Shown here: piece after piece, positions 1 through 64,000 of the stretch
How the letters are laid out: every line of letters starts with the position of its first letter
How positions within the stretch are numbered: the first letter of the stretch is position 1
Source of the DNA: an uncultured archaeon
Lineage (GTDB): Archaea > Hadarchaeota > Hadarchaeia > Hadarchaeales > Hadarchaeaceae
Assembly (NCBI GenBank): GCA_937921735.1
Contig: CAKZTQ010000015.1
Coordinates: 1 to 64,000 of the forward strand
Length of the DNA stretch: 64,000 bases
Reading direction: 5' to 3'
Notes under the pieces: model-generated
What the model saw: the letters and a program-made list of their open reading frames with translations, nothing else
Database searches by the model: none
Told to the model about the DNA's origin: nothing
Position numbers and translations under genes: made by a program

Positions 1-76
1 ATCGCTCGAACCTCCTGCGCACGCGCTCGCTCTTGAGCGCCAGCTCGCCGTAGCGCACGATGATCGTCTTCGCCAT
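1..76 (-). CDS. thiI: tRNA 4-thiouridine synthase ThiI, N-terminus (gene runs off the window)
   Basis: Hand translation from ATG at 76: MAKTIIVRYGELALKSERVRRRFER, the typical ThiI N-terminal VRYGExxLK motif. Confidence 0.8.
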   Translation of the reverse strand, partial: MAKTIIVRYGELALKSERVRRRFER

Positions 77-119
77 GGCGTTAAGTCGGTTTTATAGAAA
101 ATGAAGAAACTATCCTATT

Positions 120-2279
120 CTACTGGTGCCTGAGTTCGAACCTTTTCAGCATCAATGAATTCCCTACCACGATGATGTCGCTCAAGACCATCGCGATTGC
201 AGCGACCATGGGAGAGATCACTACATGCAGGAATGGGTAAAGGACTCCAGCCGCTATCGGTATCGCCAAGATATTATAGGAAAACGCGAAGAATAAGTTC
301 TGCTTAATCTTGCCCATGGTCTTCCTGCTCAATTTAATAAAACATGCAACATCGGTCAAATCGTTCTTGACCAGCACAACATTGCCCGCCTCGATGGCGA
401 CGTCAGTTCCGGCACCTATCGCGATCCCCACATCCGCCTGCGTTAGAGCTGGAGCATCGTTTATCCCATCTCCAACCATCCCGACTACTTTACCCTTCGC
501 CTGGAGTTTTTTCACTTCATTCGCCTTATCTTGGGGAAGGACATCAGCTAACACATGGTCGATTCCGACTTTCTTGGCGATGGCCTCCGCCGTCTTCTTA
601 TTGTCACCTGTGAGCATCATCACCTCTATCCCTGCCTCCCTGAGTTCATCCACCGCCCTCTTGGAGGTTTTTCTGAGGGTGTCTGCGGCTGCCACGATCC
701 CGATGGCTTTTTTATCCACAGCCAAGACCATCGCTGTTTTTCCTTCCCCTTCCAATTTTTCTATTTGATCAAGCAGATGTGTGATATCGATTTTGTTCGC
801 CGACATCAGCTTTTTATTCCCGAAGAGGATCTCCTTGCCCTTGTACTTGGCCTTCACACCTTCCCCCGGGATCACCTTGAACCAATCGGCGTCGGGGACC
901 CTCCCCAGCTCCTTCCTGGCCTTATCCACTATCGCGCCCGCCAACGGGTGCTCCGACCCCTTTTCGGCGATCGCAGCGAAGAGCAGGACCTCCCTCCTTT
1001 CGCTGAGCGCGATGATGTCGGTCACCTTGGGCTTCCCTACGGTCAGGGTGCGGGTTTTGTCTAGTATAATAGTGGTTATCTTGTGGGCTCGCTCCAGCGC
1101 CGCCCCATCTTTTATCAGAATCCCGTGCTCCGCTCCCTTGCCGAGGCCGACCATGACCGCCATCGGGGTGGCTATGCCTAAAGCGCAGGGACATGCGACC
1201 ACGAGGACCGAGACGAACACGGTTAGGGCGAACAGAAATGAGGAATCCAAGACAAAATACCAGGCCGCAAAACTTACGATGGCTATCATCAAAACTATCG
1301 GGACGAAATAGTTCACGACGGTGTCCGCGAGCCGCTGGATGGGCGCCTTCGATGCCTGGGCCTCTTCGATCAACCTTATTATCTGGGACAGCACGGTGTC
1401 CTTCCCTATCCTAGTCGCCCTGACCTTCAATACCCCAGTTTTATTGATGGTCGCACCGATTACCACGTCTCCCTTTTTCTTCTCCACCGGAATCGATTCA
1501 CCTGTTATGATCGATTCGTCGACCGATGAGTACCCCTTCACCACCACGCCGTCTACGGGGATTCTCTCACCCGGCCTGATGAGCAGGATGTCGCCGACTT
1601 GGATGTGCCCCACGGGGACTCGGACCTCCCTTCCCCTCTTCAAAACCGTCGCCGTCTCGGGCTGAAGTAGGGTCAGCCTTTCGATCGCCTCCCCGGTCCT
1701 CCCCCTCGCTAGGTCCTCTAGGAACCTTCCGATCGCAATCGTGGTGACGACGGTCGCCGAGGCCTCGTAGAAAGTTGGCCCCTCGATGAAGAAGGTTGCG
1801 GCTAGGCTGTAAAAGTATGCGGCGGATGTGCTCAGGGCCACGAGGACGTCGAGGTTTGCAAATCTATTTTTCAGGGAATAGTAGGCGCCCCTGTAGAAGC
1901 TCCACCCGACGATGAACTGAACGGGGGTGGCCAAGAGAAAGAGCAGAAGCCTCTTCTCAGGAAAAATAAGGAACAATTCTATGATGAGCACAGGTATCGT
2001 GAGCGCCAAGCCGAGGACGATCAGGACCGCACGCCTTTTTACTCGCTCCCTTTCGAGGGGCTTCCTTTCCCTCACCTTATAGCCCGCGCCCTCGATGCTC
2101 CGTTCTATTTCCTTCGGGCCCACCTTTTTTGGATCGTATTCCACCGTCGCCCTTGCAGTCGCGAAGCTGACACTGGCCTTTATGACGCCTCTAACCTTGG
2201 AGACGGACCTTTCTATCGCGACCGCACAGTGGGCGCAGTCCATGCCCTCTATTTCGAGCACGATTTTCTTTCTCGACAT
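120..2279 (-). CDS. copA: P1B-type copper-exporting ATPase
   Basis: N-terminal GMDCAHC HMA domain, TGES, CPC, SEHPL, GDGIND and YN motifs; phosphorylation motif reads DKTRT. Confidence 0.93.
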
Positions 2280-2300
2280 CCCTTTTCACCGCAATCTTTA

Positions 2301-2315
2301 TATAACAGTGTTATA
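2301..2315. promoter_or_regulatory. Palindromic operator TATAACAGTGTTATA (site 1), in the copA / tRNA-Cys divergent promoter
   Basis: Perfect 6-3-6 inverted repeat overlapping TATA-like TTTATATA at 2297-2304; motif recurs 5 times in intergenic DNA. Confidence 0.8.
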
Positions 2316-2330
2316 CTTATATCTATCGAA

Positions 2331-2404
2331 GCCGGGGTAGCCTAGTGGTAAGGCGGTGGGCTGCAGACCCGCTTACGCCGGTTCAAATCCGGCCCCCGGC
2401 TCCA
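2331..2404 (+). tRNA. tRNA-Cys(GCA), CCA encoded, no intron
   Basis: Cloverleaf: GCCGGGG/CCCCGGC acceptor, GCCT/AGGC D-stem, GTGGG/CCCGC with loop CT-GCA-GA, GCCGG-TTCAAAT-CCGGC T-arm, U73, CCA. Confidence 0.97.
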
Positions 2405-2413
2405 GGCGATCGC

Positions 2414-2866
2414 ATGAAGATATTGTTCGCGCACGCAGATTATTTGAACTATAGGGTCAAGGAGAGGACGAAGTTCGCGGAGGAAGTGGGGGAGGACCGC
2501 AAGGTCGGCAACATGGAAGATCCTCTGATAGCATTCACCTGCGTGGAGAAGGGAGATGAAGAGTTAAATGGCATAGCCGGAGAAGCCTTGGCGGAAATCA
2601 AAGACGTAGCAGATAGGGTCAGGGCCAAGAACATCGCCCTCTTCCCATTCGCCCACCTTTCGTCCGACCTGGCATCGCCCACATTCGCTGTGAAGCTGCT
2701 GATGGACCTTGAAAACAGGTTGAAGGCGGAAGGCTACCTAGTCCTGAGGGCACCATTCGGATGGTATAAGGTGTTCGAGTTCAGGACCAAGGGGCACCCG
2801 CTGGCGCTTCTATCTCGATCCATACCGAATCGGACAAAACAGTCCCATTCACCGACATCTGAATAG
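2414..2866 (+). CDS. Stand-alone archaeal ThrRS editing-domain protein (DTD-like fold), paralog 1
   Basis: MKILFAHADY...PFAHLS...APFGWYK...KGHPL; start at ATG 2414, 9 nt after the tRNA CCA. Confidence 0.88.
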   Translation: MKILFAHADYLNYRVKERTKFAEEVGEDRKVGNMEDPLIAFTCVEKGDEELNGIAGEALAEIKDVADRVRAKNIALFPFAHLSSDLASPTFAVKLLMDLENRLKAEGYLVLRAPFGWYKVFEFRTKGHPLALLSRSIPNRTKQSHSPTSE

Positions 2867-2885
2867 GAGTTCATCCAACGGCAGC

Positions 2886-3200
2886 TTATTTCTCCTTTCT
2901 TAGTATCGCACAGAGGTTGCAGTACATTTCGGCTATCTGGATCCCCCGCATCCCTCTAACCGCGATGGCATCCGAAAGTTCCCTCAAGGACTTCATGAAG
3001 TCGCTCCTCTTGAGAAGTGCCTTAGCGCGGCTTGTCCCCCGAAGCGACCTGAGGTACTGGCTGACGGCGGGCTGCGTGATGCCGAGCCTCTTGGCCACCT
3101 CGATCTGATTCAAGTTGTGCCTCTCGACCAGGTCCTTGACGAGGATGGCCCTTATGGTCGGGAGGACGTCCTTAAATATCTCTTCGCAGGGGGGCTTCAT
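2886..3200 (-). CDS. HTH transcriptional regulator (COG2522-like) with N-terminal PCE and C-terminal CxxC
   Basis: MKPPCE...NQIEVAKRLGITQPAVSQYL helix-turn-helix...YCNLC. Confidence 0.85.
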   Translation of the reverse strand: MKPPCEEIFKDVLPTIRAILVKDLVERHNLNQIEVAKRLGITQPAVSQYLRSLRGTSRAKALLKRSDFMKSLRELSDAIAVRGMRGIQIAEMYCNLCAILRKEK

Positions 3201-3208
3201 TTTTATCA

Positions 3209-3223
3209 AATAACGTTGTTATA
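3209..3223. promoter_or_regulatory. Palindromic operator AATAACGTTGTTATA (site 2), upstream of the regulator gene
   Basis: One mismatch to consensus; lies between a minus-strand TATA-like TTTAATA (3231-3237) and the start codon. Confidence 0.75.
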
Positions 3224-3306
3224 AGGAATGTATTAAACTTTATGATGTAAGTGAAAGAACCACTAAATCACCTCGGAGAGAAAGAATAACTAAAGGCGGG
3301 GCGCAC

Positions 3307-4203
3307 ATGAGGATATTCGGTACTTCCGTTGAAGGGTTTCTAAACATCCATCTTTACGAGGAACCGTCGGCGAAGAACCTTAAGCTCGATGAAATTGCCG
3401 GCTACTTGAGGGAGAAACTCGGAGAAATACCAATTGATGTGAGAAAACCGTTTATCAGGGCAAGTTCTGAAGATGAGGCAAATATCCTCGCCCGAAAGCT
3501 TGCCGAAACGAAAGTCCGCGACTTGGCGAACCCCAACGTGCGCCTCCAACCCCTCCCCGGCGAAGTCGAGTTCGAGCGAAAGCTCCTACGGGACCCCAAC
3601 CTCAGGCTCACGGGAGTGCTCTACGATGGATTCAGGCTCCAAGCGGTGCTCCGAGAACTTTTGCCTGCGGATGAGTTCAGCATTGGGCACGCCCATATCG
3701 TCTTCACGAACCGCCTCTTTGGCACTTTTGACGAGGGTGACCGCAGGTACCACGCCCGAGTAAGCGTTTATGGCTTCCCTTCCATCATCTCAACGACCGG
3801 CATCGTTGAGGCTCCAGCCAAACCTAAGGAGTTCTACCTCCTCAAGCAGCAATATGCCGCACTCGGGATGTCCGATGTGCCGCTCGAGGTCCTCAAGGAG
3901 AAATTCATGGGCAGATTCGTCGATTACGACGATGAGAGGCTCACTGAGATCATGAAAGGTTATGTGATGCAGGCAATTTTCTATCATGTTTTTGGCGACC
4001 CTTTTTGCGAAAAAGTTACCTGTAGATTGTTCAATAGCCATTGGCAGGAAGAAGTTATCAAATCACAGCTTGAGCCTAGGGAAAAAGAATTCTGCGATCG
4101 CCACCACGAGATGTTAAGCAAGCTTAGGCAAACCCTTGAGCATGGTATCTACCATAGGATTGTCTGTTTTGACCGTCACAAGTTAGCTAACGTTTCAAGG
4201 TAG
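3307..4203 (+). CDS. Conserved archaeal protein, archaemetzincin-like C-terminus without HExxH
   Basis: 298-aa ORF; C-terminal YHVFGDPFCEKVTCRLF...FCDRH resembles the archaemetzincin Cys pattern. Confidence 0.6.
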   Translation: MRIFGTSVEGFLNIHLYEEPSAKNLKLDEIAGYLREKLGEIPIDVRKPFIRASSEDEANILARKLAETKVRDLANPNVRLQPLPGEVEFERKLLRDPNLRLTGVLYDGFRLQAVLRELLPADEFSIGHAHIVFTNRLFGTFDEGDRRYHARVSVYGFPSIISTTGIVEAPAKPKEFYLLKQQYAALGMSDVPLEVLKEKFMGRFVDYDDERLTEIMKGYVMQAIFYHVFGDPFCEKVTCRLFNSHWQEEVIKSQLEPREKEFCDRHHEMLSKLRQTLEHGIYHRIVCFDRHKLANVSR

Positions 4204-4850
4204 CCCTTAAAGTCCTCCTCAAAGGTACGAACTTCTAAAATCCCCTGAAAACCTTTTTGAATTGCCCTTTGAATTTCGGGGTCCGCGATAAGCCGGTCGA
4301 GCACCTCAGGCTCCGCCCTAGTCCGCGGGTATTTTGGCGTGGCAAAACAGCAGCCGGCGTGTACCTCATGCCAGATGCCCAGCTCCTTGGAGATCTTCCC
4401 TATTTCCTCCTTGTCGAGGCCGAGCAAAGGCCTCAGGATCGGGAATTTTATCCCTTTTGAGGTTACCCCGAGATTCGTCAATGTCTGAGTCGCCTTCTGT
4501 CCTAGCGATTCCCCCGTTACTATGCCCGCTGCCCCCTCGAGCTCGCAGATGGCTTCAGCAACCTTGAACATGTTTTTTCTGCACGCCAGGCAAGCGTAGC
4601 TCCTCTTTTCCCGATTTTTCAGGATGGCGTCCAAAACCTTGGCCCAAGGGTAGACAATGACCTTCTTGAACCTGGCCTTTTTTCTGAGGTCTTTCAACAC
4701 TTTCATGGCGACGAGAAAGGTTTCTTCACAAGTGAAGGGATAGAGACAAAAGTGGAGGGGGATGACATTGAACCTTCTGGCGGCTAAGGCGCAGGCAACT
4801 GGCGAATCGATGCCTCCAGAGACCAAACAAACGACATCCTCCTTCCCCAT
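4176..4850 (-). CDS. ThiI-family PP-loop sulfurtransferase, catalytic domain only (no THUMP)
   Basis: SGGIDS PP-loop, CLAC, TGESLGQKATQTL, RPLLGLDKEEI, GCC. Confidence 0.85.
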   Translation of the reverse strand: MGKEDVVCLVSGGIDSPVACALAARRFNVIPLHFCLYPFTCEETFLVAMKVLKDLRKKARFKKVIVYPWAKVLDAILKNREKRSYACLACRKNMFKVAEAICELEGAAGIVTGESLGQKATQTLTNLGVTSKGIKFPILRPLLGLDKEEIGKISKELGIWHEVHAGCCFATPKYPRTRAEPEVLDRLIADPEIQRAIQKGFQGILEVRTFEEDFKGYLETLANL

Positions 4851-4880
4851 GTCAATCGACCTAGCTCCAAATGCCTGATA

Positions 4881-5600
4881 TCACCCTTTGCCAACGCGTT
4901 CGGCTTCCCCCAGTAGGATGAGCCCTAAGCCGGCGGTTTCCTTGTCAGGCGCCTCCGCCGCGAAGAACAGTGCAAGATATCTAGCGGTTTGCAGGGCTTT
5001 CTCGAATTCATTCCGCCCCCCTTCCAGTTTCAATGCTTCGATGGCGTTTCTTAAGTTTGAATAACCCTCGATGAGAAGTTCAGCGTTAGGAAGCTCATCG
5101 AGCCGCACGGTCAAGGCCTTTTCCTTAACCATGCACCTCCCGCACTTCCCAGAGGCGCAATTGATGGTCGGCTCCCCGCAAACATCGCAGATGACCGCTC
5201 CCCAAACTAGGCGGGATATGGAGTTGGCCACCTTCAGGATTTCCTCCTTATCCAGTGCCCGCTGTATTTTGAGCTTACCGTTTTTGAAGATGCTTATCTC
5301 TCGCCCCTTGAACTTAATCTTGGCGACCCCGAGGCTTGGGCTGCATTTTAGCTCCGCGAACCTCCTTCGGTGAACTTCAAGCATTGAACAGAGGGTGGCG
5401 GGGTCTATCAGCTGGGCTTTGGCTTCATCCCTTTTTAGCTCCACGTCGGCCATCAACTTTCCCCTCTCTGAAACGCAGGGCTGTACGTAGAGCACGGCCT
5501 CCTTTCTGACCTTCAAAAGGTCTCTGACCTCGACCCCTTTTGAAAGGGAGCACTCATCCTTAAATTTGGGAACGATTATCTGGGTGAGTTTTTCGGCCAT
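4881..5600 (-). CDS. Hypothetical Cys-rich protein, putative Fe-S/Zn binding
   Basis: CDVCGEPTINCASGKCGRC motif; tightly coupled downstream of iscU; start taken at ATG 5600. Confidence 0.65.
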   Translation of the reverse strand: MAEKLTQIIVPKFKDECSLSKGVEVRDLLKVRKEAVLYVQPCVSERGKLMADVELKRDEAKAQLIDPATLCSMLEVHRRRFAELKCSPSLGVAKIKFKGREISIFKNGKLKIQRALDKEEILKVANSISRLVWGAVICDVCGEPTINCASGKCGRCMVKEKALTVRLDELPNAELLIEGYSNLRNAIEALKLEGGRNEFEKALQTARYLALFFAAEAPDKETAGLGLILLGEAERVGKG

Positions 5601-5610
5601 CTCTATGCCC

Positions 5611-6036
5611 TTACGTATGAGGTTGCTTTTCGCCTTCAACATTTTTCTGCCTATACTCCTGTATCGCTTTTTTCAACGTCTTGTACGCCAGAACCGCGCA
5701 GTGCATCTTCAGCGCGGGCAGGCCGCCCAGCGCGCTCGAGATCTCCTTAATCGAGAGCTTCTCAGCCTCATCCACGGTTTTCCCCTTAACCAGCTCGGTC
5801 ACGATCGAGCCCGTAGCGATGTTAGCCGCGCAGCCAAAGGAGAGGAACTTTGCATCCACGATTTTGTCATTTTCTATCTTCAGCGACATCTGCATCATGT
5901 CCCCACATTGAGCATCTCCTTCAGTTGCCGTGACCGTTGGATTCTCCATCTCACCGACATTCTTCGGATTTCTGAATAGCTCGATCACCTGCTGTGTGTA
6001 CTTAAGTAGGCTCCTTTCGGTGTACTCAACCGGCAT
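5611..6036 (-). CDS. iscU: Fe-S cluster scaffold IscU/NifU-N
   Basis: NPKNVG, CGD, FGC, LPALKMHC; three conserved Cys. Confidence 0.93.
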   Translation of the reverse strand: MPVEYTERSLLKYTQQVIELFRNPKNVGEMENPTVTATEGDAQCGDMMQMSLKIENDKIVDAKFLSFGCAANIATGSIVTELVKGKTVDEAEKLSIKEISSALGGLPALKMHCAVLAYKTLKKAIQEYRQKNVEGEKQPHT

Positions 6037-6045
6037 TTGCCTCCC

Positions 6046-7218
6046 TCAAAAGGCCCCTGGTTTTATAGGGCTTATCTTCCTGAGGTTATCGATCACCCTC
6101 GGAAGCACTTCTAGCACGTATTCTATCTCCTCTGCAGTGTTATACCTGCTCAATGTGAACCTTATCGCCCCGTGCGCAACTTCAGGTTTAACCCCTATCG
6201 CCGTCAGAACGTGGCTGGGCTCGAGCTTTCGTGTAGAACATGCTGAACCAGTTGCAACTGATATGCCGTTGAGGTCGAGGTGAAGCAGCACCGACTCCCC
6301 TTCGACGTACTTGAATGAGTAGTTCACGTTCGCTGGGCTTCTTTTATCTCCCCTTGGCCCGTGCAGCATCACATGCTGAATTTTTTCTTCAATCCCGGCC
6401 ATCAGCTTGTCCCTTAACTTTCGCATGTGTTCGACATTTTTTTCGAAACCGTCAAACGCAAGTTCAGCAGCCTTCCCGAAGCCCACTATTGCTGGGACGT
6501 TTTCCGTACCAGGTTTTAGCTTGAACAGAGAGATGTAGCCGTAAGTTATCGGTTCGATGGGGGTATTTTCCCGCAGGTAGAGGGCACCCACTCCTTTAGG
6601 GCCATGGATCTTATGGGCACTGATGCTCATGGCGTCGATGCTCATGCGCTCTACATCTATCGGGACCCTTGCATAAGAGGCGGCCGCATTGACGTGGAAA
6701 TAGATCTTATGTTTTTGCTCCCGCAGTATTTTCCCTATTTCCTTGATCGGCTCTATTGTTCCTATTTCATCGTTGACGTGCATCACGCTTACGAGGATCG
6801 TCTTTTCATTTATCAAATTTTGTAGTTGGTCGAGGTTGACGAATCCTTGAGGATCGACATCTAAGTAGTCTATCCTAAACCCATCCCTTTCTAATTTCTC
6901 GCACACCCGCAGGACTGAGGGGTTCTCAACCCTCGTCGTGATTATGTGATTACCCTTTTCTCGGTTGGCGTAGGCTATCCCGCGTATGGCGAGGTCATTT
7001 GACTCGGTGGCACCGGAGGTAAAAATTATTTCCCCCGGTTTTGCATTTATCGTCTTCGCGATGATTTCTTGGGTCTTCTCGACGGCATCGGCAGCTTCCT
7101 GCCCGAGCGAATAGACGAAGATTGGGTGGCCAAACTTCTCCGTAAAATAAGGCAACATCGCATCTATGACTTCCTCGGCAACTTGGGTTGTAGTGCCATT
7201 ATCTAGATAAACCTTCAT
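6046..7218 (-). CDS. iscS: IscS/NifS-family cysteine desulfurase homolog with an atypical PLP pocket
   Basis: YLDN, FTSGATES, SAHKIHGPKG, GTEN, GSACS; EH reads EN and DAxQ reads NAAA. Confidence 0.88.
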   Translation of the reverse strand: MKVYLDNGTTTQVAEEVIDAMLPYFTEKFGHPIFVYSLGQEAADAVEKTQEIIAKTINAKPGEIIFTSGATESNDLAIRGIAYANREKGNHIITTRVENPSVLRVCEKLERDGFRIDYLDVDPQGFVNLDQLQNLINEKTILVSVMHVNDEIGTIEPIKEIGKILREQKHKIYFHVNAAASYARVPIDVERMSIDAMSISAHKIHGPKGVGALYLRENTPIEPITYGYISLFKLKPGTENVPAIVGFGKAAELAFDGFEKNVEHMRKLRDKLMAGIEEKIQHVMLHGPRGDKRSPANVNYSFKYVEGESVLLHLDLNGISVATGSACSTRKLEPSHVLTAIGVKPEVAHGAIRFTLSRYNTAEEIEYVLEVLPRVIDNLRKISPIKPGAF

Positions 7219-7237
7219 AGCCGTCCCTTAGTTCATT

Positions 7238-8284
7238 TTAATAACTTATGATTTTATTTAAGATACTCTTGGCCCTCTTTTCAGAATCCGTATTATGTAC
7301 GAGGGCTCTGCCTGAGGGAGCGATCGCAATCGAATATTTGTCGTAGTCAACGATCAATAAGTGCTCTGTCAATTTTTTTATCTGAAATTCCGGATTTCTT
7401 TTCAGTTCACCTGCTAACTCCCGCAGATCCAATTTCAAGTCGACTTTTGGGGATATCTGGATTGCGTTCCTTCCGCACAAAGTGCTGATGATCGATTGTT
7501 TTATTTCTTGTGTAAGTAAGGGGAACTCCTTACGTACGCACACGGAGCAGTTTGGATCTTTTTCGACATCAACAGTATCGAAATGCAAAGAGGAGAGATC
7601 AAAACATAGGAGTTTTGATTCCAAATTATCCCCAAAACCCACAAAATACTTGATGACTTCCACAGCCTCGATGATGCCGACCATGCCCGGCGCAGGACCC
7701 AAGACCCCAGCTACCTCGCATGTCGGCAAGGACCCGGGTTCGGGCATCTCGGGAATTATGCACTTCAGACATGGAGTCTTCCCTGGGATTATCATGCTGA
7801 GCACGCCATAATCTCCTATCGCCGCCCCGTAGATGAAGGGTACATTGTTTTTGACGCAGATTTCATTGAGTAGGAACCTTGCCTCCATGTTGTCCGTGCC
7901 GTCCAAGACGATGTCGACATCCTTCACGAGCCTTTCAGCCGTAGTTGGATTAAAGTCCTCAAACACCGCATCCAGGACGATGTCGGAGTTGACCTTCTCC
8001 AACTTCTCCTTGGCCGCGATCGCTTTTGGCTTGTACTCCTTAGCATCCTCTTCATTATATAGGATTTGCCTCTGGATGTTGCTCAACTCCACATAGTCCC
8101 TATCGATCAACCTTATGTAACCAATTCCGGCAGATGCTAGGTAGACCGCCGCAGGGCTTCCAATTGCCCCTAAGCCGAGTATTGCGACCCTGCCTTTTTT
8201 CAGCTTCTCTTGGCCCCCTTCTCCAATTTTTGGGAAAACTATCTGTCTTGAGTACCGTTCTTTCTCGATCTCCGTAAGCACCAT
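7238..8284 (-). CDS. ThiF/MoeB/UbaA E1-like adenylyltransferase with C-terminal extension
   Basis: RYSRQI, GLGAIG, ELSNIQRQ, DGTDN, PCLKC, PTCE, CSVC. Confidence 0.92.
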   Translation of the reverse strand: MVLTEIEKERYSRQIVFPKIGEGGQEKLKKGRVAILGLGAIGSPAAVYLASAGIGYIRLIDRDYVELSNIQRQILYNEEDAKEYKPKAIAAKEKLEKVNSDIVLDAVFEDFNPTTAERLVKDVDIVLDGTDNMEARFLLNEICVKNNVPFIYGAAIGDYGVLSMIIPGKTPCLKCIIPEMPEPGSLPTCEVAGVLGPAPGMVGIIEAVEVIKYFVGFGDNLESKLLCFDLSSLHFDTVDVEKDPNCSVCVRKEFPLLTQEIKQSIISTLCGRNAIQISPKVDLKLDLRELAGELKRNPEFQIKKLTEHLLIVDYDKYSIAIAPSGRALVHNTDSEKRAKSILNKIISY

Positions 8285-8306
8285 ATGACCACTCCTGCCA
8301 TGGTAT

Positions 8307-8321
8307 TATAACAATGTTATA
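8307..8321. promoter_or_regulatory. Palindromic operator TATAACAATGTTATA (site 3), upstream of the E1-iscS-iscU operon
   Basis: Perfect 6-3-6 repeat overlapping the 3' side of a minus-strand TATA-like TTATATAT. Confidence 0.8.
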
Positions 8322-8372
8322 TATAAGAATTATTTAACGATGGAATCGGGGAAAAGGAAGACATTTTATCGT

Positions 8373-9557
8373 TTATTTAATGATATTTATCCCATATTTC
8401 TTCGCTATATCTTGGAACGCCTGAGCAAGATATCTGATTTGGTCCCAAGTCAAACCGTAGGTGTTCAATTTCCAAGTCCTCGTTGCTCCAGCGAATTCTC
8501 CAACGATTTTCCTATCCCTTAACTCGTCGCTGAAGAAGAACCCCCTCCTCTTATGTGTTCGAGCGATCTTATCGAAGCTTTCTGTCGTATCCACTTTTGT
8601 GAGCGTATGTTTTCTGGGCATCTCGCTTAATACCTTATTCCCTTCGATTTTCAGAAACTCGTCCATAAGGTAATTTATCTTTCTGACCTCCTCGTCCCAG
8701 TGCTTCACCCTTTCCTTGATAGCGGGGAAAGAAGCCATCATTGCGATCAGGTTGGCGCCCATCAATGTGCAACCGAGCATTTCAACTTCCTTAATACCGA
8801 ACTTTCTTTTCGTCACATCACCGATCATCTGAGTGGTCCTGAACACTATATCTGCCCATTCTTTGGTGCTCGCGACTATGCCGGAAGGCGCGGGAGAAGC
8901 AAAACTCTTGTGGCCGGAGCCGACCAAGAAATCTGCCCCTATTTCTTTCCCGTTAATGGGCATCACGCCTATAGAATAGGCACAGTTGCACAGAAATGGG
9001 ATGTCGTATTCCTTGGCGACTTTGGCGATTCCATAGACATCATGTTCATTCCCAAACATGTAGTCAAAGTGATCGATCATTATCAATTTTGGCAGCTTTC
9101 CGGTTTCCTTCTTAACCTCCTCTATTTTTCGAGCGGTCGCCTCAGCCGTGACAATATTTTTTTCATTCAACGGGACCTCCTTGACGATTCCACCTGCATC
9201 TTCAACAGCCAAGAATTCAGTATAGTGGGCGAGCGAGGAAACGATTACTGAATCCCCTTTTTCAACAAGCGAGGACACGACAGCTTGAAAGCCCCTCCTA
9301 GCCCCCGGAACAACCCTAGCTTGATCCATCCCCAAAAATTCTGCTAGCTCAATGTGAAATTCCTCGATCGGCGGCCTTTTGATCTTATCCAGCCTAAACG
9401 GTTTCCGGCACCAATCGCAGGTCGAGTACCCATCCCCGTAAGCGATCATCGCTTTCATAGCTTCTGGTGTGAGCCGCCCCCCTGGCTGAATGGGGTGAAT
9501 ATTTATAAATAGCTCCTCTCTCGCCCTAATTTCGATGTCATCTATGATATTTCTCAT
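8373..9557 (-). CDS. pscS: O-phosphoseryl-tRNA:Cys-tRNA synthase (SepCysS)
   Basis: INIHPIQPGGRL, GDGYSTCDWC (CxxC), AHYTE, SGHKS (PLP Lys), EMLGCT. Confidence 0.93.
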   Translation of the reverse strand: MRNIIDDIEIRAREELFINIHPIQPGGRLTPEAMKAMIAYGDGYSTCDWCRKPFRLDKIKRPPIEEFHIELAEFLGMDQARVVPGARRGFQAVVSSLVEKGDSVIVSSLAHYTEFLAVEDAGGIVKEVPLNEKNIVTAEATARKIEEVKKETGKLPKLIMIDHFDYMFGNEHDVYGIAKVAKEYDIPFLCNCAYSIGVMPINGKEIGADFLVGSGHKSFASPAPSGIVASTKEWADIVFRTTQMIGDVTKRKFGIKEVEMLGCTLMGANLIAMMASFPAIKERVKHWDEEVRKINYLMDEFLKIEGNKVLSEMPRKHTLTKVDTTESFDKIARTHKRRGFFFSDELRDRKIVGEFAGATRTWKLNTYGLTWDQIRYLAQAFQDIAKKYGINIIK

Positions 9558-9736
9558 CTTATCAGCTCCTTCTCAATGACATCCAAGCTTTGCCTCACGC
9601 TTTCAACTATTTCCCTCACTTTTTTCCTCTGCTCGTCGTTGAGCTTGTAAGTGGGTTTGGTCTCCCTGAAGATTTGTCTTAGATCCGTCAGAGCAAATAA
9701 TGCCTCGAAAATTTCTCGGACAGCTTTCTCGCTCAT
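9554..9736 (-). CDS. Small helical protein, probable truncated SepCysE N-terminal homolog
   Basis: 60 aa, two predicted helices, ATGA overlap with pscS, GAGGCG/GGTGAGG RBS; truncated SepCysE homologs are known to be coupled to SepCysS. Confidence 0.65.
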   Translation of the reverse strand: MSEKAVREIFEALFALTDLRQIFRETKPTYKLNDEQRKKVREIVESVRQSLDVIEKELIR

Positions 9737-9800
9737 AACGCCTCACCTTAATTTGGATATCGTTAGTTAACTATATCTATCATTTTGAAGCACCTATCTT

Positions 9801-9815
9801 TATAACAGCGTTATA
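9801..9815. promoter_or_regulatory. Palindromic operator TATAACAGCGTTATA (site 4), between the divergent SepCysS operon and editing-domain paralog 2
   Basis: Perfect 6-3-6 repeat abutting TTTATAAA (9816-9823). Confidence 0.8.
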
Positions 9816-9870
9816 TTTATAAAGCTTGTGGTACGTCTAAAAATTAGGTACGTAACAGGGGGAAAAAGCT

Positions 9871-10293
9871 ATGAAAATGTTACTTATTCATTGCGATTAC
9901 TTTTCGTATCTTACAACTACGCGGACGAAGTTGGCCGAGGAAATCGCCGGCGGATGTAAGAGCTGTGCTATTAAAGATGCATTAGTTATTTTTGTGACCG
10001 CCGAGAAATGCGACGCGGAAAATCCGAGCAAGGTAGTTTACAAAGGCATTGAGGAGATTACTGCCCACGCTAAACAGTTAGGCGTAAAAAACTTAGTCAT
10101 ATATCCATTTGTCCATTTATCCGAGCAGATAAGTGCTCCAGATGTTGCTGTGAGGATAATGAAAGAGCTTCACGAAGGACTCAGATCCTTAGGCTATTCG
10201 GTGGATAAGGCGCCATTCGGCTGGGAAAAAGTTTTCTCCCTAACTTCAAAAGGGCACCCACTGGCGGAGTCATCAAGGACCATTCGGCCATAA
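9871..10293 (+). CDS. Stand-alone archaeal ThrRS editing-domain protein, paralog 2
   Basis: MKMLLIHCDY...YPFVHLS...APFGWEK...KGHPLAESSRTI. Confidence 0.88.
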   Translation: MKMLLIHCDYFSYLTTTRTKLAEEIAGGCKSCAIKDALVIFVTAEKCDAENPSKVVYKGIEEITAHAKQLGVKNLVIYPFVHLSEQISAPDVAVRIMKELHEGLRSLGYSVDKAPFGWEKVFSLTSKGHPLAESSRTIRP

Positions 10294-10296
10294 TGA

Positions 10297-10587
10297 TCAT
10301 CCCCCAGCAACGGTGGGGATCAGCCTGACCTCGTCTCCGTCCTTCAATTTCGTGCCAAGTCCCTGAAGGTTGCGGATATCCCGCCCGTTGACAAATACGT
10401 TGATAAATCTACGGAGTTTGCCTGTCTTCTCGTCGATGACCCGCTTCTCGAATTGAGCTCCGTATCGACGGATGAGGGCCGCTAAGAGGTCGTTAACCGT
10501 TTCACCATTGACATCAATCGTCGCTGCATCCGCGTCGGTTACGTTTTTGATCATCGCGGAAAACTTTACGTTTACCTTTACCACCAC
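10297..10587 (-). CDS. MoaD/ThiS/SAMP ubiquitin-like sulfur carrier
   Basis: RRFINVFVNG...LKDGDEV...VAGG C-terminal diglycine; GTG start just after the upstream stop. Confidence 0.9.
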   Translation of the reverse strand: MVVKVNVKFSAMIKNVTDADAATIDVNGETVNDLLAALIRRYGAQFEKRVIDEKTGKLRRFINVFVNGRDIRNLQGLGTKLKDGDEVRLIPTVAGG

Positions 10588-10588
10588 A

Positions 10589-11854
10589 TCACGCCCCCTT
10601 AAACCATTTGACGCCAGGTGTGCATAACTTATTGGCAAGTTTTCTGAATTCCTCAATCGTTGGTGAGATTTTGTGAGATCTCTGAAGCCCGCCGGCGATG
10701 GCTTCTTGGGCCTTCAGACCGTTACCGGTGATTAAGAGCACCACTCGCTCATCATAGTCGATTTCGCCAGCTTCGATAAGTTGTTTTAACGTCGCCACAG
10801 CCACGCCACCGGCTGGCTCAGTATAGATACCCTCGGTCTTGGCGAGCAGCCTGACGCCTTCCAATATCTCATCATCGTTCGGCGCCCGGCCAGTGCCTTT
10901 GGTCGCACGGATCGCCTGCAATGCATAATACCCGTCGGCCGGGTCGCCTATTGCGAGTGACTTACATATCGTGTTTGGCGCCTCAACTGGGATTATCTCA
11001 TCAGAACCTTTCAGCAACGCCTGCACGATCGGCGAGCATCCTTCGGGCTGCGCAGCTGAAATTCGCGTGCTCCAATCATCAATAAGGCCTACCTCCTCGA
11101 GTTCTCTGAGGCCGCGCCAAATGGCGTGCAGGAGCGCCCCAGAGGCGGTGGGGACTATGACGTGATCAGGTGCCTGCCAGCCAAGTTGCTCGCAGACCTC
11201 AAATGCCAAGGTTTTCGAACCTTCAACATAGTACGGGCGAAGATTGATGTTTGCAAACGCAATGTTGCTAGTAAACGCGATCTCGGTCGCTAATCGATTC
11301 ACATCGTCATAGGTGCCATCGACGGTGATGAGATGCGCACCGTATGCGAGCGTTTGCGAGATCTTGGAGGCTTCCAAACCTTGCGGGATGAAGGCGAAAC
11401 AAGGCAATCTAGCTTTGGAGGCATGGGCAGCCATCGCTGCTGAGAGGTTTCCCGTTGAAACGCAGCCGACCGCAGGTGAGCCGAATTCGAGCGCTTTCGA
11501 TACTGCGACGCTAGCGGGCCTATCTTTAAATGAAAAAGTTGGGTTCACTGAGTCATTCTTGATGTAACATTCTTTAAGCCCAAGCTTTTCAGCGAGATTT
11601 TCCGCCTTCAATAGGCGTGTAAAACCGGCCCCAATATCGATTATTAAATCGGGATTGTTAATGGGCAAAAGCTCTTTGTACCGCCAAAGGGTTGACGGGC
11701 CGCTGGCAATCGACTCTCGAGATACATCGTTAGCTATTTTGTTATAATCATAAGTAACACTCAAAGGGCCGAAACACCGGCTACACGTAGATACCAATCC
11801 CAAGGGATAGCTCTTGCCACACTCCCTACACTTCAATTCGATCGCATAACTCAA
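10589..11854 (-). CDS. Threonine synthase-like fold-II PLP enzyme
   Basis: N-terminal CRECG..CSRC, LWRY, NPTFSFKDR, STGNL, EGSKT, ITGNGLK; start approximate (TTG 11854). Confidence 0.85.
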   Translation of the reverse strand: MSYAIELKCRECGKSYPLGLVSTCSRCFGPLSVTYDYNKIANDVSRESIASGPSTLWRYKELLPINNPDLIIDIGAGFTRLLKAENLAEKLGLKECYIKNDSVNPTFSFKDRPASVAVSKALEFGSPAVGCVSTGNLSAAMAAHASKARLPCFAFIPQGLEASKISQTLAYGAHLITVDGTYDDVNRLATEIAFTSNIAFANINLRPYYVEGSKTLAFEVCEQLGWQAPDHVIVPTASGALLHAIWRGLRELEEVGLIDDWSTRISAAQPEGCSPIVQALLKGSDEIIPVEAPNTICKSLAIGDPADGYYALQAIRATKGTGRAPNDDEILEGVRLLAKTEGIYTEPAGGVAVATLKQLIEAGEIDYDERVVLLITGNGLKAQEAIAGGLQRSHKISPTIEEFRKLANKLCTPGVKWFKGA

Positions 11855-11923
11855 GCCAACCCCTATCACCTTCTTTCGATGGTTATATTTAAAAATGTTT
11901 TCATTACTGATAGTTATAAAAAA

Positions 11924-11938
11924 TATAACACGGTTATT
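11924..11938. promoter_or_regulatory. Palindromic operator TATAACACGGTTATT (site 5), upstream of thrC-like-moaD
   Basis: One mismatch to consensus; extra GTTATA half-sites at 11882-11887 and 11913-11918. Confidence 0.7.
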
Positions 11939-11990
11939 TTTCACGGGTTTTGACCGGCCCGAGCGTATGAATATCTCCAAGCTTATATTA

Positions 11991-12177
11991 ACCCGCCAGT
12001 CGAGGTTCCTTACGTCCTTCCTTATCATTTGCCATGTTTCGCTCAAAACATGACAACGCTTCTTGCAAGTTCGGACACCCCCTTTTCGTTACGAAGTGTT
12101 CCTATGAGCTTTCGCTGGATCGCGAGTTCCCTGAGGGCCTATTCGGCCCTGTTGTTCGTGACTCGACCCCGGTGTGG
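11991..12177 (-). ncRNA. Candidate structured RNA or leader (unassigned)
   Basis: Several adjacent hairpins with G-U pairs and a GAAA loop favouring the minus strand; TATA-like element about 25 nt upstream. Confidence 0.35.
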
Positions 12178-12245
12178 TGACGAATGTACGTCAGATATAA
12201 ATTTTTAAAGGTTAGGTAATCCTCTGAACTCAAAGGGGAAGACAT

Positions 12246-13130
12246 ATGATCATAGTTCCTGGTCCCTCTTCTAAGGAACTGGGGCACAAAATCGCGCAGT
12301 TATTGAATGAGGAAATTATTTCTATCGAACAAAAAGTTTTCCCCGATGGCGAAAATTATCTCAGGTTTACTGGAGAAGTGGAAGGAGAAGAAGTAATAGT
12401 CGTTCAAACAATGGGACCCCCGCAGAACACTAGTTTAATACAGCTCCTTTTCATGCTTAGGACTTTGAAGGAACTAGGGGCCAAAAAGACCATAGCTATT
12501 GTCCCTTATTTTGCTTATGCTCGGCAAGATGAGAGATATCGCCCAGGTGAAGTCGTAAGTGCTAAAATCGTTATAGATTTGTTGGAAAAAGTCGGAGCCG
12601 ACAAGTTTATCACATTTGACATCCACAATTTAAAACTACTTAAATATTTTAAAATCGAAGCAATCAATCTTACTGCCATGCCGTTGATAGGCGAATTCTT
12701 TTCAAAATTTAAATTAAGGAAGCCATTTGTCCTCGCGCCCGATCAGGAGAACCCCAAAAGAGCTGAAATTGTGGCTAAAATTTTAGGTTGCGACTACAGT
12801 TGGCTAGATAAATTTAGGGATAGGGTAACTGGAGAGATCGAATCGAAAATACACGAAGACTTTGACGTTTCAGATAAAGATGTGATAATTGTCGACGATA
12901 TAATAAGTACTGGCAAAACCATAGTAAATGCGATTGAAATCCTAAAGAGAAAGGGAGCCAAAGATATTTACGTGGGATGTACTCATCCTGTTTTGGCCCC
13001 TGGAGCATTGGAAAGAATAACGAAAGCAGGGGCAAAAGTCATTGTCGCGACGGATTCGATTAGCTCAAACATAAGTAAGATTTCTTTAGCACCTTTGATC
13101 GCTGGCTACGTAAAGAAAGGGCAACTTTAG
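12246..13130 (+). CDS. prs: Ribose-phosphate pyrophosphokinase
   Basis: FPDGE, PYFAYARQD, DIH, IVDDIISTGKT. Confidence 0.95.
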   Translation: MIIVPGPSSKELGHKIAQLLNEEIISIEQKVFPDGENYLRFTGEVEGEEVIVVQTMGPPQNTSLIQLLFMLRTLKELGAKKTIAIVPYFAYARQDERYRPGEVVSAKIVIDLLEKVGADKFITFDIHNLKLLKYFKIEAINLTAMPLIGEFFSKFKLRKPFVLAPDQENPKRAEIVAKILGCDYSWLDKFRDRVTGEIESKIHEDFDVSDKDVIIVDDIISTGKTIVNAIEILKRKGAKDIYVGCTHPVLAPGALERITKAGAKVIVATDSISSNISKISLAPLIAGYVKKGQL

Positions 13131-13280
13131 CTGTTTTCCGTGCGAAGTTTTAGTAAACTAATTTACTCCGCCAATGCTTTCGAAAAACGGCTCTCATTGA
13201 GGTGTGACTTTACGCAGACCTTAACGTCAATACTTAGCCCATTTAAGAAGGCAAATAAAACTTGAATTGGACTTGAAGAT

Positions 13281-14057
13281 ATGATAGCACCAGTACTGAT
13301 GCTAATAGGCTTGTTCATCGCGACCATCTTTTCCATGGTCGGCTTGGGCGGCGGGGTCTTCATCGTGCCGATGCTCGTGCTCGGCTTCAAGCTCCCGACC
13401 CAGAGCGCCGTTGGGATAAGCTTAGCAACCATGACCTTCACCACCCTCTCGGCGACCATCGCGTACGCGCGCCAAGGAAGGATCAACTACAAGATCGGCG
13501 TGCTACTTGACATCCTCGACGTGCCGGGAGCGGTCGTCGGCGCATATGCGACGACGCTCATCGCCTCTAATTGGCTCGCGAGCTTGTTTGGGGTCCTGCT
13601 GATCGCGATCTCCGTCCTCATGTTCAGGAAGAAGGAGGTCGCTGGTCCATCCCCAAACGAGCCAACTGGGCGGTGGGGCATGTCCGCCCGCGTTGTGGCC
13701 CTCTGCCTGCTCGCGAGCCTCGCCAGCGGAGTGGTGGCGGGCATGTTCGGCGCGGGTGGGGGTACCGTCGACGAGTCGGTCATGATCCTGGCCCTCGGCA
13801 TGCCTGCCCACGCCGCGGCTGCCACCTCGATGTTCGGGATGGCCCTCACAAACTCAGCGGCGGCGATCTCCCACGGCGTGCTGGGCAACATCATGCCCGA
13901 GTACGCGATTCCCCTCGTAATCGGGGGCATAGCGGGGGCGCAACTGGGTCCACGGCTTTCCAAGCGGATGGCCGGTCGGACGCTCAGGAGGACCCTCGGG
14001 GTGATCTTCATCCTGATAGGCCTGCGGATGATCCTCATCCCTTACGTCGCGGCTTGA
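13281..14057 (+). CDS. TauE/SafE (TSUP) family sulfur-compound transporter
   Basis: GLGGGVFIVP and GAGGG repeats, about 8 hydrophobic segments. Confidence 0.88.
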   Translation: MIAPVLMLIGLFIATIFSMVGLGGGVFIVPMLVLGFKLPTQSAVGISLATMTFTTLSATIAYARQGRINYKIGVLLDILDVPGAVVGAYATTLIASNWLASLFGVLLIAISVLMFRKKEVAGPSPNEPTGRWGMSARVVALCLLASLASGVVAGMFGAGGGTVDESVMILALGMPAHAAAATSMFGMALTNSAAAISHGVLGNIMPEYAIPLVIGGIAGAQLGPRLSKRMAGRTLRRTLGVIFILIGLRMILIPYVAA

Positions 14058-14112
14058 GCTCGCTCGGGCTTTATAAGCGCCCGGGAGAAACCCGTCAACG
14101 GCAGGGGTCCCG

Positions 14113-15810
14113 ATGGAGCTCGACGAAATCGGCTCGCGAGCGCTACGATGGGCGCTCGCAAATGCCCTCGAGCACGAGGGCAAAGCTGACCTCAAGGCGG
14201 TCATCCGGAAACTCATGGCGGAGATGCCCGAGTTGCGCCCCCGAGCTAAGGAGGTCAGGCAAATCGTGGAGCAGGTCGTGGAGGAGGTGAACCGCCTCTC
14301 GCCAGCGGAGCAGCTGGCCAAGCTCGAGGAGCTCGGACCGCTTGAGGTCGTTCGCAAGAGGGAAGCGAAGGGCCTGCCCGAGTTGCCGGGCGTCGATAGA
14401 TATCCGAAGGTGGTGACGCGCTTCGCCCCCAACCCGAACGGGCCGCTGCACATAGGTCACGTTCGAGCGGCGCTGTTGAGCCATGAGTACGCTCGGATGT
14501 ACGGGGGTAAGTTCATCCTGCGCTTCGAGGACACCAACCCGGCAAACGCCGTGCTCGAGATGTACGACCTCATCAGGCGGGACCTACGATGGCTGGGCAT
14601 AGAATGGGACGAGGAGCACATGCAGTCGGATAGGCTGGAGATCTACTATAGATATGCCGAAGGGCTCATCTCCAGCGGCAAGGCATACGTCTGCACCTGT
14701 GATGCCCCATCTTTCAGGCGCCTCCGCGACCGAGGCGAGCCATGCCCCTGCCGGGAGCTGCCCGCGGACGAGCAGATAGGGCGCTGGAGGGGTATGCTCG
14801 GGGGCGAGTTCGGCGAGGAGAAGGCGGTGGTGAGGATCAAGACGGATTTGAGGCATCCCAACCCGGCGGTGCGCGATTGGCCGGCGCTCAGGGTGGTGAC
14901 GTCCCCCCATCCCAGGGTGGGCGAGAGATACAGGGTGTGGCCGCTGTACAACTTCTCCGTCGCCATCGACGACCACGAGATGGGGGTGACGCACGTCATA
15001 AGGGGCAAGGAGCATCTGGTCAACGAGATGAGGCAGAGGACGTTGTTCGAGCATCTCGGCTGGACCCCTCCTGAGGCGCTACAGTACGGCAGGCTTACGA
15101 TGGCGGGCGCGATGTTGAGCAAGACTCAAACCATAAGGGGCGTCAGGGAGGGGAAGTTTTTGGGCTACGATGACCCCCGCCTCGCGACCATAGCGGCGCT
15201 CAGGCGTAGGGGCTTCTCGCCCGAGGCGGTGAGGCAGGTGATCTTGGACCTAGGGCTCACGCCCGTGGATGCGGCGCTCAGCTGGGAGACGCTCTACGCT
15301 TACAATCGCAGGCTCATAGATGCCAAGGCGAACCGCTACTTCTTCGTCGCCTCTCCCGTGGAGCTCCTAGTCCGCGGTGTGCCCAGCATCGAAGAGGTAC
15401 GCCTGCGCCTGCACCCGAGCTATCCGGAGAGGGGTGAGCGCGTGCTCCCGCTGCTGAGAGAGGGCGACGTCCTAACCGCATACCTCGCCGGGGAGGATGC
15501 CTCGCACCTCGAGGTGGGGACCATCTTCCGCCTCAAGGACCTGATGAACGTGGAACTCAGGTCCAAAGGGCCCCCGCTGGAGGGGGACTTCCGGGGGCTG
15601 GAGCTCATGGACGTGCCCAAGCTGCAATGGGTGTCCGCGGGAGGGGTGGAGGTGGAGGTCTTGATGCCCGATGCCTCCCTCGTCCGCGGGCTGGCGGAGC
15701 CCGCCGTGGCTGGCCTCGGGATCGGCGAGGTGGTGCAGTTCGAGCGCTTCGGGTTCGTGAGGGTGGACTCGCTGCGGCCGAGGATCGCGGTGGTCTACGG
15801 CCATAGGTAA
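14113..15810 (+). CDS. gltX: Glutamyl-tRNA synthetase (archaeal)
   Basis: [31 protein letters not shown]. Confidence 0.96.
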
Positions 15811-15892
15811 AATTAAATACCCCTCACCAACCAAAATCAATGAAAGCCATGGCACGGTGAATGATGAGGAAGATCCGAAGGAGGTGCCTACC

Positions 15893-16264
15893 GTGGCGAA
15901 ACCGATATACGTGAGGTTCGAGGTGCCCAAGGAGCTCGCGGACAGGGCGTACGAGGCGGTCGAGAGGGCGCGCGACACCGGCAAGCTCCGCAAGGGCACG
16001 AACGAGACGACCAAGGCGGTCGAGCGGAAGAAGGCCGCGCTCGTGGTGATAGCGGAGGACGTGGAGCCGGCCGAGATAGTCGCCCACCTGCCAGCGCTCT
16101 GCGAGGAGAAGGACGTGCCATACATATACGTGCCCAGCAAGCGCGAGCTGGGGGCGGCGGCGGGCATAGACGTCTCCGCCGCGGCGGTGGCGATAGCCGA
16201 GGCCGGAGAAGCCGAGGAGCTCGTGAAGGAAATCGTGGACAGGCTCAAGGAAATCAAGAAGTGA
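15893..16264 (+). CDS. rpl7ae: Ribosomal protein L7Ae
   Basis: [17 protein letters not shown]; GTG start after GGAGGTG RBS. Confidence 0.96.
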
Positions 16265-16269
16265 GGGGA

Positions 16270-16482
16270 ATGGAGGCGGAGCTAGGCATACCGGCGGAGG
16301 TCATAGAGATCCGCGGGCGGACGGGCATCACAGGCGAGATACTCCAGGTGAAGTGCAGGATACTTGAGGGCCGGGACAAGGGCAGGATCATCACCCGCAA
16401 CGTCAAGGGCCCCGTGAGGGTCGGCGATATCCTGATGCTCAGGGAGAGCGAGAGGGAGGCACGCGAGATAAAGGTGCCGTAG
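16270..16482 (+). CDS. rps28e: Ribosomal protein S28e
   Basis: GRTG...[15 protein letters not shown]. Confidence 0.96.
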
Positions 16483-16671
16483 ATGCCCGCCGCGCGGAAG
16501 TGCTCCTTTTGCGGTGGCAGGGTCGAGCCCGGGACGGGTTTGATGTTCGTCAAGCGCGACGGCACCATCCTGTTCTTCTGCTCGAGCAAGTGCGAGCGAA
16601 ACCATCGCCTAGGCAGGAAGCCGCATAAGGTTCGCTGGACCGAGCACTTCAGGAGGGCGAGGGGGAAGTAG
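16483..16671 (+). CDS. rpl24e: Ribosomal protein L24e
   Basis: CSFCG..PGTG..FCSSKC..WT. Confidence 0.96.
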   Translation: MPAARKCSFCGGRVEPGTGLMFVKRDGTILFFCSSKCERNHRLGRKPHKVRWTEHFRRARGK

Positions 16672-17106
16672 GTGGAGCGAACCTTCGTGATGATAAAACC
16701 TGACGCCACCTCGAGGGGTCTCATAGGGAAGGTCATCGCTAGGTTGGAGGAAGAGGGTCTCAGGGTAACGGCGATGAAGATGCTCCTCATCGATAAGGCT
16801 ACGGCGGAGCGACTATACGAGGTGCATAGGGGCAAGCCCTTCTACGATGGCTTGGTCGAGTACATCACGTCGGGGCCCGTGGTGGCGATGGTGCTCGAGG
16901 GCGAGGACGCGATCGCGAGGGTGAGGAGGGTGATAGGTGCGACCGATCCCTCGAAGGCGGAGCCGGGGACCATAAGGAGGGAGTTCGGGCTCGGCATACG
17001 GGAGAACGTCGTCCACGCCGCCGACTCGCCCGAGAACGCCAGGCGGGAGATCGGGATATTCTTCAAAGAATCGGAGATCCTCCCTTGGAAGGGTGACTTG
17101 GGGTAA
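16672..17106 (+). CDS. ndk: Nucleoside diphosphate kinase
   Basis: ERTFVMIKPD, PGTIR, NVVHAADS. Confidence 0.96.
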   Translation: MERTFVMIKPDATSRGLIGKVIARLEEEGLRVTAMKMLLIDKATAERLYEVHRGKPFYDGLVEYITSGPVVAMVLEGEDAIARVRRVIGATDPSKAEPGTIRREFGLGIRENVVHAADSPENARREIGIFFKESEILPWKGDLG

Positions 17107-17122
17107 AAATTGGTCAGGCAGT

Positions 17123-17244
17123 TGTCCTATTTTAGGACATTACCGATAAGGGAGTTCAAAGCTTTGGGGAAAAGCGACGCCCCATTCCCATTTACGACGC
17201 CTGTCCTATTTGAGACACCCGAGCCCACTGTCCTATTTAGGACA
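17123..17244. repeat. Three copies of a palindrome TGTCCTA-N2/3-TAGGACA
   Basis: 17123-17139 TGTCCTATTTTAGGACA; 17202-17217 TGTCCTATTTGAGACA; 17229-17244 TGTCCTATTTAGGACA. Confidence 0.85.
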
Positions 17245-17312
17245 TCAAATTTTTCGCGGCGCCGGCCTCAGCTATAAATCGAAGGCGGCCGCCATAAAAT
17301 TGGGCGGGAAAG

Positions 17313-19106
17313 ATGACCGCGAGGAGGATCCGTCAGCCGATAATCTCCGTGCTCGGCCACGTCGACCACGGAAAGACCACGCTCCTCGACAAGATCAGGG
17401 GGACCGCCGTCGCCGCGAGGGAGCCCGGGCAGATAACGCAGTGGATAGGTGCCTCCGAGGTTCCCGTCTCGGTGATAGAGAAGGTGTGCGGCAGGCTCAT
17501 CAGCTCGCTCGGCATCAAGCTCACCATCCCGGGCCTCCTGTTCATCGATACCCCGGGCCACGAGGCCTTCACCAACCTCCGCCGTCGAGGCGGGGCGTTG
17601 GCCGACCTCGCCGCCCTCGTGGTAGACGTGACCGAGGGTTTCATGCCGCAGACGCTGGAGTCCCTCATCATCCTGAAGTCCTACCGAACGCCCTTTATGC
17701 TGGTGGCGAACAAGATCGACAAGATCCCCGGCTGGCGCCCGATGCCCGACGCGTGCTTCCTCGATTCGTTCGTTGGGCAGCGAGAGGAAGTAAAGCGGGC
17801 GCTGGACGACGAGGTCTATGAGCTCGTCGGAAAGCTCCACGAGCTCGGCTTCGAGGCGGAGCGCTTCGACCGAGTGAGCGATTTTCGGAGGCAGGTCTGC
17901 ATAGTGCCGACGAGCGCCAGGACGGGCGAGGGCATACCCGAGGTGCTGGCGGTGCTCGCCGGGCTGGCCCAGCGCTTCCTGGAGAGGGAGCTGACGATCG
18001 AGGTCAGCGGCCCCGCGCGAGGGACCGTGCTGGAGGTGAAGGAGGAGGTGGGCATGGGCACCACCATCGACGTGATAATCTACGACGGAACGCTCGCTAG
18101 GGGGGACCAATTCGTGGTGGGGGGACTGGACAGGGTGATCAGGTCCAAGGTGAGGGGATTGCTCCAGCCCAAACCCCTCGACGAGATCCGAGACCCCGAG
18201 GACAGGTTCAGGCCCGTCGAGAGGGTCTTCGCCGCGGCTGGGGTGAAGGTGATAGCCCCTAGCCTAGAAGGCGCGGTCGCGGGAGCTCCCTTCTGGGTCA
18301 TCCAAGAGGAGTCTGACGTGAAGAGATTTCAGGACGAGCTCCAGCGCGAGATGGAGCGCGTGCGCATCCAAGCCGACGTGACGGGCATCGTGCTCAAGGC
18401 GGATGCCCTGGGCTCGCTCGAGGCGCTTGAGGGCCAGCTGAGGGAGCGCGGGGTAACCATCAGGCGAGCCGACATAGGCGACGTCTCGAGGCGGGACGTG
18501 GTGGAGGCGGCGACGGTCGCGGCCAGCGATCCGCTGCTCGGGGTGGTGCTCGCCTTCAACGTCAAGGTGCTGCCCGACGCTCAACAGGAGGCGGAGGAGC
18601 AAGGGGTGACCATCCTGCGAGATGACATCATCTACAAGCTGATGGAGACCTACGAGGCGTGGAGCAAGAAGAAGCGTGAGGAGGTTCGGGCGAGGCGCCT
18701 GGACGCCTTCATAAGGCCGGGCAAGTTGATAATCAAGCCGGGCTTCGTGTTCAGGCGAAGCCGCCCGGCAATAGTGGGCGTGGACGTGCTCGGTGGGGTG
18801 ATCAAGCCCAAGTACCCGGTCATGCGCAAGGACGGCCGACCCGTTGGGGTGATCCACGAGCTCCAGAAGGAGAAGAAAACCCTGCCGGAGGCGAGGTTGG
18901 GCGATGAGCTCGCGGTGTCCATCGAGGGGGCCATCGTCGGCCGACACGTCAGGGAGGGAGATGTCCTATACGTGGACGTGCCGAGGGACCACGCCTTAGC
19001 CCTGAGGACCGAGCTTAAGGACCTGCTGACGGGCGATGAGCTCGCGGTCTTGGACGAGATAATCGCCATCAAGCAGCGCGAGGACCCAACGTATGGGGTG
19101 ATGTAG
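17313..19106 (+). CDS. infB: Translation initiation factor IF-2/aIF5B
   Basis: [24 protein letters not shown]; no intein. Confidence 0.96.
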   Translation: MTARRIRQPIISVLGHVDHGKTTLLDKIRGTAVAAREPGQITQWIGASEVPVSVIEKVCGRLISSLGIKLTIPGLLFIDTPGHEAFTNLRRRGGALADLAALVVDVTEGFMPQTLESLIILKSYRTPFMLVANKIDKIPGWRPMPDACFLDSFVGQREEVKRALDDEVYELVGKLHELGFEAERFDRVSDFRRQVCIVPTSARTGEGIPEVLAVLAGLAQRFLERELTIEVSGPARGTVLEVKEEVGMGTTIDVIIYDGTLARGDQFVVGGLDRVIRSKVRGLLQPKPLDEIRDPEDRFRPVERVFAAAGVKVIAPSLEGAVAGAPFWVIQEESDVKRFQDELQREMERVRIQADVTGIVLKADALGSLEALEGQLRERGVTIRRADIGDVSRRDVVEAATVAASDPLLGVVLAFNVKVLPDAQQEAEEQGVTILRDDIIYKLMETYEAWSKKKREEVRARRLDAFIRPGKLIIKPGFVFRRSRPAIVGVDVLGGVIKPKYPVMRKDGRPVGVIHELQKEKKTLPEARLGDELAVSIEGAIVGRHVREGDVLYVDVPRDHALALRTELKDLLTGDELAVLDEIIAIKQREDPTYGVM

Positions 19107-19200
19107 CAGGGATGGCCATTTTCGTGGTCAATGGGTTAACGAAGGCATGGGTAGCCTTAAAGGGGGATATGAAAAATGTTTACGGTTGAAAGGTGATCCG

Positions 19201-19590
19201 ATGGCGTTCAAGGTCGTGGTCTCCGATCCGGAGACGGGCAGGAGCTACCAGCTCGAGGCCAAGGAGCCGGAGGCGCGGAGGCTCGTGGGCCTAAACATAG
19301 GCGACAAGTTCGACGGGGCCATCGTTGGGCTGCCCGGCTACGAGCTCCAGATCACCGGCGGAACGGACGCGGACGGCTTCCCCATGCGCCCGGATATCGC
19401 GGGGCCGGGGCGAACGAGCGTCCTGCTCTCGAGCGGGCCGGGCTTCAAGCCCAGGAGGAAGGGGGAGCGGAGGCGGAGGCGGGTACGGGGACGTGTGATC
19501 TCGGACGCCATCGTGCAGGTGAACGCCAAGATCGTGAAGAAGGGCGAGAAACCCATCGAGGAGCTCGTTGCCCCTCGGCCGGAAAAGTGA
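19201..19590 (+). CDS. rps6e: Ribosomal protein S6e
   Basis: FKVVVSDP, ITGGTDADGFPM, GERRRRRVRG. Confidence 0.95.
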   Translation: MAFKVVVSDPETGRSYQLEAKEPEARRLVGLNIGDKFDGAIVGLPGYELQITGGTDADGFPMRPDIAGPGRTSVLLSSGPGFKPRRKGERRRRRVRGRVISDAIVQVNAKIVKKGEKPIEELVAPRPEK

Positions 19591-19724
19591 ACTTCTTCGC
19601 GGTTTCGGCGGCGAACGTTCGAACCTCGCTCAAAAACGGGGAGTGAGGGTTTTAGAACTTACCAATTCGATCGAAGGCATCAGCTAAATAAGAGCCGAGG
19701 CTATGATTAGGAGGTGGTGTCGAG

Positions 19725-20948
19725 TTGCCGCAGGCTGTGGTGAACATAGGGCTCGTTGGCCACGTCGACCACGGCAAGACCACCTTGACCGAGGCATTGA
19801 CGGGCATTTGGACGGATACCCACAGCGAGGAGATCAGGCGCGGCATCTCGATTCGCTTGGGTTACGCCGATACCGACTTCAGAAGGTGTCCCGTCTGCGA
19901 GCCCCCCTCCTGCTACACGACGAAGGAGGTTTGCCCGAACTGCGGCTCGAGGACCGAATTTCTGCGCCGCGTTTCCTTCGTCGACTCCCCCGGGCACGAG
20001 ACCCTGATGGCGACCATGCTCTGCGGGGCAGCGATCATGGACGGCGCCCTGCTGGTGATAGCGGCGAACGAGCCCTGTCCCCAACCCCAGACCAAGGAGC
20101 ATCTAATGGCGCTAGACATCGTGGGCGTGCGCAACATCGTGGTGGTGCAGAACAAGATCGAGCTGGTGTCGAGGGAGAGGGCGGCGGAGAATTACAGACA
20201 GATAAGGGAATTCCTAAGGGGCACGCGCGCAAAGGATGCCCCCATCATACCAGTTTCCGCCATCCACCGCGCCAACATAGATGTCCTCATCCAAGCCATA
20301 GAGGAGCACATCCCGACGCCGGAGCGCGACCTCTCCAAGCCCGCCCAGATGTACGTCGCCAGGTCCTTCGACGTCAACCGCCCAGGCACTAAGCCGGAGG
20401 ACCTGGTGGGAGGGGTCATGGGCGGCTCCCTGCTGCAGGGGAGGCTCAGGCTGGGCGAGGAGGTGGAGATCCGCCCGGGTATACAGGTGACGAGGGAGGG
20501 TAGGACGGGTTGGCAGCCGCTGCGGTCGACGATAGTCAATCTCCGGGCTGGGAACGAAGTGCTAGAACAGGCGGTGCCAGGTGGGCTGATCGCGATCGGC
20601 ACCAAGCTGGACCCCTCCCTCACCAAGGGGGATTCCCTCGTGGGCGCCGTGGTGGGCAAGCCGGAGGGCCTGCCACCTGTGGTGGACGAGCTTCACCTCG
20701 ACATCCACCTCATGGAGCGCGTCGTGGGCACCGCGCAGGAGCTCGAGATAAAGCCCTTGGTCACGGGGGAGCCGCTGATGGTAAACGTGGGCACGGCGAC
20801 GACCGTGGGCACCGTGGTGAGCGCGCGGGGCGATAAGGCGGACGTCAAGCTAAAACTGCCCGTCTGCGCGAACGTCGGCGCTCGAGCGGCCATAAGCCGG
20901 AGGATAGCGGGGAGGTGGCGCCTCATAGGTTACGGAATCGTGGGCTGA
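19725..20948 (+). CDS. eif2g: Translation initiation factor 2 gamma subunit
   Basis: [17 protein letters not shown], Zn knuckle, WRLIGYG. Confidence 0.96.
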
Positions 20949-21135
20949 GATGAACCTCCTTGCCGCCCCTTGACACACGTATGTCGCGCGCGCCTGCGGC
21001 GCAACTTTGGATGAAAGGCCCATCGCAAGCGATGACCACTAAGTTAAAAGGGTGGCCCACGCCATCTCAAGCGAGGACCTCCCGATCAAAAACGCTGCGA
21101 GCGGCCCAGCCGACGCGGGGAAGTCGGGTGGAACC

Positions 21136-21528
21136 TTGCCGGAGCTAAGGGTGATCGCCGACACGAGCTTCCTGATGATACCCGGCCTCTACAAGGTGGA
21201 CATCCTGAGCGAGCTGGACAGGCTGCTCGAGCGGAGCTACAGGCTGGTGGTCCCAAAGCCCGCGGTGGACGAGCTCCGAAGGCTCGAGCGGAGAGGCGAC
21301 GCTAGGGAACGCGTAGCCGCCCGCCTGGGGCTCGAGATCGCGGGGCGAGTTGAGGTGGTGGAAGCAGTTGGCCCCGCGGACGAGGCTATACTCGAAATCG
21401 CGGGAAAAGGCGATTGCGCCGTCGCCACCACCGACGCCTCCCTTCGCCGCCGCCTCCGCGAGAGGGGTATTCCAGTAATATATTTACGCCAGAGGTCGCA
21501 CCTTGCAATGGACGGCCAAATTTGGTGA
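21136..21528 (+). CDS. PIN-domain protein (Fcf1/Utp24-like)
   Basis: IADTSFL, ADEAI, VATTD; conserved position after eif2g; start approximate. Confidence 0.85.
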   Translation: MPELRVIADTSFLMIPGLYKVDILSELDRLLERSYRLVVPKPAVDELRRLERRGDARERVAARLGLEIAGRVEVVEAVGPADEAILEIAGKGDCAVATTDASLRRRLRERGIPVIYLRQRSHLAMDGQIW

Positions 21529-21532
21529 TGAC

Positions 21533-23527
21533 ATGCTCCAGATCATCGCTATCGCCGGCCTCGCCGCGTTGGCAATGGCCGCCATCTCGGCGCGCCTCGT
21601 GCTGCGGGAGGACCCAGGCTCGGGACGCATGAGGGAGATCGCGGACGCCATTAGGGAGGGCGCCGTCGCCTACCTGCGTAGGCAGTACACCACCATCTGG
21701 GCGATCGCTCTGGCCATCGCCGCCCTCCTGCTCCTCGCGCCGGGTTGGGGATGGCGGGCCTCCGTCGTCTTCCTGGGGGGCGCCGCATCCTCGACGCTCG
21801 CGGGCTTCGTGGGCATGTACATCGCGGTGAGGGCCAACTCGAGGACCGCGAACGCCGCGAGGGCAGGAGCGGATAAAGCGCTCAAGATAGCATTCCGGGG
21901 AGGGTTGGTGATGGGGATGTCGGTGGTGGGCGTCGGGCTCCTGGGTATCCTCCTCCTCTACCGCTGGCTGCCCGAGCCCACGCTCATCCTCCCCTATTGT
22001 TTCGGCGCCAGCACCGTTGCCCTCTTCGCCAGGGTGGGCGGGGGGATATACACGAAGACCGCCGACGTGGGGGCTGACCTAGTCGGCAAGGTGGAGGCAG
22101 GCATCCCGGAGGACGACCCGAGAAATCCCGCCGTCATCGCCGACAACGTGGGGGACAACGTCGGCGACGTCGCCGGCATGGGGGCGGATCTATTCGAGTC
22201 CTACGCCGCGAGCATAGTGGCCGCGATGATCGTGGGCTACCTCCTCTACGACCGCGGCGTCTACGGCTTGGCCGCCGTCCTGCTCCCGCTGATCATCGCG
22301 GCCGTCGGCATCGCTGCGTCCATCGCCAGCGTGCCCGTCGTCAGGATCAAAAGGGGCAAGGACCCGAGCTACGCGCTAAACACCGCGAGCATAGTGGCCT
22401 GTACCATCACGGCCGCGGGCTCTTTTCTCGTGGCCTGGCACCTCTTCGGCCTATCCCAAGGATGGAGGCTGTTCGTCGCCGTTCTCTCCGGGCTCCTCTC
22501 GGGGCTGGCGATCGGGCTGACCTCGGACTACTTCACGAACAGGATCCATCGCCCCGCCCAGTTCATCGCTAGCTCGGCTAGATCCGGCGCCGCGATAGAC
22601 ATCCTGACCGGTTTCTCGGTGGGCCTCCTCAGCACGGTCCTGCCGATATTATCGATAGCGATCGCGGTGACGGTGGCATATCTAGCTACGGGGGCGGGAA
22701 CGTTGGGGATATACGGCATATGCCTGGCGGGCGTCGGCATGCTCTCGGTCACTGGGATCATCGTCTCCTCCGACGCCTATGGACCTGTGGCCGACAACGC
22801 GGGGGGGATCGTCGAACAATGCGGCTTGCCGAAGAGGATCAGAAGCGTAACCGATACCTTGGACTCGGTGGGCAACACCACCAAGGCGATCTGCAAGGGC
22901 TTTGCGATAGGCTCGGCCGCGCTCACCGCGATAGCCCTTTTCGCTACTTACTCCGAGGTCGCGGGGATCCGGTCCCTCAACCTGTTGGAGCCGAAGGTGG
23001 TGGCCGGACTGTTCCTGGGCGGTGGGGTGGTAGCGTTGTTCTGCGCGCTTACCATCTTAGCCGTGGGGAGGAACGCGTTCAGGATGGTCGAGGAAGTTAG
23101 GAGACAGTTCAAGAGCATCCCCGGCCTAATGGAGGGAAAAGCCAAACCGGACTACGCGAGGTGCATCGATATAGCCACCCGCGGGGCGCTCAGGGAACTC
23201 GTCGTCCCAGGACTCTCCGCGTTGATCATTCCCATCGCGGTAGGCCTGTTGCTGGGCAAAGAAGCGTTAGGGAGCTTCCTAGCGGGTAGCATAGGGGTCG
23301 GCTTGGTGTTCGCGTTGCTCATGGCCAACGCCGGCGGAGCTTGGGACAACGCCAAGAAGTACATAGAGCTCGGGAGGTTCGGCGGCAAGGGTTCGCCCAC
23401 ACACGCCGCGGCCGTGATAGGTGATACCGTCGGCGATCCGTTCAAGGACACCGCCGGCCCGTCGCTCAACATATTGATAAAGCTCATGTCCATAGTGTCG
23501 CTGATAATAGCGCCGTTGTTCGCGTGA
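21533..23527 (+). CDS. hppA: Membrane-bound H+-translocating pyrophosphatase, K+-independent signature
   Basis: DVGADLVGKVE, DNVGDNVGD, GNTTKA (Lys), GDTVGDPFKD. Confidence 0.95.
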   Translation: MLQIIAIAGLAALAMAAISARLVLREDPGSGRMREIADAIREGAVAYLRRQYTTIWAIALAIAALLLLAPGWGWRASVVFLGGAASSTLAGFVGMYIAVRANSRTANAARAGADKALKIAFRGGLVMGMSVVGVGLLGILLLYRWLPEPTLILPYCFGASTVALFARVGGGIYTKTADVGADLVGKVEAGIPEDDPRNPAVIADNVGDNVGDVAGMGADLFESYAASIVAAMIVGYLLYDRGVYGLAAVLLPLIIAAVGIAASIASVPVVRIKRGKDPSYALNTASIVACTITAAGSFLVAWHLFGLSQGWRLFVAVLSGLLSGLAIGLTSDYFTNRIHRPAQFIASSARSGAAIDILTGFSVGLLSTVLPILSIAIAVTVAYLATGAGTLGIYGICLAGVGMLSVTGIIVSSDAYGPVADNAGGIVEQCGLPKRIRSVTDTLDSVGNTTKAICKGFAIGSAALTAIALFATYSEVAGIRSLNLLEPKVVAGLFLGGGVVALFCALTILAVGRNAFRMVEEVRRQFKSIPGLMEGKAKPDYARCIDIATRGALRELVVPGLSALIIPIAVGLLLGKEALGSFLAGSIGVGLVFALLMANAGGAWDNAKKYIELGRFGGKGSPTHAAAVIGDTVGDPFKDTAGPSLNILIKLMSIVSLIIAPLFA

Positions 23528-23569
23528 GGGTTTATATTTGGCGCGCGTGAGATGCTCAGGGGATAAAAG

Positions 23570-24127
23570 ATGTACAAGCTCGTCACCATAAGCGACACGA
23601 TCCGAGTGCCTCCAGACAGGTTTGAGGAGCCCCTCAAGGAGGTGGTCCACGATGTCTTACGTAAGACCTACGAGGGGCTGATGGATAAGGATATAGGCGT
23701 GGTGCTCGCGATCACGGAGGTCAAGGAGATAGGGGTCGGAAGGATAATAATGGGCGATGGGGCGAGCTACCACGACGTCGTGTTCGAGGCGCTCGTATAC
23801 AAGCCCGAGGTCAACGAAGTAGTGCTGGGGGAAGTCGTCGAGATAGTCGAGTTCGGTGCCTTCGTGCGCCTAGGCCCCGTGGATGGCCTAGTACACGTCT
23901 CGCAGGTGATGGACGATTTCGTGGGATACGACAAGAAAAAAGGCGTTCTGTACGGCAAGGAGAGCAAGCGCTCGCTGAAGGAGGGGGACAAGATAAGGGC
24001 TAGGATAGTGACGGTCAGCATGAAAAAGGGAGCGCGCGCCGGCAAGATAGGGCTCACCATGCGCCAGCCTGGATTGGGCAAGCTGGAGTGGATAGAGGAG
24101 GAGCGAAAGGGAGGGGGTAGTAGTTGA
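23570..24127 (+). CDS. rpoE1: RNA polymerase subunit E' (Rpo7)
   Basis: GDGASY, S1 domain FGAFVRLGPVDGLVHVSQ, MRQPGLGK. Confidence 0.95.
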   Translation: MYKLVTISDTIRVPPDRFEEPLKEVVHDVLRKTYEGLMDKDIGVVLAITEVKEIGVGRIIMGDGASYHDVVFEALVYKPEVNEVVLGEVVEIVEFGAFVRLGPVDGLVHVSQVMDDFVGYDKKKGVLYGKESKRSLKEGDKIRARIVTVSMKKGARAGKIGLTMRQPGLGKLEWIEEERKGGGSS

Positions 24128-24309
24128 GCGAGAAGGCCTGTCGTAATTGCCACTCGATCTTCGAGGGCAACACCTGCCCCATCTGTAGGTCCTCCTCTAC
24201 GTCCGATGATTGGTCGGGCTACGTCGTGATACTCGATCCGACGGACTCGAAGATAGCTAAGAAGTTGAACATAACCAAGCCCGGAAGGTACGCCCTGAGG
24301 GTTAGATAA
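24124..24309 (+). CDS. spt4: Transcription elongation factor Spt4
   Basis: ACRNC..CPIC..WSG..PGRYALRVR. Confidence 0.95.
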   Translation: MSEKACRNCHSIFEGNTCPICRSSSTSDDWSGYVVILDPTDSKIAKKLNITKPGRYALRVR

Positions 24310-24310
24310 A

Positions 24311-24811
24311 TTGAGGTTGCCGCCCGAGGCCCGCCCGCTCCTCAAGCGCCCGCTGGGTGAACTCTATACCGACACCGCTTCTGCGATCAAACGTATAGCC
24401 GAGGCGCGCGCGAAGAGGTTGATATCGGTCGGCGACGTTACCACCGCGAGGCTTCTCTCCAATGGCCTTAAACCGGACATAGCGATCGTGGATCTCAAGA
24501 TCATGAGATCCCCAGCCGATCGCGAGGTCGTGCGGACGATCGAAACTTTTGAGGCCAAGACTATTAGGGTGGTAAACCCGGCCGCCACGCTTACAACAGA
24601 GCTCCTAGCCGCTCTCGAAACCGCCAAGCCTCCGCTGAAGATAATAGTGGAAGGGGAGGAGGACCTCGCGACCCTGCCAGCGGTTTTGACCGCGCCCATA
24701 GGATCCATCGTCGTCTACGGGCAACCGAATGAGGGGATGGTGGTGGTGGAGGTCACGAGGGAGAAAAAGCGTGAATTTCAAAAGTTGCTGAAACTCTTCA
24801 AAACCGATTAA
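24311..24811 (+). CDS. GTP-dependent dephospho-CoA kinase (DUF359)
   Basis: LKRPLG, VGDVTT, GEEDLA, YGQPNEG. Confidence 0.9.
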   Translation: MRLPPEARPLLKRPLGELYTDTASAIKRIAEARAKRLISVGDVTTARLLSNGLKPDIAIVDLKIMRSPADREVVRTIETFEAKTIRVVNPAATLTTELLAALETAKPPLKIIVEGEEDLATLPAVLTAPIGSIVVYGQPNEGMVVVEVTREKKREFQKLLKLFKTD

Positions 24812-25064
24812 GGCTTGCCAACCACCTCGAGACACATGCATAAAAAAGAGTGCACTCACGACTTTGCCGACCAGCCTTTGGAGATAGCTTAGGTCCAAAG
24901 GTTATCCGATTTCGCACGTTGTAGAATGGGCGACAAAAAATCGCGCGGGTCTGTCGCAGCTATAACAGCGGTTACGATTTCCATGGGATTTTAAACTCGG
25001 GGGGCCGCGAGTTGGTGAAAGCAAAGGTTATTAAGCGGAGCTCGAAAATTCAAGAGGGTCATTG

Positions 25065-25403
25065 ATGAAGGTAGAGATAATTCAGAGAACGGAGAACCCA
25101 TTGCTTCGACGGACTGAAATTAAATTCAAGGTGGACCATACAGGTGGGCCGACCCCTCCCCGAAAGGATGTCCGAGCCCAATTGGCGGCCCAACTCGGCG
25201 TGTCTGAGGATTTGGTCATAGTCGAGAAAATGGCAAGCCTCTTCGGCCGTCAGCAGGCATCAGGCATAGCCCGCGTCTACGACTCTAGGGAACTACTCGA
25301 GAAGCTAGAGCCGCGGTACCTGCTCAAGCGTAACTTTCCGGAAGGGGTCGAGGGGGCGAAACCCAAAGCGGAACAGAAAGTAGAGGGTGAGAAGGGTGGC
25401 TGA
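25065..25403 (+). CDS. rps24e: Ribosomal protein S24e
   Basis: [24 protein letters not shown]. Confidence 0.93.
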
Positions 25404-25557
25404 GAAGGCGAGGAAGGCCAGATTATACAAGCTGGAGGGGGAAAAACTTGTGAGGCTGAGGCAGCCGTGTCCTAGGTGCGGCCCGGACGTCTTCATGGCG
25501 GACCATGGAGATAGACTTTCTTGCGGGAAGTGCGGCTACACCGACTTCAAAAAATAG
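25396..25557 (+). CDS. rps27ae: Ribosomal protein S27ae (not in the ORF track)
   Basis: Hand translation: [53 protein letters not shown]. Confidence 0.95.
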
Positions 25558-25560
25558 CCT

Positions 25561-26856
25561 TTAGATCAACTTCACTGCCGCGCCCAAGACCTCCGAGGAA
25601 ACCCTTTCGAGTTCAGCCGTATTTTCTCTAAGTTCACGCTCTAACTCATCTATCTTTGTCGCCATCGTAATCAACTTCTCCCTAGCTAAGTCGAGCTTCG
25701 CCCTCTTTTCTTGGACGGATTTTTCCAGCTCGGCCCTTCGCCCGTGTAACGTGGACCGTTCATATTCCAACTTTTTCGTCGAAATTTCGCCCAACAGCGC
25801 CCTGTATTCTCCCTGAAGTTTGGACAAGACTCCCGAGCTCAATAGACTTTGAATCTGCCTCAGCCTTTTCTCATGCTCTCTGACTTCCAGCCCCAGCTTT
25901 CCACCTTGGATCAAGCCCAAAAGCTCCCTCAATAAGAGGTTGAGAATGGGGAGACCATCGTCTTCCGAAAGGACGGCCCGCAGCGGGTCGTTTATGTACA
26001 ACTCCAACATTTTGACTGCGCCCCCGTCGAGTCGATGCCCTCCGAGCATCAACGCTTTTTTCATCTTTCTAAACGGGCGGGAGAGCCCGGAAAAAGTGGA
26101 TGAGATCTCATTTTCTACGTCCTTCGCCCTACGCTCGAGCTCCTGTACCTGCTGGTGAAGGTGCTGTAGCTGTATGAGTTCGTGCGCCAAAAAATGCCCT
26201 AGCTCCGATGATCCTTCCTCTAAAGCCCGTTCCAGCGACCTTATCTCCTTTTCTAGCCATTCCCTTTGATCGCGCGCACCCGCTAGACTTTCTAGAATTT
26301 CCCTCCGACGCTGCGAGAGCAAGCATATAGCCTCTAATTTTTGGAGCCCTCGACCCCAACCCTGCAGGAAATCATCAAATCTGGCGGCGAGTTCACCAAA
26401 TCTCTTAACGGATCGGATGAAATTCCTAGTCTGTTTTTCGAAAATGATCGCTGCGTATCTACCATGGACGGCGCTCGCCTCCATCATGGATCTCGCTGCC
26501 CAAAGTACGGAATCGCGAAAATCCAACAGAGCTTGCCATGTCGGATTTTTGGGGATCTCGATGGTGCCGAGCGCACGCATCGCCTTGTTGAAGAGGCTTC
26601 GCCTCGCCCCGTCGCCCATCTTATATAAATTTGGGTATACTTCTTCGGTAGGCTCAGCGCTGCCCAGCGCTTGAACTGCAGCATGAACCTCTTCCCGCGC
26701 GGACGCTATTTCATTTAACTTCGAGGTCACGGATTTCACGAGATCGGAGAGTTTATCTTCCTTCAATTTTTTCGCGAGGCCCTCAAGCTCATCAAGCGTG
26801 AGCTCCTTCACCTCACATGTAGGCACCTTTCTCCAGAAAGGTTTGCGGACAAACAT
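25561..26856 (-). CDS. Hypothetical coiled-coil protein
   Basis: 431-aa ORF rich in L/E/K/R heptads; no motif recognised. Confidence 0.6.
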   Translation of the reverse strand: MFVRKPFWRKVPTCEVKELTLDELEGLAKKLKEDKLSDLVKSVTSKLNEIASAREEVHAAVQALGSAEPTEEVYPNLYKMGDGARRSLFNKAMRALGTIEIPKNPTWQALLDFRDSVLWAARSMMEASAVHGRYAAIIFEKQTRNFIRSVKRFGELAARFDDFLQGWGRGLQKLEAICLLSQRRREILESLAGARDQREWLEKEIRSLERALEEGSSELGHFLAHELIQLQHLHQQVQELERRAKDVENEISSTFSGLSRPFRKMKKALMLGGHRLDGGAVKMLELYINDPLRAVLSEDDGLPILNLLLRELLGLIQGGKLGLEVREHEKRLRQIQSLLSSGVLSKLQGEYRALLGEISTKKLEYERSTLHGRRAELEKSVQEKRAKLDLAREKLITMATKIDELERELRENTAELERVSSEVLGAAVKLI

Positions 26857-26998
26857 CCGGCGGCCGATTTTATTTTGGTAAACCCACGTTTAAATTGGAT
26901 GGGTTTTAAAACTCAAGAGATCGCCCCGTGAGACGTCAATACAAACATTTAAGAGCACCTACAGCTATGTCAACATACCAACAAAGGAGTTGAAAAAG

Positions 26999-27217
26999 GT
27001 GTATAGGCAAAGAAGTGAACGGGGACCACTAGCACCTGTTAGCGTGGGCGAGACCCATACCGTTAAGATCGAAAGCCGTGGGAAGGGCGGCGATGGGATT
27101 GCCCGAATACAGGGGTTTGTGGTCTTCGTGCCCGGCACAAATGTCGGGGATGAGGTAAAGGTTCGGATAAGGGCCGTGCGGCGGAGATTTGCCATAGCTG
27201 AAGTCTCCACGGAATGA
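26999..27217 (+). CDS. Single TRAM-domain RNA-binding protein
   Basis: APV..GE...[15 protein letters not shown]...FAIAE. Confidence 0.92.
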
Positions 27218-27306
27218 TCTTTTGTAACTAGCTTTGGCTTCACCGTCTAACAGCGGTAGCTAGGACTATCCTCGCTAGAAACATAAGGCCTCCTGACGAG
27301 ATATAA

Positions 27307-28299
<993 letters not shown>

Positions 28300-28357
28300 G
28301 GGAGCCTCGCTTCGTAGAAAATTTTCCCTAGTGCTTTGGCTTCTCCATGAGCGTATA

Positions 28358-28437
28358 CTACCGCTGGAGGTAAACTACCCCAGCTTTCGCGGGAACCGCT
28401 CGCGGTTACTCATCGGTGGAGGAACCTCCAGCGGTAG
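28358..28437. repeat. Perfect 14-bp inverted repeat enclosing a structured 52-nt spacer
   Basis: CTACCGCTGGAGGT (28358-28371) / ACCTCCAGCGGTAG (28424-28437). Confidence 0.8.
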
Positions 28438-28475
28438 GGTTAAACAGCACTCCCCCGACCTAAAATGGGGGAAAC

Positions 28476-29144
28476 ATGTCGTTGATCAAAAAAGGGGCAG
28501 AGGCAAACCTTTACCTAGAGGATTTCTCGAAGGTGCTCCACCCAGCTGGTGCCGGCAAGGTCATCGTCAAGCATCGCGTAAGCAAGGAATACAGGGTGCC
28601 CCAGCTCGACCTGCGGCTACGGGAAAGCCGCACCGCCCTCGAGGCGAGGTTGCTCGCGGATGCCAAGGTCGCGGGTGTGCCGACGCCTGCCGTCTACGAA
28701 GTCGATCGAACGGGCATGCGATTGGTCTTGGAATTCGTCGAAGGGGAACGAGTAAAATCGGTCTTGGATAAGCTCAAGCCCGCCCAGAGGCATAAGCTGT
28801 GCCGCCTCATAGGTATGCAGATCGCTCGTCTGCACAAAGCGGGAATGGTGCACGGGGACCTGACGACCTCTAACATGATATTGACGAAAAACGGCAAAGT
28901 TTACTTCGTGGACTTTGGACTGGGGGAGTACGACCGCTCGCTCGAGGCACGCGGCGTTGACCTCCACCTGCTCAAACGTGCCCTGCAGAGCACTCATTTT
29001 CGTATTGCCGATAAAGCTTATGCGGCGATCATCGCCGGCTATAGGGACGAGCTGGGGAAATCCGCCGATGATATCATCAGACGCGCCGAGGAGATCGAAA
29101 GGCGCGGCCGCTATGTGCCAAGGGAGGAGAGAACTTGGACCTGA
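28476..29144 (+). CDS. bud32: KEOPS kinase Bud32
   Basis: KGAEA, HGDLTTSN, VDFGL. Confidence 0.95.
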   Translation: MSLIKKGAEANLYLEDFSKVLHPAGAGKVIVKHRVSKEYRVPQLDLRLRESRTALEARLLADAKVAGVPTPAVYEVDRTGMRLVLEFVEGERVKSVLDKLKPAQRHKLCRLIGMQIARLHKAGMVHGDLTTSNMILTKNGKVYFVDFGLGEYDRSLEARGVDLHLLKRALQSTHFRIADKAYAAIIAGYRDELGKSADDIIRRAEEIERRGRYVPREERTWT

Positions 29145-29701
29145 TCTTCGCGACCAGAAATCGCCATAAGTTCGAAGAGGTGAGGGAGATGGCCTCGGTC
29201 TACGGGATAAAGCTTAAGATGTACCGCGGGCCCCGTGAGGAGATTCAGTCGGATAAGCTGGAGGAAATAGCAAAGCACAGCGCGATCGTCGCATGTACGG
29301 CGCTGAAAAGGCCATGTTTCGCGGAGGATGCCGGCCTGTTCGTGAAGGCCCTGCACGGCTTCCCAGGACCCTACTCCTCGTATGCGTTCAAAACCATAGG
29401 CAACGATGGTCTGCTAAAACTAATGGCCGGAGAGGGCAACAGAGGGGCCGAGTTCCGCTCGGCGATAGCATACTGCGAACCAGGTTCGAGACCGGTCGTA
29501 TTCTCCGGGAATGTGAGGGGATATATCGCGAGCGCGAGGCGTGGATCGGGAGGCTTCGGATTTGACCCTATTTTTATTCCGATCGGTGGAGACGGCAGGA
29601 CCTTTGCCGAGATGTCGATCGACGAAAAAAACAAATTTTCTCACCGCGCAAAGGCCTTCGAAAAGTTTCTTAAGTGGTACATCCAAAGGAAGAAGGCCTG
29701 A
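29135..29701 (+). CDS. rdgB: XTP/dITP diphosphatase (RdgB/HAM1)
   Basis: [30 protein letters not shown]. Confidence 0.94.
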
Positions 29702-29712
29702 GGTGGGAGAAA

Positions 29713-30135
29713 ATGGGAGAACCATCAGAAAGTCGAAGGGCCATCAAATCCCCAAGCGGTCTATCCGCTAGCGAGGTGGAGGAACTAGTGGTGAAACTGG
29801 CGAAGGGTGGGCACTCTGCAAGCATGATCGGCCTCATCCTACGCGATCAGTATGGCGTACCGGACGTAAAGCAGATCACGGGAAAAAGCGTAACACAGAT
29901 CTTAGATGAGCACGGCTTAAAGCCTGAGATACCCGAGGACCTGATGAACCTGATCAAAAAAGCGGTCGGGCTGCGCAGGCATCTGGAGCGAAATAGAAAG
30001 GATATGTCCTCCAAGCGGGCCCTCCAGATCCTCGAGAGCAGGATAAATAGGCTTGCCAAGTATTATGTCCGAGTCGGCGCGCTACCCGCGGGCTGGCGTT
30101 ACGAGCCAGAAAAGGCGGCGCTTTTGGTTCGATAG
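29713..30135 (+). CDS. rps15p: Ribosomal protein S15P/S13e
   Basis: [29 protein letters not shown]. Confidence 0.93.
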
Positions 30136-31581
30136 GTGCCCAACTTGATACCCGCTGAGATAAGGAAATTTTACCGCATGGCGGAGGAGGCGGCCGCGTT
30201 CTTCAAGGCCCATCTGATGGGAAGAAGTCGCGTTAGGATTATAACTCACGTAGATGCCGACGGGATCGCAGCGGCCGGGGTCCTAGCTAGGTGCCTCCAT
30301 GCTTACGATGTACCGTTTCACATCAGGTTCACAAGCCCGCTCAAACCAGCGGAGATAATGGAACTGGGCAACGAAGGGTATGATTTATTCATCTTCGTGG
30401 ATCAAGGCAGCGGCCAGATTTCAGCTATAGAAAAGTTTCTGCTGGAGAAGGGATGCGATGTCCTAATCCTAGATCATCATCCCAGTGAACTCCCGAAGCA
30501 CAGGAACCTGTCCTACCTCAATCCCCATGCGTGTGGACTCAACGGGGCGAAGGACGTGAGCGCTGCTGGGGTAGTTTATTCGCTCGTGGAACGTGTGGAC
30601 GCAAGCTTTACCCGCCTCATCGGACATGCGATAACAGGTGCGATAGGGGACCGCCAAGAATTTTACTCTGGTTTCGCTGGCGTGAACGAAACGCTACTTA
30701 AGCGAGCCATAGACCTCGGGCTCCTGTGCACCCGCACCGGCCTTAAGCTCATTGGGCGATGGCTCCCGATCGCCGAGTGCTTAGCGATGTCCATCAGGCC
30801 CTATCTACATGGCCTATCCTATGAGCTGGGGGCGTGCCGCTCTTTGATCGAGGAACTCAAGATACCACCAGAGACCACGCTTGAGGAACTGGACGAGACT
30901 TCCGAGGAAAAACTCAGGGACGCCATTATAGCGAGGATGGGCGCCACAGCAGCCTGCGAGAGCTTCCGCCGCACGCTCTGGGGAACTATTTATAGAATGA
31001 CAAGGGAAGTGGTGGGCCCACCAAACGTCCACGAGCAGGTAGCTGTGCTGGACGCCTGCGGTAAGCTCGGCAAACCCCAAGTTGGTTTTGCGCTAACGGT
31101 GGGGGATCGAACGATGCTACCCGAGGCCATGGAAACCCTGAGGACCTATCAGGAGAAGATGAGGGAAGCTCTGAGTTGGTTTGCGGCAAACCTCACTTCC
31201 TTCAAAACTACACAACAGATGCACTATGTTCTCACGAGCGAGAAGGTCGATGAAAGCCTCTTAGGGGAAGCCTTGGCGCTGGCGATGGAATCCGGAATCG
31301 TGCCGACGGACCGCCCGGTAATAGGGATGGTGGAGGTCGATGCCACCGAACTTAAGGTCTCCGCCAGGGCCACGCCCGATCTAGCGATGCGGGGCGTAAA
31401 CGTGGGGCAAGCAATAGCAAAGGCCGCCAAGACCGTGGGCGGCGAGGGTGGTGGCCACGATGTCTCCGCGGCCGCCCGAATTCCGCGCGACCGGGTGAAA
31501 GAATTTATAACAAAGCTGGACCAGAGCCTAGCCGAGGGGGATGTCGATGAACCATCCGCGGCGAGTACAATTGGGGTTTAG
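30136..31581 (+). CDS. RecJ-like DHH phosphoesterase
   Basis: HVDADG, D, DHH, GDRQ, GGGH; conserved position after rps15. Confidence 0.88.
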   Translation: MPNLIPAEIRKFYRMAEEAAAFFKAHLMGRSRVRIITHVDADGIAAAGVLARCLHAYDVPFHIRFTSPLKPAEIMELGNEGYDLFIFVDQGSGQISAIEKFLLEKGCDVLILDHHPSELPKHRNLSYLNPHACGLNGAKDVSAAGVVYSLVERVDASFTRLIGHAITGAIGDRQEFYSGFAGVNETLLKRAIDLGLLCTRTGLKLIGRWLPIAECLAMSIRPYLHGLSYELGACRSLIEELKIPPETTLEELDETSEEKLRDAIIARMGATAACESFRRTLWGTIYRMTREVVGPPNVHEQVAVLDACGKLGKPQVGFALTVGDRTMLPEAMETLRTYQEKMREALSWFAANLTSFKTTQQMHYVLTSEKVDESLLGEALALAMESGIVPTDRPVIGMVEVDATELKVSARATPDLAMRGVNVGQAIAKAAKTVGGEGGGHDVSAAARIPRDRVKEFITKLDQSLAEGDVDEPSAASTIGV

Positions 31582-31582
31582 G

Positions 31583-32932
31583 ATGGACGAAGACGTCAGG
31601 CGGGCCATTGAGCTCCTCGAGGATTTGAAAGAGATAGAGAGCCCCCGCATACTAAATTTCTCGCATCACGATTTGGACGGTATATGTAGCGCAGCGATAA
31701 TCAAGCGCCTGCTCCAGCGATATTTAAACGCGACCGTCGTCACCAAGCTTCCCCCCCGGTTCATGCTAACGACGTCCGAGGTCGAAGATGCCTTGGCTGA
31801 TGGGCCTTTCGATGCCCTTGTGATCTCGGACAAGGGCACGTTTGATCACTACGACGATTTTCTCGAATACGTCGAAAGAGTGCTCGTGATAGACCATCAC
31901 CTTAGCGATGGTGTGCCAAAGCGCTGCGTGGTATACAATCCCTCCGCCCACCGCTCGGTCCCCACAGCTGCCTCCTTGCTGTGCCTCATGCTGGCGGAGG
32001 AGCTTGATCTAACGGACGAATACGATGATTTCGCCGCTTTAATGGGATGCAGAGGAGATTTCGTCTTCGATCCCGTCCTTGATAACTGCGAGGAGTTTGC
32101 AAAACCATTCATCGAACGATCGGCGAGAAAATTTAAAAACATGTTCGAGCCCAAGGTTGAGCGCCCGACTATGTTTGATTTAGTGGATAGGGAACGTACG
32201 ACACTGATCAACCAAATCGGGGAGCTGCTGCATGCCGGTTGCCTCGCCCATTTCTATCAATCGGCCGAGCGGTTCTACGGTCCGGAGCTGGTCCTCAATT
32301 GTATATTGAAGCTCGCGGACGAAAAAATCAAGTTAAACGAGCTCAACAGCTTAGGAGACCTACTTAGCCATTTACATTTACCCGTCAGCCAAGTTCTCTC
32401 AAACGCGTACAATGCCTTCAAGTCCGATTGGGATCTCCTCGCGAGAAGGGCTGAAAACTCGATATTGCTCAATGAGGTTCAAGGAGTCGGGATTTACCTA
32501 ATATTCGCAAGGGAAGCGCCCGCGATGCAGGCGGCACCTTTCCCAGCCATATTGCCATACGTCGCGATGACCAAGTTGCATCCGTTAAGGACATCTAAGA
32601 ACCATCAGAATGTTTTGATGATCGTCTTCTGCCCAAAAACTCAGGGGGTGCACATTTCCATGCGAAGCACGGGCGGCGTTTTAGACTGCCATATCCTATG
32701 TAGCGAGTTAGCAAGGCGCATAAAAACACTTTACCGCCAAAATGAGGGAATCTCAGGAGGAGGACATGAGAAGGCGGCTGAATGTTTCATCAGCGGATCT
32801 GTGCCGATGTACGCCGCGATGCACGAGTTAATGTCCCTCGTGCGAGAAATCGTTCAATTCGCCAAGGGTGGATCAGGGCTTGAAGAAAAAGTTAAAGCTT
32901 TCAACGATGATTCACGGATCCCCCGACCTTGA
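31583..32932 (+). CDS. Second DHH-family phosphoesterase (divergent)
   Basis: HHDLDG, SD, IDHH, GD, SMRS, GGGH; start approximate. Confidence 0.82.
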   Translation: MDEDVRRAIELLEDLKEIESPRILNFSHHDLDGICSAAIIKRLLQRYLNATVVTKLPPRFMLTTSEVEDALADGPFDALVISDKGTFDHYDDFLEYVERVLVIDHHLSDGVPKRCVVYNPSAHRSVPTAASLLCLMLAEELDLTDEYDDFAALMGCRGDFVFDPVLDNCEEFAKPFIERSARKFKNMFEPKVERPTMFDLVDRERTTLINQIGELLHAGCLAHFYQSAERFYGPELVLNCILKLADEKIKLNELNSLGDLLSHLHLPVSQVLSNAYNAFKSDWDLLARRAENSILLNEVQGVGIYLIFAREAPAMQAAPFPAILPYVAMTKLHPLRTSKNHQNVLMIVFCPKTQGVHISMRSTGGVLDCHILCSELARRIKTLYRQNEGISGGGHEKAAECFISGSVPMYAAMHELMSLVREIVQFAKGGSGLEEKVKAFNDDSRIPRP

Positions 32933-32974
32933 CCACCCTTATTAAGCAATGCCAAATAAATTTGAGTGATAAAG

Positions 32975-33397
32975 ATGACATTTGAACAAAGTGAACTCCA
33001 ACGGCTAGTTGAGGTAATTATCGACCTGCTGCAGCGCTATTGGCATGATCCCGGCGCGATAGAGGTCATTCAATCGGAGCTCGACAAGTTATATCGAAAG
33101 ATCCCTATTTACGCGGGCATTCAGGCCAACTGTCTCTCACAGGTAGTGGTGCCGATCCCCACAAACCAACTGCAGGAGGGAGAAGAGGTATCGATCCTTC
33201 TCAAGGACGACGCGATAGTGGTCGGGAAAGTATCGAAAGTCACGCCAAGCGAGGTGAAACTAGTAGAGTGCAAACAGTTCGAGCGACCTAGGTCCTGCGC
33301 AGAGGTCACGCTTCCCATCCAGAACATTCGCGAGGTAAGGCTGCTCGCGCGCGACGTCTTAAAAAGGGAGTGGCCAAGCTTGGACTTTAAAGCTTGA
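32975..33397 (+). CDS. Hypothetical protein with a possible Sm/SH3-like C-terminal barrel
   Basis: GEEVSILLKDDAIVVGKVSKV...VKLVEC...VTLPIQNIREV. Confidence 0.55.
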   Translation: MTFEQSELQRLVEVIIDLLQRYWHDPGAIEVIQSELDKLYRKIPIYAGIQANCLSQVVVPIPTNQLQEGEEVSILLKDDAIVVGKVSKVTPSEVKLVECKQFERPRSCAEVTLPIQNIREVRLLARDVLKREWPSLDFKA

Positions 33398-33406
33398 GGT
33401 GTCTAG

Positions 33407-34663
33407 ATGCCGAAGCTAAGGCTCAAGCGAGGGGATATCCTTCGGTTGGAAGGGCTTTTGAGTTTGCAGGTGGAGGAGGGCAGGGTGTTGATAAGCGGGG
33501 GTTTATACGAAAAGGGCAGCAAGATCTCGATTCCCAAAGCTAAATCGTTGCCTTTGGAGGCGGAAGAGGATGCGGTCGTCGACTATTCCTTAGGAGAAGG
33601 TGGGCACATAGAGCATCTATCGGAGCGGACGATACCTCCTGAATGGGATGCCCTCATCCGAGACATCGTCGATAAGAGGCCTCGCCTCGTGATGGTGATG
33701 GGAAACGTTGACGTAGGTAAGACTTTCTTTACAACTTACGTGGCGAACACCTTGTTGAGGCACGGCATACGCGCCGCGGCAGTCGATGGGGACGTTGGAC
33801 AGGCGGACATCGGACCACCGAGCACGGTTGGGGTTGGGTTGTTCGAACGCCCCGTTGGGCTGTTATACGAGATACCGATGCTCAGCGCATATTTCGTGGG
33901 TTCGATGTCGCCCTCCGGCCATATGCTGGAGTTCATCGTGGGAATGGCCAGGATGGTCGAGCGAGGTCTGAGGGAAGCCGAAATGGTAATAGTGAACACT
34001 CCAGGTTGGATCTTCGGCGGGCCGGCAAGGTCGCTTCAGCTTCACCTCGTAGAGCTGCTAAGGCCGGACATCGTGGTAGCCCTCCAACAGGATAAAGAAC
34101 TAGAACATTTGCTCGCATGCATCCCGCAGACGAATGTGAGAAGGATTCCCACGTCCAAAAGCGTGCGCCCGAGATCCCGCGACGAAAGGGCCTTTCTTCG
34201 TGAGCTATTACTTGGACGGTACTTCAATAACGCGGGCAGGATGGTCCTAGATCTGCGCAGGGTAAGGCTCGAACGTTGCTATTATCGCACAGGTCAGCCC
34301 ATCGACCAAAGGAGCTTGGGGATACGCGAGCCTATTTTACACGCTGAAAAGTTGCCGGAGGGGTTGCTCGTCGTCGTCAAAAGGGCCCTGAGTCAAGATG
34401 CCATCCGCGAGTTGAAAAAGAGGTTCGAGCAGGTAAAGGTGATCGAGGCGGGCAGCGAAAGATATCTGCTGGTCGGTTTGGTAGATAAGACGAATGAGCT
34501 GCTAGGTCTTGGGATTATCGAGAGGATTGATTACTCTCGCGAAAGGATGACCGTGATTACCCCCGTACGTGATAGAGACAGGATCTGGGCGGTACAGATC
34601 GGGTCGATGAAAGTAAAACCGAGCGGTAAGGAAGTTGGAGTATTGAGACCAGGGAGCTTTTAG
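33407..34663 (+). CDS. Clp1/Grc3/Nol9-family polynucleotide 5'-kinase
   Basis: GNVDVGKT, DGDVGQADIGPP, NTPGW, RSRDERAFLRE. Confidence 0.9.
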   Translation: MPKLRLKRGDILRLEGLLSLQVEEGRVLISGGLYEKGSKISIPKAKSLPLEAEEDAVVDYSLGEGGHIEHLSERTIPPEWDALIRDIVDKRPRLVMVMGNVDVGKTFFTTYVANTLLRHGIRAAAVDGDVGQADIGPPSTVGVGLFERPVGLLYEIPMLSAYFVGSMSPSGHMLEFIVGMARMVERGLREAEMVIVNTPGWIFGGPARSLQLHLVELLRPDIVVALQQDKELEHLLACIPQTNVRRIPTSKSVRPRSRDERAFLRELLLGRYFNNAGRMVLDLRRVRLERCYYRTGQPIDQRSLGIREPILHAEKLPEGLLVVVKRALSQDAIRELKKRFEQVKVIEAGSERYLLVGLVDKTNELLGLGIIERIDYSRERMTVITPVRDRDRIWAVQIGSMKVKPSGKEVGVLRPGSF

Positions 34664-34671
34664 GTGTTTCC

Positions 34672-34908
34672 ATGAGGATGAATGTCAGAGTTGTGTGTAA
34701 GTACGAAAGCGCTTCGATCGCCAAAGCGGTCGCTAGGGCATTGCAACCTGATAACCTTCAAGCTCCAAGTGGCATCGAGATCGTCACGGTAGCGCGCGGC
34801 AAGCAGGTCATCACCAGCATGAGGATGAACAATAAAATAGAAACACTTTTAGCGACGCTTGACGATTTACTTTCCTGCACTTGTACGGCAGAAAATATGA
34901 TCGGGTGA
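34672..34908 (+). CDS. pcc1: KEOPS subunit Pcc1
   Basis: ALQPDN, TLLATLDDLL; conserved position before serS-rps3ae. Confidence 0.8.
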   Translation: MRMNVRVVCKYESASIAKAVARALQPDNLQAPSGIEIVTVARGKQVITSMRMNNKIETLLATLDDLLSCTCTAENMIG

Positions 34909-36419
34909 TGAAATTGTTGTTCGAACTCAGGGTCGAGTGCACCTTCAGCCGAGAACTCGAGCAGGTAAAAGACGACGTGAAGGAAGCGATGGTGCAAGCC
35001 GGACCTCTTTTGCTCAAAGGCACGCCTCCGGGCAAGGAGGCAGAGGCCGCGAGGATCGAGAGCTGGCAAATTGATGGCAAGAAGCTGGAGCTTGTGATAG
35101 TATCGGGAAGGTACGTGCGCGCGCACGATGCGTTGTTGAGGTTGGCCAAGGTAATAGGAACTGAACTCGGAAAAAAACATAAGATAGGTCTCAGGAGGAT
35201 CTCGGCGCGAGAGTATCGAGTAACGCTGCCCATCAATATGCCTCCCGACCGAGCTAGACAACTTCTGGCAGGACTGCCGTGCGAGGTCGTGGTGGAGGAC
35301 CAAAAAGCCGTGCTGATTTTGCGCGACCTAGATGAGGCCGCATTGCGGGGCCATGTCGTGAATAGGCTAATCGCGATGGCGGAAGCCGCGCTTAGGGAGG
35401 TACCGCCGGTCGCCGCGCCGAAGGTGGTGAAAGAAGGGGACGAGATAGAGCATCCGTTCCGCGAGGACCCGCTGGAGGTCGCGAAGCGATTGGGTTGGAT
35501 AGCGGAATTCCCGGGAAGGGGACAGTGGACCTATACTACACCTTACGCTAAGTTGCTCCGAGTGTTAGAGGATCTCATAATAGATCGGATAGCCCTAAAG
35601 CTTGGCTTTGAGGAAGTCCTCCTTCCCAAACTCATCCCGCTCGAGGTGATGCAGAAGATGCCCGGTTACTTGGACGAGCTACCTGAAGGCATGTACTATG
35701 TTTGCCCCCCGCCTCGGGAGCCAGAGGTCTTCACCGATTTCAAGCGCAGGCTTAAGCTCACCAAGAGACTTCCCCTCGACGAGCTCCGCAGGTGCTTGAA
35801 GGAACCAGCTTATGTGCTGGCGCCAGCTCAATGCGAGCCTTTCTATGAATATTTCGGCCACAAGAGGGTTAAGGTCGAGGACATGCCCATCAAATTCTTC
35901 GACAGGAGTGGTTGGACCTACAGGTGGGAAGGAGGGGGTGTTGAGGGTATCATACGCACCCAAGAGTTCAGGCGCATCGAGTTCGTGTTCATCGGTAAGC
36001 CCGAGGATGTGGTCAACATCAGGGATGCTGTAAGGGATAAAAGCGTTGAGCTAGCCAAGGAGCTCGGTTTGAGGTGGCGCCTGTTGGTGGCGACCCCCTT
36101 CTACATGCGGGAGGGGGGCATCGAGGAGGATATAACCGACAGCCGCAAAGTCGCTACTTATGACCTCGAGGTCAAGCTACCCTATAAGGACGATTGGCTG
36201 GAGGTGGCCTCTTTCCATGTGCACCGGACGAAGTTCGTGGAAACCTTTAAGATAAAAGAAATCAAGGGGCGAGAGATATGGACCGGATGCTGCGGCTTTG
36301 GAACCACGAGGTGGGTGGCCAGCTTCCTCGCACAGCATGGCTTCGATCCAACCAAGTGGCCGGAGCTCGTGAGGAAAAGGGTGGAGCCGCTGCCTAAGAT
36401 ACATTGGACGGTGATGTGA
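34908..36419 (+). CDS. serS: Seryl-tRNA synthetase, methanogen-type (type 2)
   Basis: SGRYVRAHDA, PAQCEPFY, RWEGGG, EFRRIE, WTGCCG (Zn ligands Cys/Glu/Cys). Confidence 0.92.
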   Translation: MKLLFELRVECTFSRELEQVKDDVKEAMVQAGPLLLKGTPPGKEAEAARIESWQIDGKKLELVIVSGRYVRAHDALLRLAKVIGTELGKKHKIGLRRISAREYRVTLPINMPPDRARQLLAGLPCEVVVEDQKAVLILRDLDEAALRGHVVNRLIAMAEAALREVPPVAAPKVVKEGDEIEHPFREDPLEVAKRLGWIAEFPGRGQWTYTTPYAKLLRVLEDLIIDRIALKLGFEEVLLPKLIPLEVMQKMPGYLDELPEGMYYVCPPPREPEVFTDFKRRLKLTKRLPLDELRRCLKEPAYVLAPAQCEPFYEYFGHKRVKVEDMPIKFFDRSGWTYRWEGGGVEGIIRTQEFRRIEFVFIGKPEDVVNIRDAVRDKSVELAKELGLRWRLLVATPFYMREGGIEEDITDSRKVATYDLEVKLPYKDDWLEVASFHVHRTKFVETFKIKEIKGREIWTGCCGFGTTRWVASFLAQHGFDPTKWPELVRKRVEPLPKIHWTVM

Positions 36420-37027
36420 TGGAAGAAAAAGCGCGGGAACGTCGGGCGGGTAGGGACACCTGGGGGGAAAAAGGATGGTATGACGTGTTTGCTCCCCCGA
36501 TGTTCGGTGAGACCAAGATAGGTGAGACCCCGGCTTCAGACCCACGCCTTTTGGAAGGACGGGTGTTAGAAACCACGTTGGGCGATTTGATAGACGATTT
36601 TTCAAAATCGCACATCAAGCTCTACTTTCAAATAGAAAAGGTGGAGGGAAACCGCGCCATAACGAGTTTCGTCGGCCACGACATGGCCTCCGACTACATC
36701 AGGAGCCAAGTCAGGAGGAGGGCAAGTAAGGTGGACTGCATATGCACGGTGACTACGCGGGACGGGTACAAACTGCGGGTGAGCTCGATGGTGACTACCC
36801 TCCGCCGCATCCAGAGCTCGCAGATCAGGGCGATCCGTAAGGGGATGCGTGAAGTCGTAGAGCGCCGCGCCACCGAGCGCAACTTCGACCAATTCATCCA
36901 AGAGGTCGTGCTCGGCAAGCTCTCCTCTGATATCTACAAGGTGGTAAAGAAGATCTGCCCAGTCAAGCGGGCTGAAGTCAGAAAGACAAAAGTGCTCAGC
37001 ACCCCCTCAAAAGGGGTAGGTTTTTAG
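36419..37027 (+). CDS. rps3ae: Ribosomal protein S3Ae
   Basis: KGWYDVFAPPMF, GRVLETTL, DYIRSQVRR. Confidence 0.95.
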   Translation: MEEKARERRAGRDTWGEKGWYDVFAPPMFGETKIGETPASDPRLLEGRVLETTLGDLIDDFSKSHIKLYFQIEKVEGNRAITSFVGHDMASDYIRSQVRRRASKVDCICTVTTRDGYKLRVSSMVTTLRRIQSSQIRAIRKGMREVVERRATERNFDQFIQEVVLGKLSSDIYKVVKKICPVKRAEVRKTKVLSTPSKGVGF

Positions 37028-38398
37028 ATGAGGAGACTATTTGGCACCTCCGGCATAAGGGGTGTGGTGAACGAGGATCTAACCCCAGAGCTCTTTCTCG
37101 ACATGGGTCTAACTTTAGCGACTCAACTGGGAAATTCCGGCATAGTGGTGGTAGGCAAAGACCCCCGCACCTCAAGCGAGATGCTCGAAAGCGCCCTTAT
37201 CTCTGGATTGATCTCCGGTGGTTGTGACGTTATAAGGCTCGGTGTCGTCCCCACGCCGGTTGTGGGCTTTGCCGTGCGCTCGTTGGGTGCAAGCGCGGGG
37301 GCGATGATAACCGCCTCCCATAACCCGCCTGAGTACAACGGGTTGAAATTTTGGGATAGTAAGGGCATGGCATATTCACCTGCGCTGGAGGAAGAGGTCG
37401 AGGAGTTATATTTTAGGAGGAGGACCAAGCCCGTCGCATGGGATGAAATAGGAAAAGTGGAAGAGGTAGATGTGCTTCCAAGATATCTGGAAGAAATAAC
37501 TCGTTCGGTTTCTTTGAAAAAGGGATACACCGTCGTCTTAGACTGCGGCAATGGAGCTGGGGCCATCGTCACGCCCCACCTCTTGCGGAGACTTGGCTGC
37601 AAAGTAATTACCATCAACTCGCAGCTCGACGGGCACTTTCCGGGCAGAGGGCTCGAACCTACTCCAGAAAACCTCCAAGAACTCTGCGGTGTGATAAGGT
37701 CTGTGGGCGCAGACATCGGGCTGGCTCACGACGGGGACGCTGACCGCATAGCCGCGGTGGACGAGAGAGGAAGAGTGGCCGAACCAGATAAATTGCTCGC
37801 TCTCATGGCTGCCCATCAAGTCAGGAAAAAAGGAGATACGGTGGTGACCACGGTTGACGCATCGAACGTAGTGGACGAGAGCGTAAAGGCGAAGGGAGGA
37901 AAAGTCGTGAGGACGAAAGTAGGAGACGTAAACGTCGCGAGCGAGGTCAAGAAGAGGGGAGCCATCTTCGGAGGAGAGCCGAGCGGAGCGTGGATATTCC
38001 CACATGTTCATCTGGCGCCCGATGGTCCACTAGCTGCGGCAAAGATCTTAGAGCTACTGAGCTCAACGGGAAAAACCCTCTCCGAGCTGCTAGATGCCCT
38101 ACCTACGTATCCAACGCTGAGGGAAAGAATAGCCTGCCCCAACGAGAAAAAGACGTCTGCTATGAAGAAGTTCGAAGCCCTGGCGACGAAGGAGTTTAGG
38201 GATGTGGCAGATGTGCTAACCATCGACGGCATCCGACTTTCCCTAAGGGATGGAGGTTGGCTACTCGTTAGGCCCTCTGGCACCGAGCCTTACATCAGGA
38301 TAACGGCTGAGGGGAGGACCCCCAAGCGCGCGGAAGAGATGCTAAATTCAGCTGTCGGGATCCTGAAAAAAATCATCGAGCATAAGGCAAGGTCCTGA
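37028..38398 (+). CDS. glmM: Phosphoglucosamine mutase / phosphohexomutase
   Basis: FGTSGIRG, TASHNP, DGDADR, RPSGTEP. Confidence 0.9.
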   Translation: MRRLFGTSGIRGVVNEDLTPELFLDMGLTLATQLGNSGIVVVGKDPRTSSEMLESALISGLISGGCDVIRLGVVPTPVVGFAVRSLGASAGAMITASHNPPEYNGLKFWDSKGMAYSPALEEEVEELYFRRRTKPVAWDEIGKVEEVDVLPRYLEEITRSVSLKKGYTVVLDCGNGAGAIVTPHLLRRLGCKVITINSQLDGHFPGRGLEPTPENLQELCGVIRSVGADIGLAHDGDADRIAAVDERGRVAEPDKLLALMAAHQVRKKGDTVVTTVDASNVVDESVKAKGGKVVRTKVGDVNVASEVKKRGAIFGGEPSGAWIFPHVHLAPDGPLAAAKILELLSSTGKTLSELLDALPTYPTLRERIACPNEKKTSAMKKFEALATKEFRDVADVLTIDGIRLSLRDGGWLLVRPSGTEPYIRITAEGRTPKRAEEMLNSAVGILKKIIEHKARS

Positions 38399-38464
38399 CC
38401 CTAAAGATTTTGCTACCTTCAGCTTTTTTATTGAACCAAAACTATAACATTTCTTCGGGAACAG

Positions 38465-39772
38465 ATGAAAGCAGTAGTCCTATGCGCGGGACTAGGAAAA
38501 CGGATGCGTCCGCTTACCTTCACTAGGCCGAAGTTTTTGCTTCCCATAGCCGGGAAACCCGCCTTAGACCATGTGTTGTTGCTCCTGAAAAATGCCGGTA
38601 TGAATAAAATTGGCATGGTCGTAGGCTATGGAAAAGAACAGATAATGCAAAGATACGGCGACGGCTCCAAACTAGGAATAAAACTGGAATACCTCCACCA
38701 GCAGGAGTTGCTAGGGACCGCTAACGCTGTTTCGCTGGCCGAAGATTTCATCTCGAACGAAGATTTCTTAGTAATGAACGGGGATACGCTCGTAGACCAA
38801 GAATCCCTAAATCTCCTCCTAGAGCGCTATGAGGAGGTGAAGCACGAGGATGGCTTCGGCGGCATCATAAGCACGATCGAGGTCGAAGAGCCAGAGCAGT
38901 TCGGGATAGTCTTCCTCGACGGGAACAGGGTCGCAGAAATAGTGGAGAAACCGAAGACCGTCAAAAGCAGGTTGGCCAACGCGGGCATTTACATCTTCAC
39001 CCCGGAGATCTTCGATGCGGTAAAGAAGACCAAGAAGTCCAAGCGCGGAGAATATGAGCTGACCACCTCGATCCAAATGCTAATAGACAAGGGGAAAAAA
39101 ATCCTCGTCTCGCCGATAAATCTCTGGGCAGACATAGGCAGACCTTGGGATCTGCTAATCGCGAACGAGTACTTCCTGAAAGGGCAAAAGGGAGAGATCC
39201 GCGGCAAGGTCGAGCATGGCGCTTACATCGAGGAAAACGTCTACGTGGGTGAGGGCTCGAGAATTCGCTCGGGCTCGTACATTGAGGGACCAACCTACAT
39301 CGGCAACGGTTGTGACATCGGCCCCAACTGCTACATACGACCATATACTAGCATAGGCGACAACGTCAGGGTGGGTAACGGGGTCGAGATCAAGAACAGC
39401 ATCATAATGGATGGTACGCATATCGCACACCTCTCCTACGTGGGGGATAGCGTCATAGGCAGCAATTGCAATCTCGGCGCCGGCACGACCATCGCTAACC
39501 TTCGCCTAGACGAGGAAGAGGTCAAGATGAAGATAAGCGGTAAAGTGGTGAGCACGGGCAGGAGGAAGCTCGGGACGATACTCGCGGACAACGTGAAAAC
39601 CGGCGTGAATTGCATGATCAATCCAGGCGTCAAGATAGGGCCAAATGCGGCGATCGGTCCGGGGGCGGTGGTCTACGAGGACGTACCGCCAAACACGCTC
39701 GTGCTGGCTAAACCCCTCATGGTGAAAAAGAAGTGGCCAACGGGGGGCGCGAAAGTAGGAAGCAGCGGATGA
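38465..39772 (+). CDS. glmU: Bifunctional sugar-1-phosphate nucleotidyltransferase/acetyltransferase
   Basis: LCAGLGKRMRPLT, VEKP, hexapeptide repeats, HLSYVGDS. Confidence 0.88.
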   Translation: MKAVVLCAGLGKRMRPLTFTRPKFLLPIAGKPALDHVLLLLKNAGMNKIGMVVGYGKEQIMQRYGDGSKLGIKLEYLHQQELLGTANAVSLAEDFISNEDFLVMNGDTLVDQESLNLLLERYEEVKHEDGFGGIISTIEVEEPEQFGIVFLDGNRVAEIVEKPKTVKSRLANAGIYIFTPEIFDAVKKTKKSKRGEYELTTSIQMLIDKGKKILVSPINLWADIGRPWDLLIANEYFLKGQKGEIRGKVEHGAYIEENVYVGEGSRIRSGSYIEGPTYIGNGCDIGPNCYIRPYTSIGDNVRVGNGVEIKNSIIMDGTHIAHLSYVGDSVIGSNCNLGAGTTIANLRLDEEEVKMKISGKVVSTGRRKLGTILADNVKTGVNCMINPGVKIGPNAAIGPGAVVYEDVPPNTLVLAKPLMVKKKWPTGGAKVGSSG

Positions 39773-39786
39773 GGAAAGTGTAACAT

Positions 39787-40122
39787 ATGAGCGAATATAC
39801 CTTGGAAGAATTCCGCAGAAAATTCCCTCACCTGGCTAAGGAAATGGGAGGAGTTGGAACCCTTCGAATCGACGCGGTGCGGACGAGTTTAAAGGAGGCC
39901 GAAAAGGCCGCTCATTCCATCCAAGGCTACGAGCCCACCGTCGTCGACTTCATCAGGCGCTGCGATACCGACGATCAGGCGCTTGAAATAATAAACTTTC
40001 TCGAAGCGCGTGGGACAATAGATCCGGATTATGCGAAGAGGTTGCGCAGCCAGTTGGTTCGGTGTGGGGTGCGGAGCTTCGGTCCGAAAAAGAACCCGGG
40101 GTATTATTACGAGCAGGGTTAG
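39787..40122 (+). CDS. DUF2095-like conserved archaeal protein
   Basis: FPHLAKE, GYEPTVVDFIRRCDT, RSFG.KK.PGYY. Confidence 0.75.
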   Translation: MSEYTLEEFRRKFPHLAKEMGGVGTLRIDAVRTSLKEAEKAAHSIQGYEPTVVDFIRRCDTDDQALEIINFLEARGTIDPDYAKRLRSQLVRCGVRSFGPKKNPGYYYEQG

Positions 40123-40124
40123 AC

Positions 40125-41327
40125 ATGCTCGAGATCGGCCTGGTGGGCAAACCCAACACGGGTAAAACCACTTTTTTCAATGCCGCCACGCTAGCTAATG
40201 CGCCCGTAGCAGGATATCCCTTCACAACGATAGATGCCAACATCGGCGTGACCTACATCAGGAGCGAATGCCCATGCGTCGAGTTTAAAGTGAGGTGCAA
40301 TCCTCAGAACTCCACCTGCATCAACGGCGTCAGGTTCGTCCCGGTTCGCATAATAGACGTCGCAGGGCTGGTAGAGGGGGCACACCTTGGCAGGGGGTTG
40401 GGCAACAGGTTTCTGGACAACCTCAGAACAGCTGCCGCGCTGATACACGTTATAGATGCCTCCGGTTCCACCGATGCGGAGGGCAAACCCTGTCCGCCCG
40501 GCACTCATGACCCCCTCCAAGATGTCTGGTTCCCGGAGGTGGAGATCGCCCTTTGGCTGAGGGGGCTGCTCGCCAAGGATTGGGTGAAGTTCGCCCGGAG
40601 GGCGAAGTACGAGGAGCTGGACTTAGTCAAGGCGATCGCGGAACGCCTCAGCGGACTTGGCATCAAAGAAAAACACGTCGCGCGCGCCCTTAAGGAGGCA
40701 GGTGTAGATCGGTCAAATCCGGATAAATGGTCGGACGACGACCTCCTAAGGTTTGCGGTCGAACTCAGAAAGGTCAGCAAGCCAATTATCATAGCCGCAA
40801 ACAAGGCTGATCTGCCGGAGGCCGAGCCGAATATCGAGCGCCTCCGCCAAAGGGGGTACATTGTCATCCCCACTTGCTCAGAGGCGGAGCTTTTGCTCAG
40901 GCGCGCGAGCGAGAAGGGCCTCATCCGATATGAGCCGGGCGATGGGGATTTCGTGATACTTAAACCGGAGGCGCTCACAGAGGCGCAACTTAGAGCATTG
41001 GAGCTCACGCGGAAATTACTGAGGAAATGGGGCTCCACAGGCGTACAACAGGTGATAGACAAAGCCATATACGAGCTTCTTGAACTGATCGTGGTTTACC
41101 CCGTCGAGGACGAAAACAAGCTCACAGACAAAAAGGGAAATGTCCTGCCTGATGCCTTCCTCGTCCCGCGGGGGACTAGGGCGCGGGACTTGGCATACAT
41201 GATACATACCGAGCTCGGCGATTCCTTCATTTATGCGATCGACGCCAGGACGAAGATGCGCGTGGGCGAAGACTACGTGCTCAAGGATAGGGATGTCATC
41301 CGAATAGTGGCGGCAAAGGGAAGGTAA
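40125..41327 (+). CDS. ychF: YchF/Ola1-family translation-associated NTPase
   Basis: GKPNTGKTT, YPFTTI, DVAGLV, NKAD, TGS domain. Confidence 0.92.
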   Translation: MLEIGLVGKPNTGKTTFFNAATLANAPVAGYPFTTIDANIGVTYIRSECPCVEFKVRCNPQNSTCINGVRFVPVRIIDVAGLVEGAHLGRGLGNRFLDNLRTAAALIHVIDASGSTDAEGKPCPPGTHDPLQDVWFPEVEIALWLRGLLAKDWVKFARRAKYEELDLVKAIAERLSGLGIKEKHVARALKEAGVDRSNPDKWSDDDLLRFAVELRKVSKPIIIAANKADLPEAEPNIERLRQRGYIVIPTCSEAELLLRRASEKGLIRYEPGDGDFVILKPEALTEAQLRALELTRKLLRKWGSTGVQQVIDKAIYELLELIVVYPVEDENKLTDKKGNVLPDAFLVPRGTRARDLAYMIHTELGDSFIYAIDARTKMRVGEDYVLKDRDVIRIVAAKGR

Positions 41328-41361
41328 AAACTATAAGATGACCAAACTAATTGCTTAAAAA

Positions 41362-42285
41362 GTGGTGAATCGATTGACCAAGATATTGATTACCGACCCA
41401 ATACACGAGGACGGAATCAGGCTGCTGAAAGAGATCGGACAGGTCGACGTGAAGATCGGCTTGAACCAAGAACAATTGCTACTAGAGGTAGGCGACTATG
41501 ATGTCTTAGTGGTGAGAAGCGCGACGAAGGTTACGCGAGAGGTCATCGAGGCCGGCAAGAACCTAAAATTGATCGCCAGGGCTGGAGCCGGACTGGACAA
41601 CATAGATGTCGAGGCCGCTGAGGCTAGGGGTATCGAGGTCATCAACTCACCCGAGTCGGTGACCGCTGCAGTCGCCGAGTTGACAATTGGATTGATGCTC
41701 TCGCTAGCCCGAAGGATACCGCGCGCCGATCGAGGCATGAAGCTTGGACGATGGGAGAAATCTGAGTTGATAGGCACCGAACTCAGAGGCAAAACGTTGG
41801 GCATCGTGGGAACAGGACGAATCGGGCGAGCCGTTGGCTACAAGGCCAAAGCATTTCTCATGGACTTGCTGGCCTACGATATCGTCACCAACGAGGAATT
41901 TAGGGAAAGAACCGGCTGTAGATACGTAGATCTCCAAACGCTCTTAAGGGAATCCGACTTCGTGACGCTACATGTAGCGCTTACCCCTCAAACCAGGCAC
42001 ATGATAGGTAGGCGGGAGCTAAGCTTGATGAAGCCCACGGCCTTCCTCATCAATACCTCGAGGGGAGAAATAGTAGACGAGACCGCACTGGTGGAGGCGC
42101 TTAGGGAGGGAAAAATCGCCGGTGCCGCGCTCGATGTCTACGAGAGGGAGCCGCCAACGGATAGTCCGTTGCTGAAGCTGGAGAACGTCATCCTAACTCC
42201 CCACATTGGAGCTTCAACGATCGAGGCTCAACGCGACGCCGGTATCCTGATAGCCAAGAAAATTAGAGAGGCGTTAAGCCGATGA
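41362..42285 (+). CDS. D-3-phosphoglycerate dehydrogenase-like 2-hydroxyacid dehydrogenase (no ACT domain)
   Basis: RAGAGLDNID, GTGRIG, NTSRG, TPHIGAST. Confidence 0.88.
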   Translation: MVNRLTKILITDPIHEDGIRLLKEIGQVDVKIGLNQEQLLLEVGDYDVLVVRSATKVTREVIEAGKNLKLIARAGAGLDNIDVEAAEARGIEVINSPESVTAAVAELTIGLMLSLARRIPRADRGMKLGRWEKSELIGTELRGKTLGIVGTGRIGRAVGYKAKAFLMDLLAYDIVTNEEFRERTGCRYVDLQTLLRESDFVTLHVALTPQTRHMIGRRELSLMKPTAFLINTSRGEIVDETALVEALREGKIAGAALDVYEREPPTDSPLLKLENVILTPHIGASTIEAQRDAGILIAKKIREALSR

Positions 42286-42330
42286 TTTTTATAGCCATCC
42301 CGACGTAGAATTTCCGCCGAGGCGATTGGG

Positions 42331-42900
42331 TTGTACAAATACCTTAGAGAGGCATGGGCGTCAAAGGAGGGTTATGCAAAGGAGCTGATGCGCCAACGCA
42401 TGAAAGAATGGAGGCGTGGACCAGCGATAGTTCGCATAGAGAAGCCGACGAGGTTGGACCGCGCCAGAGCTCTGGGCTATAAAGCAAAGCAGGGCGTGGT
42501 GGTCGTACGCGTACGAGTCCGAAAGGGCGGGAGGAGAAAGGCACGGCCATCGCGAGGGCGAAGGCCAAAACGGATGGGCGTCAAGAAGCTCGTGCCCAAG
42601 AAGAGCATCCAAGTGATTGCTGAGGAGCGAGCTGCGAGAAAGTACCCAAACCTCGAGGTGCTCAACTCATATCCAGTGGGCGACGACGGGCAACACCGCT
42701 ACTTTGAGGTCATCATGCTCGACCCGAGTCACCCCGCCATCCGCAGCGATCCCGATTTGGGCTGGATCGCCAACCCGAGCCAAAAGGGGAGGGTTTACCG
42801 AGGACTTACCAGTGCAGGCAAGAAGTCGAGGGGACTCAGGCGGAAGGGGAAAGGTGCCGAAAAGGTTCGGCCTAGCGTTAGGGCAAAGCGTCGCGGGTGA
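42331..42900 (+). CDS. rpl15e: Ribosomal protein L15e
   Basis: [24 protein letters not shown]. Confidence 0.96.
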
Positions 42901-42904
42901 TGCC

Positions 42905-43360
42905 GTGAAGTTCCCGTTCAGCAACGCAAGCGTCGACGCGCTCGTTCACGCGACGGAAGACGAAAAAAAGGTGCTGGCGGCGCTGGAGAACTTGCTACCA
43001 AAAGGGGTGGAAGTTCGAAAGACAAAGCTGAGGGGCCATTACGGCAATCCCATCATCGCCCTCCACGCCTCAATCGAGCAAAAGAAGTTAGTGCGCGAGC
43101 TCTGGCAGCATATCCTGAGCAAGCTTCGCGCGGGCGATCTGGATAAACTCAGGAAGGCCGCGGCGAAAAGGATAGACCCTGCCTGTCGGCTCCACCTTAG
43201 GTTCAATAAACAACTCGCGTACACGGGAGAATTTGCGCTCGAGGACGGAAGCGATGTCATCCATCTTAAGTTGAAAGTGGCCGCCTATCCTGCTAAGCAA
43301 AAGGTCGCGAGCAAGCTCGTGGAGGAATTCATCGCAGAAGCTTCCCACGAGGACTTCTAG
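42905..43360 (+). CDS. Exosome-operon RNA-binding protein (COG1325-like)
   Basis: HATEDEKKV, GHYGNPI, LRFNKQ. Confidence 0.85.
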   Translation: MKFPFSNASVDALVHATEDEKKVLAALENLLPKGVEVRKTKLRGHYGNPIIALHASIEQKKLVRELWQHILSKLRAGDLDKLRKAAAKRIDPACRLHLRFNKQLAYTGEFALEDGSDVIHLKLKVAAYPAKQKVASKLVEEFIAEASHEDF

Positions 43361-43365
43361 AGGCG

Positions 43366-43698
43366 ATGGAAGTGAGGGCGAGGCGTAGATATGTTGCCTT
43401 CCAGATTATTGGAAGCAGGGTCGATAGGGGGAAGGTTGCCGATATCTTAAAATCCTTGCTGCAGCAGATTTCTCTGAATCTGGAATCACCGGAGGCCGAG
43501 CCAAAGCTCATCCTGTTCGACGAGGCCGCGCAGCGGGGGCTTTTAAGGTGCGGGCACAGATTGCTCGCCCAAGTCAAGGACAAGCTCAGCAGAGCGGAGG
43601 GGATGAACGACAAAAGCGCAAAATTTATAATTTTGGGGGTTTCTGGCACCATAAAAACAGCAAAAAGAAAGTTCTTTTCATCCCCGCGGGGAACATGA
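43366..43698 (+). CDS. rnp2: RNase P protein component Pop5/Rpp14
   Basis: RRRYVAF, GLLRC, GVSGTIK. Confidence 0.82.
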   Translation: MEVRARRRYVAFQIIGSRVDRGKVADILKSLLQQISLNLESPEAEPKLILFDEAAQRGLLRCGHRLLAQVKDKLSRAEGMNDKSAKFIILGVSGTIKTAKRKFFSSPRGT

Positions 43699-43704
43699 CG
43701 TGAC

Positions 43705-44691
43705 CTAAGCTCTCACGAGATGACATGCCACGTAGTGCCCGTCCTCCACCTCTGAGAACTCCGGTTCTCTCTCCCTGCATACCGGCTTTGCGTACGGGCA
43801 CCTCGGGTGGAACCTACAGCCGGGCGGGGGATCTATCACGCTCGGTATTTCGCCCCTGAGCACGATGCCCTTTGGCTTATATTTAGGGTCCGGAACGGGC
43901 ACGGCAGCGAGAAGCGATTGCGTGTACGGGTGCAGCGGGTTATCACGCAGCTCGCTTTGCGGCGCTATCTCCACTATCTTCCCCACGTACATCACCGCGA
44001 TCCTATCGCTCATGTGCTCCACGACGTTCAGATCATGCGAGATGAGGAGGTAGGTAAAGCTGAACTTCTCCCGCAGGTCGCTCAATAGGTTGAGGATATG
44101 GGCTTGAACTGACACATCTAACGCCGAGGTAGGCTCGTCGAGGACCACGAAGTCCGGCTTCAGGACCAGGACTCTAGCAATCGCGATCCTCTGTTGCTGG
44201 CCCCCGCTGAACTCGTGGGGGAACCTCTCGAGGTGCTCTGGCCCCAAGCCCACCTCCTTCAGCACGTCGAGCACTATTTTCTCCTTTTCCTCTCCCTTAG
44301 CTATACCATGAATCTCTAGCGGCCTGCCGACTATTTCGGAAACCGTCATCCTAGGGTTCAGCGACGACTGTGGGTGCTGGTACACAACCCCCATCCTCCT
44401 CCTCAGCCTCCGCAGCTCTTCGTCGCTCATCTTCGCCAAATCCCTGCCATCGAAATATATCTTGCCAGCGGTGGGTCTGATGAGCCCCAGTATGAGCTTC
44501 CCCACCGTCGTCTTCCCACAGCCACTTTCACCCACTAGGCCGAAGACCTCTCCCCTTTGGATGTGGAAGTCCACACCATCAACAGCCCTGATCCACCTAA
44601 CCCTCCTCGAGAAGATCCCCTTCTTGGTCTCGAAATACTTTTTAAGGCCTTGAACAGCCACAAGATCCCTATTCGCGCCAGCCTTCACCAT
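43705..44691 (-). CDS. Opp/Dpp-type ABC ATPase (F subunit)
   Basis: [30 protein letters not shown]. Confidence 0.95.
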   Translation of the reverse strand: MVKAGANRDLVAVQGLKKYFETKKGIFSRRVRWIRAVDGVDFHIQRGEVFGLVGESGCGKTTVGKLILGLIRPTAGKIYFDGRDLAKMSDEELRRLRRRMGVVYQHPQSSLNPRMTVSEIVGRPLEIHGIAKGEEKEKIVLDVLKEVGLGPEHLERFPHEFSGGQQQRIAIARVLVLKPDFVVLDEPTSALDVSVQAHILNLLSDLREKFSFTYLLISHDLNVVEHMSDRIAVMYVGKIVEIAPQSELRDNPLHPYTQSLLAAVPVPDPKYKPKGIVLRGEIPSVIDPPPGCRFHPRCPYAKPVCREREPEFSEVEDGHYVACHLVRA

Positions 44692-44693
44692 AT

Positions 44694-45683
44694 TTAACCC
44701 CTACTGAAGAGGTGACACCTCACCGAATGTCCTTTTTCCACTTCAATCGTGACCGGATCCTCCTTCGTGCAGACCTCCATAGCGAAGGGGCAGCGCGGGT
44801 GGAACCTGCAGCCTGGCGGAGGATTGACCAAGCTGGGGACCATGCCGGGAATTGTCACGAGTTTTCCGCGCGAAACATCCGCCTTGGGTATTGCCTTGAG
44901 CAAGGCTTGGGTATAAGGATGCTTTGGCTCCTCGAACAGCGTGATCAGATCAGCCTCTTCCACGATGTTCCCCGCATACATCACCGCCACGCGGTCGCAC
45001 ATCTGGGCTATGACCCCTAGGTTATGAGTGATGATCAAGATAGATGTATTGAGCTTGCGCCTTAGCTCCTTCATCAACTCTAGGATTTGCGCTTGGATGG
45101 TCACATCGAGCGCCGTCGTGGGCTCGTCCGCAATGAGCAGCGAGGGATTGCACGATAACATCATCGCGATCATCGCTCGTTGCTTCATGCCCCCACTGAA
45201 CTGATGGGGGTACTCGACGACCCTGACCTCAGGATCTGGCATGCCGACAAGCTTCAGCATCTCCACCACTTTTTTCGGCACCTCTTCAGGACTTATCAAG
45301 CGCTCCTCGATCACCTGGTGCAGCTCTATGGGTTCAGCTATCTGATCGCCTATCGTGAAGACGGGATTGAGCGCCGTGTGGGGATCCTGGAATATCATCG
45401 AGATCTCTTTCCCCCTTAAGCGTCTCATCTCCTCGTCGCTTATCTTGAGCAGGTCCCTGCCCTTGAAGATCACCTTGCCAGCGACGATCTTGCCAGGCGG
45501 GCTCGGGATCAACCTCAGAATTGAAAGGGCGGTGACGGATTTGCCGCAGCCGCTTTCGCCAACCAAACCCAAGATCTCGCCCTTCTGCACGTCAAAGCTC
45601 ACCCCATCGACGGCTTTCACCACCCCCTCCTCCATGAAGAAGTACGTCTTCAGCCCCTTCACCTCGAGCAACGGTTTGGCCAT
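44694..45683 (-). CDS. Opp/Dpp-type ABC ATPase (D subunit)
   Basis: [22 protein letters not shown]. Confidence 0.95.
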
Positions 45684-45685
45684 AG

Positions 45686-46591
45686 CTAACCCCTCAATCT
45701 CGGATCAAACGCGTCCCTCAGCGCGTCGCCTAAGAAATTGAACCCTAAGACGGTTATGATTATGGCTATCCCCGGATACACGGACATCAAGGGTCTTTCG
45801 GCCAAAAACCTGCTGTGCTCCTTAAGCATCGCTCCCCAGTCTGGCGTCGGAGGCTGCACGCCGAGCCCGAGGAAACTCATAGCCGACGATAGGAGGATCG
45901 CCGCCGGCAGCGTCATCGTGGCGAGCACGATCAGAGGGGATATTATGTTGGGCAACACGTAGCGAAGGATTATGCTCCTGTCCCTTTCCCCGATGGCCTT
46001 AGCGGCCTCGATGTACACCTCCTCCTTCACCGCAAGGACCTGACCGCGGGTCAGCCTAGCATAACCGGCCCAGCCCGTTATCGACAGGGCGATCACCAAC
46101 TTGTAAAGGCCTGGGCCGAAGAACCCGACGAAGGCGATCGCGAGCACCAAGCCAGGGAACGCGATCACCGCATCTACTACCCTCATCATCGCCTCATCCA
46201 ATCTTCCACCTCGGTAGCCGGCTATCAGCCCGTACGGCACTCCGATCGCAGCTTCGAACGAGACGAGCAGGATTCCTATCGTAAGCGCGATCCTAGAACC
46301 GTAGACAATCCTGCTGAAGATGCATCTACCGAGATCATCTGTCCCCAGTGGATATTTTTTGCTTGGACCTAACAGTTTGTCCTGCAAGTGCTGAGTTTCC
46401 GGGTCGTGCGGAGCTATGAAGTCGGCGAATATCGCTACCCCGACTATCGCCAGCACGATGCCCAATCCTACCCAAGCCCTAACATCTCGCTTGAGATATC
46501 TCAACGCGGGCGACCTGCCCATCCTTTTTATATAGCTTTGGATTGAGGCGCCGACACCCTTCACAGCTTGTAGGAAAGCCATCATTACCAA
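45686..46591 (-). CDS. Opp/Dpp-type ABC permease (C subunit)
   Basis: LGTDDLGR, EAAKAIG, SFLGLG. Confidence 0.95.
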   Translation of the reverse strand: MVMMAFLQAVKGVGASIQSYIKRMGRSPALRYLKRDVRAWVGLGIVLAIVGVAIFADFIAPHDPETQHLQDKLLGPSKKYPLGTDDLGRCIFSRIVYGSRIALTIGILLVSFEAAIGVPYGLIAGYRGGRLDEAMMRVVDAVIAFPGLVLAIAFVGFFGPGLYKLVIALSITGWAGYARLTRGQVLAVKEEVYIEAAKAIGERDRSIILRYVLPNIISPLIVLATMTLPAAILLSSAMSFLGLGVQPPTPDWGAMLKEHSRFLAERPLMSVYPGIAIIITVLGFNFLGDALRDAFDPRLRG

Positions 46592-46603
46592 CTTTTCCCC
46601 GGC

Positions 46604-47536
46604 TTATTTCTTTTCCTCGTACCTAATTTTCGGGTTGAGGTAAGCGTAGGTGATGTCGCAGAGCAGGTTTGCCACCACCGCCAGCACCACGTACATAAAC
46701 ATGACCGCGAGTACGGTGAGGAAGTCGGGCGAGGTGCCGAGTATGGAATCGACCATCAGCCTCCCCATGCCCGGCCAGGCGAATACCTTCTCTATTACCA
46801 CGGTGCCTCCGAAGAGGAACGGGAGCCTCAGGAACAATATCGTGACCACCGGGATGAAGGCGTTCTTCAGCGCGTGCTTGTAGATGACCATCCTCTCCCG
46901 CAACCCCTTTGCCCTAGCCGTCCTGATGTAGTCCTGCCTTAGCACGTCGAGCATGCTCGACCTCGTCAGTCTAGCCACGGACCCGGCTTGAGAAGTGCCC
47001 AGCGTGAGGGCCGGCAATATGAGATATTTGATGCCCCCGTAGCCAGCCACGGGAAGCCAGCCCAGCCATATCCCGAATATCAATATCGCCATCAAGCCCT
47101 GCCAGAAGTTGGGTATGGAGACGCCGAAGAGCGCGATCCCCATACTCGTGTAGTCGACCCATGTCTTTCGCCTAAGCGCCGCGACGATGCCCAGAGGAAT
47201 ACCCATCCCCAGCGAGACCAAGAAGGCAGCGAGCGTCAACTCGAGTGTGCGAGGAAGCCTTTCCCATATCAGTTGAGAGACGGGTGCCCCCCACTTCCAA
47301 GATCGTCCAAAGTCGCCCCTCAGGAGCCTGCTCAACCATAGGAAGTATTGCTCGTAGAGGGGCTTATCCAGCCCGTAGGCCTTACGTATGCTCTCGATCT
47401 GCTCAGGACCGGCCATCGGACCTGCTATCCTCGCCGCCGGATCCCCGGTGGCAAACATCAACAGAAAGGTCGCGACCGAAACACCTAGAAGTATTGGGAT
47501 GATCGTGAGCAATCTCTTTATTATGAACTTGTACAT
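46604..47536 (-). CDS. Opp/Dpp-type ABC permease (B subunit)
   Basis: GDFGRS, DYIRTARAKGL, FAWPGMG. Confidence 0.95.
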   Translation of the reverse strand: MYKFIIKRLLTIIPILLGVSVATFLLMFATGDPAARIAGPMAGPEQIESIRKAYGLDKPLYEQYFLWLSRLLRGDFGRSWKWGAPVSQLIWERLPRTLELTLAAFLVSLGMGIPLGIVAALRRKTWVDYTSMGIALFGVSIPNFWQGLMAILIFGIWLGWLPVAGYGGIKYLILPALTLGTSQAGSVARLTRSSMLDVLRQDYIRTARAKGLRERMVIYKHALKNAFIPVVTILFLRLPFLFGGTVVIEKVFAWPGMGRLMVDSILGTSPDFLTVLAVMFMYVVLAVVANLLCDITYAYLNPKIRYEEKK

Positions 47537-47589
47537 CTTTCGTCCCGATTATTTTTTGTAAGGCTCGCTCGTATTTAAGGATGGGGTAC

Positions 47590-49227
47590 TTACTTCTCGA
47601 TGTAGGTGTCGAGGAACTTCCAGCACTGGCCCAGCAGCGGATGCGGCCTGAAACCCTTCACCTCGGTTCTATAGGCCATGAACATCGCTCGCTCGACCAA
47701 AGGTATGATGACGGCGTCGTCCATGATTAATCTCTGACTTTCGTAGAGGGCCGTGAGGGCGACGTTGTCGTCGAGCGAGAAGGTGTTCTCGATTACGGCA
47801 TCCGAGTAATCGCTTCCCCACCAGAACCTGTTTGGTCCCGGCGGCAGGCGCACGCGATGCCATAGCCACCATATCATGTCCGCCAAGGGCCAAGTATAGC
47901 CCATGATGAACATGTCGAAGTTACACTTCTGGATGCGGTCGATGAGCAGCCCGAACTCCAGGACTTGGATCTGGAGGTCGACGCCGACTAGCTTCCACTG
48001 CTCCCGCAAGATCTCCGCAAGCCTTGGGTAGGGAGGTGCTGAGGTGGTGAGCAGCTCGAGCGTCAGACCCTTACTATACCCCGCCTCGGCCAGCAACTGC
48101 CTCGCCTTCTCCGGATCGTAAGGATAATATTTTTCGACCTCCGGCCAATAGCCCCAGATGGAGGACACCAACGGCCCATGAGCTGGAGAACCAAGGTTTT
48201 CGTAGGCGTATATAACCAAGTTCTCCTTGTAGGTCGCATAGTTAAGCGCCTGCCTCACCCTGACGTCGTTACAAGGCGAGGGCTTCTTAGTGTCAGGCCA
48301 AGATTTCACCGGATAATGATCTGGCACCGGGAATAGCGTCGGCGAGCTACAGTTGAAGCCTAGGTAGACCATCGAAGAGTATGACTTCTTCAGCATCACT
48401 ATCTCCGGGTTCTTCTCCCACCTCGCGAACAACTCCTTGCGCGGGGCAGCTTGCTCTAACATATGAACATTTCCGGCCTCTAGCTCCGCTTCTTGCACGA
48501 GCGACTCCGGGATGACCCTAAAGGTTATCCCATCAAGGTAAGCGGGGCCGCGGTTCTGATAGCTCGCTGGACCCCACTTGTAGTCCGGATTTCGTTCAAG
48601 AACGATCCTGTCGTCGCGGATCCACTGCTTTACCTTGAAGGGCCCGGTACCGCAGAAGTGGCTTACTCCATAGTCCTCCTTATAGAGCTCGGCGCAGTGC
48701 GGACAGACTATCACGCTTGAGACGGTGGCGAACCAATCCACGATGAACCTATCCGGCTTCTTTAAGTGGATCCTAACTGTATAATCGTCTACCACCTCAA
48801 CGTCCAAGACGTTTACCACTGAGTCCTTATGTTTGGACTGTGGGAGGTTTTTCGCCCTCAAGACGCTATAACGCACCGCCTCCGCGGTGAAGGGATGGCC
48901 ACAGTGGAACTTCACATCGTCCCTCAAGTGGAAGGTGACGCTCAGCCCATCGGGCGCCACCTCCCAGGACTTCGCGAGGAGGGGCTGCCAAGACATGTCC
49001 CAGTCGAAGATCATAAGGGTATCGTAGATTAGGCCCGTAACACGGGTGGCGAAGTCAAAAACCGTCCGATGGGGGTCCAAGATATCGGCGTCAGCGCTTC
49101 GGCCGATGATAAGCCAGCCCCCGCTCCTCGGAGCGACTTCTGATGGTCCTTTGGTCACCGAGAACACAACAGCTGCTATTATCGCGATGACCACCACGAC
49201 CGCCACAACTGTGGTGACCTTAACCAT
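47590..49227 (-). CDS. Family-5 solute-binding protein
   Basis: N-terminal anchor, LAKSW, LRDDVKFH, GTGPF, YDPEKARQLL. Confidence 0.93.
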   Translation of the reverse strand: MVKVTTVVAVVVVIAIIAAVVFSVTKGPSEVAPRSGGWLIIGRSADADILDPHRTVFDFATRVTGLIYDTLMIFDWDMSWQPLLAKSWEVAPDGLSVTFHLRDDVKFHCGHPFTAEAVRYSVLRAKNLPQSKHKDSVVNVLDVEVVDDYTVRIHLKKPDRFIVDWFATVSSVIVCPHCAELYKEDYGVSHFCGTGPFKVKQWIRDDRIVLERNPDYKWGPASYQNRGPAYLDGITFRVIPESLVQEAELEAGNVHMLEQAAPRKELFARWEKNPEIVMLKKSYSSMVYLGFNCSSPTLFPVPDHYPVKSWPDTKKPSPCNDVRVRQALNYATYKENLVIYAYENLGSPAHGPLVSSIWGYWPEVEKYYPYDPEKARQLLAEAGYSKGLTLELLTTSAPPYPRLAEILREQWKLVGVDLQIQVLEFGLLIDRIQKCNFDMFIMGYTWPLADMIWWLWHRVRLPPGPNRFWWGSDYSDAVIENTFSLDDNVALTALYESQRLIMDDAVIIPLVERAMFMAYRTEVKGFRPHPLLGQCWKFLDTYIEK

Positions 49228-49316
49228 CGACCGACCCCACGCTCACTAATCATTAGAGTTCGATGTTTAAAAGAATATCGGGTCGACAAACACTGTTACG
49301 ATGAAAATGATGTTCT

Positions 49317-49353
49317 AAAAAAAGAAAAAAGCGAGGACACGCTTTTCCTCGCT
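49317..49353 (-). terminator. Hairpin plus T-run terminator after the surface-protein gene
   Basis: AGCGAGGA-N8-TCCTCGCT followed on the minus strand by TTTTTTCTTTTTTT. Confidence 0.65.
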
Positions 49354-49386
49354 CCTCGGCAATCAATCGGGTTTGATATCCGGCGA

Positions 49387-51831
49387 CTAGCTTTCGCCGC
49401 CCTTCTTTCCTCGCCTCAACGCCAGATACGCCGCCGCTACGACGACCACCGCTATGACCACTGCCGCTGCTATCAGCGCCCATGGTATTTCGACGCGCTT
49501 CTCTTCCTCGGTAGGTACCTCCGCGGTTACCCTAAACTCCGATGTCGCTGATGTACCCGTTCCAGTTACCGTGGCCTTCAAATCGTCCCTCGTGAGGGTG
49601 GTCACCCTAGGAGCCGATACCGTTATCCTGACCTCTGCGTTCTCTCCAGGCCCAAGCGTCACCTCGTCTCGTTCGAGCCTCACGATCCAACCCTTTGCAC
49701 TGGTCACGGCGATCCTGTACGTATCAGCCTCGGTGCCGTCGTTCCTGATGGTTAGCGTAAACACCGCATCTTCTCCACCCTTGACCGTCTTAGCTCCCAG
49801 GCTCGCTGGCACCCAAACCGCGTACGGCTGGTACCAGACCTCGTGGTCCACGAGGTAGACGCGGGGCTCCCATGGCCAGCGGTTGTACTTTTCGTTGTCC
49901 GTCACCTGGTCATCCTGCACCCTGATGCCCGCTCCCAAGGCCTCGAGGATCGGGTTGGTGTTGAAGGGCTTGGTATAGCCACCGTAGTCGGCCTGCTCGC
50001 CCAACAGCAAGCCGCCACCAGCATAGACCCAGTCCTTGATCGCACTGATCTCGGCGCTTGTCAGGGATCTCTCTGCCGTGACGAACATTAGCACGCTGTA
50101 CGGCGCTAGTAGGGTCGAGGAAAGGGTACCTGTATACGTGTCGACCTTATAGCCAAGCGATCTCAAGTACTCGAGCCAAAGCTGCATGCGGTCGGCGTTA
50201 TGGAAGGCGGTTTCGGGTGTCCAGTAGAAGAGCACACTGTGCCCAGTCGCGTTTTCGTACCTCACCAGCCAACCTATCATGCGCGAGCCTATCTCCTTGT
50301 TCCTGAGGGCCTCGACGCTGAAGTGATCGGTGGGGGAGCTTCTGAAGCCGGCCGCGCCACCGTAAACGATGACCCTGCCGTTTCCGACTTTGGCCGCTGC
50401 TGCCACGATCGGGAACTCTCCCCTGCCAATGGGGATTGGGTAGGGCTCGCGGTACGACTCGTCCAGCGTGCAAGCGGTCTCCGTACCTATCATGATCGGC
50501 TTCGCTGGTGGCTCGACGATGAGCGAGGGGGTACTAAACACGAAGAAGTACTCGTCCTTCTTATACAGCGGGTATGGAGGCTCGGCTTTCGGGAAGTAAG
50601 GCGCCGCCGCTAGGAATGCGGAGTCCTCGACGCCCGTTCCCTTGGCAGTGATCTTGATGACGTTCCTGACCTTCTCCTTTGCGGCAGGGTCGACGGTAAT
50701 CCTAACCGTTACCTTACCTACCTCACCCGGCTTGAGCGAGAGCGTCGACGGCGAGGCTTCGGCCTTCCAACCAAGGTCGTCGGTCACGGATATCGTGTAA
50801 GTATCGTCTAAGCTGCCGGTGTTGGAGACCCCGATGACGGTCACTATGTCCTTGCCCGGCTCCTGCGTCACTAGGGTAGGCCTGAATCTGTTCTCCACCT
50901 TCGGGGACTGCGTCGGCACCGTCTGAAGGAAGGTCACCGCCACCTTTCTCATCACGGGCGTGGCGAGCGTACAGATGCTGTATAACCCCACCGTCGTCTT
51001 CCCGGTGGCGCTCTGGTAGGCAGCGCCTATGTCCGTGGTGACATCGACGTCGGCTATGGGCTGGTACAAGGCGTTGGCCCAGTTCGTGGTATCGCTCATT
51101 TGATCGTCTTGGAACCAAAGCCCGAAGCCCAGCGCCGAGAGTATCTTGTTGTGCACCTTGTAGTAGTTGTATCCGCCGTAATCGCTGGCATCCATCACCA
51201 GCAGGCCCTTGCCCCCCTCGACGAAGCTCTTTATGACTTGGATGTCCGCGTCCGGCAACAAGTTCGGATCCCCTCCCGTACCGGGCGATCCCAGCTGGAG
51301 CTGAGGTAGGACCAAGATGTCGTACTGCGCGAGCAGGCTCGCGGTGATGGGCTCCGTGCTGTCGCCAGTTACCGTGTAGCCCAAGTTTCGGAGGGCGGTG
51401 ATCATCTGCGCGCAACGCTCGGTGTTGTTGTAGACGTTATAGCCCTCGTACCAGAGCACTTTCTTGGCGCCGGGCACCATCCACTGAAAAACCTTGTCGA
51501 ACAACACGTCGAGGTGGGGGTTCGGGTTTTGGGCGCCGTTCCACCTCGTATCCCTACAGGCGGCCGCAAGACCAGCCGCTGCCACCGCTCCCGAGCCTAC
51601 CTTTTGCACGGCCATTATCGGCGGGCGATCGCCGGCCTTGTAGACCAGCCAAGGCTTGTCGCCCCTTTGATCCACGTTGTAGGCGGTCGCCGACCCGCTG
51701 AGGATAACGATGGGCTCTGGATTTTCCGCGACGGTTACGCTCGACGTCGTTAAGGCGAGCATCGCCATGATCATCAGAACCGATATCAAAACGCCGCTCT
51801 TCGTTATCGCTTTATGTCCTTTTGCCTTCAT
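49387..51831 (-). CDS. Cell-surface protein with two DUF4350/GldG-like domains, two Ig-like domains and a C-terminal TM anchor
   Basis: Signal peptide; duplicated LGYxV...GGxGLL...DYGGY...QDDQ unit; duplicated NxGxxxDTY...LxPGE Ig-like unit. Confidence 0.75.
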   Translation of the reverse strand: MKAKGHKAITKSGVLISVLMIMAMLALTTSSVTVAENPEPIVILSGSATAYNVDQRGDKPWLVYKAGDRPPIMAVQKVGSGAVAAAGLAAACRDTRWNGAQNPNPHLDVLFDKVFQWMVPGAKKVLWYEGYNVYNNTERCAQMITALRNLGYTVTGDSTEPITASLLAQYDILVLPQLQLGSPGTGGDPNLLPDADIQVIKSFVEGGKGLLVMDASDYGGYNYYKVHNKILSALGFGLWFQDDQMSDTTNWANALYQPIADVDVTTDIGAAYQSATGKTTVGLYSICTLATPVMRKVAVTFLQTVPTQSPKVENRFRPTLVTQEPGKDIVTVIGVSNTGSLDDTYTISVTDDLGWKAEASPSTLSLKPGEVGKVTVRITVDPAAKEKVRNVIKITAKGTGVEDSAFLAAAPYFPKAEPPYPLYKKDEYFFVFSTPSLIVEPPAKPIMIGTETACTLDESYREPYPIPIGRGEFPIVAAAAKVGNGRVIVYGGAAGFRSSPTDHFSVEALRNKEIGSRMIGWLVRYENATGHSVLFYWTPETAFHNADRMQLWLEYLRSLGYKVDTYTGTLSSTLLAPYSVLMFVTAERSLTSAEISAIKDWVYAGGGLLLGEQADYGGYTKPFNTNPILEALGAGIRVQDDQVTDNEKYNRWPWEPRVYLVDHEVWYQPYAVWVPASLGAKTVKGGEDAVFTLTIRNDGTEADTYRIAVTSAKGWIVRLERDEVTLGPGENAEVRITVSAPRVTTLTRDDLKATVTGTGTSATSEFRVTAEVPTEEEKRVEIPWALIAAAVVIAVVVVAAAYLALRRGKKGGES

Positions 51832-51861
51832 GATCTGCCTCCGAGATAGGGACGTCGAGCA

Positions 51862-52794
51862 TCATATAAATGTTTTGGGGTGGATACCGCCCGCCAATTG
51901 GGCACCGGCGAGGACCATGAGCGCCGCGGCCACCGTAGCTATAGCCAACGGGCCCAAGCCCGCGGCTTGTGTCCTAAAGCTCTTAAACGTGAACTTATAG
52001 TAGGGTTCTTCCAGCCAGACGCCCTGCGAGTGATTCCTGGCCTTTATCTCCACCTCCACCTCGTCCCCTTTGGGCCTAACGAAGAGGAAGATCGACTCGT
52101 ACTGGTTGTTCCAATCGAGGGAGTTGATCCCGAACGACATGAAACCATAGGCGGTGTTCTCGTTTATCGTCCATCGATGGAGGTGTCCGTGGAACCATAT
52201 ATCTATGTGCATCGCGCCATCCTTTATTGCCGCTCCCAGCTCGGGCCAGACGTTCCATTGGTAGTAGGGCTGGTGGGAGAAGAGAAAAACGGGTCTATTC
52301 CTATAGGTGATAAGCTCGCCCCATAGCCAGTCGAACTGCTCCCCACCCATCCACCCACCAGCGTAGTTGGTTCTGTTCTCCCAGCCTTTTTCGCTCGAGA
52401 TCATCACGAACCTGATCCCCGCCACGTCAATGCCTCTGTAAGACAACGGAAGTATCGGCTCCCCTGTATTATAGTCGAAGTCGTGGTTTCCCAAGATGTA
52501 GTACCACCTTTTGACCTTCAAGTTCCCCATGATTGAGGTGATGGGCTCAAAGCATCGGTCGCTATTGTTAGCTAGGTCGCCCAAACAGATAGCGTAGTCT
52601 GCGATCCCTAACTTATTCACGTCCTCGACCGCAGTGCGGAGGTACCTCTCCTCCCCCCCGGGGAACACATGGGGGTCGGAGAATACCCACCAAACCTGCA
52701 TACCGCCTCCGCGGTTTATTAGAAATATGCCCGCAAGCGCAGCGATGACCGCACAGGCCGCGACGACTGCAACCGCTATAGTTTTCGAGCTCAT
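51862..52794 (-). CDS. Membrane-anchored calcineurin-like metallophosphoesterase
   Basis: SDPH, GD, GNHD, SH, GHLH; N- and C-terminal hydrophobic segments. Confidence 0.88.
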   Translation of the reverse strand: MSSKTIAVAVVAACAVIAALAGIFLINRGGGMQVWWVFSDPHVFPGGEERYLRTAVEDVNKLGIADYAICLGDLANNSDRCFEPITSIMGNLKVKRWYYILGNHDFDYNTGEPILPLSYRGIDVAGIRFVMISSEKGWENRTNYAGGWMGGEQFDWLWGELITYRNRPVFLFSHQPYYQWNVWPELGAAIKDGAMHIDIWFHGHLHRWTINENTAYGFMSFGINSLDWNNQYESIFLFVRPKGDEVEVEIKARNHSQGVWLEEPYYKFTFKSFRTQAAGLGPLAIATVAAALMVLAGAQLAGGIHPKTFI

Positions 52795-52805
52795 GCCCAC
52801 CCTAC

Positions 52806-53894
52806 CTACTTGAGCCAACTGGAGTACACGCTCCCCCAGTCCCTCTGGAATATCTTCAGCAGGTCGCTAACTACCTCGGGCGATTTAACCATGACGCCTA
52901 CGTCCCTTCCCCCATCGGTTATGTACCTGATGTCGATGTTGGCACTTCCGACGTAGGCCCATTCGTTGTCGACCACCATGATCTTCGGGTGGGCCGAATA
53001 GGGGTGCCTGATCACCGTCACCCCTACGCCGTAGCCAGCTAGTTCTTTTAAGAAATACTCCCATTTGAGGGACTCCTTGTCCACCAAAACCTCCACTTTT
53101 ATACCCCTGTTTAAAGCGTTGTTTAGGGCCTCCTTCAGCCTCACGGGTAGGCCGTTGAATATGTACATATATATGTAAACATTTTCCCTCGCGCGGTTCA
53201 AAAGTTCGACAAACGCGTCCAACGTTCTGGTGACCTCCGACGGCAAATCTGGACCGTTGGCCACGGGGATTATCCAATCCGCCTCCCAGTACTCGCCACC
53301 TCTCGGCTCTCCCTTCGCCGCTACCCAACCCCCCTCGAAGATGTAGGCATAGGCGCCCGCTATTTCTTGGCCGTATAGCAGTAGGTTGATCTCTCGGTTG
53401 AAGGTCAAGGCGTAGTAGCTCCAGTTAGTGCTACCGATGCTCACCACCTTACCATCGACTATCATATACTTGGCATGGGTCTGTTTGGGATAAGACAGCA
53501 CCGTTATACCCTTGTGCCGCCCGAGTTCCCTCACTATATCAACATCGTAGTTTCGCCCGTCCACGAGGATCCTGACCTTCACCCCACGATCGGCTGCTTC
53601 CCTTAGGGCGTTGTAAACCTCGCCCAGTGGGCCTTGGGGAGGGCTCAGGTAATAGGCCTCTATATCTATCGTGTACTTCGCCTCTCGGATGAGCTTGAGC
53701 CAAGCGTCGGCGGTGTCCTCGATCCCCGGATCGTTCAGCTCGGGGGGCGCGGTCTCCGTCACCACGACGCTTCGAGTTGCAGGGGCCGTCGTCCCCCCGG
53801 AACTGTGATAGATATACACGGAAACGGCCGAGGCGACTATCAATGCCGCAAACAGGATGGCAACCTTTTGTGATCTAGCCTTCAAGCCTTCCAC
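52806..53894 (-). CDS. Membrane-anchored phospholipase D-superfamily phosphodiesterase/nuclease
   Basis: Two HKD motifs (HAKYMIVD..GSTN; HPKIMVVD..GSAN). Confidence 0.9.
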   Translation of the reverse strand: MEGLKARSQKVAILFAALIVASAVSVYIYHSSGGTTAPATRSVVVTETAPPELNDPGIEDTADAWLKLIREAKYTIDIEAYYLSPPQGPLGEVYNALREAADRGVKVRILVDGRNYDVDIVRELGRHKGITVLSYPKQTHAKYMIVDGKVVSIGSTNWSYYALTFNREINLLLYGQEIAGAYAYIFEGGWVAAKGEPRGGEYWEADWIIPVANGPDLPSEVTRTLDAFVELLNRARENVYIYMYIFNGLPVRLKEALNNALNRGIKVEVLVDKESLKWEYFLKELAGYGVGVTVIRHPYSAHPKIMVVDNEWAYVGSANIDIRYITDGGRDVGVMVKSPEVVSDLLKIFQRDWGSVYSSWLK

Positions 53895-54822
53895 CCTCGA
53901 CTGCTCTCCTCGCCCGACCGAAGTCTGCGTTGCAGCTTATGAATCTTTGGGCCGGCTGCACGGGGGCCCGCCTCCTGAGCACATATGCGGTTGCGGCCAA
54001 GGCGACGACGAGGATAGCCGCTGCCACCGGAATGGTCCAAGCTACCCTCGATCCCTCCTCCGCCGGCACCCCCAGCTTCAACAGACCTGCCTCGACCAAG
54101 GCGGTGTACCAGATATCCGACGTCAGCTGCACGGCGGCGTTGAGCCTGTTCTCGGCCATCGTCCTGAGCACGTCGTTCCACAGCACGCCCTGCGTTAACC
54201 AGTAGTTTATCTTATCGTTCTCGTAGCCAGTGAACGAGAAGCTTTCGTGGGCGACCTCGACGACCGCTTGGAATACGTTCTCGAGCAACTTGGGTCGGTA
54301 ATTGTAGATAGTTACCTCGTCCAGCATCGCGTCCGCCCTGTCCTCGAAGACCACATGCATGCCGCCTGGGTTGTAATCGGAAGTGGTGTGGAGGGGCATG
54401 GTGACGTCGGTGGCATAATGGGCTATTGCCCCCGCTAGAAGCGCGGCGCGCTCCCAATCCTCTGCCTTTAGGGCCTCGACGAACATGCGATAGTTGTCCG
54501 ATAGTGCCCACGGAAGCATGCCCAGCTTGGGGTCCCTCCCATCTGGGGACAAATCGACATCATAGTAGTGCCTATATTGTTCGTTCGGGTCCTCCCCCCG
54601 CCATTTCGTATCCGGGTAGATGGAATACTCGACGATAAGATCACCGAACGCGTCGAAGAAGGGCTCGTCTGGTAGCAGCTTCATTGCTCGTTCGGCAACT
54701 AACTCGTGAGCTCTCAGGCCCCAAGCCCGCACGAAAGCGGTGGGGGTGAGGCCCAACGCAACGATGCTAGAGAAGATAAACAGGGTAACGAAGAGCAAAC
54801 GGCTGCGAGCCCCAGTTTTCAA
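53875..54822 (-). CDS. Secreted S1/P1 nuclease / Zn-phospholipase C family protein with a C-terminal anchor
   Basis: Signal peptide then WGLRAH, HYYD, HYATDVTMPLH, HVVFE. Confidence 0.87.
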   Translation of the reverse strand: MKTGARSRLLFVTLFIFSSIVALGLTPTAFVRAWGLRAHELVAERAMKLLPDEPFFDAFGDLIVEYSIYPDTKWRGEDPNEQYRHYYDVDLSPDGRDPKLGMLPWALSDNYRMFVEALKAEDWERAALLAGAIAHYATDVTMPLHTTSDYNPGGMHVVFEDRADAMLDEVTIYNYRPKLLENVFQAVVEVAHESFSFTGYENDKINYWLTQGVLWNDVLRTMAENRLNAAVQLTSDIWYTALVEAGLLKLGVPAEEGSRVAWTIPVAAAILVVALAATAYVLRRRAPVQPAQRFISCNADFGRARRAVEGGRLEG

Positions 54823-54846
54823 ATTTTTCTACCTCCCAAGGTGATT

Positions 54847-56262
54847 CTACTTCCTCCTCAAGTAGAGGGCTATGGCAAGGCCGGCTATCGCGATGACCAC
54901 AACAGCTACGATCGCCCCCATTGGAAACTTAGGCGGCTTTTTCGGCACGGCCTTTTGAATGATCAGCTCGTCGAAGACCTCGCCGTTGACGTCGATCGCC
55001 CTCATATGGAGCATCCCGTTATCGTAGAGGTCGATGAGCACGAAGTGGTACCTCGAATCCGGCCCAAACGCCGTGTACCACTTAGGGCTGTAGCCGGTGT
55101 AGAGCGGAGCTCCCCAACCACCGGAGACCACGTATGTAATGCCGTTCTCGAGCGGCATGATCTCGCCGGGAGCCCTGGTCCAGTCCAGCGGGTGCGAGCG
55201 CTCGTAGGTGTGGAAGTGGCCCATCAGGACCAAATCGACGCCGTACTTGTCGAACAGAAATGCCCAATTATCTATCATCGCCCGCCCATTGGGGTTGTAA
55301 AAGGCCTTTGGGATATCCGATCTAGAGGAGACCATGTCCCTGTGGGTGACCACGATCTTCCAGAGATAATCCTTGGACGCCTCAAGCTCGCCCTGCAGCC
55401 ACTCCACCTGCTCCCTCCAAGCCTCGGAGCGGGGGTCCAGGATCTCGCTGTCGAGCACTATTATCCTCAAATCCGGCCCCCAGCTCAGCGCGTACCACCG
55501 CTCGTTGCCTGGCAGGTTAAAAACCGTATAGTAGTTCATGGCATGCGTCGCGGGATTATAGCTCGAGGGCTGCGGGTAGTAAATCTCGTGGTTGCCTATC
55601 GCCGGCACGATGGGGATCGTCAAGCCTTCTGGAGTAATCCAATACTGGCTAATCGCCGAAAACCAGTTGTCCCAAGTGTCCGGCCTCACTTGATCATCGC
55701 CGTTGTAGATGAAATCCCCGCTGAAAACCACGAAGGAGGGGCTATATTGCGCCATTAGGCGAGAAACGTTGTCCCTAGCGCTCGGCCATTGCGGATATGG
55801 ACTGGCGCCCGCCGACCTAGAATCTCCCCCCACCACGAACCTAAAACTTTTAGCCCGCTCCGGCGCCGTGCGGAAGGCTCGCTCCCCGCTCCACCCGTGC
55901 TCCGGATGGCCAGCGATGAAGTAGTACACCGTATCCGGCTGTAGACCGGTGAGCTCGACGTGGTGCACGTAACCCTCAAACTTCGCCGTGGTCACGCCCT
56001 CGCCGCCTGAGGCGCGGTAGCGGTACGCGTCGGGATCCCCACCTCTGGATTGGGTGTCGTAGCGCACCTCGCCGACGTAGTTCCCCACCGTGCGCCAGCT
56101 GACGTTGATGCTGTGGGCCGCGTTGTCGCGAGCCAAGCTCAGATAGATATAAGCTGGTCGGTCTTCGGCTTGGGCTAAAGCGGGGGTAAAATTGACGAAC
56201 AAGATCAGGGCGCTCGCGGCTAGCGCCGAAAACATCGCGATGTTTGCCCTGACGCGGGGCAT
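54847..56262 (-). CDS. Secreted purple acid phosphatase-family protein (FN3 plus metallophosphoesterase) with a C-terminal anchor
   Basis: HVELTGLQPDTVYY, GD, GDFIY, GNHE, H, GHFH. Confidence 0.9.
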   Translation of the reverse strand: MPRVRANIAMFSALAASALILFVNFTPALAQAEDRPAYIYLSLARDNAAHSINVSWRTVGNYVGEVRYDTQSRGGDPDAYRYRASGGEGVTTAKFEGYVHHVELTGLQPDTVYYFIAGHPEHGWSGERAFRTAPERAKSFRFVVGGDSRSAGASPYPQWPSARDNVSRLMAQYSPSFVVFSGDFIYNGDDQVRPDTWDNWFSAISQYWITPEGLTIPIVPAIGNHEIYYPQPSSYNPATHAMNYYTVFNLPGNERWYALSWGPDLRIIVLDSEILDPRSEAWREQVEWLQGELEASKDYLWKIVVTHRDMVSSRSDIPKAFYNPNGRAMIDNWAFLFDKYGVDLVLMGHFHTYERSHPLDWTRAPGEIMPLENGITYVVSGGWGAPLYTGYSPKWYTAFGPDSRYHFVLIDLYDNGMLHMRAIDVNGEVFDELIIQKAVPKKPPKFPMGAIVAVVVIAIAGLAIALYLRRK

Positions 56263-56363
56263 TATATCGACCAGTCACTTTAAAAGTTCCGAGTTTATAA
56301 ACGTTGGAGCGTTACGACTTTTGGTCGATCCTTCCAAATTCTTAGCATGCCGACATACGTGTA

Positions 56364-56675
56364 TCATTTAACTTTCGCCGTTACGCGCTGGACACGTTCA
56401 TCCATTCCCCTAGGTTGATCGAGGCGATCGTCTATTTTGACCGCCGTCAGCACGCGCTTCACCCCCGCGGCCAGCACGGCCTCGTGTGCCGCCCTCGCCA
56501 CCTCGAACGCGGTTTCGACGTCGCCCGCCTCGAAGACCGTGCAGGTAGGGCAGACCTTGTACTTGACGCCCGACGCCTTAACTGCCTCCACGGCCCTCGC
56601 GATGTAGTCGCTCAGTCCGGTCTCCGCCGTCCCCAGAGGCGTGACGGCGAGCTCGACCACCAGCAACCTCGCCAT
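56364..56675 (-). CDS. MTH1187/YkoF-like thiamine-binding protein
   Basis: VTPLGT..LSDYIA, KRVLTAVKIDDR. Confidence 0.85.
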   Translation of the reverse strand: MARLLVVELAVTPLGTAETGLSDYIARAVEAVKASGVKYKVCPTCTVFEAGDVETAFEVARAAHEAVLAAGVKRVLTAVKIDDRLDQPRGMDERVQRVTAKVK

Positions 56676-56739
56676 CGGTTCCCACCCCCATGAAGCGATA
56701 TATACGCGGTGAAAATAATTAAATCGAGGGGGTGGGGTC

Positions 56740-58170
56740 GTGTACCTATTGCTCGGCTGTGGCGATGTGGGCTACAGCTTGGCGAGCAAGCTTCGAGATA
56801 GAAAAGCGGAGTTCACTATCATCGACCAAGACGAGAACAAAATTTGGTGGTTAAAGGTCCTCGGTTACAATGCCGTGGCGGGGGATTTCCGCCGGATGGA
56901 GGTGCTCAGGCAGGCTGGGATCGAAAATGCCGAGATAGTATTGTTGCTAGCACAAGATTTCCCGACCGTTGAACAAACGCTCGCCACGATAAATCAGCTA
57001 AAGCGTTCGCTGATGATCGATCCAGTGGTGGTGGTGCGGATTACCGACGAGGCAGAAGTGCCGGAGGTGAAGCGCTTGGGTGCCTCGGAGGCGATGGCGT
57101 CGACGGAGATCCTGGCAGACTTCGCGCTGAAGAAATTCGATGAATTCGCCGCCATGGCCAAGGAGAAGAGGCTCAGGGCCATGTTGCGGGACTTCAAGGG
57201 CAAGATGGCGATAGTACTGCAGACGAACCCGGACCCCGACAGCATATCAAGTGGCATGGCACTGAAGCGTTACCTAGGAATACTGGGCATCGAGGCGGAC
57301 ATCGTCTACGACGGTGAGATAGGCCACCAGCAGAACCGCGCCTTGGTCAACCTTCTCAACATAGAGCTCCGCCATGTTACGCTGGACGGGGTGAAGTTCG
57401 AAGAATACGACGCGTTCGCGCTCGTCGACGTCGCCACCTCCGCGAACTGCGCGCTCCCCAAGGATATCGTGCCGATGATAGTCATAGACCACCACTCCGT
57501 TCCGTCAGGCGAGGTGAGGGCAAGGTATCAGGACATCACCGCGGTTGGGGCCACCGCGACCCTGATGACGAATTACCTGAGGTATGCGAACATAGAGATG
57601 GACCCCTCGATGGCAACCGCCCTAGCCTTCGGCATCCTAACTGATACCATGAACTTCACACGTGGGGCAACGCCCTTGGACTTCGATGCCTTCGAGTACC
57701 TCCGCAAGTTCATGAACACGGATCAGTTGATCAAACTGCAGTCGCCCGCGATCTCGCCTGATACCTTAGATGTGCTGGCGAGGGCGATCAAGGCGAGCAA
57801 GCTCAAAGGGGGCTACCTAATTTCCAACGTCGGCTTCGTCAAGGACAAGGATGCGATAGCTCAGGCGGCAGATTTCCTACTGCAGCGCGAGGGGGCCATG
57901 ACGGTGTTAGTTTACGGCATAGGGGAGCAAGCGGTGTACGTGTCCGCACGTACCAGCGACATCAGACTCCACCTCGGCAGGACCCTGAAGGAGATCTTCG
58001 GGGACATTGGCTCGGCCGGTGGGCATCCGACGATGGCGGGGGCGACCATCCCTCTGAAGGCCTTCGGCAAGATCTCGGATAAAAAGGCCCTCAAGGGAGC
58101 TGTCGAGCGAGCGGTGGGGCTAAAATTTTTAGAGCACATGGGCGCGGTGAAGCCAAAGTCGAAGCGCTAG
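56740..58170 (+). CDS. RCK/TrkA-N plus DHH-DHHA1 phosphoesterase
   Basis: GCGDVG Rossmann N-terminus; NPDPD, IDHH, SAR, AGGH. Confidence 0.87.
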   Translation: MYLLLGCGDVGYSLASKLRDRKAEFTIIDQDENKIWWLKVLGYNAVAGDFRRMEVLRQAGIENAEIVLLLAQDFPTVEQTLATINQLKRSLMIDPVVVVRITDEAEVPEVKRLGASEAMASTEILADFALKKFDEFAAMAKEKRLRAMLRDFKGKMAIVLQTNPDPDSISSGMALKRYLGILGIEADIVYDGEIGHQQNRALVNLLNIELRHVTLDGVKFEEYDAFALVDVATSANCALPKDIVPMIVIDHHSVPSGEVRARYQDITAVGATATLMTNYLRYANIEMDPSMATALAFGILTDTMNFTRGATPLDFDAFEYLRKFMNTDQLIKLQSPAISPDTLDVLARAIKASKLKGGYLISNVGFVKDKDAIAQAADFLLQREGAMTVLVYGIGEQAVYVSARTSDIRLHLGRTLKEIFGDIGSAGGHPTMAGATIPLKAFGKISDKKALKGAVERAVGLKFLEHMGAVKPKSKR

Positions 58171-58179
58171 GGTGGCCTG

Positions 58180-59064
58180 ATGGGCTACCTCCATGATGCC
58201 CTCAAGACATCCCTCCCTCCCGAGGAGCTCGAGCTCCTTCCTTCTGGCTTTGACCGCGTGGGCCACGTAGCGATCCTAACCCTGCCCCAAGCGATCATAC
58301 ACAGATCGGAGGAGATCGCTGGAGCCTTGCTGCGGTTGAAAGGTGTACGCACCGTGGCACTCAGGGAGGGCCCGATAACCGGGCGCTACAGGAGGCCCAA
58401 GATCAAGGTTATAGCGGGCGATCCCAACACCGAGACCGTACACAAGGAACACGGCTGCCTCTTCAAGTTGGACGTGGCTAGGGTCATGTTCGCGCCGGGT
58501 AACCTCTTTGAGCGCGGCCGCATCGCTGGGCTGGTGAAGCCCGGCGAGGTGGTAGTGGACATGTTTGCTGGGGTGGGGCAGTTCAGCATCCCGATAGCCA
58601 AACGCGCGAGGCCAGGCAGGGTGTATGCGATCGAGCTGAATCCCGTGGCGTATCGCTACCTCCGCGAAAACATCGAGCTCAATCGCGTCGAGCACGTCGT
58701 CGTCCCGTTACATGGGAATTGTGAGGAAGTGGCTCCTCTGGGCGTGGCCGACAGGGTAATAATGGGCATCCTGCATGTGACGCACAAGTACTTACCGCTC
58801 GCCATGCGGGTTCTAAAACCAACCGGTGGGGTGATCCACTATCACGAAAGCGTGCCCTCCAAGCTGCGCTTCCAACGGCCGATCGAGCGCATAATTTCCT
58901 CGACGAGGCGAACGGTCGAGATATTGAACAAGCGCGTGGTCAAGCGCTATGCCCCGGGTGTGGATCACGTGGTCATAGACGCTAAAGTGGGTCCAGGGCG
59001 TGACGACGAAAATATTTACGACCTTGCAACCAAATCAAATAAAAAGAACTGGGTTCCAACTTGA
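58180..59064 (+). CDS. Met10+/Trm5-family SAM-dependent tRNA modification enzyme, probably Taw2
   Basis: HKEHG, GNLFER, DMFAGVGQF, MG, IHYHE. Confidence 0.8.
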   Translation: MGYLHDALKTSLPPEELELLPSGFDRVGHVAILTLPQAIIHRSEEIAGALLRLKGVRTVALREGPITGRYRRPKIKVIAGDPNTETVHKEHGCLFKLDVARVMFAPGNLFERGRIAGLVKPGEVVVDMFAGVGQFSIPIAKRARPGRVYAIELNPVAYRYLRENIELNRVEHVVVPLHGNCEEVAPLGVADRVIMGILHVTHKYLPLAMRVLKPTGGVIHYHESVPSKLRFQRPIERIISSTRRTVEILNKRVVKRYAPGVDHVVIDAKVGPGRDDENIYDLATKSNKKNWVPT

Positions 59065-59318
59065 CGGCAAAAGTTAGGTTCGGAAAGGTCTTGATGGTGG
59101 CGGCTTTCGCTTGGTTCATCTTTTGGACTCTTATGGGCAAAGGCATCAGGACGACCTTTTGGACGGCTGTGGGGATCTGGTTCGTTGGTTTTCTGTTTTG
59201 GCTATATGGGGAGGGAATTCCCAAACCAAGCGACAACATGCTCAAGGAAATAGAGCGATACAGGCGCTCGTGGGGCTTCCCGCGCGGCGAGGATAAGGAG
59301 AAAAAGGAAGATGGATGA
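59061..59318 (+). CDS. Small two-TM membrane protein
   Basis: Two hydrophobic segments; overlaps the upstream stop codon. Confidence 0.5.
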   Translation: MTAKVRFGKVLMVAAFAWFIFWTLMGKGIRTTFWTAVGIWFVGFLFWLYGEGIPKPSDNMLKEIERYRRSWGFPRGEDKEKKEDG

Positions 59319-59411
59319 TAAGCCCGAGACCTGTATCCCAATGCCAAGTTGGTGGTCAATGTCCCGGAAACATAAAACGTAGCATCGACCTGTCACACTT
59401 GAGGTGAGGTA

Positions 59412-59885
59412 GTGGATAAACCAACATTCAAGGAGCTACAGAAGTTACGCGCAACTGCAGATTACCAATTCGGTAAAGGTTTAGGGAGAAAACTGTTTCC
59501 CGACGAGATCTTGGTCCTGAAGACGAAGGGCAGAATACGCCAAGTCAAGCTAGGCGATGATCTTCTCTGCGCAATCCGAGCCTCCGACGGTTTTATCGTG
59601 CTCAATCGCAGGGGCGCCGAGATCGTCCACGCGGCGCTCGAGTATCCACGCCTGCGCGTGGTCGTCGCCGACAATGCGGTGCCGTTCGTCGCGGAAGGAA
59701 AGACGGTCTTCGCTAAGCATATCGTGGAGGCGGACCCCGAAATAAGGCCGGGCGAGGAGGTCCTAGTAGTGGATAAGAACGATCGCCTGTTGGCCAGCGG
59801 CAAGGCCCTGTTAACTGGCGAGGAAATGGTAGCATTTAAGGTTGGTAAAGCCGTAAACGTCAGGCGTGGATTCGGGGTTGGTTGA
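59412..59885 (+). CDS. PUA-domain protein (stand-alone archaeosine TGT C-terminal-like)
   Basis: ADYQFG, GRIRQV, VFAKH, IRPGEEVLVV. Confidence 0.85.
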   Translation: MDKPTFKELQKLRATADYQFGKGLGRKLFPDEILVLKTKGRIRQVKLGDDLLCAIRASDGFIVLNRRGAEIVHAALEYPRLRVVVADNAVPFVAEGKTVFAKHIVEADPEIRPGEEVLVVDKNDRLLASGKALLTGEEMVAFKVGKAVNVRRGFGVG

Positions 59886-60227
59886 TTGTTCCGCGGTAAG
59901 ATCGACAGACGCCAAATGGAGCGGGTAATGAGGCAGATGGGGATAAAGGTAACCGAGCTATCAGACGTCCGAGAGGTCATCATCAGGCTCAGGGATCGCG
60001 AGATAATCATATCTAACCCTCAAGTCTCGCTCATGGAGATGGCGGGACAGCGCACCTACCAAGTCATGGGCGAGGCCACCGAGCGAATGCTTGAGGGAGA
60101 GATCAGCGAGGAGGACATCGCGCTGGTGATGGAGCAAGCTGGCGTCGATCGAGAGGCCGCCCTCAAAGCCCTAAGAGAAACCGACGGCGATCTCGCGCAG
60201 GCTATACTTAAGCTAAAAGGGGGCTGA
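59886..60227 (+). CDS. nac: Nascent polypeptide-associated complex protein
   Basis: MRQMGI, TYQV, EEDIALV, GDLAQAIL. Confidence 0.93.
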   Translation: MFRGKIDRRQMERVMRQMGIKVTELSDVREVIIRLRDREIIISNPQVSLMEMAGQRTYQVMGEATERMLEGEISEEDIALVMEQAGVDREAALKALRETDGDLAQAILKLKGG

Positions 60228-60243
60228 CGTTCAAATTTTTCGA

Positions 60244-60453
60244 TCATCGTGCGAGGAGGTAAAAGATCGCCGAGAGAACGAAGAGCAAGATGAGAATCGG
60301 CGAGGTTACGAAGTAAAAGCCATCGCTGCGGTATACATATAGTACCCAGCAAGGGACGCGAGCCAGCTCGAGGTACTTGCCCAAAAACGGTAAAAGCACC
60401 AAGGTGGCCCCAATCGCGATTAAGAGCAAACCTGCCCACGTCAGCGGGTGCAT
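60244..60453 (-). CDS. Small membrane protein
   Basis: 69 aa, two TM segments, directly after the B3/4 gene. Confidence 0.55.
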   Translation of the reverse strand: MHPLTWAGLLLIAIGATLVLLPFLGKYLELARVPCWVLYVYRSDGFYFVTSPILILLFVLSAIFYLLAR

Positions 60454-60466
60454 CCGCGCACCCCAG

Positions 60467-61129
60467 TTAAAGGATCTCGCTCCTTTCCAGATGCCCGCCG
60501 CAGTACTTCCTCGCGTAGGTGGTGACCGCGTTCAGCGCTGCCTCAACGCGATCCCTTCCGATGCCCGGTGCATTCCAAAGCACGATCAACGCGTTGCTGG
60601 TCTCCTGGGTCACCATAGCCGCCTTGGCATCTCCAAGCGTATAAGCCGATAAAAGTTTCTCATCGTCCCTCAGCACGATCTCGTCTAACTTCGGGCTCAG
60701 CCTTCGTCCGTCGATCAATTCAAACGGCTCGGCTTCCTTGGCTAGCGTCGTCACCGCCTGTCCCTTTACTTTATCTGAATCGTAAACGCCCGTCGTCACC
60801 CAGCTCTCGACGGTCGCAAGCAGACAGGAGTCGACTAAGTTGTTGATCGCGGGAAAACGATCGTCGAGCGCTCGACGGAGGAGATACTCCGGCGCGGGAC
60901 GGTAGCTCGAGGGATCGGCACCCATTGCCCTGAAGAACGCTCGATATGCCTTAACTTCGGGAACGTCAAGCACAGAAATCGCACCGTATCGCGCCTTGAG
61001 ATCGCCGAAGACCTGGCGTTTCCGCTCCACCAACCCCTCGACCGTGGGTTCGATGGTTATCCCGCTGACAAATGCGTAGGCAGCGATGAAATCGGGATAA
61101 CGCTCCCGCACAGATGGATCGAGCTTCAT
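60467..61129 (-). CDS. Stand-alone B3/4 (PheRS-beta editing-like) domain protein
   Basis: AYRAFF..G.DP...RPAPEYLLRR, INNLVD, GVYD. Confidence 0.85.
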   Translation of the reverse strand: MKLDPSVRERYPDFIAAYAFVSGITIEPTVEGLVERKRQVFGDLKARYGAISVLDVPEVKAYRAFFRAMGADPSSYRPAPEYLLRRALDDRFPAINNLVDSCLLATVESWVTTGVYDSDKVKGQAVTTLAKEAEPFELIDGRRLSPKLDEIVLRDDEKLLSAYTLGDAKAAMVTQETSNALIVLWNAPGIGRDRVEAALNAVTTYARKYCGGHLERSEIL

Positions 61130-61221
61130 CTCTAACCCCTTTCTACTATACCCCGGGTCTTTTTAAGGTTCTGATTTCGTGCAGATTCAATTTGAGGATA
61201 AAGCTCGGCGGATGGTCGAAG

Positions 61222-61797
61222 ATGGAGATCTTGCCAAGGTCCTTTTACGAGCGAGATGTGGCGATGGTGGCGAGAGATTTGCTGGGGAAGATCCTCGTGC
61301 ACAAGGAGCGGGAAGGCTTGACCAGTGGTATAATAGTTGAAACTGAGGCCTACTACGGAGAAGGCGACCCGGCTTCTAGAGCGGCGAGGGGGCGCACGCC
61401 ACTGAACGAGATCATGTGGGGGCGCGGGGGGTTGGCCTTCGTATACATGGTGCATGGGAACTGGTTATTCAACGTGGTCGCAGAGCGGGAAGGGGTGCCC
61501 GGCGCGGTGCTCCTACGCGCCTTAGAGCCGTTGGAGGGCATAGAGCTCATGCGCGAGCGAAGGCAGACCAAAAATGACTTGGAATTGACCTCGGGGCCAG
61601 GGAAACTCACAAAGGCAATGGGGATCTCGCGCAGGCATCACGGCATGGATCTAACCGATGCCAATGGCGAGCTGGTGATAACAAAAGGCGGACCGCTGGC
61701 GTTCTTGATCGCCAGCTCCCATAGAATAGGGGTGAGCTCAGATTTGAGGCAAAAGCTGAGATTTTACATCAAGGGAAATCCGTTCGTATCGAGATAG
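61222..61797 (+). CDS. 3-methyladenine DNA glycosylase (MPG/AAG)
   Basis: ARDLLGK, IVETEAY, AVLLRALEP, SGPGKL, RIG. Confidence 0.93.
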   Translation: MEILPRSFYERDVAMVARDLLGKILVHKEREGLTSGIIVETEAYYGEGDPASRAARGRTPLNEIMWGRGGLAFVYMVHGNWLFNVVAEREGVPGAVLLRALEPLEGIELMRERRQTKNDLELTSGPGKLTKAMGISRRHHGMDLTDANGELVITKGGPLAFLIASSHRIGVSSDLRQKLRFYIKGNPFVSR

Positions 61798-61799
61798 CG

Positions 61800-62288
61800 C
61801 TAACCATACGCCAAGTCCATGCCCAAGTCTCGACAAAGCTTCTCGAGCTTAGCCCTTAACTCACTATCCAGCATCCTCTGTTTTTCTGAAAGGAACTCCT
61901 CCATGCGCGGGTGGGCTTCGAGGTACTGCCCAATTCCCGCCGCGATGATAACGCTATCCATCCGCTTTGGGTGGGGGGAGAACATCCCGAACGGCATAGG
62001 CGAGCCCTGCCGCATCAACTCGCGGATGCGATCGTCGACGCGTCCGGCGATTACCTTGGCGCCAGCGCCGACGAATTCGTAGGGAGTGCGAAACTCTCCT
62101 TTGACCTGCCAAAGTCCAACCTTGGGATTGCAGAAGAAGAAATCGTGATGTCCCCACTCATCCCTGCTGCTTAGCATCCGCCAGCCACTCGGGCTGCGCC
62201 TGTAGTGGCGAAACATCTCCTCCATGATCTCCGCGAGCGATTTTATCACGTCGATTCCTGGATACCGTCTATTTCTTTTGAAGCTCAT
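61800..62288 (-). CDS. Hypothetical protein
   Basis: 162-aa ORF filling the intergenic space; no motif recognised. Confidence 0.55.
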   Translation of the reverse strand: MSFKRNRRYPGIDVIKSLAEIMEEMFRHYRRSPSGWRMLSSRDEWGHHDFFFCNPKVGLWQVKGEFRTPYEFVGAGAKVIAGRVDDRIRELMRQGSPMPFGMFSPHPKRMDSVIIAAGIGQYLEAHPRMEEFLSEKQRMLDSELRAKLEKLCRDLGMDLAYG

Positions 62289-62366
62289 AACTATTCTGAA
62301 ATTATCGAAAAATTTAGGTAACTGTAAGCGGGAAACGCGGAATTTGGGCGGCCAAAATGTTTAAAG

Positions 62367-62402
62367 TTCAAGGGGTAGAACTAATTCAAGGGGTAGAACT
62401 AA
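62367..62402 (+). repeat. Perfect tandem 18-bp direct repeat TTCAAGGGGTAGAACTAA x2
   Basis: 62367-62384 and 62385-62402, between TTTAAA (62360-62365) and ATG 62403. Confidence 0.9.
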
Positions 62403-63476
62403 ATGTTATTCGATCCTGAGCCCAAAAGGAAAAAGAGAGATTTCTACAACAGAGAAGTTGAGCTGCGTGAACTACTCGACTCAATCGAAAAGGAAAAATT
62501 CGTGGTGATTCAAGGCATACGAAGGCTTGGCAAATCTTCGCTACTCAATGTCGCACTAGCCGAATCCAAACGTCCCTCGGTGAAGCTAGACTTACGAGAA
62601 ATTTACTTCACCCATGGGTCTGTTTCGAAGTTTTACCTTTACCATGCGCTTTCACGGGAACTATCGAAGCTGAGCAAAACCTATCGCCTCACATCGTGGT
62701 TGAAAAAAGTGAGAGGAGTCAAGATATCCGGATTTGAAATCCAGCTCGACTGGAGGGAAAAAGGGGCGGCGCTCACTGACGTTTTTAGGGTCTTGGACGA
62801 ATGGGCTTCTGCACACAAAGAGAGAGCGATCATAGCCATCGACGAAGCACAGTATTTGAGGCTGGCAGGCAGAACGAGGTATGATGGGTTATTGGCATGG
62901 GCTATCGATAGCTTGGATAATTTAGTATTCATATTGACAGGATCTCAAGTTGGCGTATTACAAGATTTCTTGGGGATGGAGGATCCCCGCTCCCCCCTGT
63001 ACGGTAGATACGTGAAGATAATCAAGCTCGGAAGATTTAGCCGTGAACAGGCGATAGATTTCTTGAGGAACGGATTCAAAGAAGCGAAGGTAAAGCAACC
63101 AAACCTGGAGGAAGTCGTGGACGTTCTTGACGGATTGATAGGATGGTTGACCCTTTACGGGCATACTTATGTCTCGGAGGGAAAAGCCGAGCTTGGGCAA
63201 TTTTTGAACACGGCGGCAAAATTGGCGGCTGAGGAGAGTAAGAAGATTCTGCGGTGGAGCGATCGCTATCACGCGGTGCTGAGGGCAATCGCGAGCGGCG
63301 CGCTCCGGTGGTCTGAGATATACGAAAGAGCCAGCGTGAAGTTGGGCCCTATCTCCAAGTCTGACCTCACCTACTTGTTGGATAACCTCGTGAGATACGG
63401 TTATCTCGAAAGGCTAGAAGATGGTTCCTTTGTCATACCGGATCCGGTGGTAAAGTACATGGTAACAAAATTTTGA
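62403..63476 (+). CDS. Archaeal ATPase (COG1672-like) with C-terminal winged helix
   Basis: MLFDPEPK, GIRRLGKSS, IDEAQ, TGS, SPLYGR, IPDP. Confidence 0.9.
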   Translation: MLFDPEPKRKKRDFYNREVELRELLDSIEKEKFVVIQGIRRLGKSSLLNVALAESKRPSVKLDLREIYFTHGSVSKFYLYHALSRELSKLSKTYRLTSWLKKVRGVKISGFEIQLDWREKGAALTDVFRVLDEWASAHKERAIIAIDEAQYLRLAGRTRYDGLLAWAIDSLDNLVFILTGSQVGVLQDFLGMEDPRSPLYGRYVKIIKLGRFSREQAIDFLRNGFKEAKVKQPNLEEVVDVLDGLIGWLTLYGHTYVSEGKAELGQFLNTAAKLAAEESKKILRWSDRYHAVLRAIASGALRWSEIYERASVKLGPISKSDLTYLLDNLVRYGYLERLEDGSFVIPDPVVKYMVTKF

Positions 63477-63490
63477 CAATCTGGCCTAGG

Positions 63491-63575
63491 TGCGGGGGCG
63501 GGGATTTGAACCCCGGAACCCCTACGGGACAGGCTCCTCAAGCCTGCACCTTTGACCAGGCTCGGCCACCCCCGC
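63491..63575 (-). tRNA. tRNA-Leu(GAG)
   Basis: GCGGGGG/CCCCCGC acceptor, CAGGC-TTGAGGA-GCCTG anticodon arm, long variable arm, TTCAAAT T-loop, A73. Confidence 0.95.
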
Positions 63576-63639
63576 ACAATTTCAACTTGTAAAAATGACT
63601 CTAAAAATTTGTCTGGGGCGCGCGAATTAAAGCCCAAAA

Positions 63640-64000
63640 TCATAACTTTTTAACTTTTTTTACGAATTCCCTGCACTTGTCCTCAAGCGCGTCCAGTGCT
63701 CCCAGCAAGATCCGCTCGGGGGGTAAGGTACCGGTCGATTCTATGCGAAAGATGAACTTAGTCTGGTCACCACTTATCCTAATTGCCTTTTTGGGACAAG
63801 CCTCGGCGCATGCGCGGCACATCGAACAACGCTCGATGTAAGTTATCTTGAGCTTGTCCTCAACCAGTTGGAGAAGATTGCGTGGACAACTCTTGATACA
63901 AGCGCCGCAAGCATCGCATGCCTCCTCGTCGAGCTCGAACACTGGCATATACTTGTACGTCACGAGCCCCGGTTGCCATTTTGCGTGCTCTTTGCCGAAA
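63640..64000 (-). CDS. rpoD: RNA polymerase subunit D (Rpo3), 3' part, with ferredoxin-like domain
   Basis: GKEHAKWQP, CDACGACIKSCP, CSMCRACAEACP, FRIESTGTLPP. Confidence 0.92.
   Translation of the reverse strand, partial: FGKEHAKWQPGLVTYKYMPVFELDEEACDACGACIKSCPRNLLQLVEDKLKITYIERCSMCRACAEACPKKAIRISGDQTKFIFRIESTGTLPPERILLGALDALEDKCREFVKKVKKL

Follow-up and report, generated by a model that had tools for sequence, protein, structure and literature searches.

Free-standing ThrRS-type editing domains in a cysteine and iron-sulfur regulon of an uncultured archaeon: candidate deacylases acting on tRNA-Cys

A gene cluster around tRNA-Cys and its shared operator

The window analysed here is a 64,000-nucleotide stretch of DNA from an uncultured archaeon of the Hadarchaeota. 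Within it, two editing-domain (ED) genes, ED1 and ED2, belong to a cysteine and iron-sulfur regulon of about 12 kb that is marked by five ATAAC-N3-GTTAT operators (Table 1). The ATG of ED1 follows the 3' end of a tRNA-Cys gene by 9 nt on the same strand. ED2 is divergent from a 60-aa ORF that overlaps the start of the gene for SepCysS2; the other SepCysS copy in the assembly is of the common type and lies on contig C39. The 60-aa ORF is kept 5' of SepCysS2 in several other loci (L049, L057, L061-63, L067 and L068) and likely encodes a split SepCysSn adapter peptide, an architecture described in PMC5424206.

Table 1. Features of the cluster, in positions of the window
Feature	Position	Strand or location	Evidence
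Operator O1, TATAACAGTGTTATA	2301..2315	16-30 nt 5' of tRNA-Cys gene	motif count
tRNA-Cys(GCA); U73, G37, CCA encoded	2331..2404	+	ARAGORN; Rfam RF00005, 68.8 bits
ED1, 150 aa, ThrRS-type editing domain, subfamily A	2414..2866	+	PF08915
Small HTH protein, 107 aa, three invariant cysteines (PCE...CxxC)	2886..3209	-	weak generic Pfam HTH matches
Operator O2, AATAACGTTGTTATA	3209..3223	between HTH and DUF6775 genes	motif count
DUF6775/DUF7001 protein, probable metallopeptidase family	3307..4203	+	profile match
Operon ThiF/MoeB-IscS-IscU-orf253-ThiI-like	4176..8284	-	
ThiI-like PP-loop protein	4176-4850	-; within operon 4176..8284	
Cys-rich orf253	4881-5642	-; within operon 4176..8284	
IscU	5611-6036	-; within operon 4176..8284	
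IscS-type cysteine desulfurase	6046-7218	-; within operon 4176..8284	
ThiF/MoeB	7238-8284	-; within operon 4176..8284	
Operator O3, TATAACAATGTTATA	8307..8321	5' of ThiF-IscS-IscU operon	motif count
SepCysS2 (second SepCysS paralogue)	8373..9557	-	TIGR02539, 419.6 bits (cut-off 365)
60-aa ORF overlapping SepCysS2 start, candidate SepCysSn	9554..9736	-	no family match in profile searches
Operator O4, TATAACAGCGTTATA	9801..9815	divergent SepCysSn/ED2 intergenic region	motif count
ED2, 140 aa, ThrRS-type editing domain, subfamily B	9871..10293	+	PF08915
MoaD/SAMP-like sulfur carrier	10297-10656 as listed	-	
Threonine-synthase-family PLP enzyme (ThrC-like)	from 10589, within 10297..11938	-	
Operator O5	11924-11938	5' of PLP enzyme's likely true start	motif count

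An operator upstream of both ED genes had been noticed in the original prediction, and the motif count agrees: the palindrome is found five times against 0.02 expected, and no shuffled sequence reached five. A stricter core, ATAACNNNGTTAT, occurs six times in the whole 1.06-Mb assembly, five of them in this cluster. The sixth copy falls within a 949-aa ORF of a contig 3.5 kb long. Of 19 loci from relatives, 12 also contain the palindrome (28 sites), and it is present in 8 of 11 further loci from other lineages that carry an ED of subfamily (type) B. Relatives' loci have it at 10-35 nt 5' of tRNA-Cys. The small HTH protein, whose three cysteines are invariant in an alignment of 16 orthologues and whose gene adjoins an ED or IscS gene in relatives, is probably the protein that binds this operator.

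The tRNA-Cys gene is the only one detected in the assembly (ARAGORN; one BLAST match in G000). The order tRNA-Cys then ED, less than 100 nt apart, is also seen in L042, L048, L050, L051 and L052, while in L046 a type B ED precedes tRNA-Cys with a gap of 44 nt. Overall, tRNA-Cys is found in 9 of the 15 relatives' loci with a full free-standing ED and in 7 of the 11 further type B loci. Type B genes adjoin SepCysS2 here, in L054 and in 6 of the same 11 loci. All ten island tRNA-Cys genes carry U73 and G37, and U73 is argued in PMC8762117 to be the base read by this editing domain. No tRNA-Thr gene was detected among the 28 tRNAs of the 83% complete assembly, so no discriminator base is available for comparison with U73 of tRNA-Cys.

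Domain identity and pocket residues of ED1 and ED2

Both proteins match PF08915 over profile positions 1-137 of 137 (E = 2e-43 for ED1 and 6.3e-42 for ED2), solved ThrRS editing domains align to them with E values of 1e-34 to 2e-38, and the profile search found no second domain in either. At the level of sequence, ED1 and ED2 are thus confirmed as full-length, single-domain copies of the archaeal ThrRS editing domain, a family with a DTD-like fold. The proposed tie between two such free-standing domains, tRNA-Cys and SepCysS is upheld by the full-length matches and the gene context.

Residue numbering and pocket comparison follow an alignment to the Pyrococcus abyssi domain (1y2q). ED1 has the motifs PFAHLS, PFGWYK and GHPLAL, in which Leu replaces Glu134 (codon 2807-2809) and Tyr120 is kept. 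ED2 has PFVHLS, PFGWEK and GHPLAE, in which Glu replaces Tyr120 (codon 10225-10227), Val replaces Ala82 and Glu134 is kept; it also has the family-specific Cys8 and Cys29-x-x-Cys32. The substitutions first read from the motifs (HPLAL without Glu in one paralogue, WEK and PFVH in the other) are borne out by this alignment. His83 and Lys121 are retained in both proteins, and H83A and K121M each inactivate the P. abyssi domain (PMC4491819).

The only side chains lining the amino-acid pocket of the P. abyssi domain are Tyr120 and Glu134, the latter contributed by the other subunit (PMC4491819; PMC5424206 Fig. S4) and holding the alpha-amino group of the substrate (PMC4491819). To call the two sets of changes complementary is therefore geometrically apt, as both pocket side chains are hit, but substitutions alone show no new specificity. 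Hydrolysis of Ser-tRNAThr and rejection of Thr by the P. abyssi domain survive Y120A, E134A and the double mutant; in vitro, k_obs is 0.209 per min in the wild type and 0.143 per min when both residues are mutated (PMC4491819). Since Ser and Thr are discriminated in vitro without these side chains, the substitutions need not imply a new substrate, and the change of specificity deduced from them in the original prediction does not follow from them alone.

The same mutants, together with the close sequence similarity of ED1 and ED2 to ThrRS editing domains, would suit redundant trans-editing of Ser-tRNAThr in the manner of crenarchaeal ThrRS-ed, the location in a sulfur cluster then being due to chance. 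This is highly improbable. The genomic ThrRS, on whose own editing domain the original prediction had been staked, has one with canonical motifs in addition to its catalytic core and anticodon-binding domain; of 41 related genomes, 38 have an editing domain linked to ThrRS, among them 13 of the 14 in which free-standing copies occur. ED1 and ED2 are therefore not needed for tRNA-Thr. Moreover, they are without an anticodon-binding domain (NF011500 cut-off 362 bits; scores 114 and 94), and the tRNA-Cys adjacency and common operator recur across lineages. A DTD2 is also present in the genome, so D-aminoacyl clearance is covered.

Two subfamilies and their distribution

In the tree, ED1 and ED2 fall into two old, separate and well-supported clades, subfamilies A and B. 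Type A is found in nine and type B in five of the 14 ED-bearing related genomes, each count including this genome, and in two of the other genomes an A or B gene is accompanied by a type C copy. Among 64 full-length members of subfamily B, Trp-Glu-Lys (64/64), Glu134 (63/64), Cys8 (64/64), Cys29 and Cys32 (63/64 each) are conserved; in P0064, the sole exception, Cys29 and Cys32 are lost together. No member departs from His83, Lys121 or the main-chain motif 117-120. Of 61 rows in subfamily A, 15 are canonical at position 134 and 46 have Leu, Val or Ile there. Long ThrRS-like cluster representatives (n = 65) keep Glu134 (65/65), Lys121 (65/65) and Tyr120 (59/65), so the deviations are confined to free-standing forms.

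The conserved cysteines raise the idea that subfamily B, at least, is mainly something other than a hydrolase: it might bind the 3' end of tRNA-Cys, or relay sulfur or sense redox state as an adapter working with SepCysS2 or IscS. The SepCysS2 adjacency of type B genes would fit, and methanogen relatives (P0139, P0144) have an unrelated C-terminal Cys-rich tail (PMC5424206 Text S1, Fig. S4). Such a role is nonetheless very unlikely, as the invariant His83, Lys121 and 117-120 motif are expected of an active deacylase. The AlphaFold2 monomer of ED2 has low confidence over residues 11-30, and its predicted geometry is no guide to the cysteines.

Residue 134 extends into the pocket of the other subunit, so an ED1:ED2 heterodimer would have two different sites, one fully canonical (ED1 Tyr118/Lys119 with ED2 Glu133) and one doubly altered (ED2 Glu119/Lys120 with ED1 Leu132), and hence two specificities in one particle. 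The complex prediction that had been proposed, run with ED1(1-140) and ED2, scored 0.90 against 0.01 for the best of three controls. Solved complexes attained that mark in 116 of 157 cases and mismatched pairs in 2 of 215. The runs share 94% or more of their contacts, partner pLDDT is at least 93, and ED1 residue 132 is predicted to contact ED2 residue 82. Since homodimers of the family have been solved, the score may merely reflect likeness and does not separate hetero- from homodimer. Type A and type B homologues that match in the length of the longest contig (125212 for P0078/P0002, 14154 for P0087/P0007) suggest two more close relatives with both types. However, A and B occur together in only this one of the 14 ED-bearing genomes and singly in the other 13, so an obligate heterodimer is unlikely, and the pairing cannot be a general mode of action. 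The two are old clades rather than a recent co-evolving pair, and GC3 is lower in ED2 (0.47) and SepCysS2 (0.55) than in ED1 (0.67). MAGs under other phylum labels contain SepCysS2 copies with 80-86% identity to this one. Chance gene transfer may thus have brought the two types together. A functional heterodimer in this organism is accordingly unlikely.

Turning to distribution, free-standing EDs are found in 14 of 41 related genomes and a SepCysS match in all 41 (37 over the cut-off), so the SepRS/SepCysS route runs without them. Type A or B EDs are present in 13 of the 17 genomes that have the IscS orthologue and in 1 of the 24 that lack it; thus the IscS-IscU island, not SepCysS, co-varies with free-standing EDs. 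This could be explained by physical linkage alone, with gain and loss en bloc. That the SepCysS link might already have been noted was rightly suspected: Mukai et al. (2017, 2022) describe the association of SepCysS, tRNA-Cys and free-standing EDs, the variability of the Glu, and the hypothesis that Ser-tRNACys is edited, which is stated in PMC5424206. Beyond the parts of these papers considered here, the new elements are the invariant subfamily B signature of a Tyr-to-Glu change and three cysteines, as read from aligned sequences, the operator common to ED1, ED2 and their neighbours, and the co-variation with the IscS island.

Proposed role on tRNA-Cys

We favor, with a probability of about one half, a reading in which ED1 and ED2 are dimeric trans deacylases that clear a by-product of the SepRS/SepCysS route from tRNA-Cys; our guess is that their job is to strip a wrong amino acid from this tRNA. 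Promoters with ATAAC-N3-GTTAT, the probable target of the adjoining HTH protein with its three cysteines, would jointly control the only detected tRNA-Cys, SepCysS2 with SepCysSn, IscS/IscU, ThiI, ThiF/SAMP and the ThrC-like enzyme. Each ED would dimerise and act on U73-bearing tRNA-Cys carrying a non-cysteine acyl group. Our best guess is serine, which would form when Sep-tRNACys is dephosphorylated or when water attacks the SepCysS intermediate. Clearance may matter most under sulfur or Fe-S shortage, when the regulon would be switched on, and the subfamily-specific pocket residues may tune rejection of cognate Cys rather than Thr. Among the points against this deacylase reading, Lys121 is absent from 4 of 46 subfamily A proteins, and the pair of carboxylates in the subfamily B pocket is rationalised only after the fact.

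Recycling of tRNA-Cys that carries unconverted Sep, or a dehydroalanyl or pyruvoyl group left by beta-elimination at SepCysS, would account for the replacement of Glu134 by Leu, Val or Ile (46/46 subfamily A members), which would suit an acyl group that is negatively charged or without a free alpha-amine. The operator common to the ED genes and SepCysS2 points to co-regulation, and hydroxyacyl-tRNAs are also allowed in Text S1 of PMC5424206. Even so, recycling is distinctly unlikely. The second carboxylate of subfamily B should repel phosphoserine, and hydrolysis of Sep-tRNACys beside SepCysS would be futile. In addition, alpha-keto-acyl esters break down readily on their own.

Deliberate hydrolysis of cognate Cys-tRNACys, freeing cysteine for the neighboring IscS and thereby for Fe-S clusters and thiolation, departs from the by-product reading by a single atom, the difference between Ser and Cys. 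The IscS here has what we take to be the PLP-lysine and active-site cysteine motifs, and it would need free cysteine. This alternative is unlikely, since hydrolysis would compete with translation, the ThrC-like, SAMP and ThiF genes of the regulon may already provide sulfur amino acids, and the co-variation with IscS may be mere linkage. CysK/M exceeds the cut-off in 7 of the 14 ED-bearing genomes, with an eighth just below, so a tRNA-independent route often coexists. In its favor, SepRS (545 bits) is present here with two SepCysS copies, while CysRS was not found and CysK/M gave no match above the cut-off, absences limited by the 83% completeness of the assembly. The EDs follow the IscS island rather than SepCysS, and in at least six genera the ED and the IscS orthologue are either both present or both missing. 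Finally, four genomes have the IscS island without an ED: three, of one genus, have CysRS and two CysK/M, and the fourth (G040) has CysK/M.

Two free-standing editing domains with altered pockets

ED1 and ED2, the two free-standing proteins of the threonyl-tRNA synthetase (ThrRS) editing-domain type, each consist of a single domain. Both match PF08915 along the whole profile (positions 1-137 of 137), ED1 (150 aa) with an E-value of 2e-43 and 148.2 bits and ED2 (140 aa) with an E-value of 6e-42 and 143.4 bits (cut-off 30.2), and neither has any other domain, including a fused class II catalytic core or anticodon-binding domain. The ED1 start codon is preceded at 9 nt by the end of a tRNA-Cys(GCA) gene that has U73 and G37 and encodes its CCA. 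More than 40 homologues share the N-terminus MKILF, which sets the ED1 start at 2414 and not at an upstream GTG that overlaps the tRNA; since the two genes lie so close together, 3' processing of the tRNA would leave a nearly leaderless ED1 mRNA. ED2 is divergent from a 60-aa ORF, and the stop of that ORF in turn overlaps the beginning of a SepCysS gene. The presence of two free-standing editing domains in a tRNA-Cys/SepCysS context is real and non-random, and the general phenomenon has already been published.

Coordinates of the features discussed in the text
Feature	Sequence	Position	Strand	Remarks
ED1	window	2414-2866	+	ED1-like subfamily (type A)
HTH protein	window	2886-3209	-	107 aa
orf253	window	4881-5642	-	3' of IscU
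ThiF/MoeB activator	window	7238-8284	-	
SepCysS2	window	8373-9557		419 bits
ED2	window	9871-10293	+	ED2-like subfamily (type B)
PLP enzyme and MoaD/SAMP-like carrier	window	10297-11938	-	
GC-rich stretch past the island	window	13501-24000		GC 0.62-0.66
SepCysS, common type	same genome, contig C39	8534-9670		518 bits
PF08915 protein without Lys121 and Glu134	locus L045 (genome G007)	8074-8484		GYFLEF / GESLAK
PF08915 protein without Lys121 and Glu134	locus L049 (genome G019)	7570-7980		GYFLEF / GESLAK
PF08915 protein without Lys121 and Glu134	locus L067	5197-5667		GWFC / HPLASV
Editing-domain remnant	locus L057 (genome G031, contig C7)	20984-21112		profile positions 95-137
Editing-domain remnant	locus L058 (genome G037, contig C16)	24924-25013		profile positions 108-137, internal TGA
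tRNA-Cys	genome G007, contig C1	49938-50012		
tRNA-Cys	locus L048	8350-8424		

Aligned to the ThrRS editing domain of P. abyssi, whose numbering is used here, ED1 has Leu in place of Glu134 and contains PFAH and WYK, while ED2 has Glu in place of Tyr120 and Val in place of Ala82 and contains PFVH and WEK. Both retain His83 and Lys121. The pair of Tyr120 and cross-subunit Glu134 is incomplete in each protein, ED1 being without Glu134 and ED2 without Tyr120. According to the available text of Ahmad et al. (2015, PMC4491819), the amino-acid pocket of the P. abyssi domain is built from exactly two side chains, Tyr120 and Glu134, of which Glu134 is contributed by the other monomer and holds the alpha-amino group of the substrate; seven side chains (Pro80, Phe81, Ala82, His83, Tyr120, Lys121 and Glu134') lie within 6 Å of the scissile bond. 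The motif positions that the original prediction had picked out as altered are thus the functionally relevant ones. In the same source, the Y120A, E134A and double mutants retained hydrolysis of Ser-tRNAThr and rejection of Thr-tRNAThr (0.209 per min for the wild type and 0.143 per min for the double mutant), and H83A and K121M were inactive (PMC4491819). The substitutions in ED1 and ED2 are therefore in keeping with a working deacylase specific for Ser, and on their own they are no proof of a new substrate. A non-catalytic role is considered improbable.

Sequence matches of ED1 and ED2 to solved structures reach an E-value of 1e-34. An AF2 monomer model of ED2, made from an 18-row alignment, has a mean pLDDT of 78.7 and averages only 53-55 over residues 11-30, with Cys29 and Cys32 included.

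Distribution and origin of the subfamilies

Among 41 genomes of the same order, including the assembly that contains the window (G000), PF08915 is matched in 39 and a ThrRS-linked copy is present in 38. Full-length free-standing copies number 17 genes in 14 genomes. Type A, which is ED1-like, has GWYK and HPL[AS][VL] and occurs in nine genomes; type B, which is ED2-like, has HC(D/N), CKSC, GWEK and HPL[AS]E and occurs in five. The very divergent type C (GYFLEF, GESLAK) is found in two genomes, and a copy of canonical type follows a tRNA-Cys gene in one. Only G000 combines A with B, and two others of the 14 pair A or B with C.

This distribution bears on the heterodimer envisaged in the original prediction. 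Residue 134 acts across the dimer in the published geometry, so an ED1:ED2 dimer would possess two unlike sites, one canonical and one doubly altered. Complex prediction scored ED1:ED2 at 0.90 against 0.01 for the best control, a mark that 116 of 157 solved complexes reached, as did 2 of 215 mismatched pairs, although this score may reflect likeness to solved homodimers and does not separate a hetero- from a homodimer. Contacts coincide between runs to at least 94% and partner pLDDT is at least 93, the predicted interface spans residues 118-136, and residue 132 of ED1 contacts residue 82 of ED2. Two metagenomic contigs also seem to carry both types, to judge by the equal lengths of the contigs that bear them. 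Against this, A and B occur singly in nearly all genomes, which argues that each works on its own and leaves the heterodimer disfavoured, with only a small likelihood.

In 64 full-length subfamily B sequences (from 70 matches), His7, Cys8 and Trp-Glu-Lys are present in all, Glu134 in 63 and Val82 in 54; Cys29 and Cys32 are each present in 63 and are both missing from the same single sequence. Among the 61 rows of subfamily A, position 134 is Leu, Val or Ile in 46, and 15 are of canonical form; Lys121 is missing in 4 of the 46. For comparison, the 149 cluster representatives found with ED2 include 65 long, ThrRS-like ones (>260 aa), and these keep Lys121 and Glu134 without exception (65/65 each) and Tyr120 in 59/65. 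As judged from these alignments, the pocket residues are invariant or nearly so in synthetase-linked domains and are replaced in a fixed, subfamily-specific manner in free-standing ones. Such a pattern argues for selection on a modified pocket, despite the dispensability of the side chains in vitro. In a quick maximum-likelihood tree of 67 domains, support is 96 for the ThrRS-linked group, 99 for type B, 88 for type A (one long-branch row apart) and 100 for type C, and by this tree ED1 and ED2 are old paralogues rather than products of a recent duplication.

Three further free-standing PF08915 proteins are without both Lys121 and Glu134; their host genomes also have type A or B, and ThiI or IscS-like genes are found close to two of them. 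Two editing-domain remnants a few kb from SepCysS genes look like decayed copies.

The loci of the relatives were annotated by BLASTP against the window proteins. The neighbors of the free-standing domains all come from one set, namely HTH, IscS, IscU, orf253, ThiI, DUF6775, ThiF, SepCysS2, CopA and tRNA-Cys. SepCysS is matched in all 41 genomes (37 above the cut-off), and CysRS and CysK/M exceed their cut-offs in 5 and 16, respectively. The SepRS/SepCysS route itself does not require free-standing editing domains. A free-standing domain occurs in 0 of the 5 CysRS-positive genomes and 14 of the 36 others, a comparison from which no inference is drawn because three of the five belong to one genus. 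The copies track the iron-sulfur genes more closely. An orthologue of the window IscS (≥64% identity) is present in 17 genomes, 13 of which have a type A or B domain, and the other 24 have only the canonical-type copy of one genome (G026). The four exceptions have IscS, IscU and orf253 with neither an editing domain nor tRNA-Cys nearby, and three of them belong to a single genus that has CysRS and CysK/M in two copies. Co-presence or co-absence extends over at least six genera. Relatives do not count as independent cases, and genes in physical linkage come and go as a unit, so that the pattern reveals a mobile island without proving that the functions depend on each other.

When species-representative genomes were scanned with a type B alignment, 18 loci emerged, five of which appear to be stretches already in the set. 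Eleven further type B or B-like loci lie in MAGs labelled Hadarchaeota, Bathyarchaeia, Methylarchaceae, Methanomethylicota and Thermoproteota, with SepCysS2 adjacent in six, tRNA-Cys in seven and the palindrome described below in eight. SepCysS2 of the window is 80-86% identical to copies in MAGs bearing other phylum labels. Third-position GC (GC3) is lower in island genes (ED2 0.47, SepCysS2 0.55, ED1 0.67) than in housekeeping genes, for which the common-type SepCysS gives 0.88 and the ThrRS editing domain 0.91. Taken with the phylum labels, these values suggest that the island module was likely transferred horizontally or else mis-binned.

Genome background and the operator-marked island

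The G000 assembly (1.06 Mb, 60 contigs, 83% complete) contains a third PF08915 domain, on contig C21, as the N-terminus of a complete ThrRS with editing domain, class II core and anticodon-binding domain and with the canonical motifs YPYAHLS, FGWYKAF and KGHPLSE. Whether the genomic ThrRS keeps its own editing domain, a question that came with the original prediction, is thereby answered in the affirmative, and the case that was to refute that prediction, a ThrRS lacking the domain, does not apply. This intact enzyme, together with the ThrRS-linked copies of the relatives, rules out ED1 and ED2 as compensation for a ThrRS without an editing domain. The genome also encodes DTD2 on contig C11 (PF04414, 191 bits), a family that ED1 and ED2 do not match. 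On account of this DTD2 gene, a role for them as replacement D-aminoacyl-tRNA deacylases was rejected.

SepRS is present in G000, and searches for CysRS and CysK/M found neither in this 83%-complete assembly. The SepCysS on contig C39, which is of the common type, scores higher than the one in the window, identifying the latter as an extra paralogue (SepCysS2). ARAGORN predicts 28 tRNAs in the assembly, among them one tRNA-Cys; BLAST found no second copy, and no tRNA-Thr gene was detected in the same 83%-complete sequence. Some relatives carry a tRNA-Cys gene in the island and a different one elsewhere or beside SepCysS2, as in G007 (contig C1 vs locus L048) and G019 (loci L046 and L049). The island may carry its own tRNA-Cys.

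The palindrome ATAAC-N3-GTTAT occurs in five copies between 2301 and 11938, where 0.02 would be expected, which upholds the earlier claim of an upstream element common to both paralogues. Its core ATAACNNNGTTAT is found six times in the entire assembly, five of them in this interval; the sixth falls within a 949-aa ORF of contig C44, which is 3.5 kb long, and was treated as chance. All five sites of the interval fall in promoter regions, the first in that of tRNA-Cys and ED1, the second in that of the divergent HTH and DUF6775 genes, and the third in that of the operon of ThiF, IscS, IscU, orf253 and ThiI. The fourth separates SepCysSn-SepCysS2, where SepCysSn is the likely split adapter peptide, from the divergent ED2, and the fifth belongs to a ThrC-like enzyme and a MoaD/SAMP-like carrier. 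The palindrome is also present in 12 of 19 loci of relatives. It lies 10-35 nt 5' of the tRNA-Cys start in G000 (window 2301-2404) and in eight relatives (L042, L048-L054), where it overlaps the likely TATA region. From its position, the tRNA-Cys gene appears to be under a specific transcription-factor operator.

The candidate regulator is the HTH protein, whose own promoter carries the palindrome. Three of its cysteines, in an N-terminal PCE and a C-terminal CxxC, are invariant in 16 orthologues, and searches of Pfam and NCBIfam returned generic HTH models only. We infer that it may bind the palindrome and sense the Fe-S or redox state. Its gene occupies the position of iscR in bacterial isc operons. 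In P. furiosus, SurR combines a CxxC redox switch with recognition of GTT-N3-AAC, in which the half-sites stand in the opposite order. Longer HTH orthologues have an additional Cys/His-rich tail.

The Cys-rich orf253 product (CDVCGEPTINCASGKCGRC) is encoded 3' of IscU in every island examined. It has no match in Pfam or NCBIfam, its nearest Atlas cluster (score 0.91) is unnamed and mostly from Hadarchaeota, and it may be a lineage-specific accessory of Fe-S assembly. A PLP enzyme of the threonine synthase family with an N-terminal zinc-ribbon-like CxxC...CxxC adjoins a MoaD/SAMP-like carrier ending in GG, and both have their operator in common with the ThiF/MoeB activator; this combination suggests that a sulfur amino acid is made by a route dependent on protein thiocarboxylate. 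GC content is 0.47-0.50 over the island at 4-12 kb and rises past it. The GC-rich stretch from about 13.5 kb is not rRNA, as Rfam finds only the tRNA in 1-22000. A search of sequencing runs for this DNA listed no RNA run that contains it; the one run that does is of DNA and may be its source.

Possible functions and known systems

In archaea, tRNA-dependent cysteine synthesis passes through Sep-tRNACys, which can decay to Ser-tRNACys. To our knowledge, nobody has demonstrated how mistranslation of Cys codons is prevented in such archaea or where their free cysteine originates. Free-standing ThrRS-type editing domains adjoining tRNA-Cys have been the candidate in print since 2017 (Mukai et al., PMC5424206). 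For ED1 and ED2 the favored reading, with a probability of about 0.5, is trans-editing of tRNA-Cys, most likely by removal of Ser. Alternatively, and with low probability, they could be regulated Cys-tRNACys hydrolases and so provide the release step that is missing from cysteine biosynthesis on tRNA. A repressor sensing Fe-S or sulfur would then switch on the editing domains along with tRNA-Cys, SepCysS2 and IscS/IscU, and cysteine formed on its tRNA would be set free for use by the cysteine desulfurase. If so, tRNA-Cys would be a biosynthetic scaffold with a transcription-factor operator of its own. Recycling of pathway intermediates has a similarly low probability.

YbaK is a free-standing Cys-tRNAPro deacylase with the INS/YbaK superfamily fold; it is a functional analogue for action on Cys-tRNA, with an unrelated fold, another tRNA and no sequence relationship to ED1 or ED2. 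Crenarchaea reportedly have a trans-editing ThrRS-ed that hydrolyzes Ser-tRNA(Thr), described by Korencic and colleagues in 2004. Like that protein (A. pernix 4rr6; NF011500), ED1 and ED2 carry this editing domain in free-standing form and would act in trans. However, ThrRS-ed has an anticodon-binding domain (profile length 387) and is found where the catalytic ThrRS is without an editing domain, whereas the ThrRS of G000 is complete; ED1 (114.4 bits) and ED2 (93.7 bits) fall below the NF011500 cut-off of 362 and match only positions 1-137 of 387. With the N-terminal ThrRS editing domains of P. abyssi (1y2q) and M. jannaschii (4rrf) they have the full-length Pfam family in common, at 35-45% identity by alignment, and keep His83, Lys121 and the main-chain motif PFG[WY]; the complex prediction also places the contact surface at the same residues, 118-136. 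Unlike these, they are unfused, each is missing one pocket side chain, and their gene context points to tRNA-Cys rather than tRNA-Thr.

The closest counterparts are the free-standing tRNA-Thr-ED genes of Mukai et al. (2017, PMC5424206), whose available text couples them to clade VII SepCysS, tRNA-Cys and sulfur genes in Hadesarchaea/MSBL1 and in methanogens. The equivalent of M. jannaschii Glu135 is variable there (Val/Ile/(Ala) in MSBL1, Glu in Hadesarchaea DG-33-1), methanogen copies have a Cys-rich tail, and the editing of Ser-tRNACys had already been proposed (PMC5424206). A linkage of SepCysS to editing domains, which the original prediction suspected might be known, was thus in print. 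Like ED1 and ED2, those proteins are single domains without an anticodon-binding domain and are linked to a SepCysS paralogue (with split SepCysSn), tRNA-Cys and sulfur genes; the same coupling is seen in the window, in its relatives and in other lineages. SepCysS2 fits clade VII by description, being a second, lower-scoring paralogue (419 vs 518 bits) with a split 60-aa ORF ahead. A full-text literature search, from whose coverage most subscription journals are absent, returned only Mukai et al. 2017 and 2022 for the term tRNA-Thr-ED and added no functional study on SepCysS, deacylase and Ser-tRNACys.

The available text of Mukai et al. 2022 (PMC8762117) presents bacterial SepRS-ED fusions and the argument from U73. 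These have an N-terminal tRNA-Thr-ED, so that the same domain was recruited to the Sep-to-Cys pathway with U73 of tRNA-Cys as the presumed handle; they are cis fusions with a completely conserved serine-recognition motif, whereas ED1 and ED2 are free-standing with altered pockets. The available passages of PMC5424206 and PMC8762117 make no mention of the invariant Tyr120-to-Glu change and three-cysteine signature of subfamily B, of the common ATAAC-N3-GTTAT operator and HTH protein, or of co-variation with an IscS-IscU island and a genome with one A and one B. The window offers a compact test case, with one copy of each conserved subfamily, each altered at one of the only two pocket side chains, and with a tRNA gene seemingly governed by a specific operator along with genes of Fe-S assembly.
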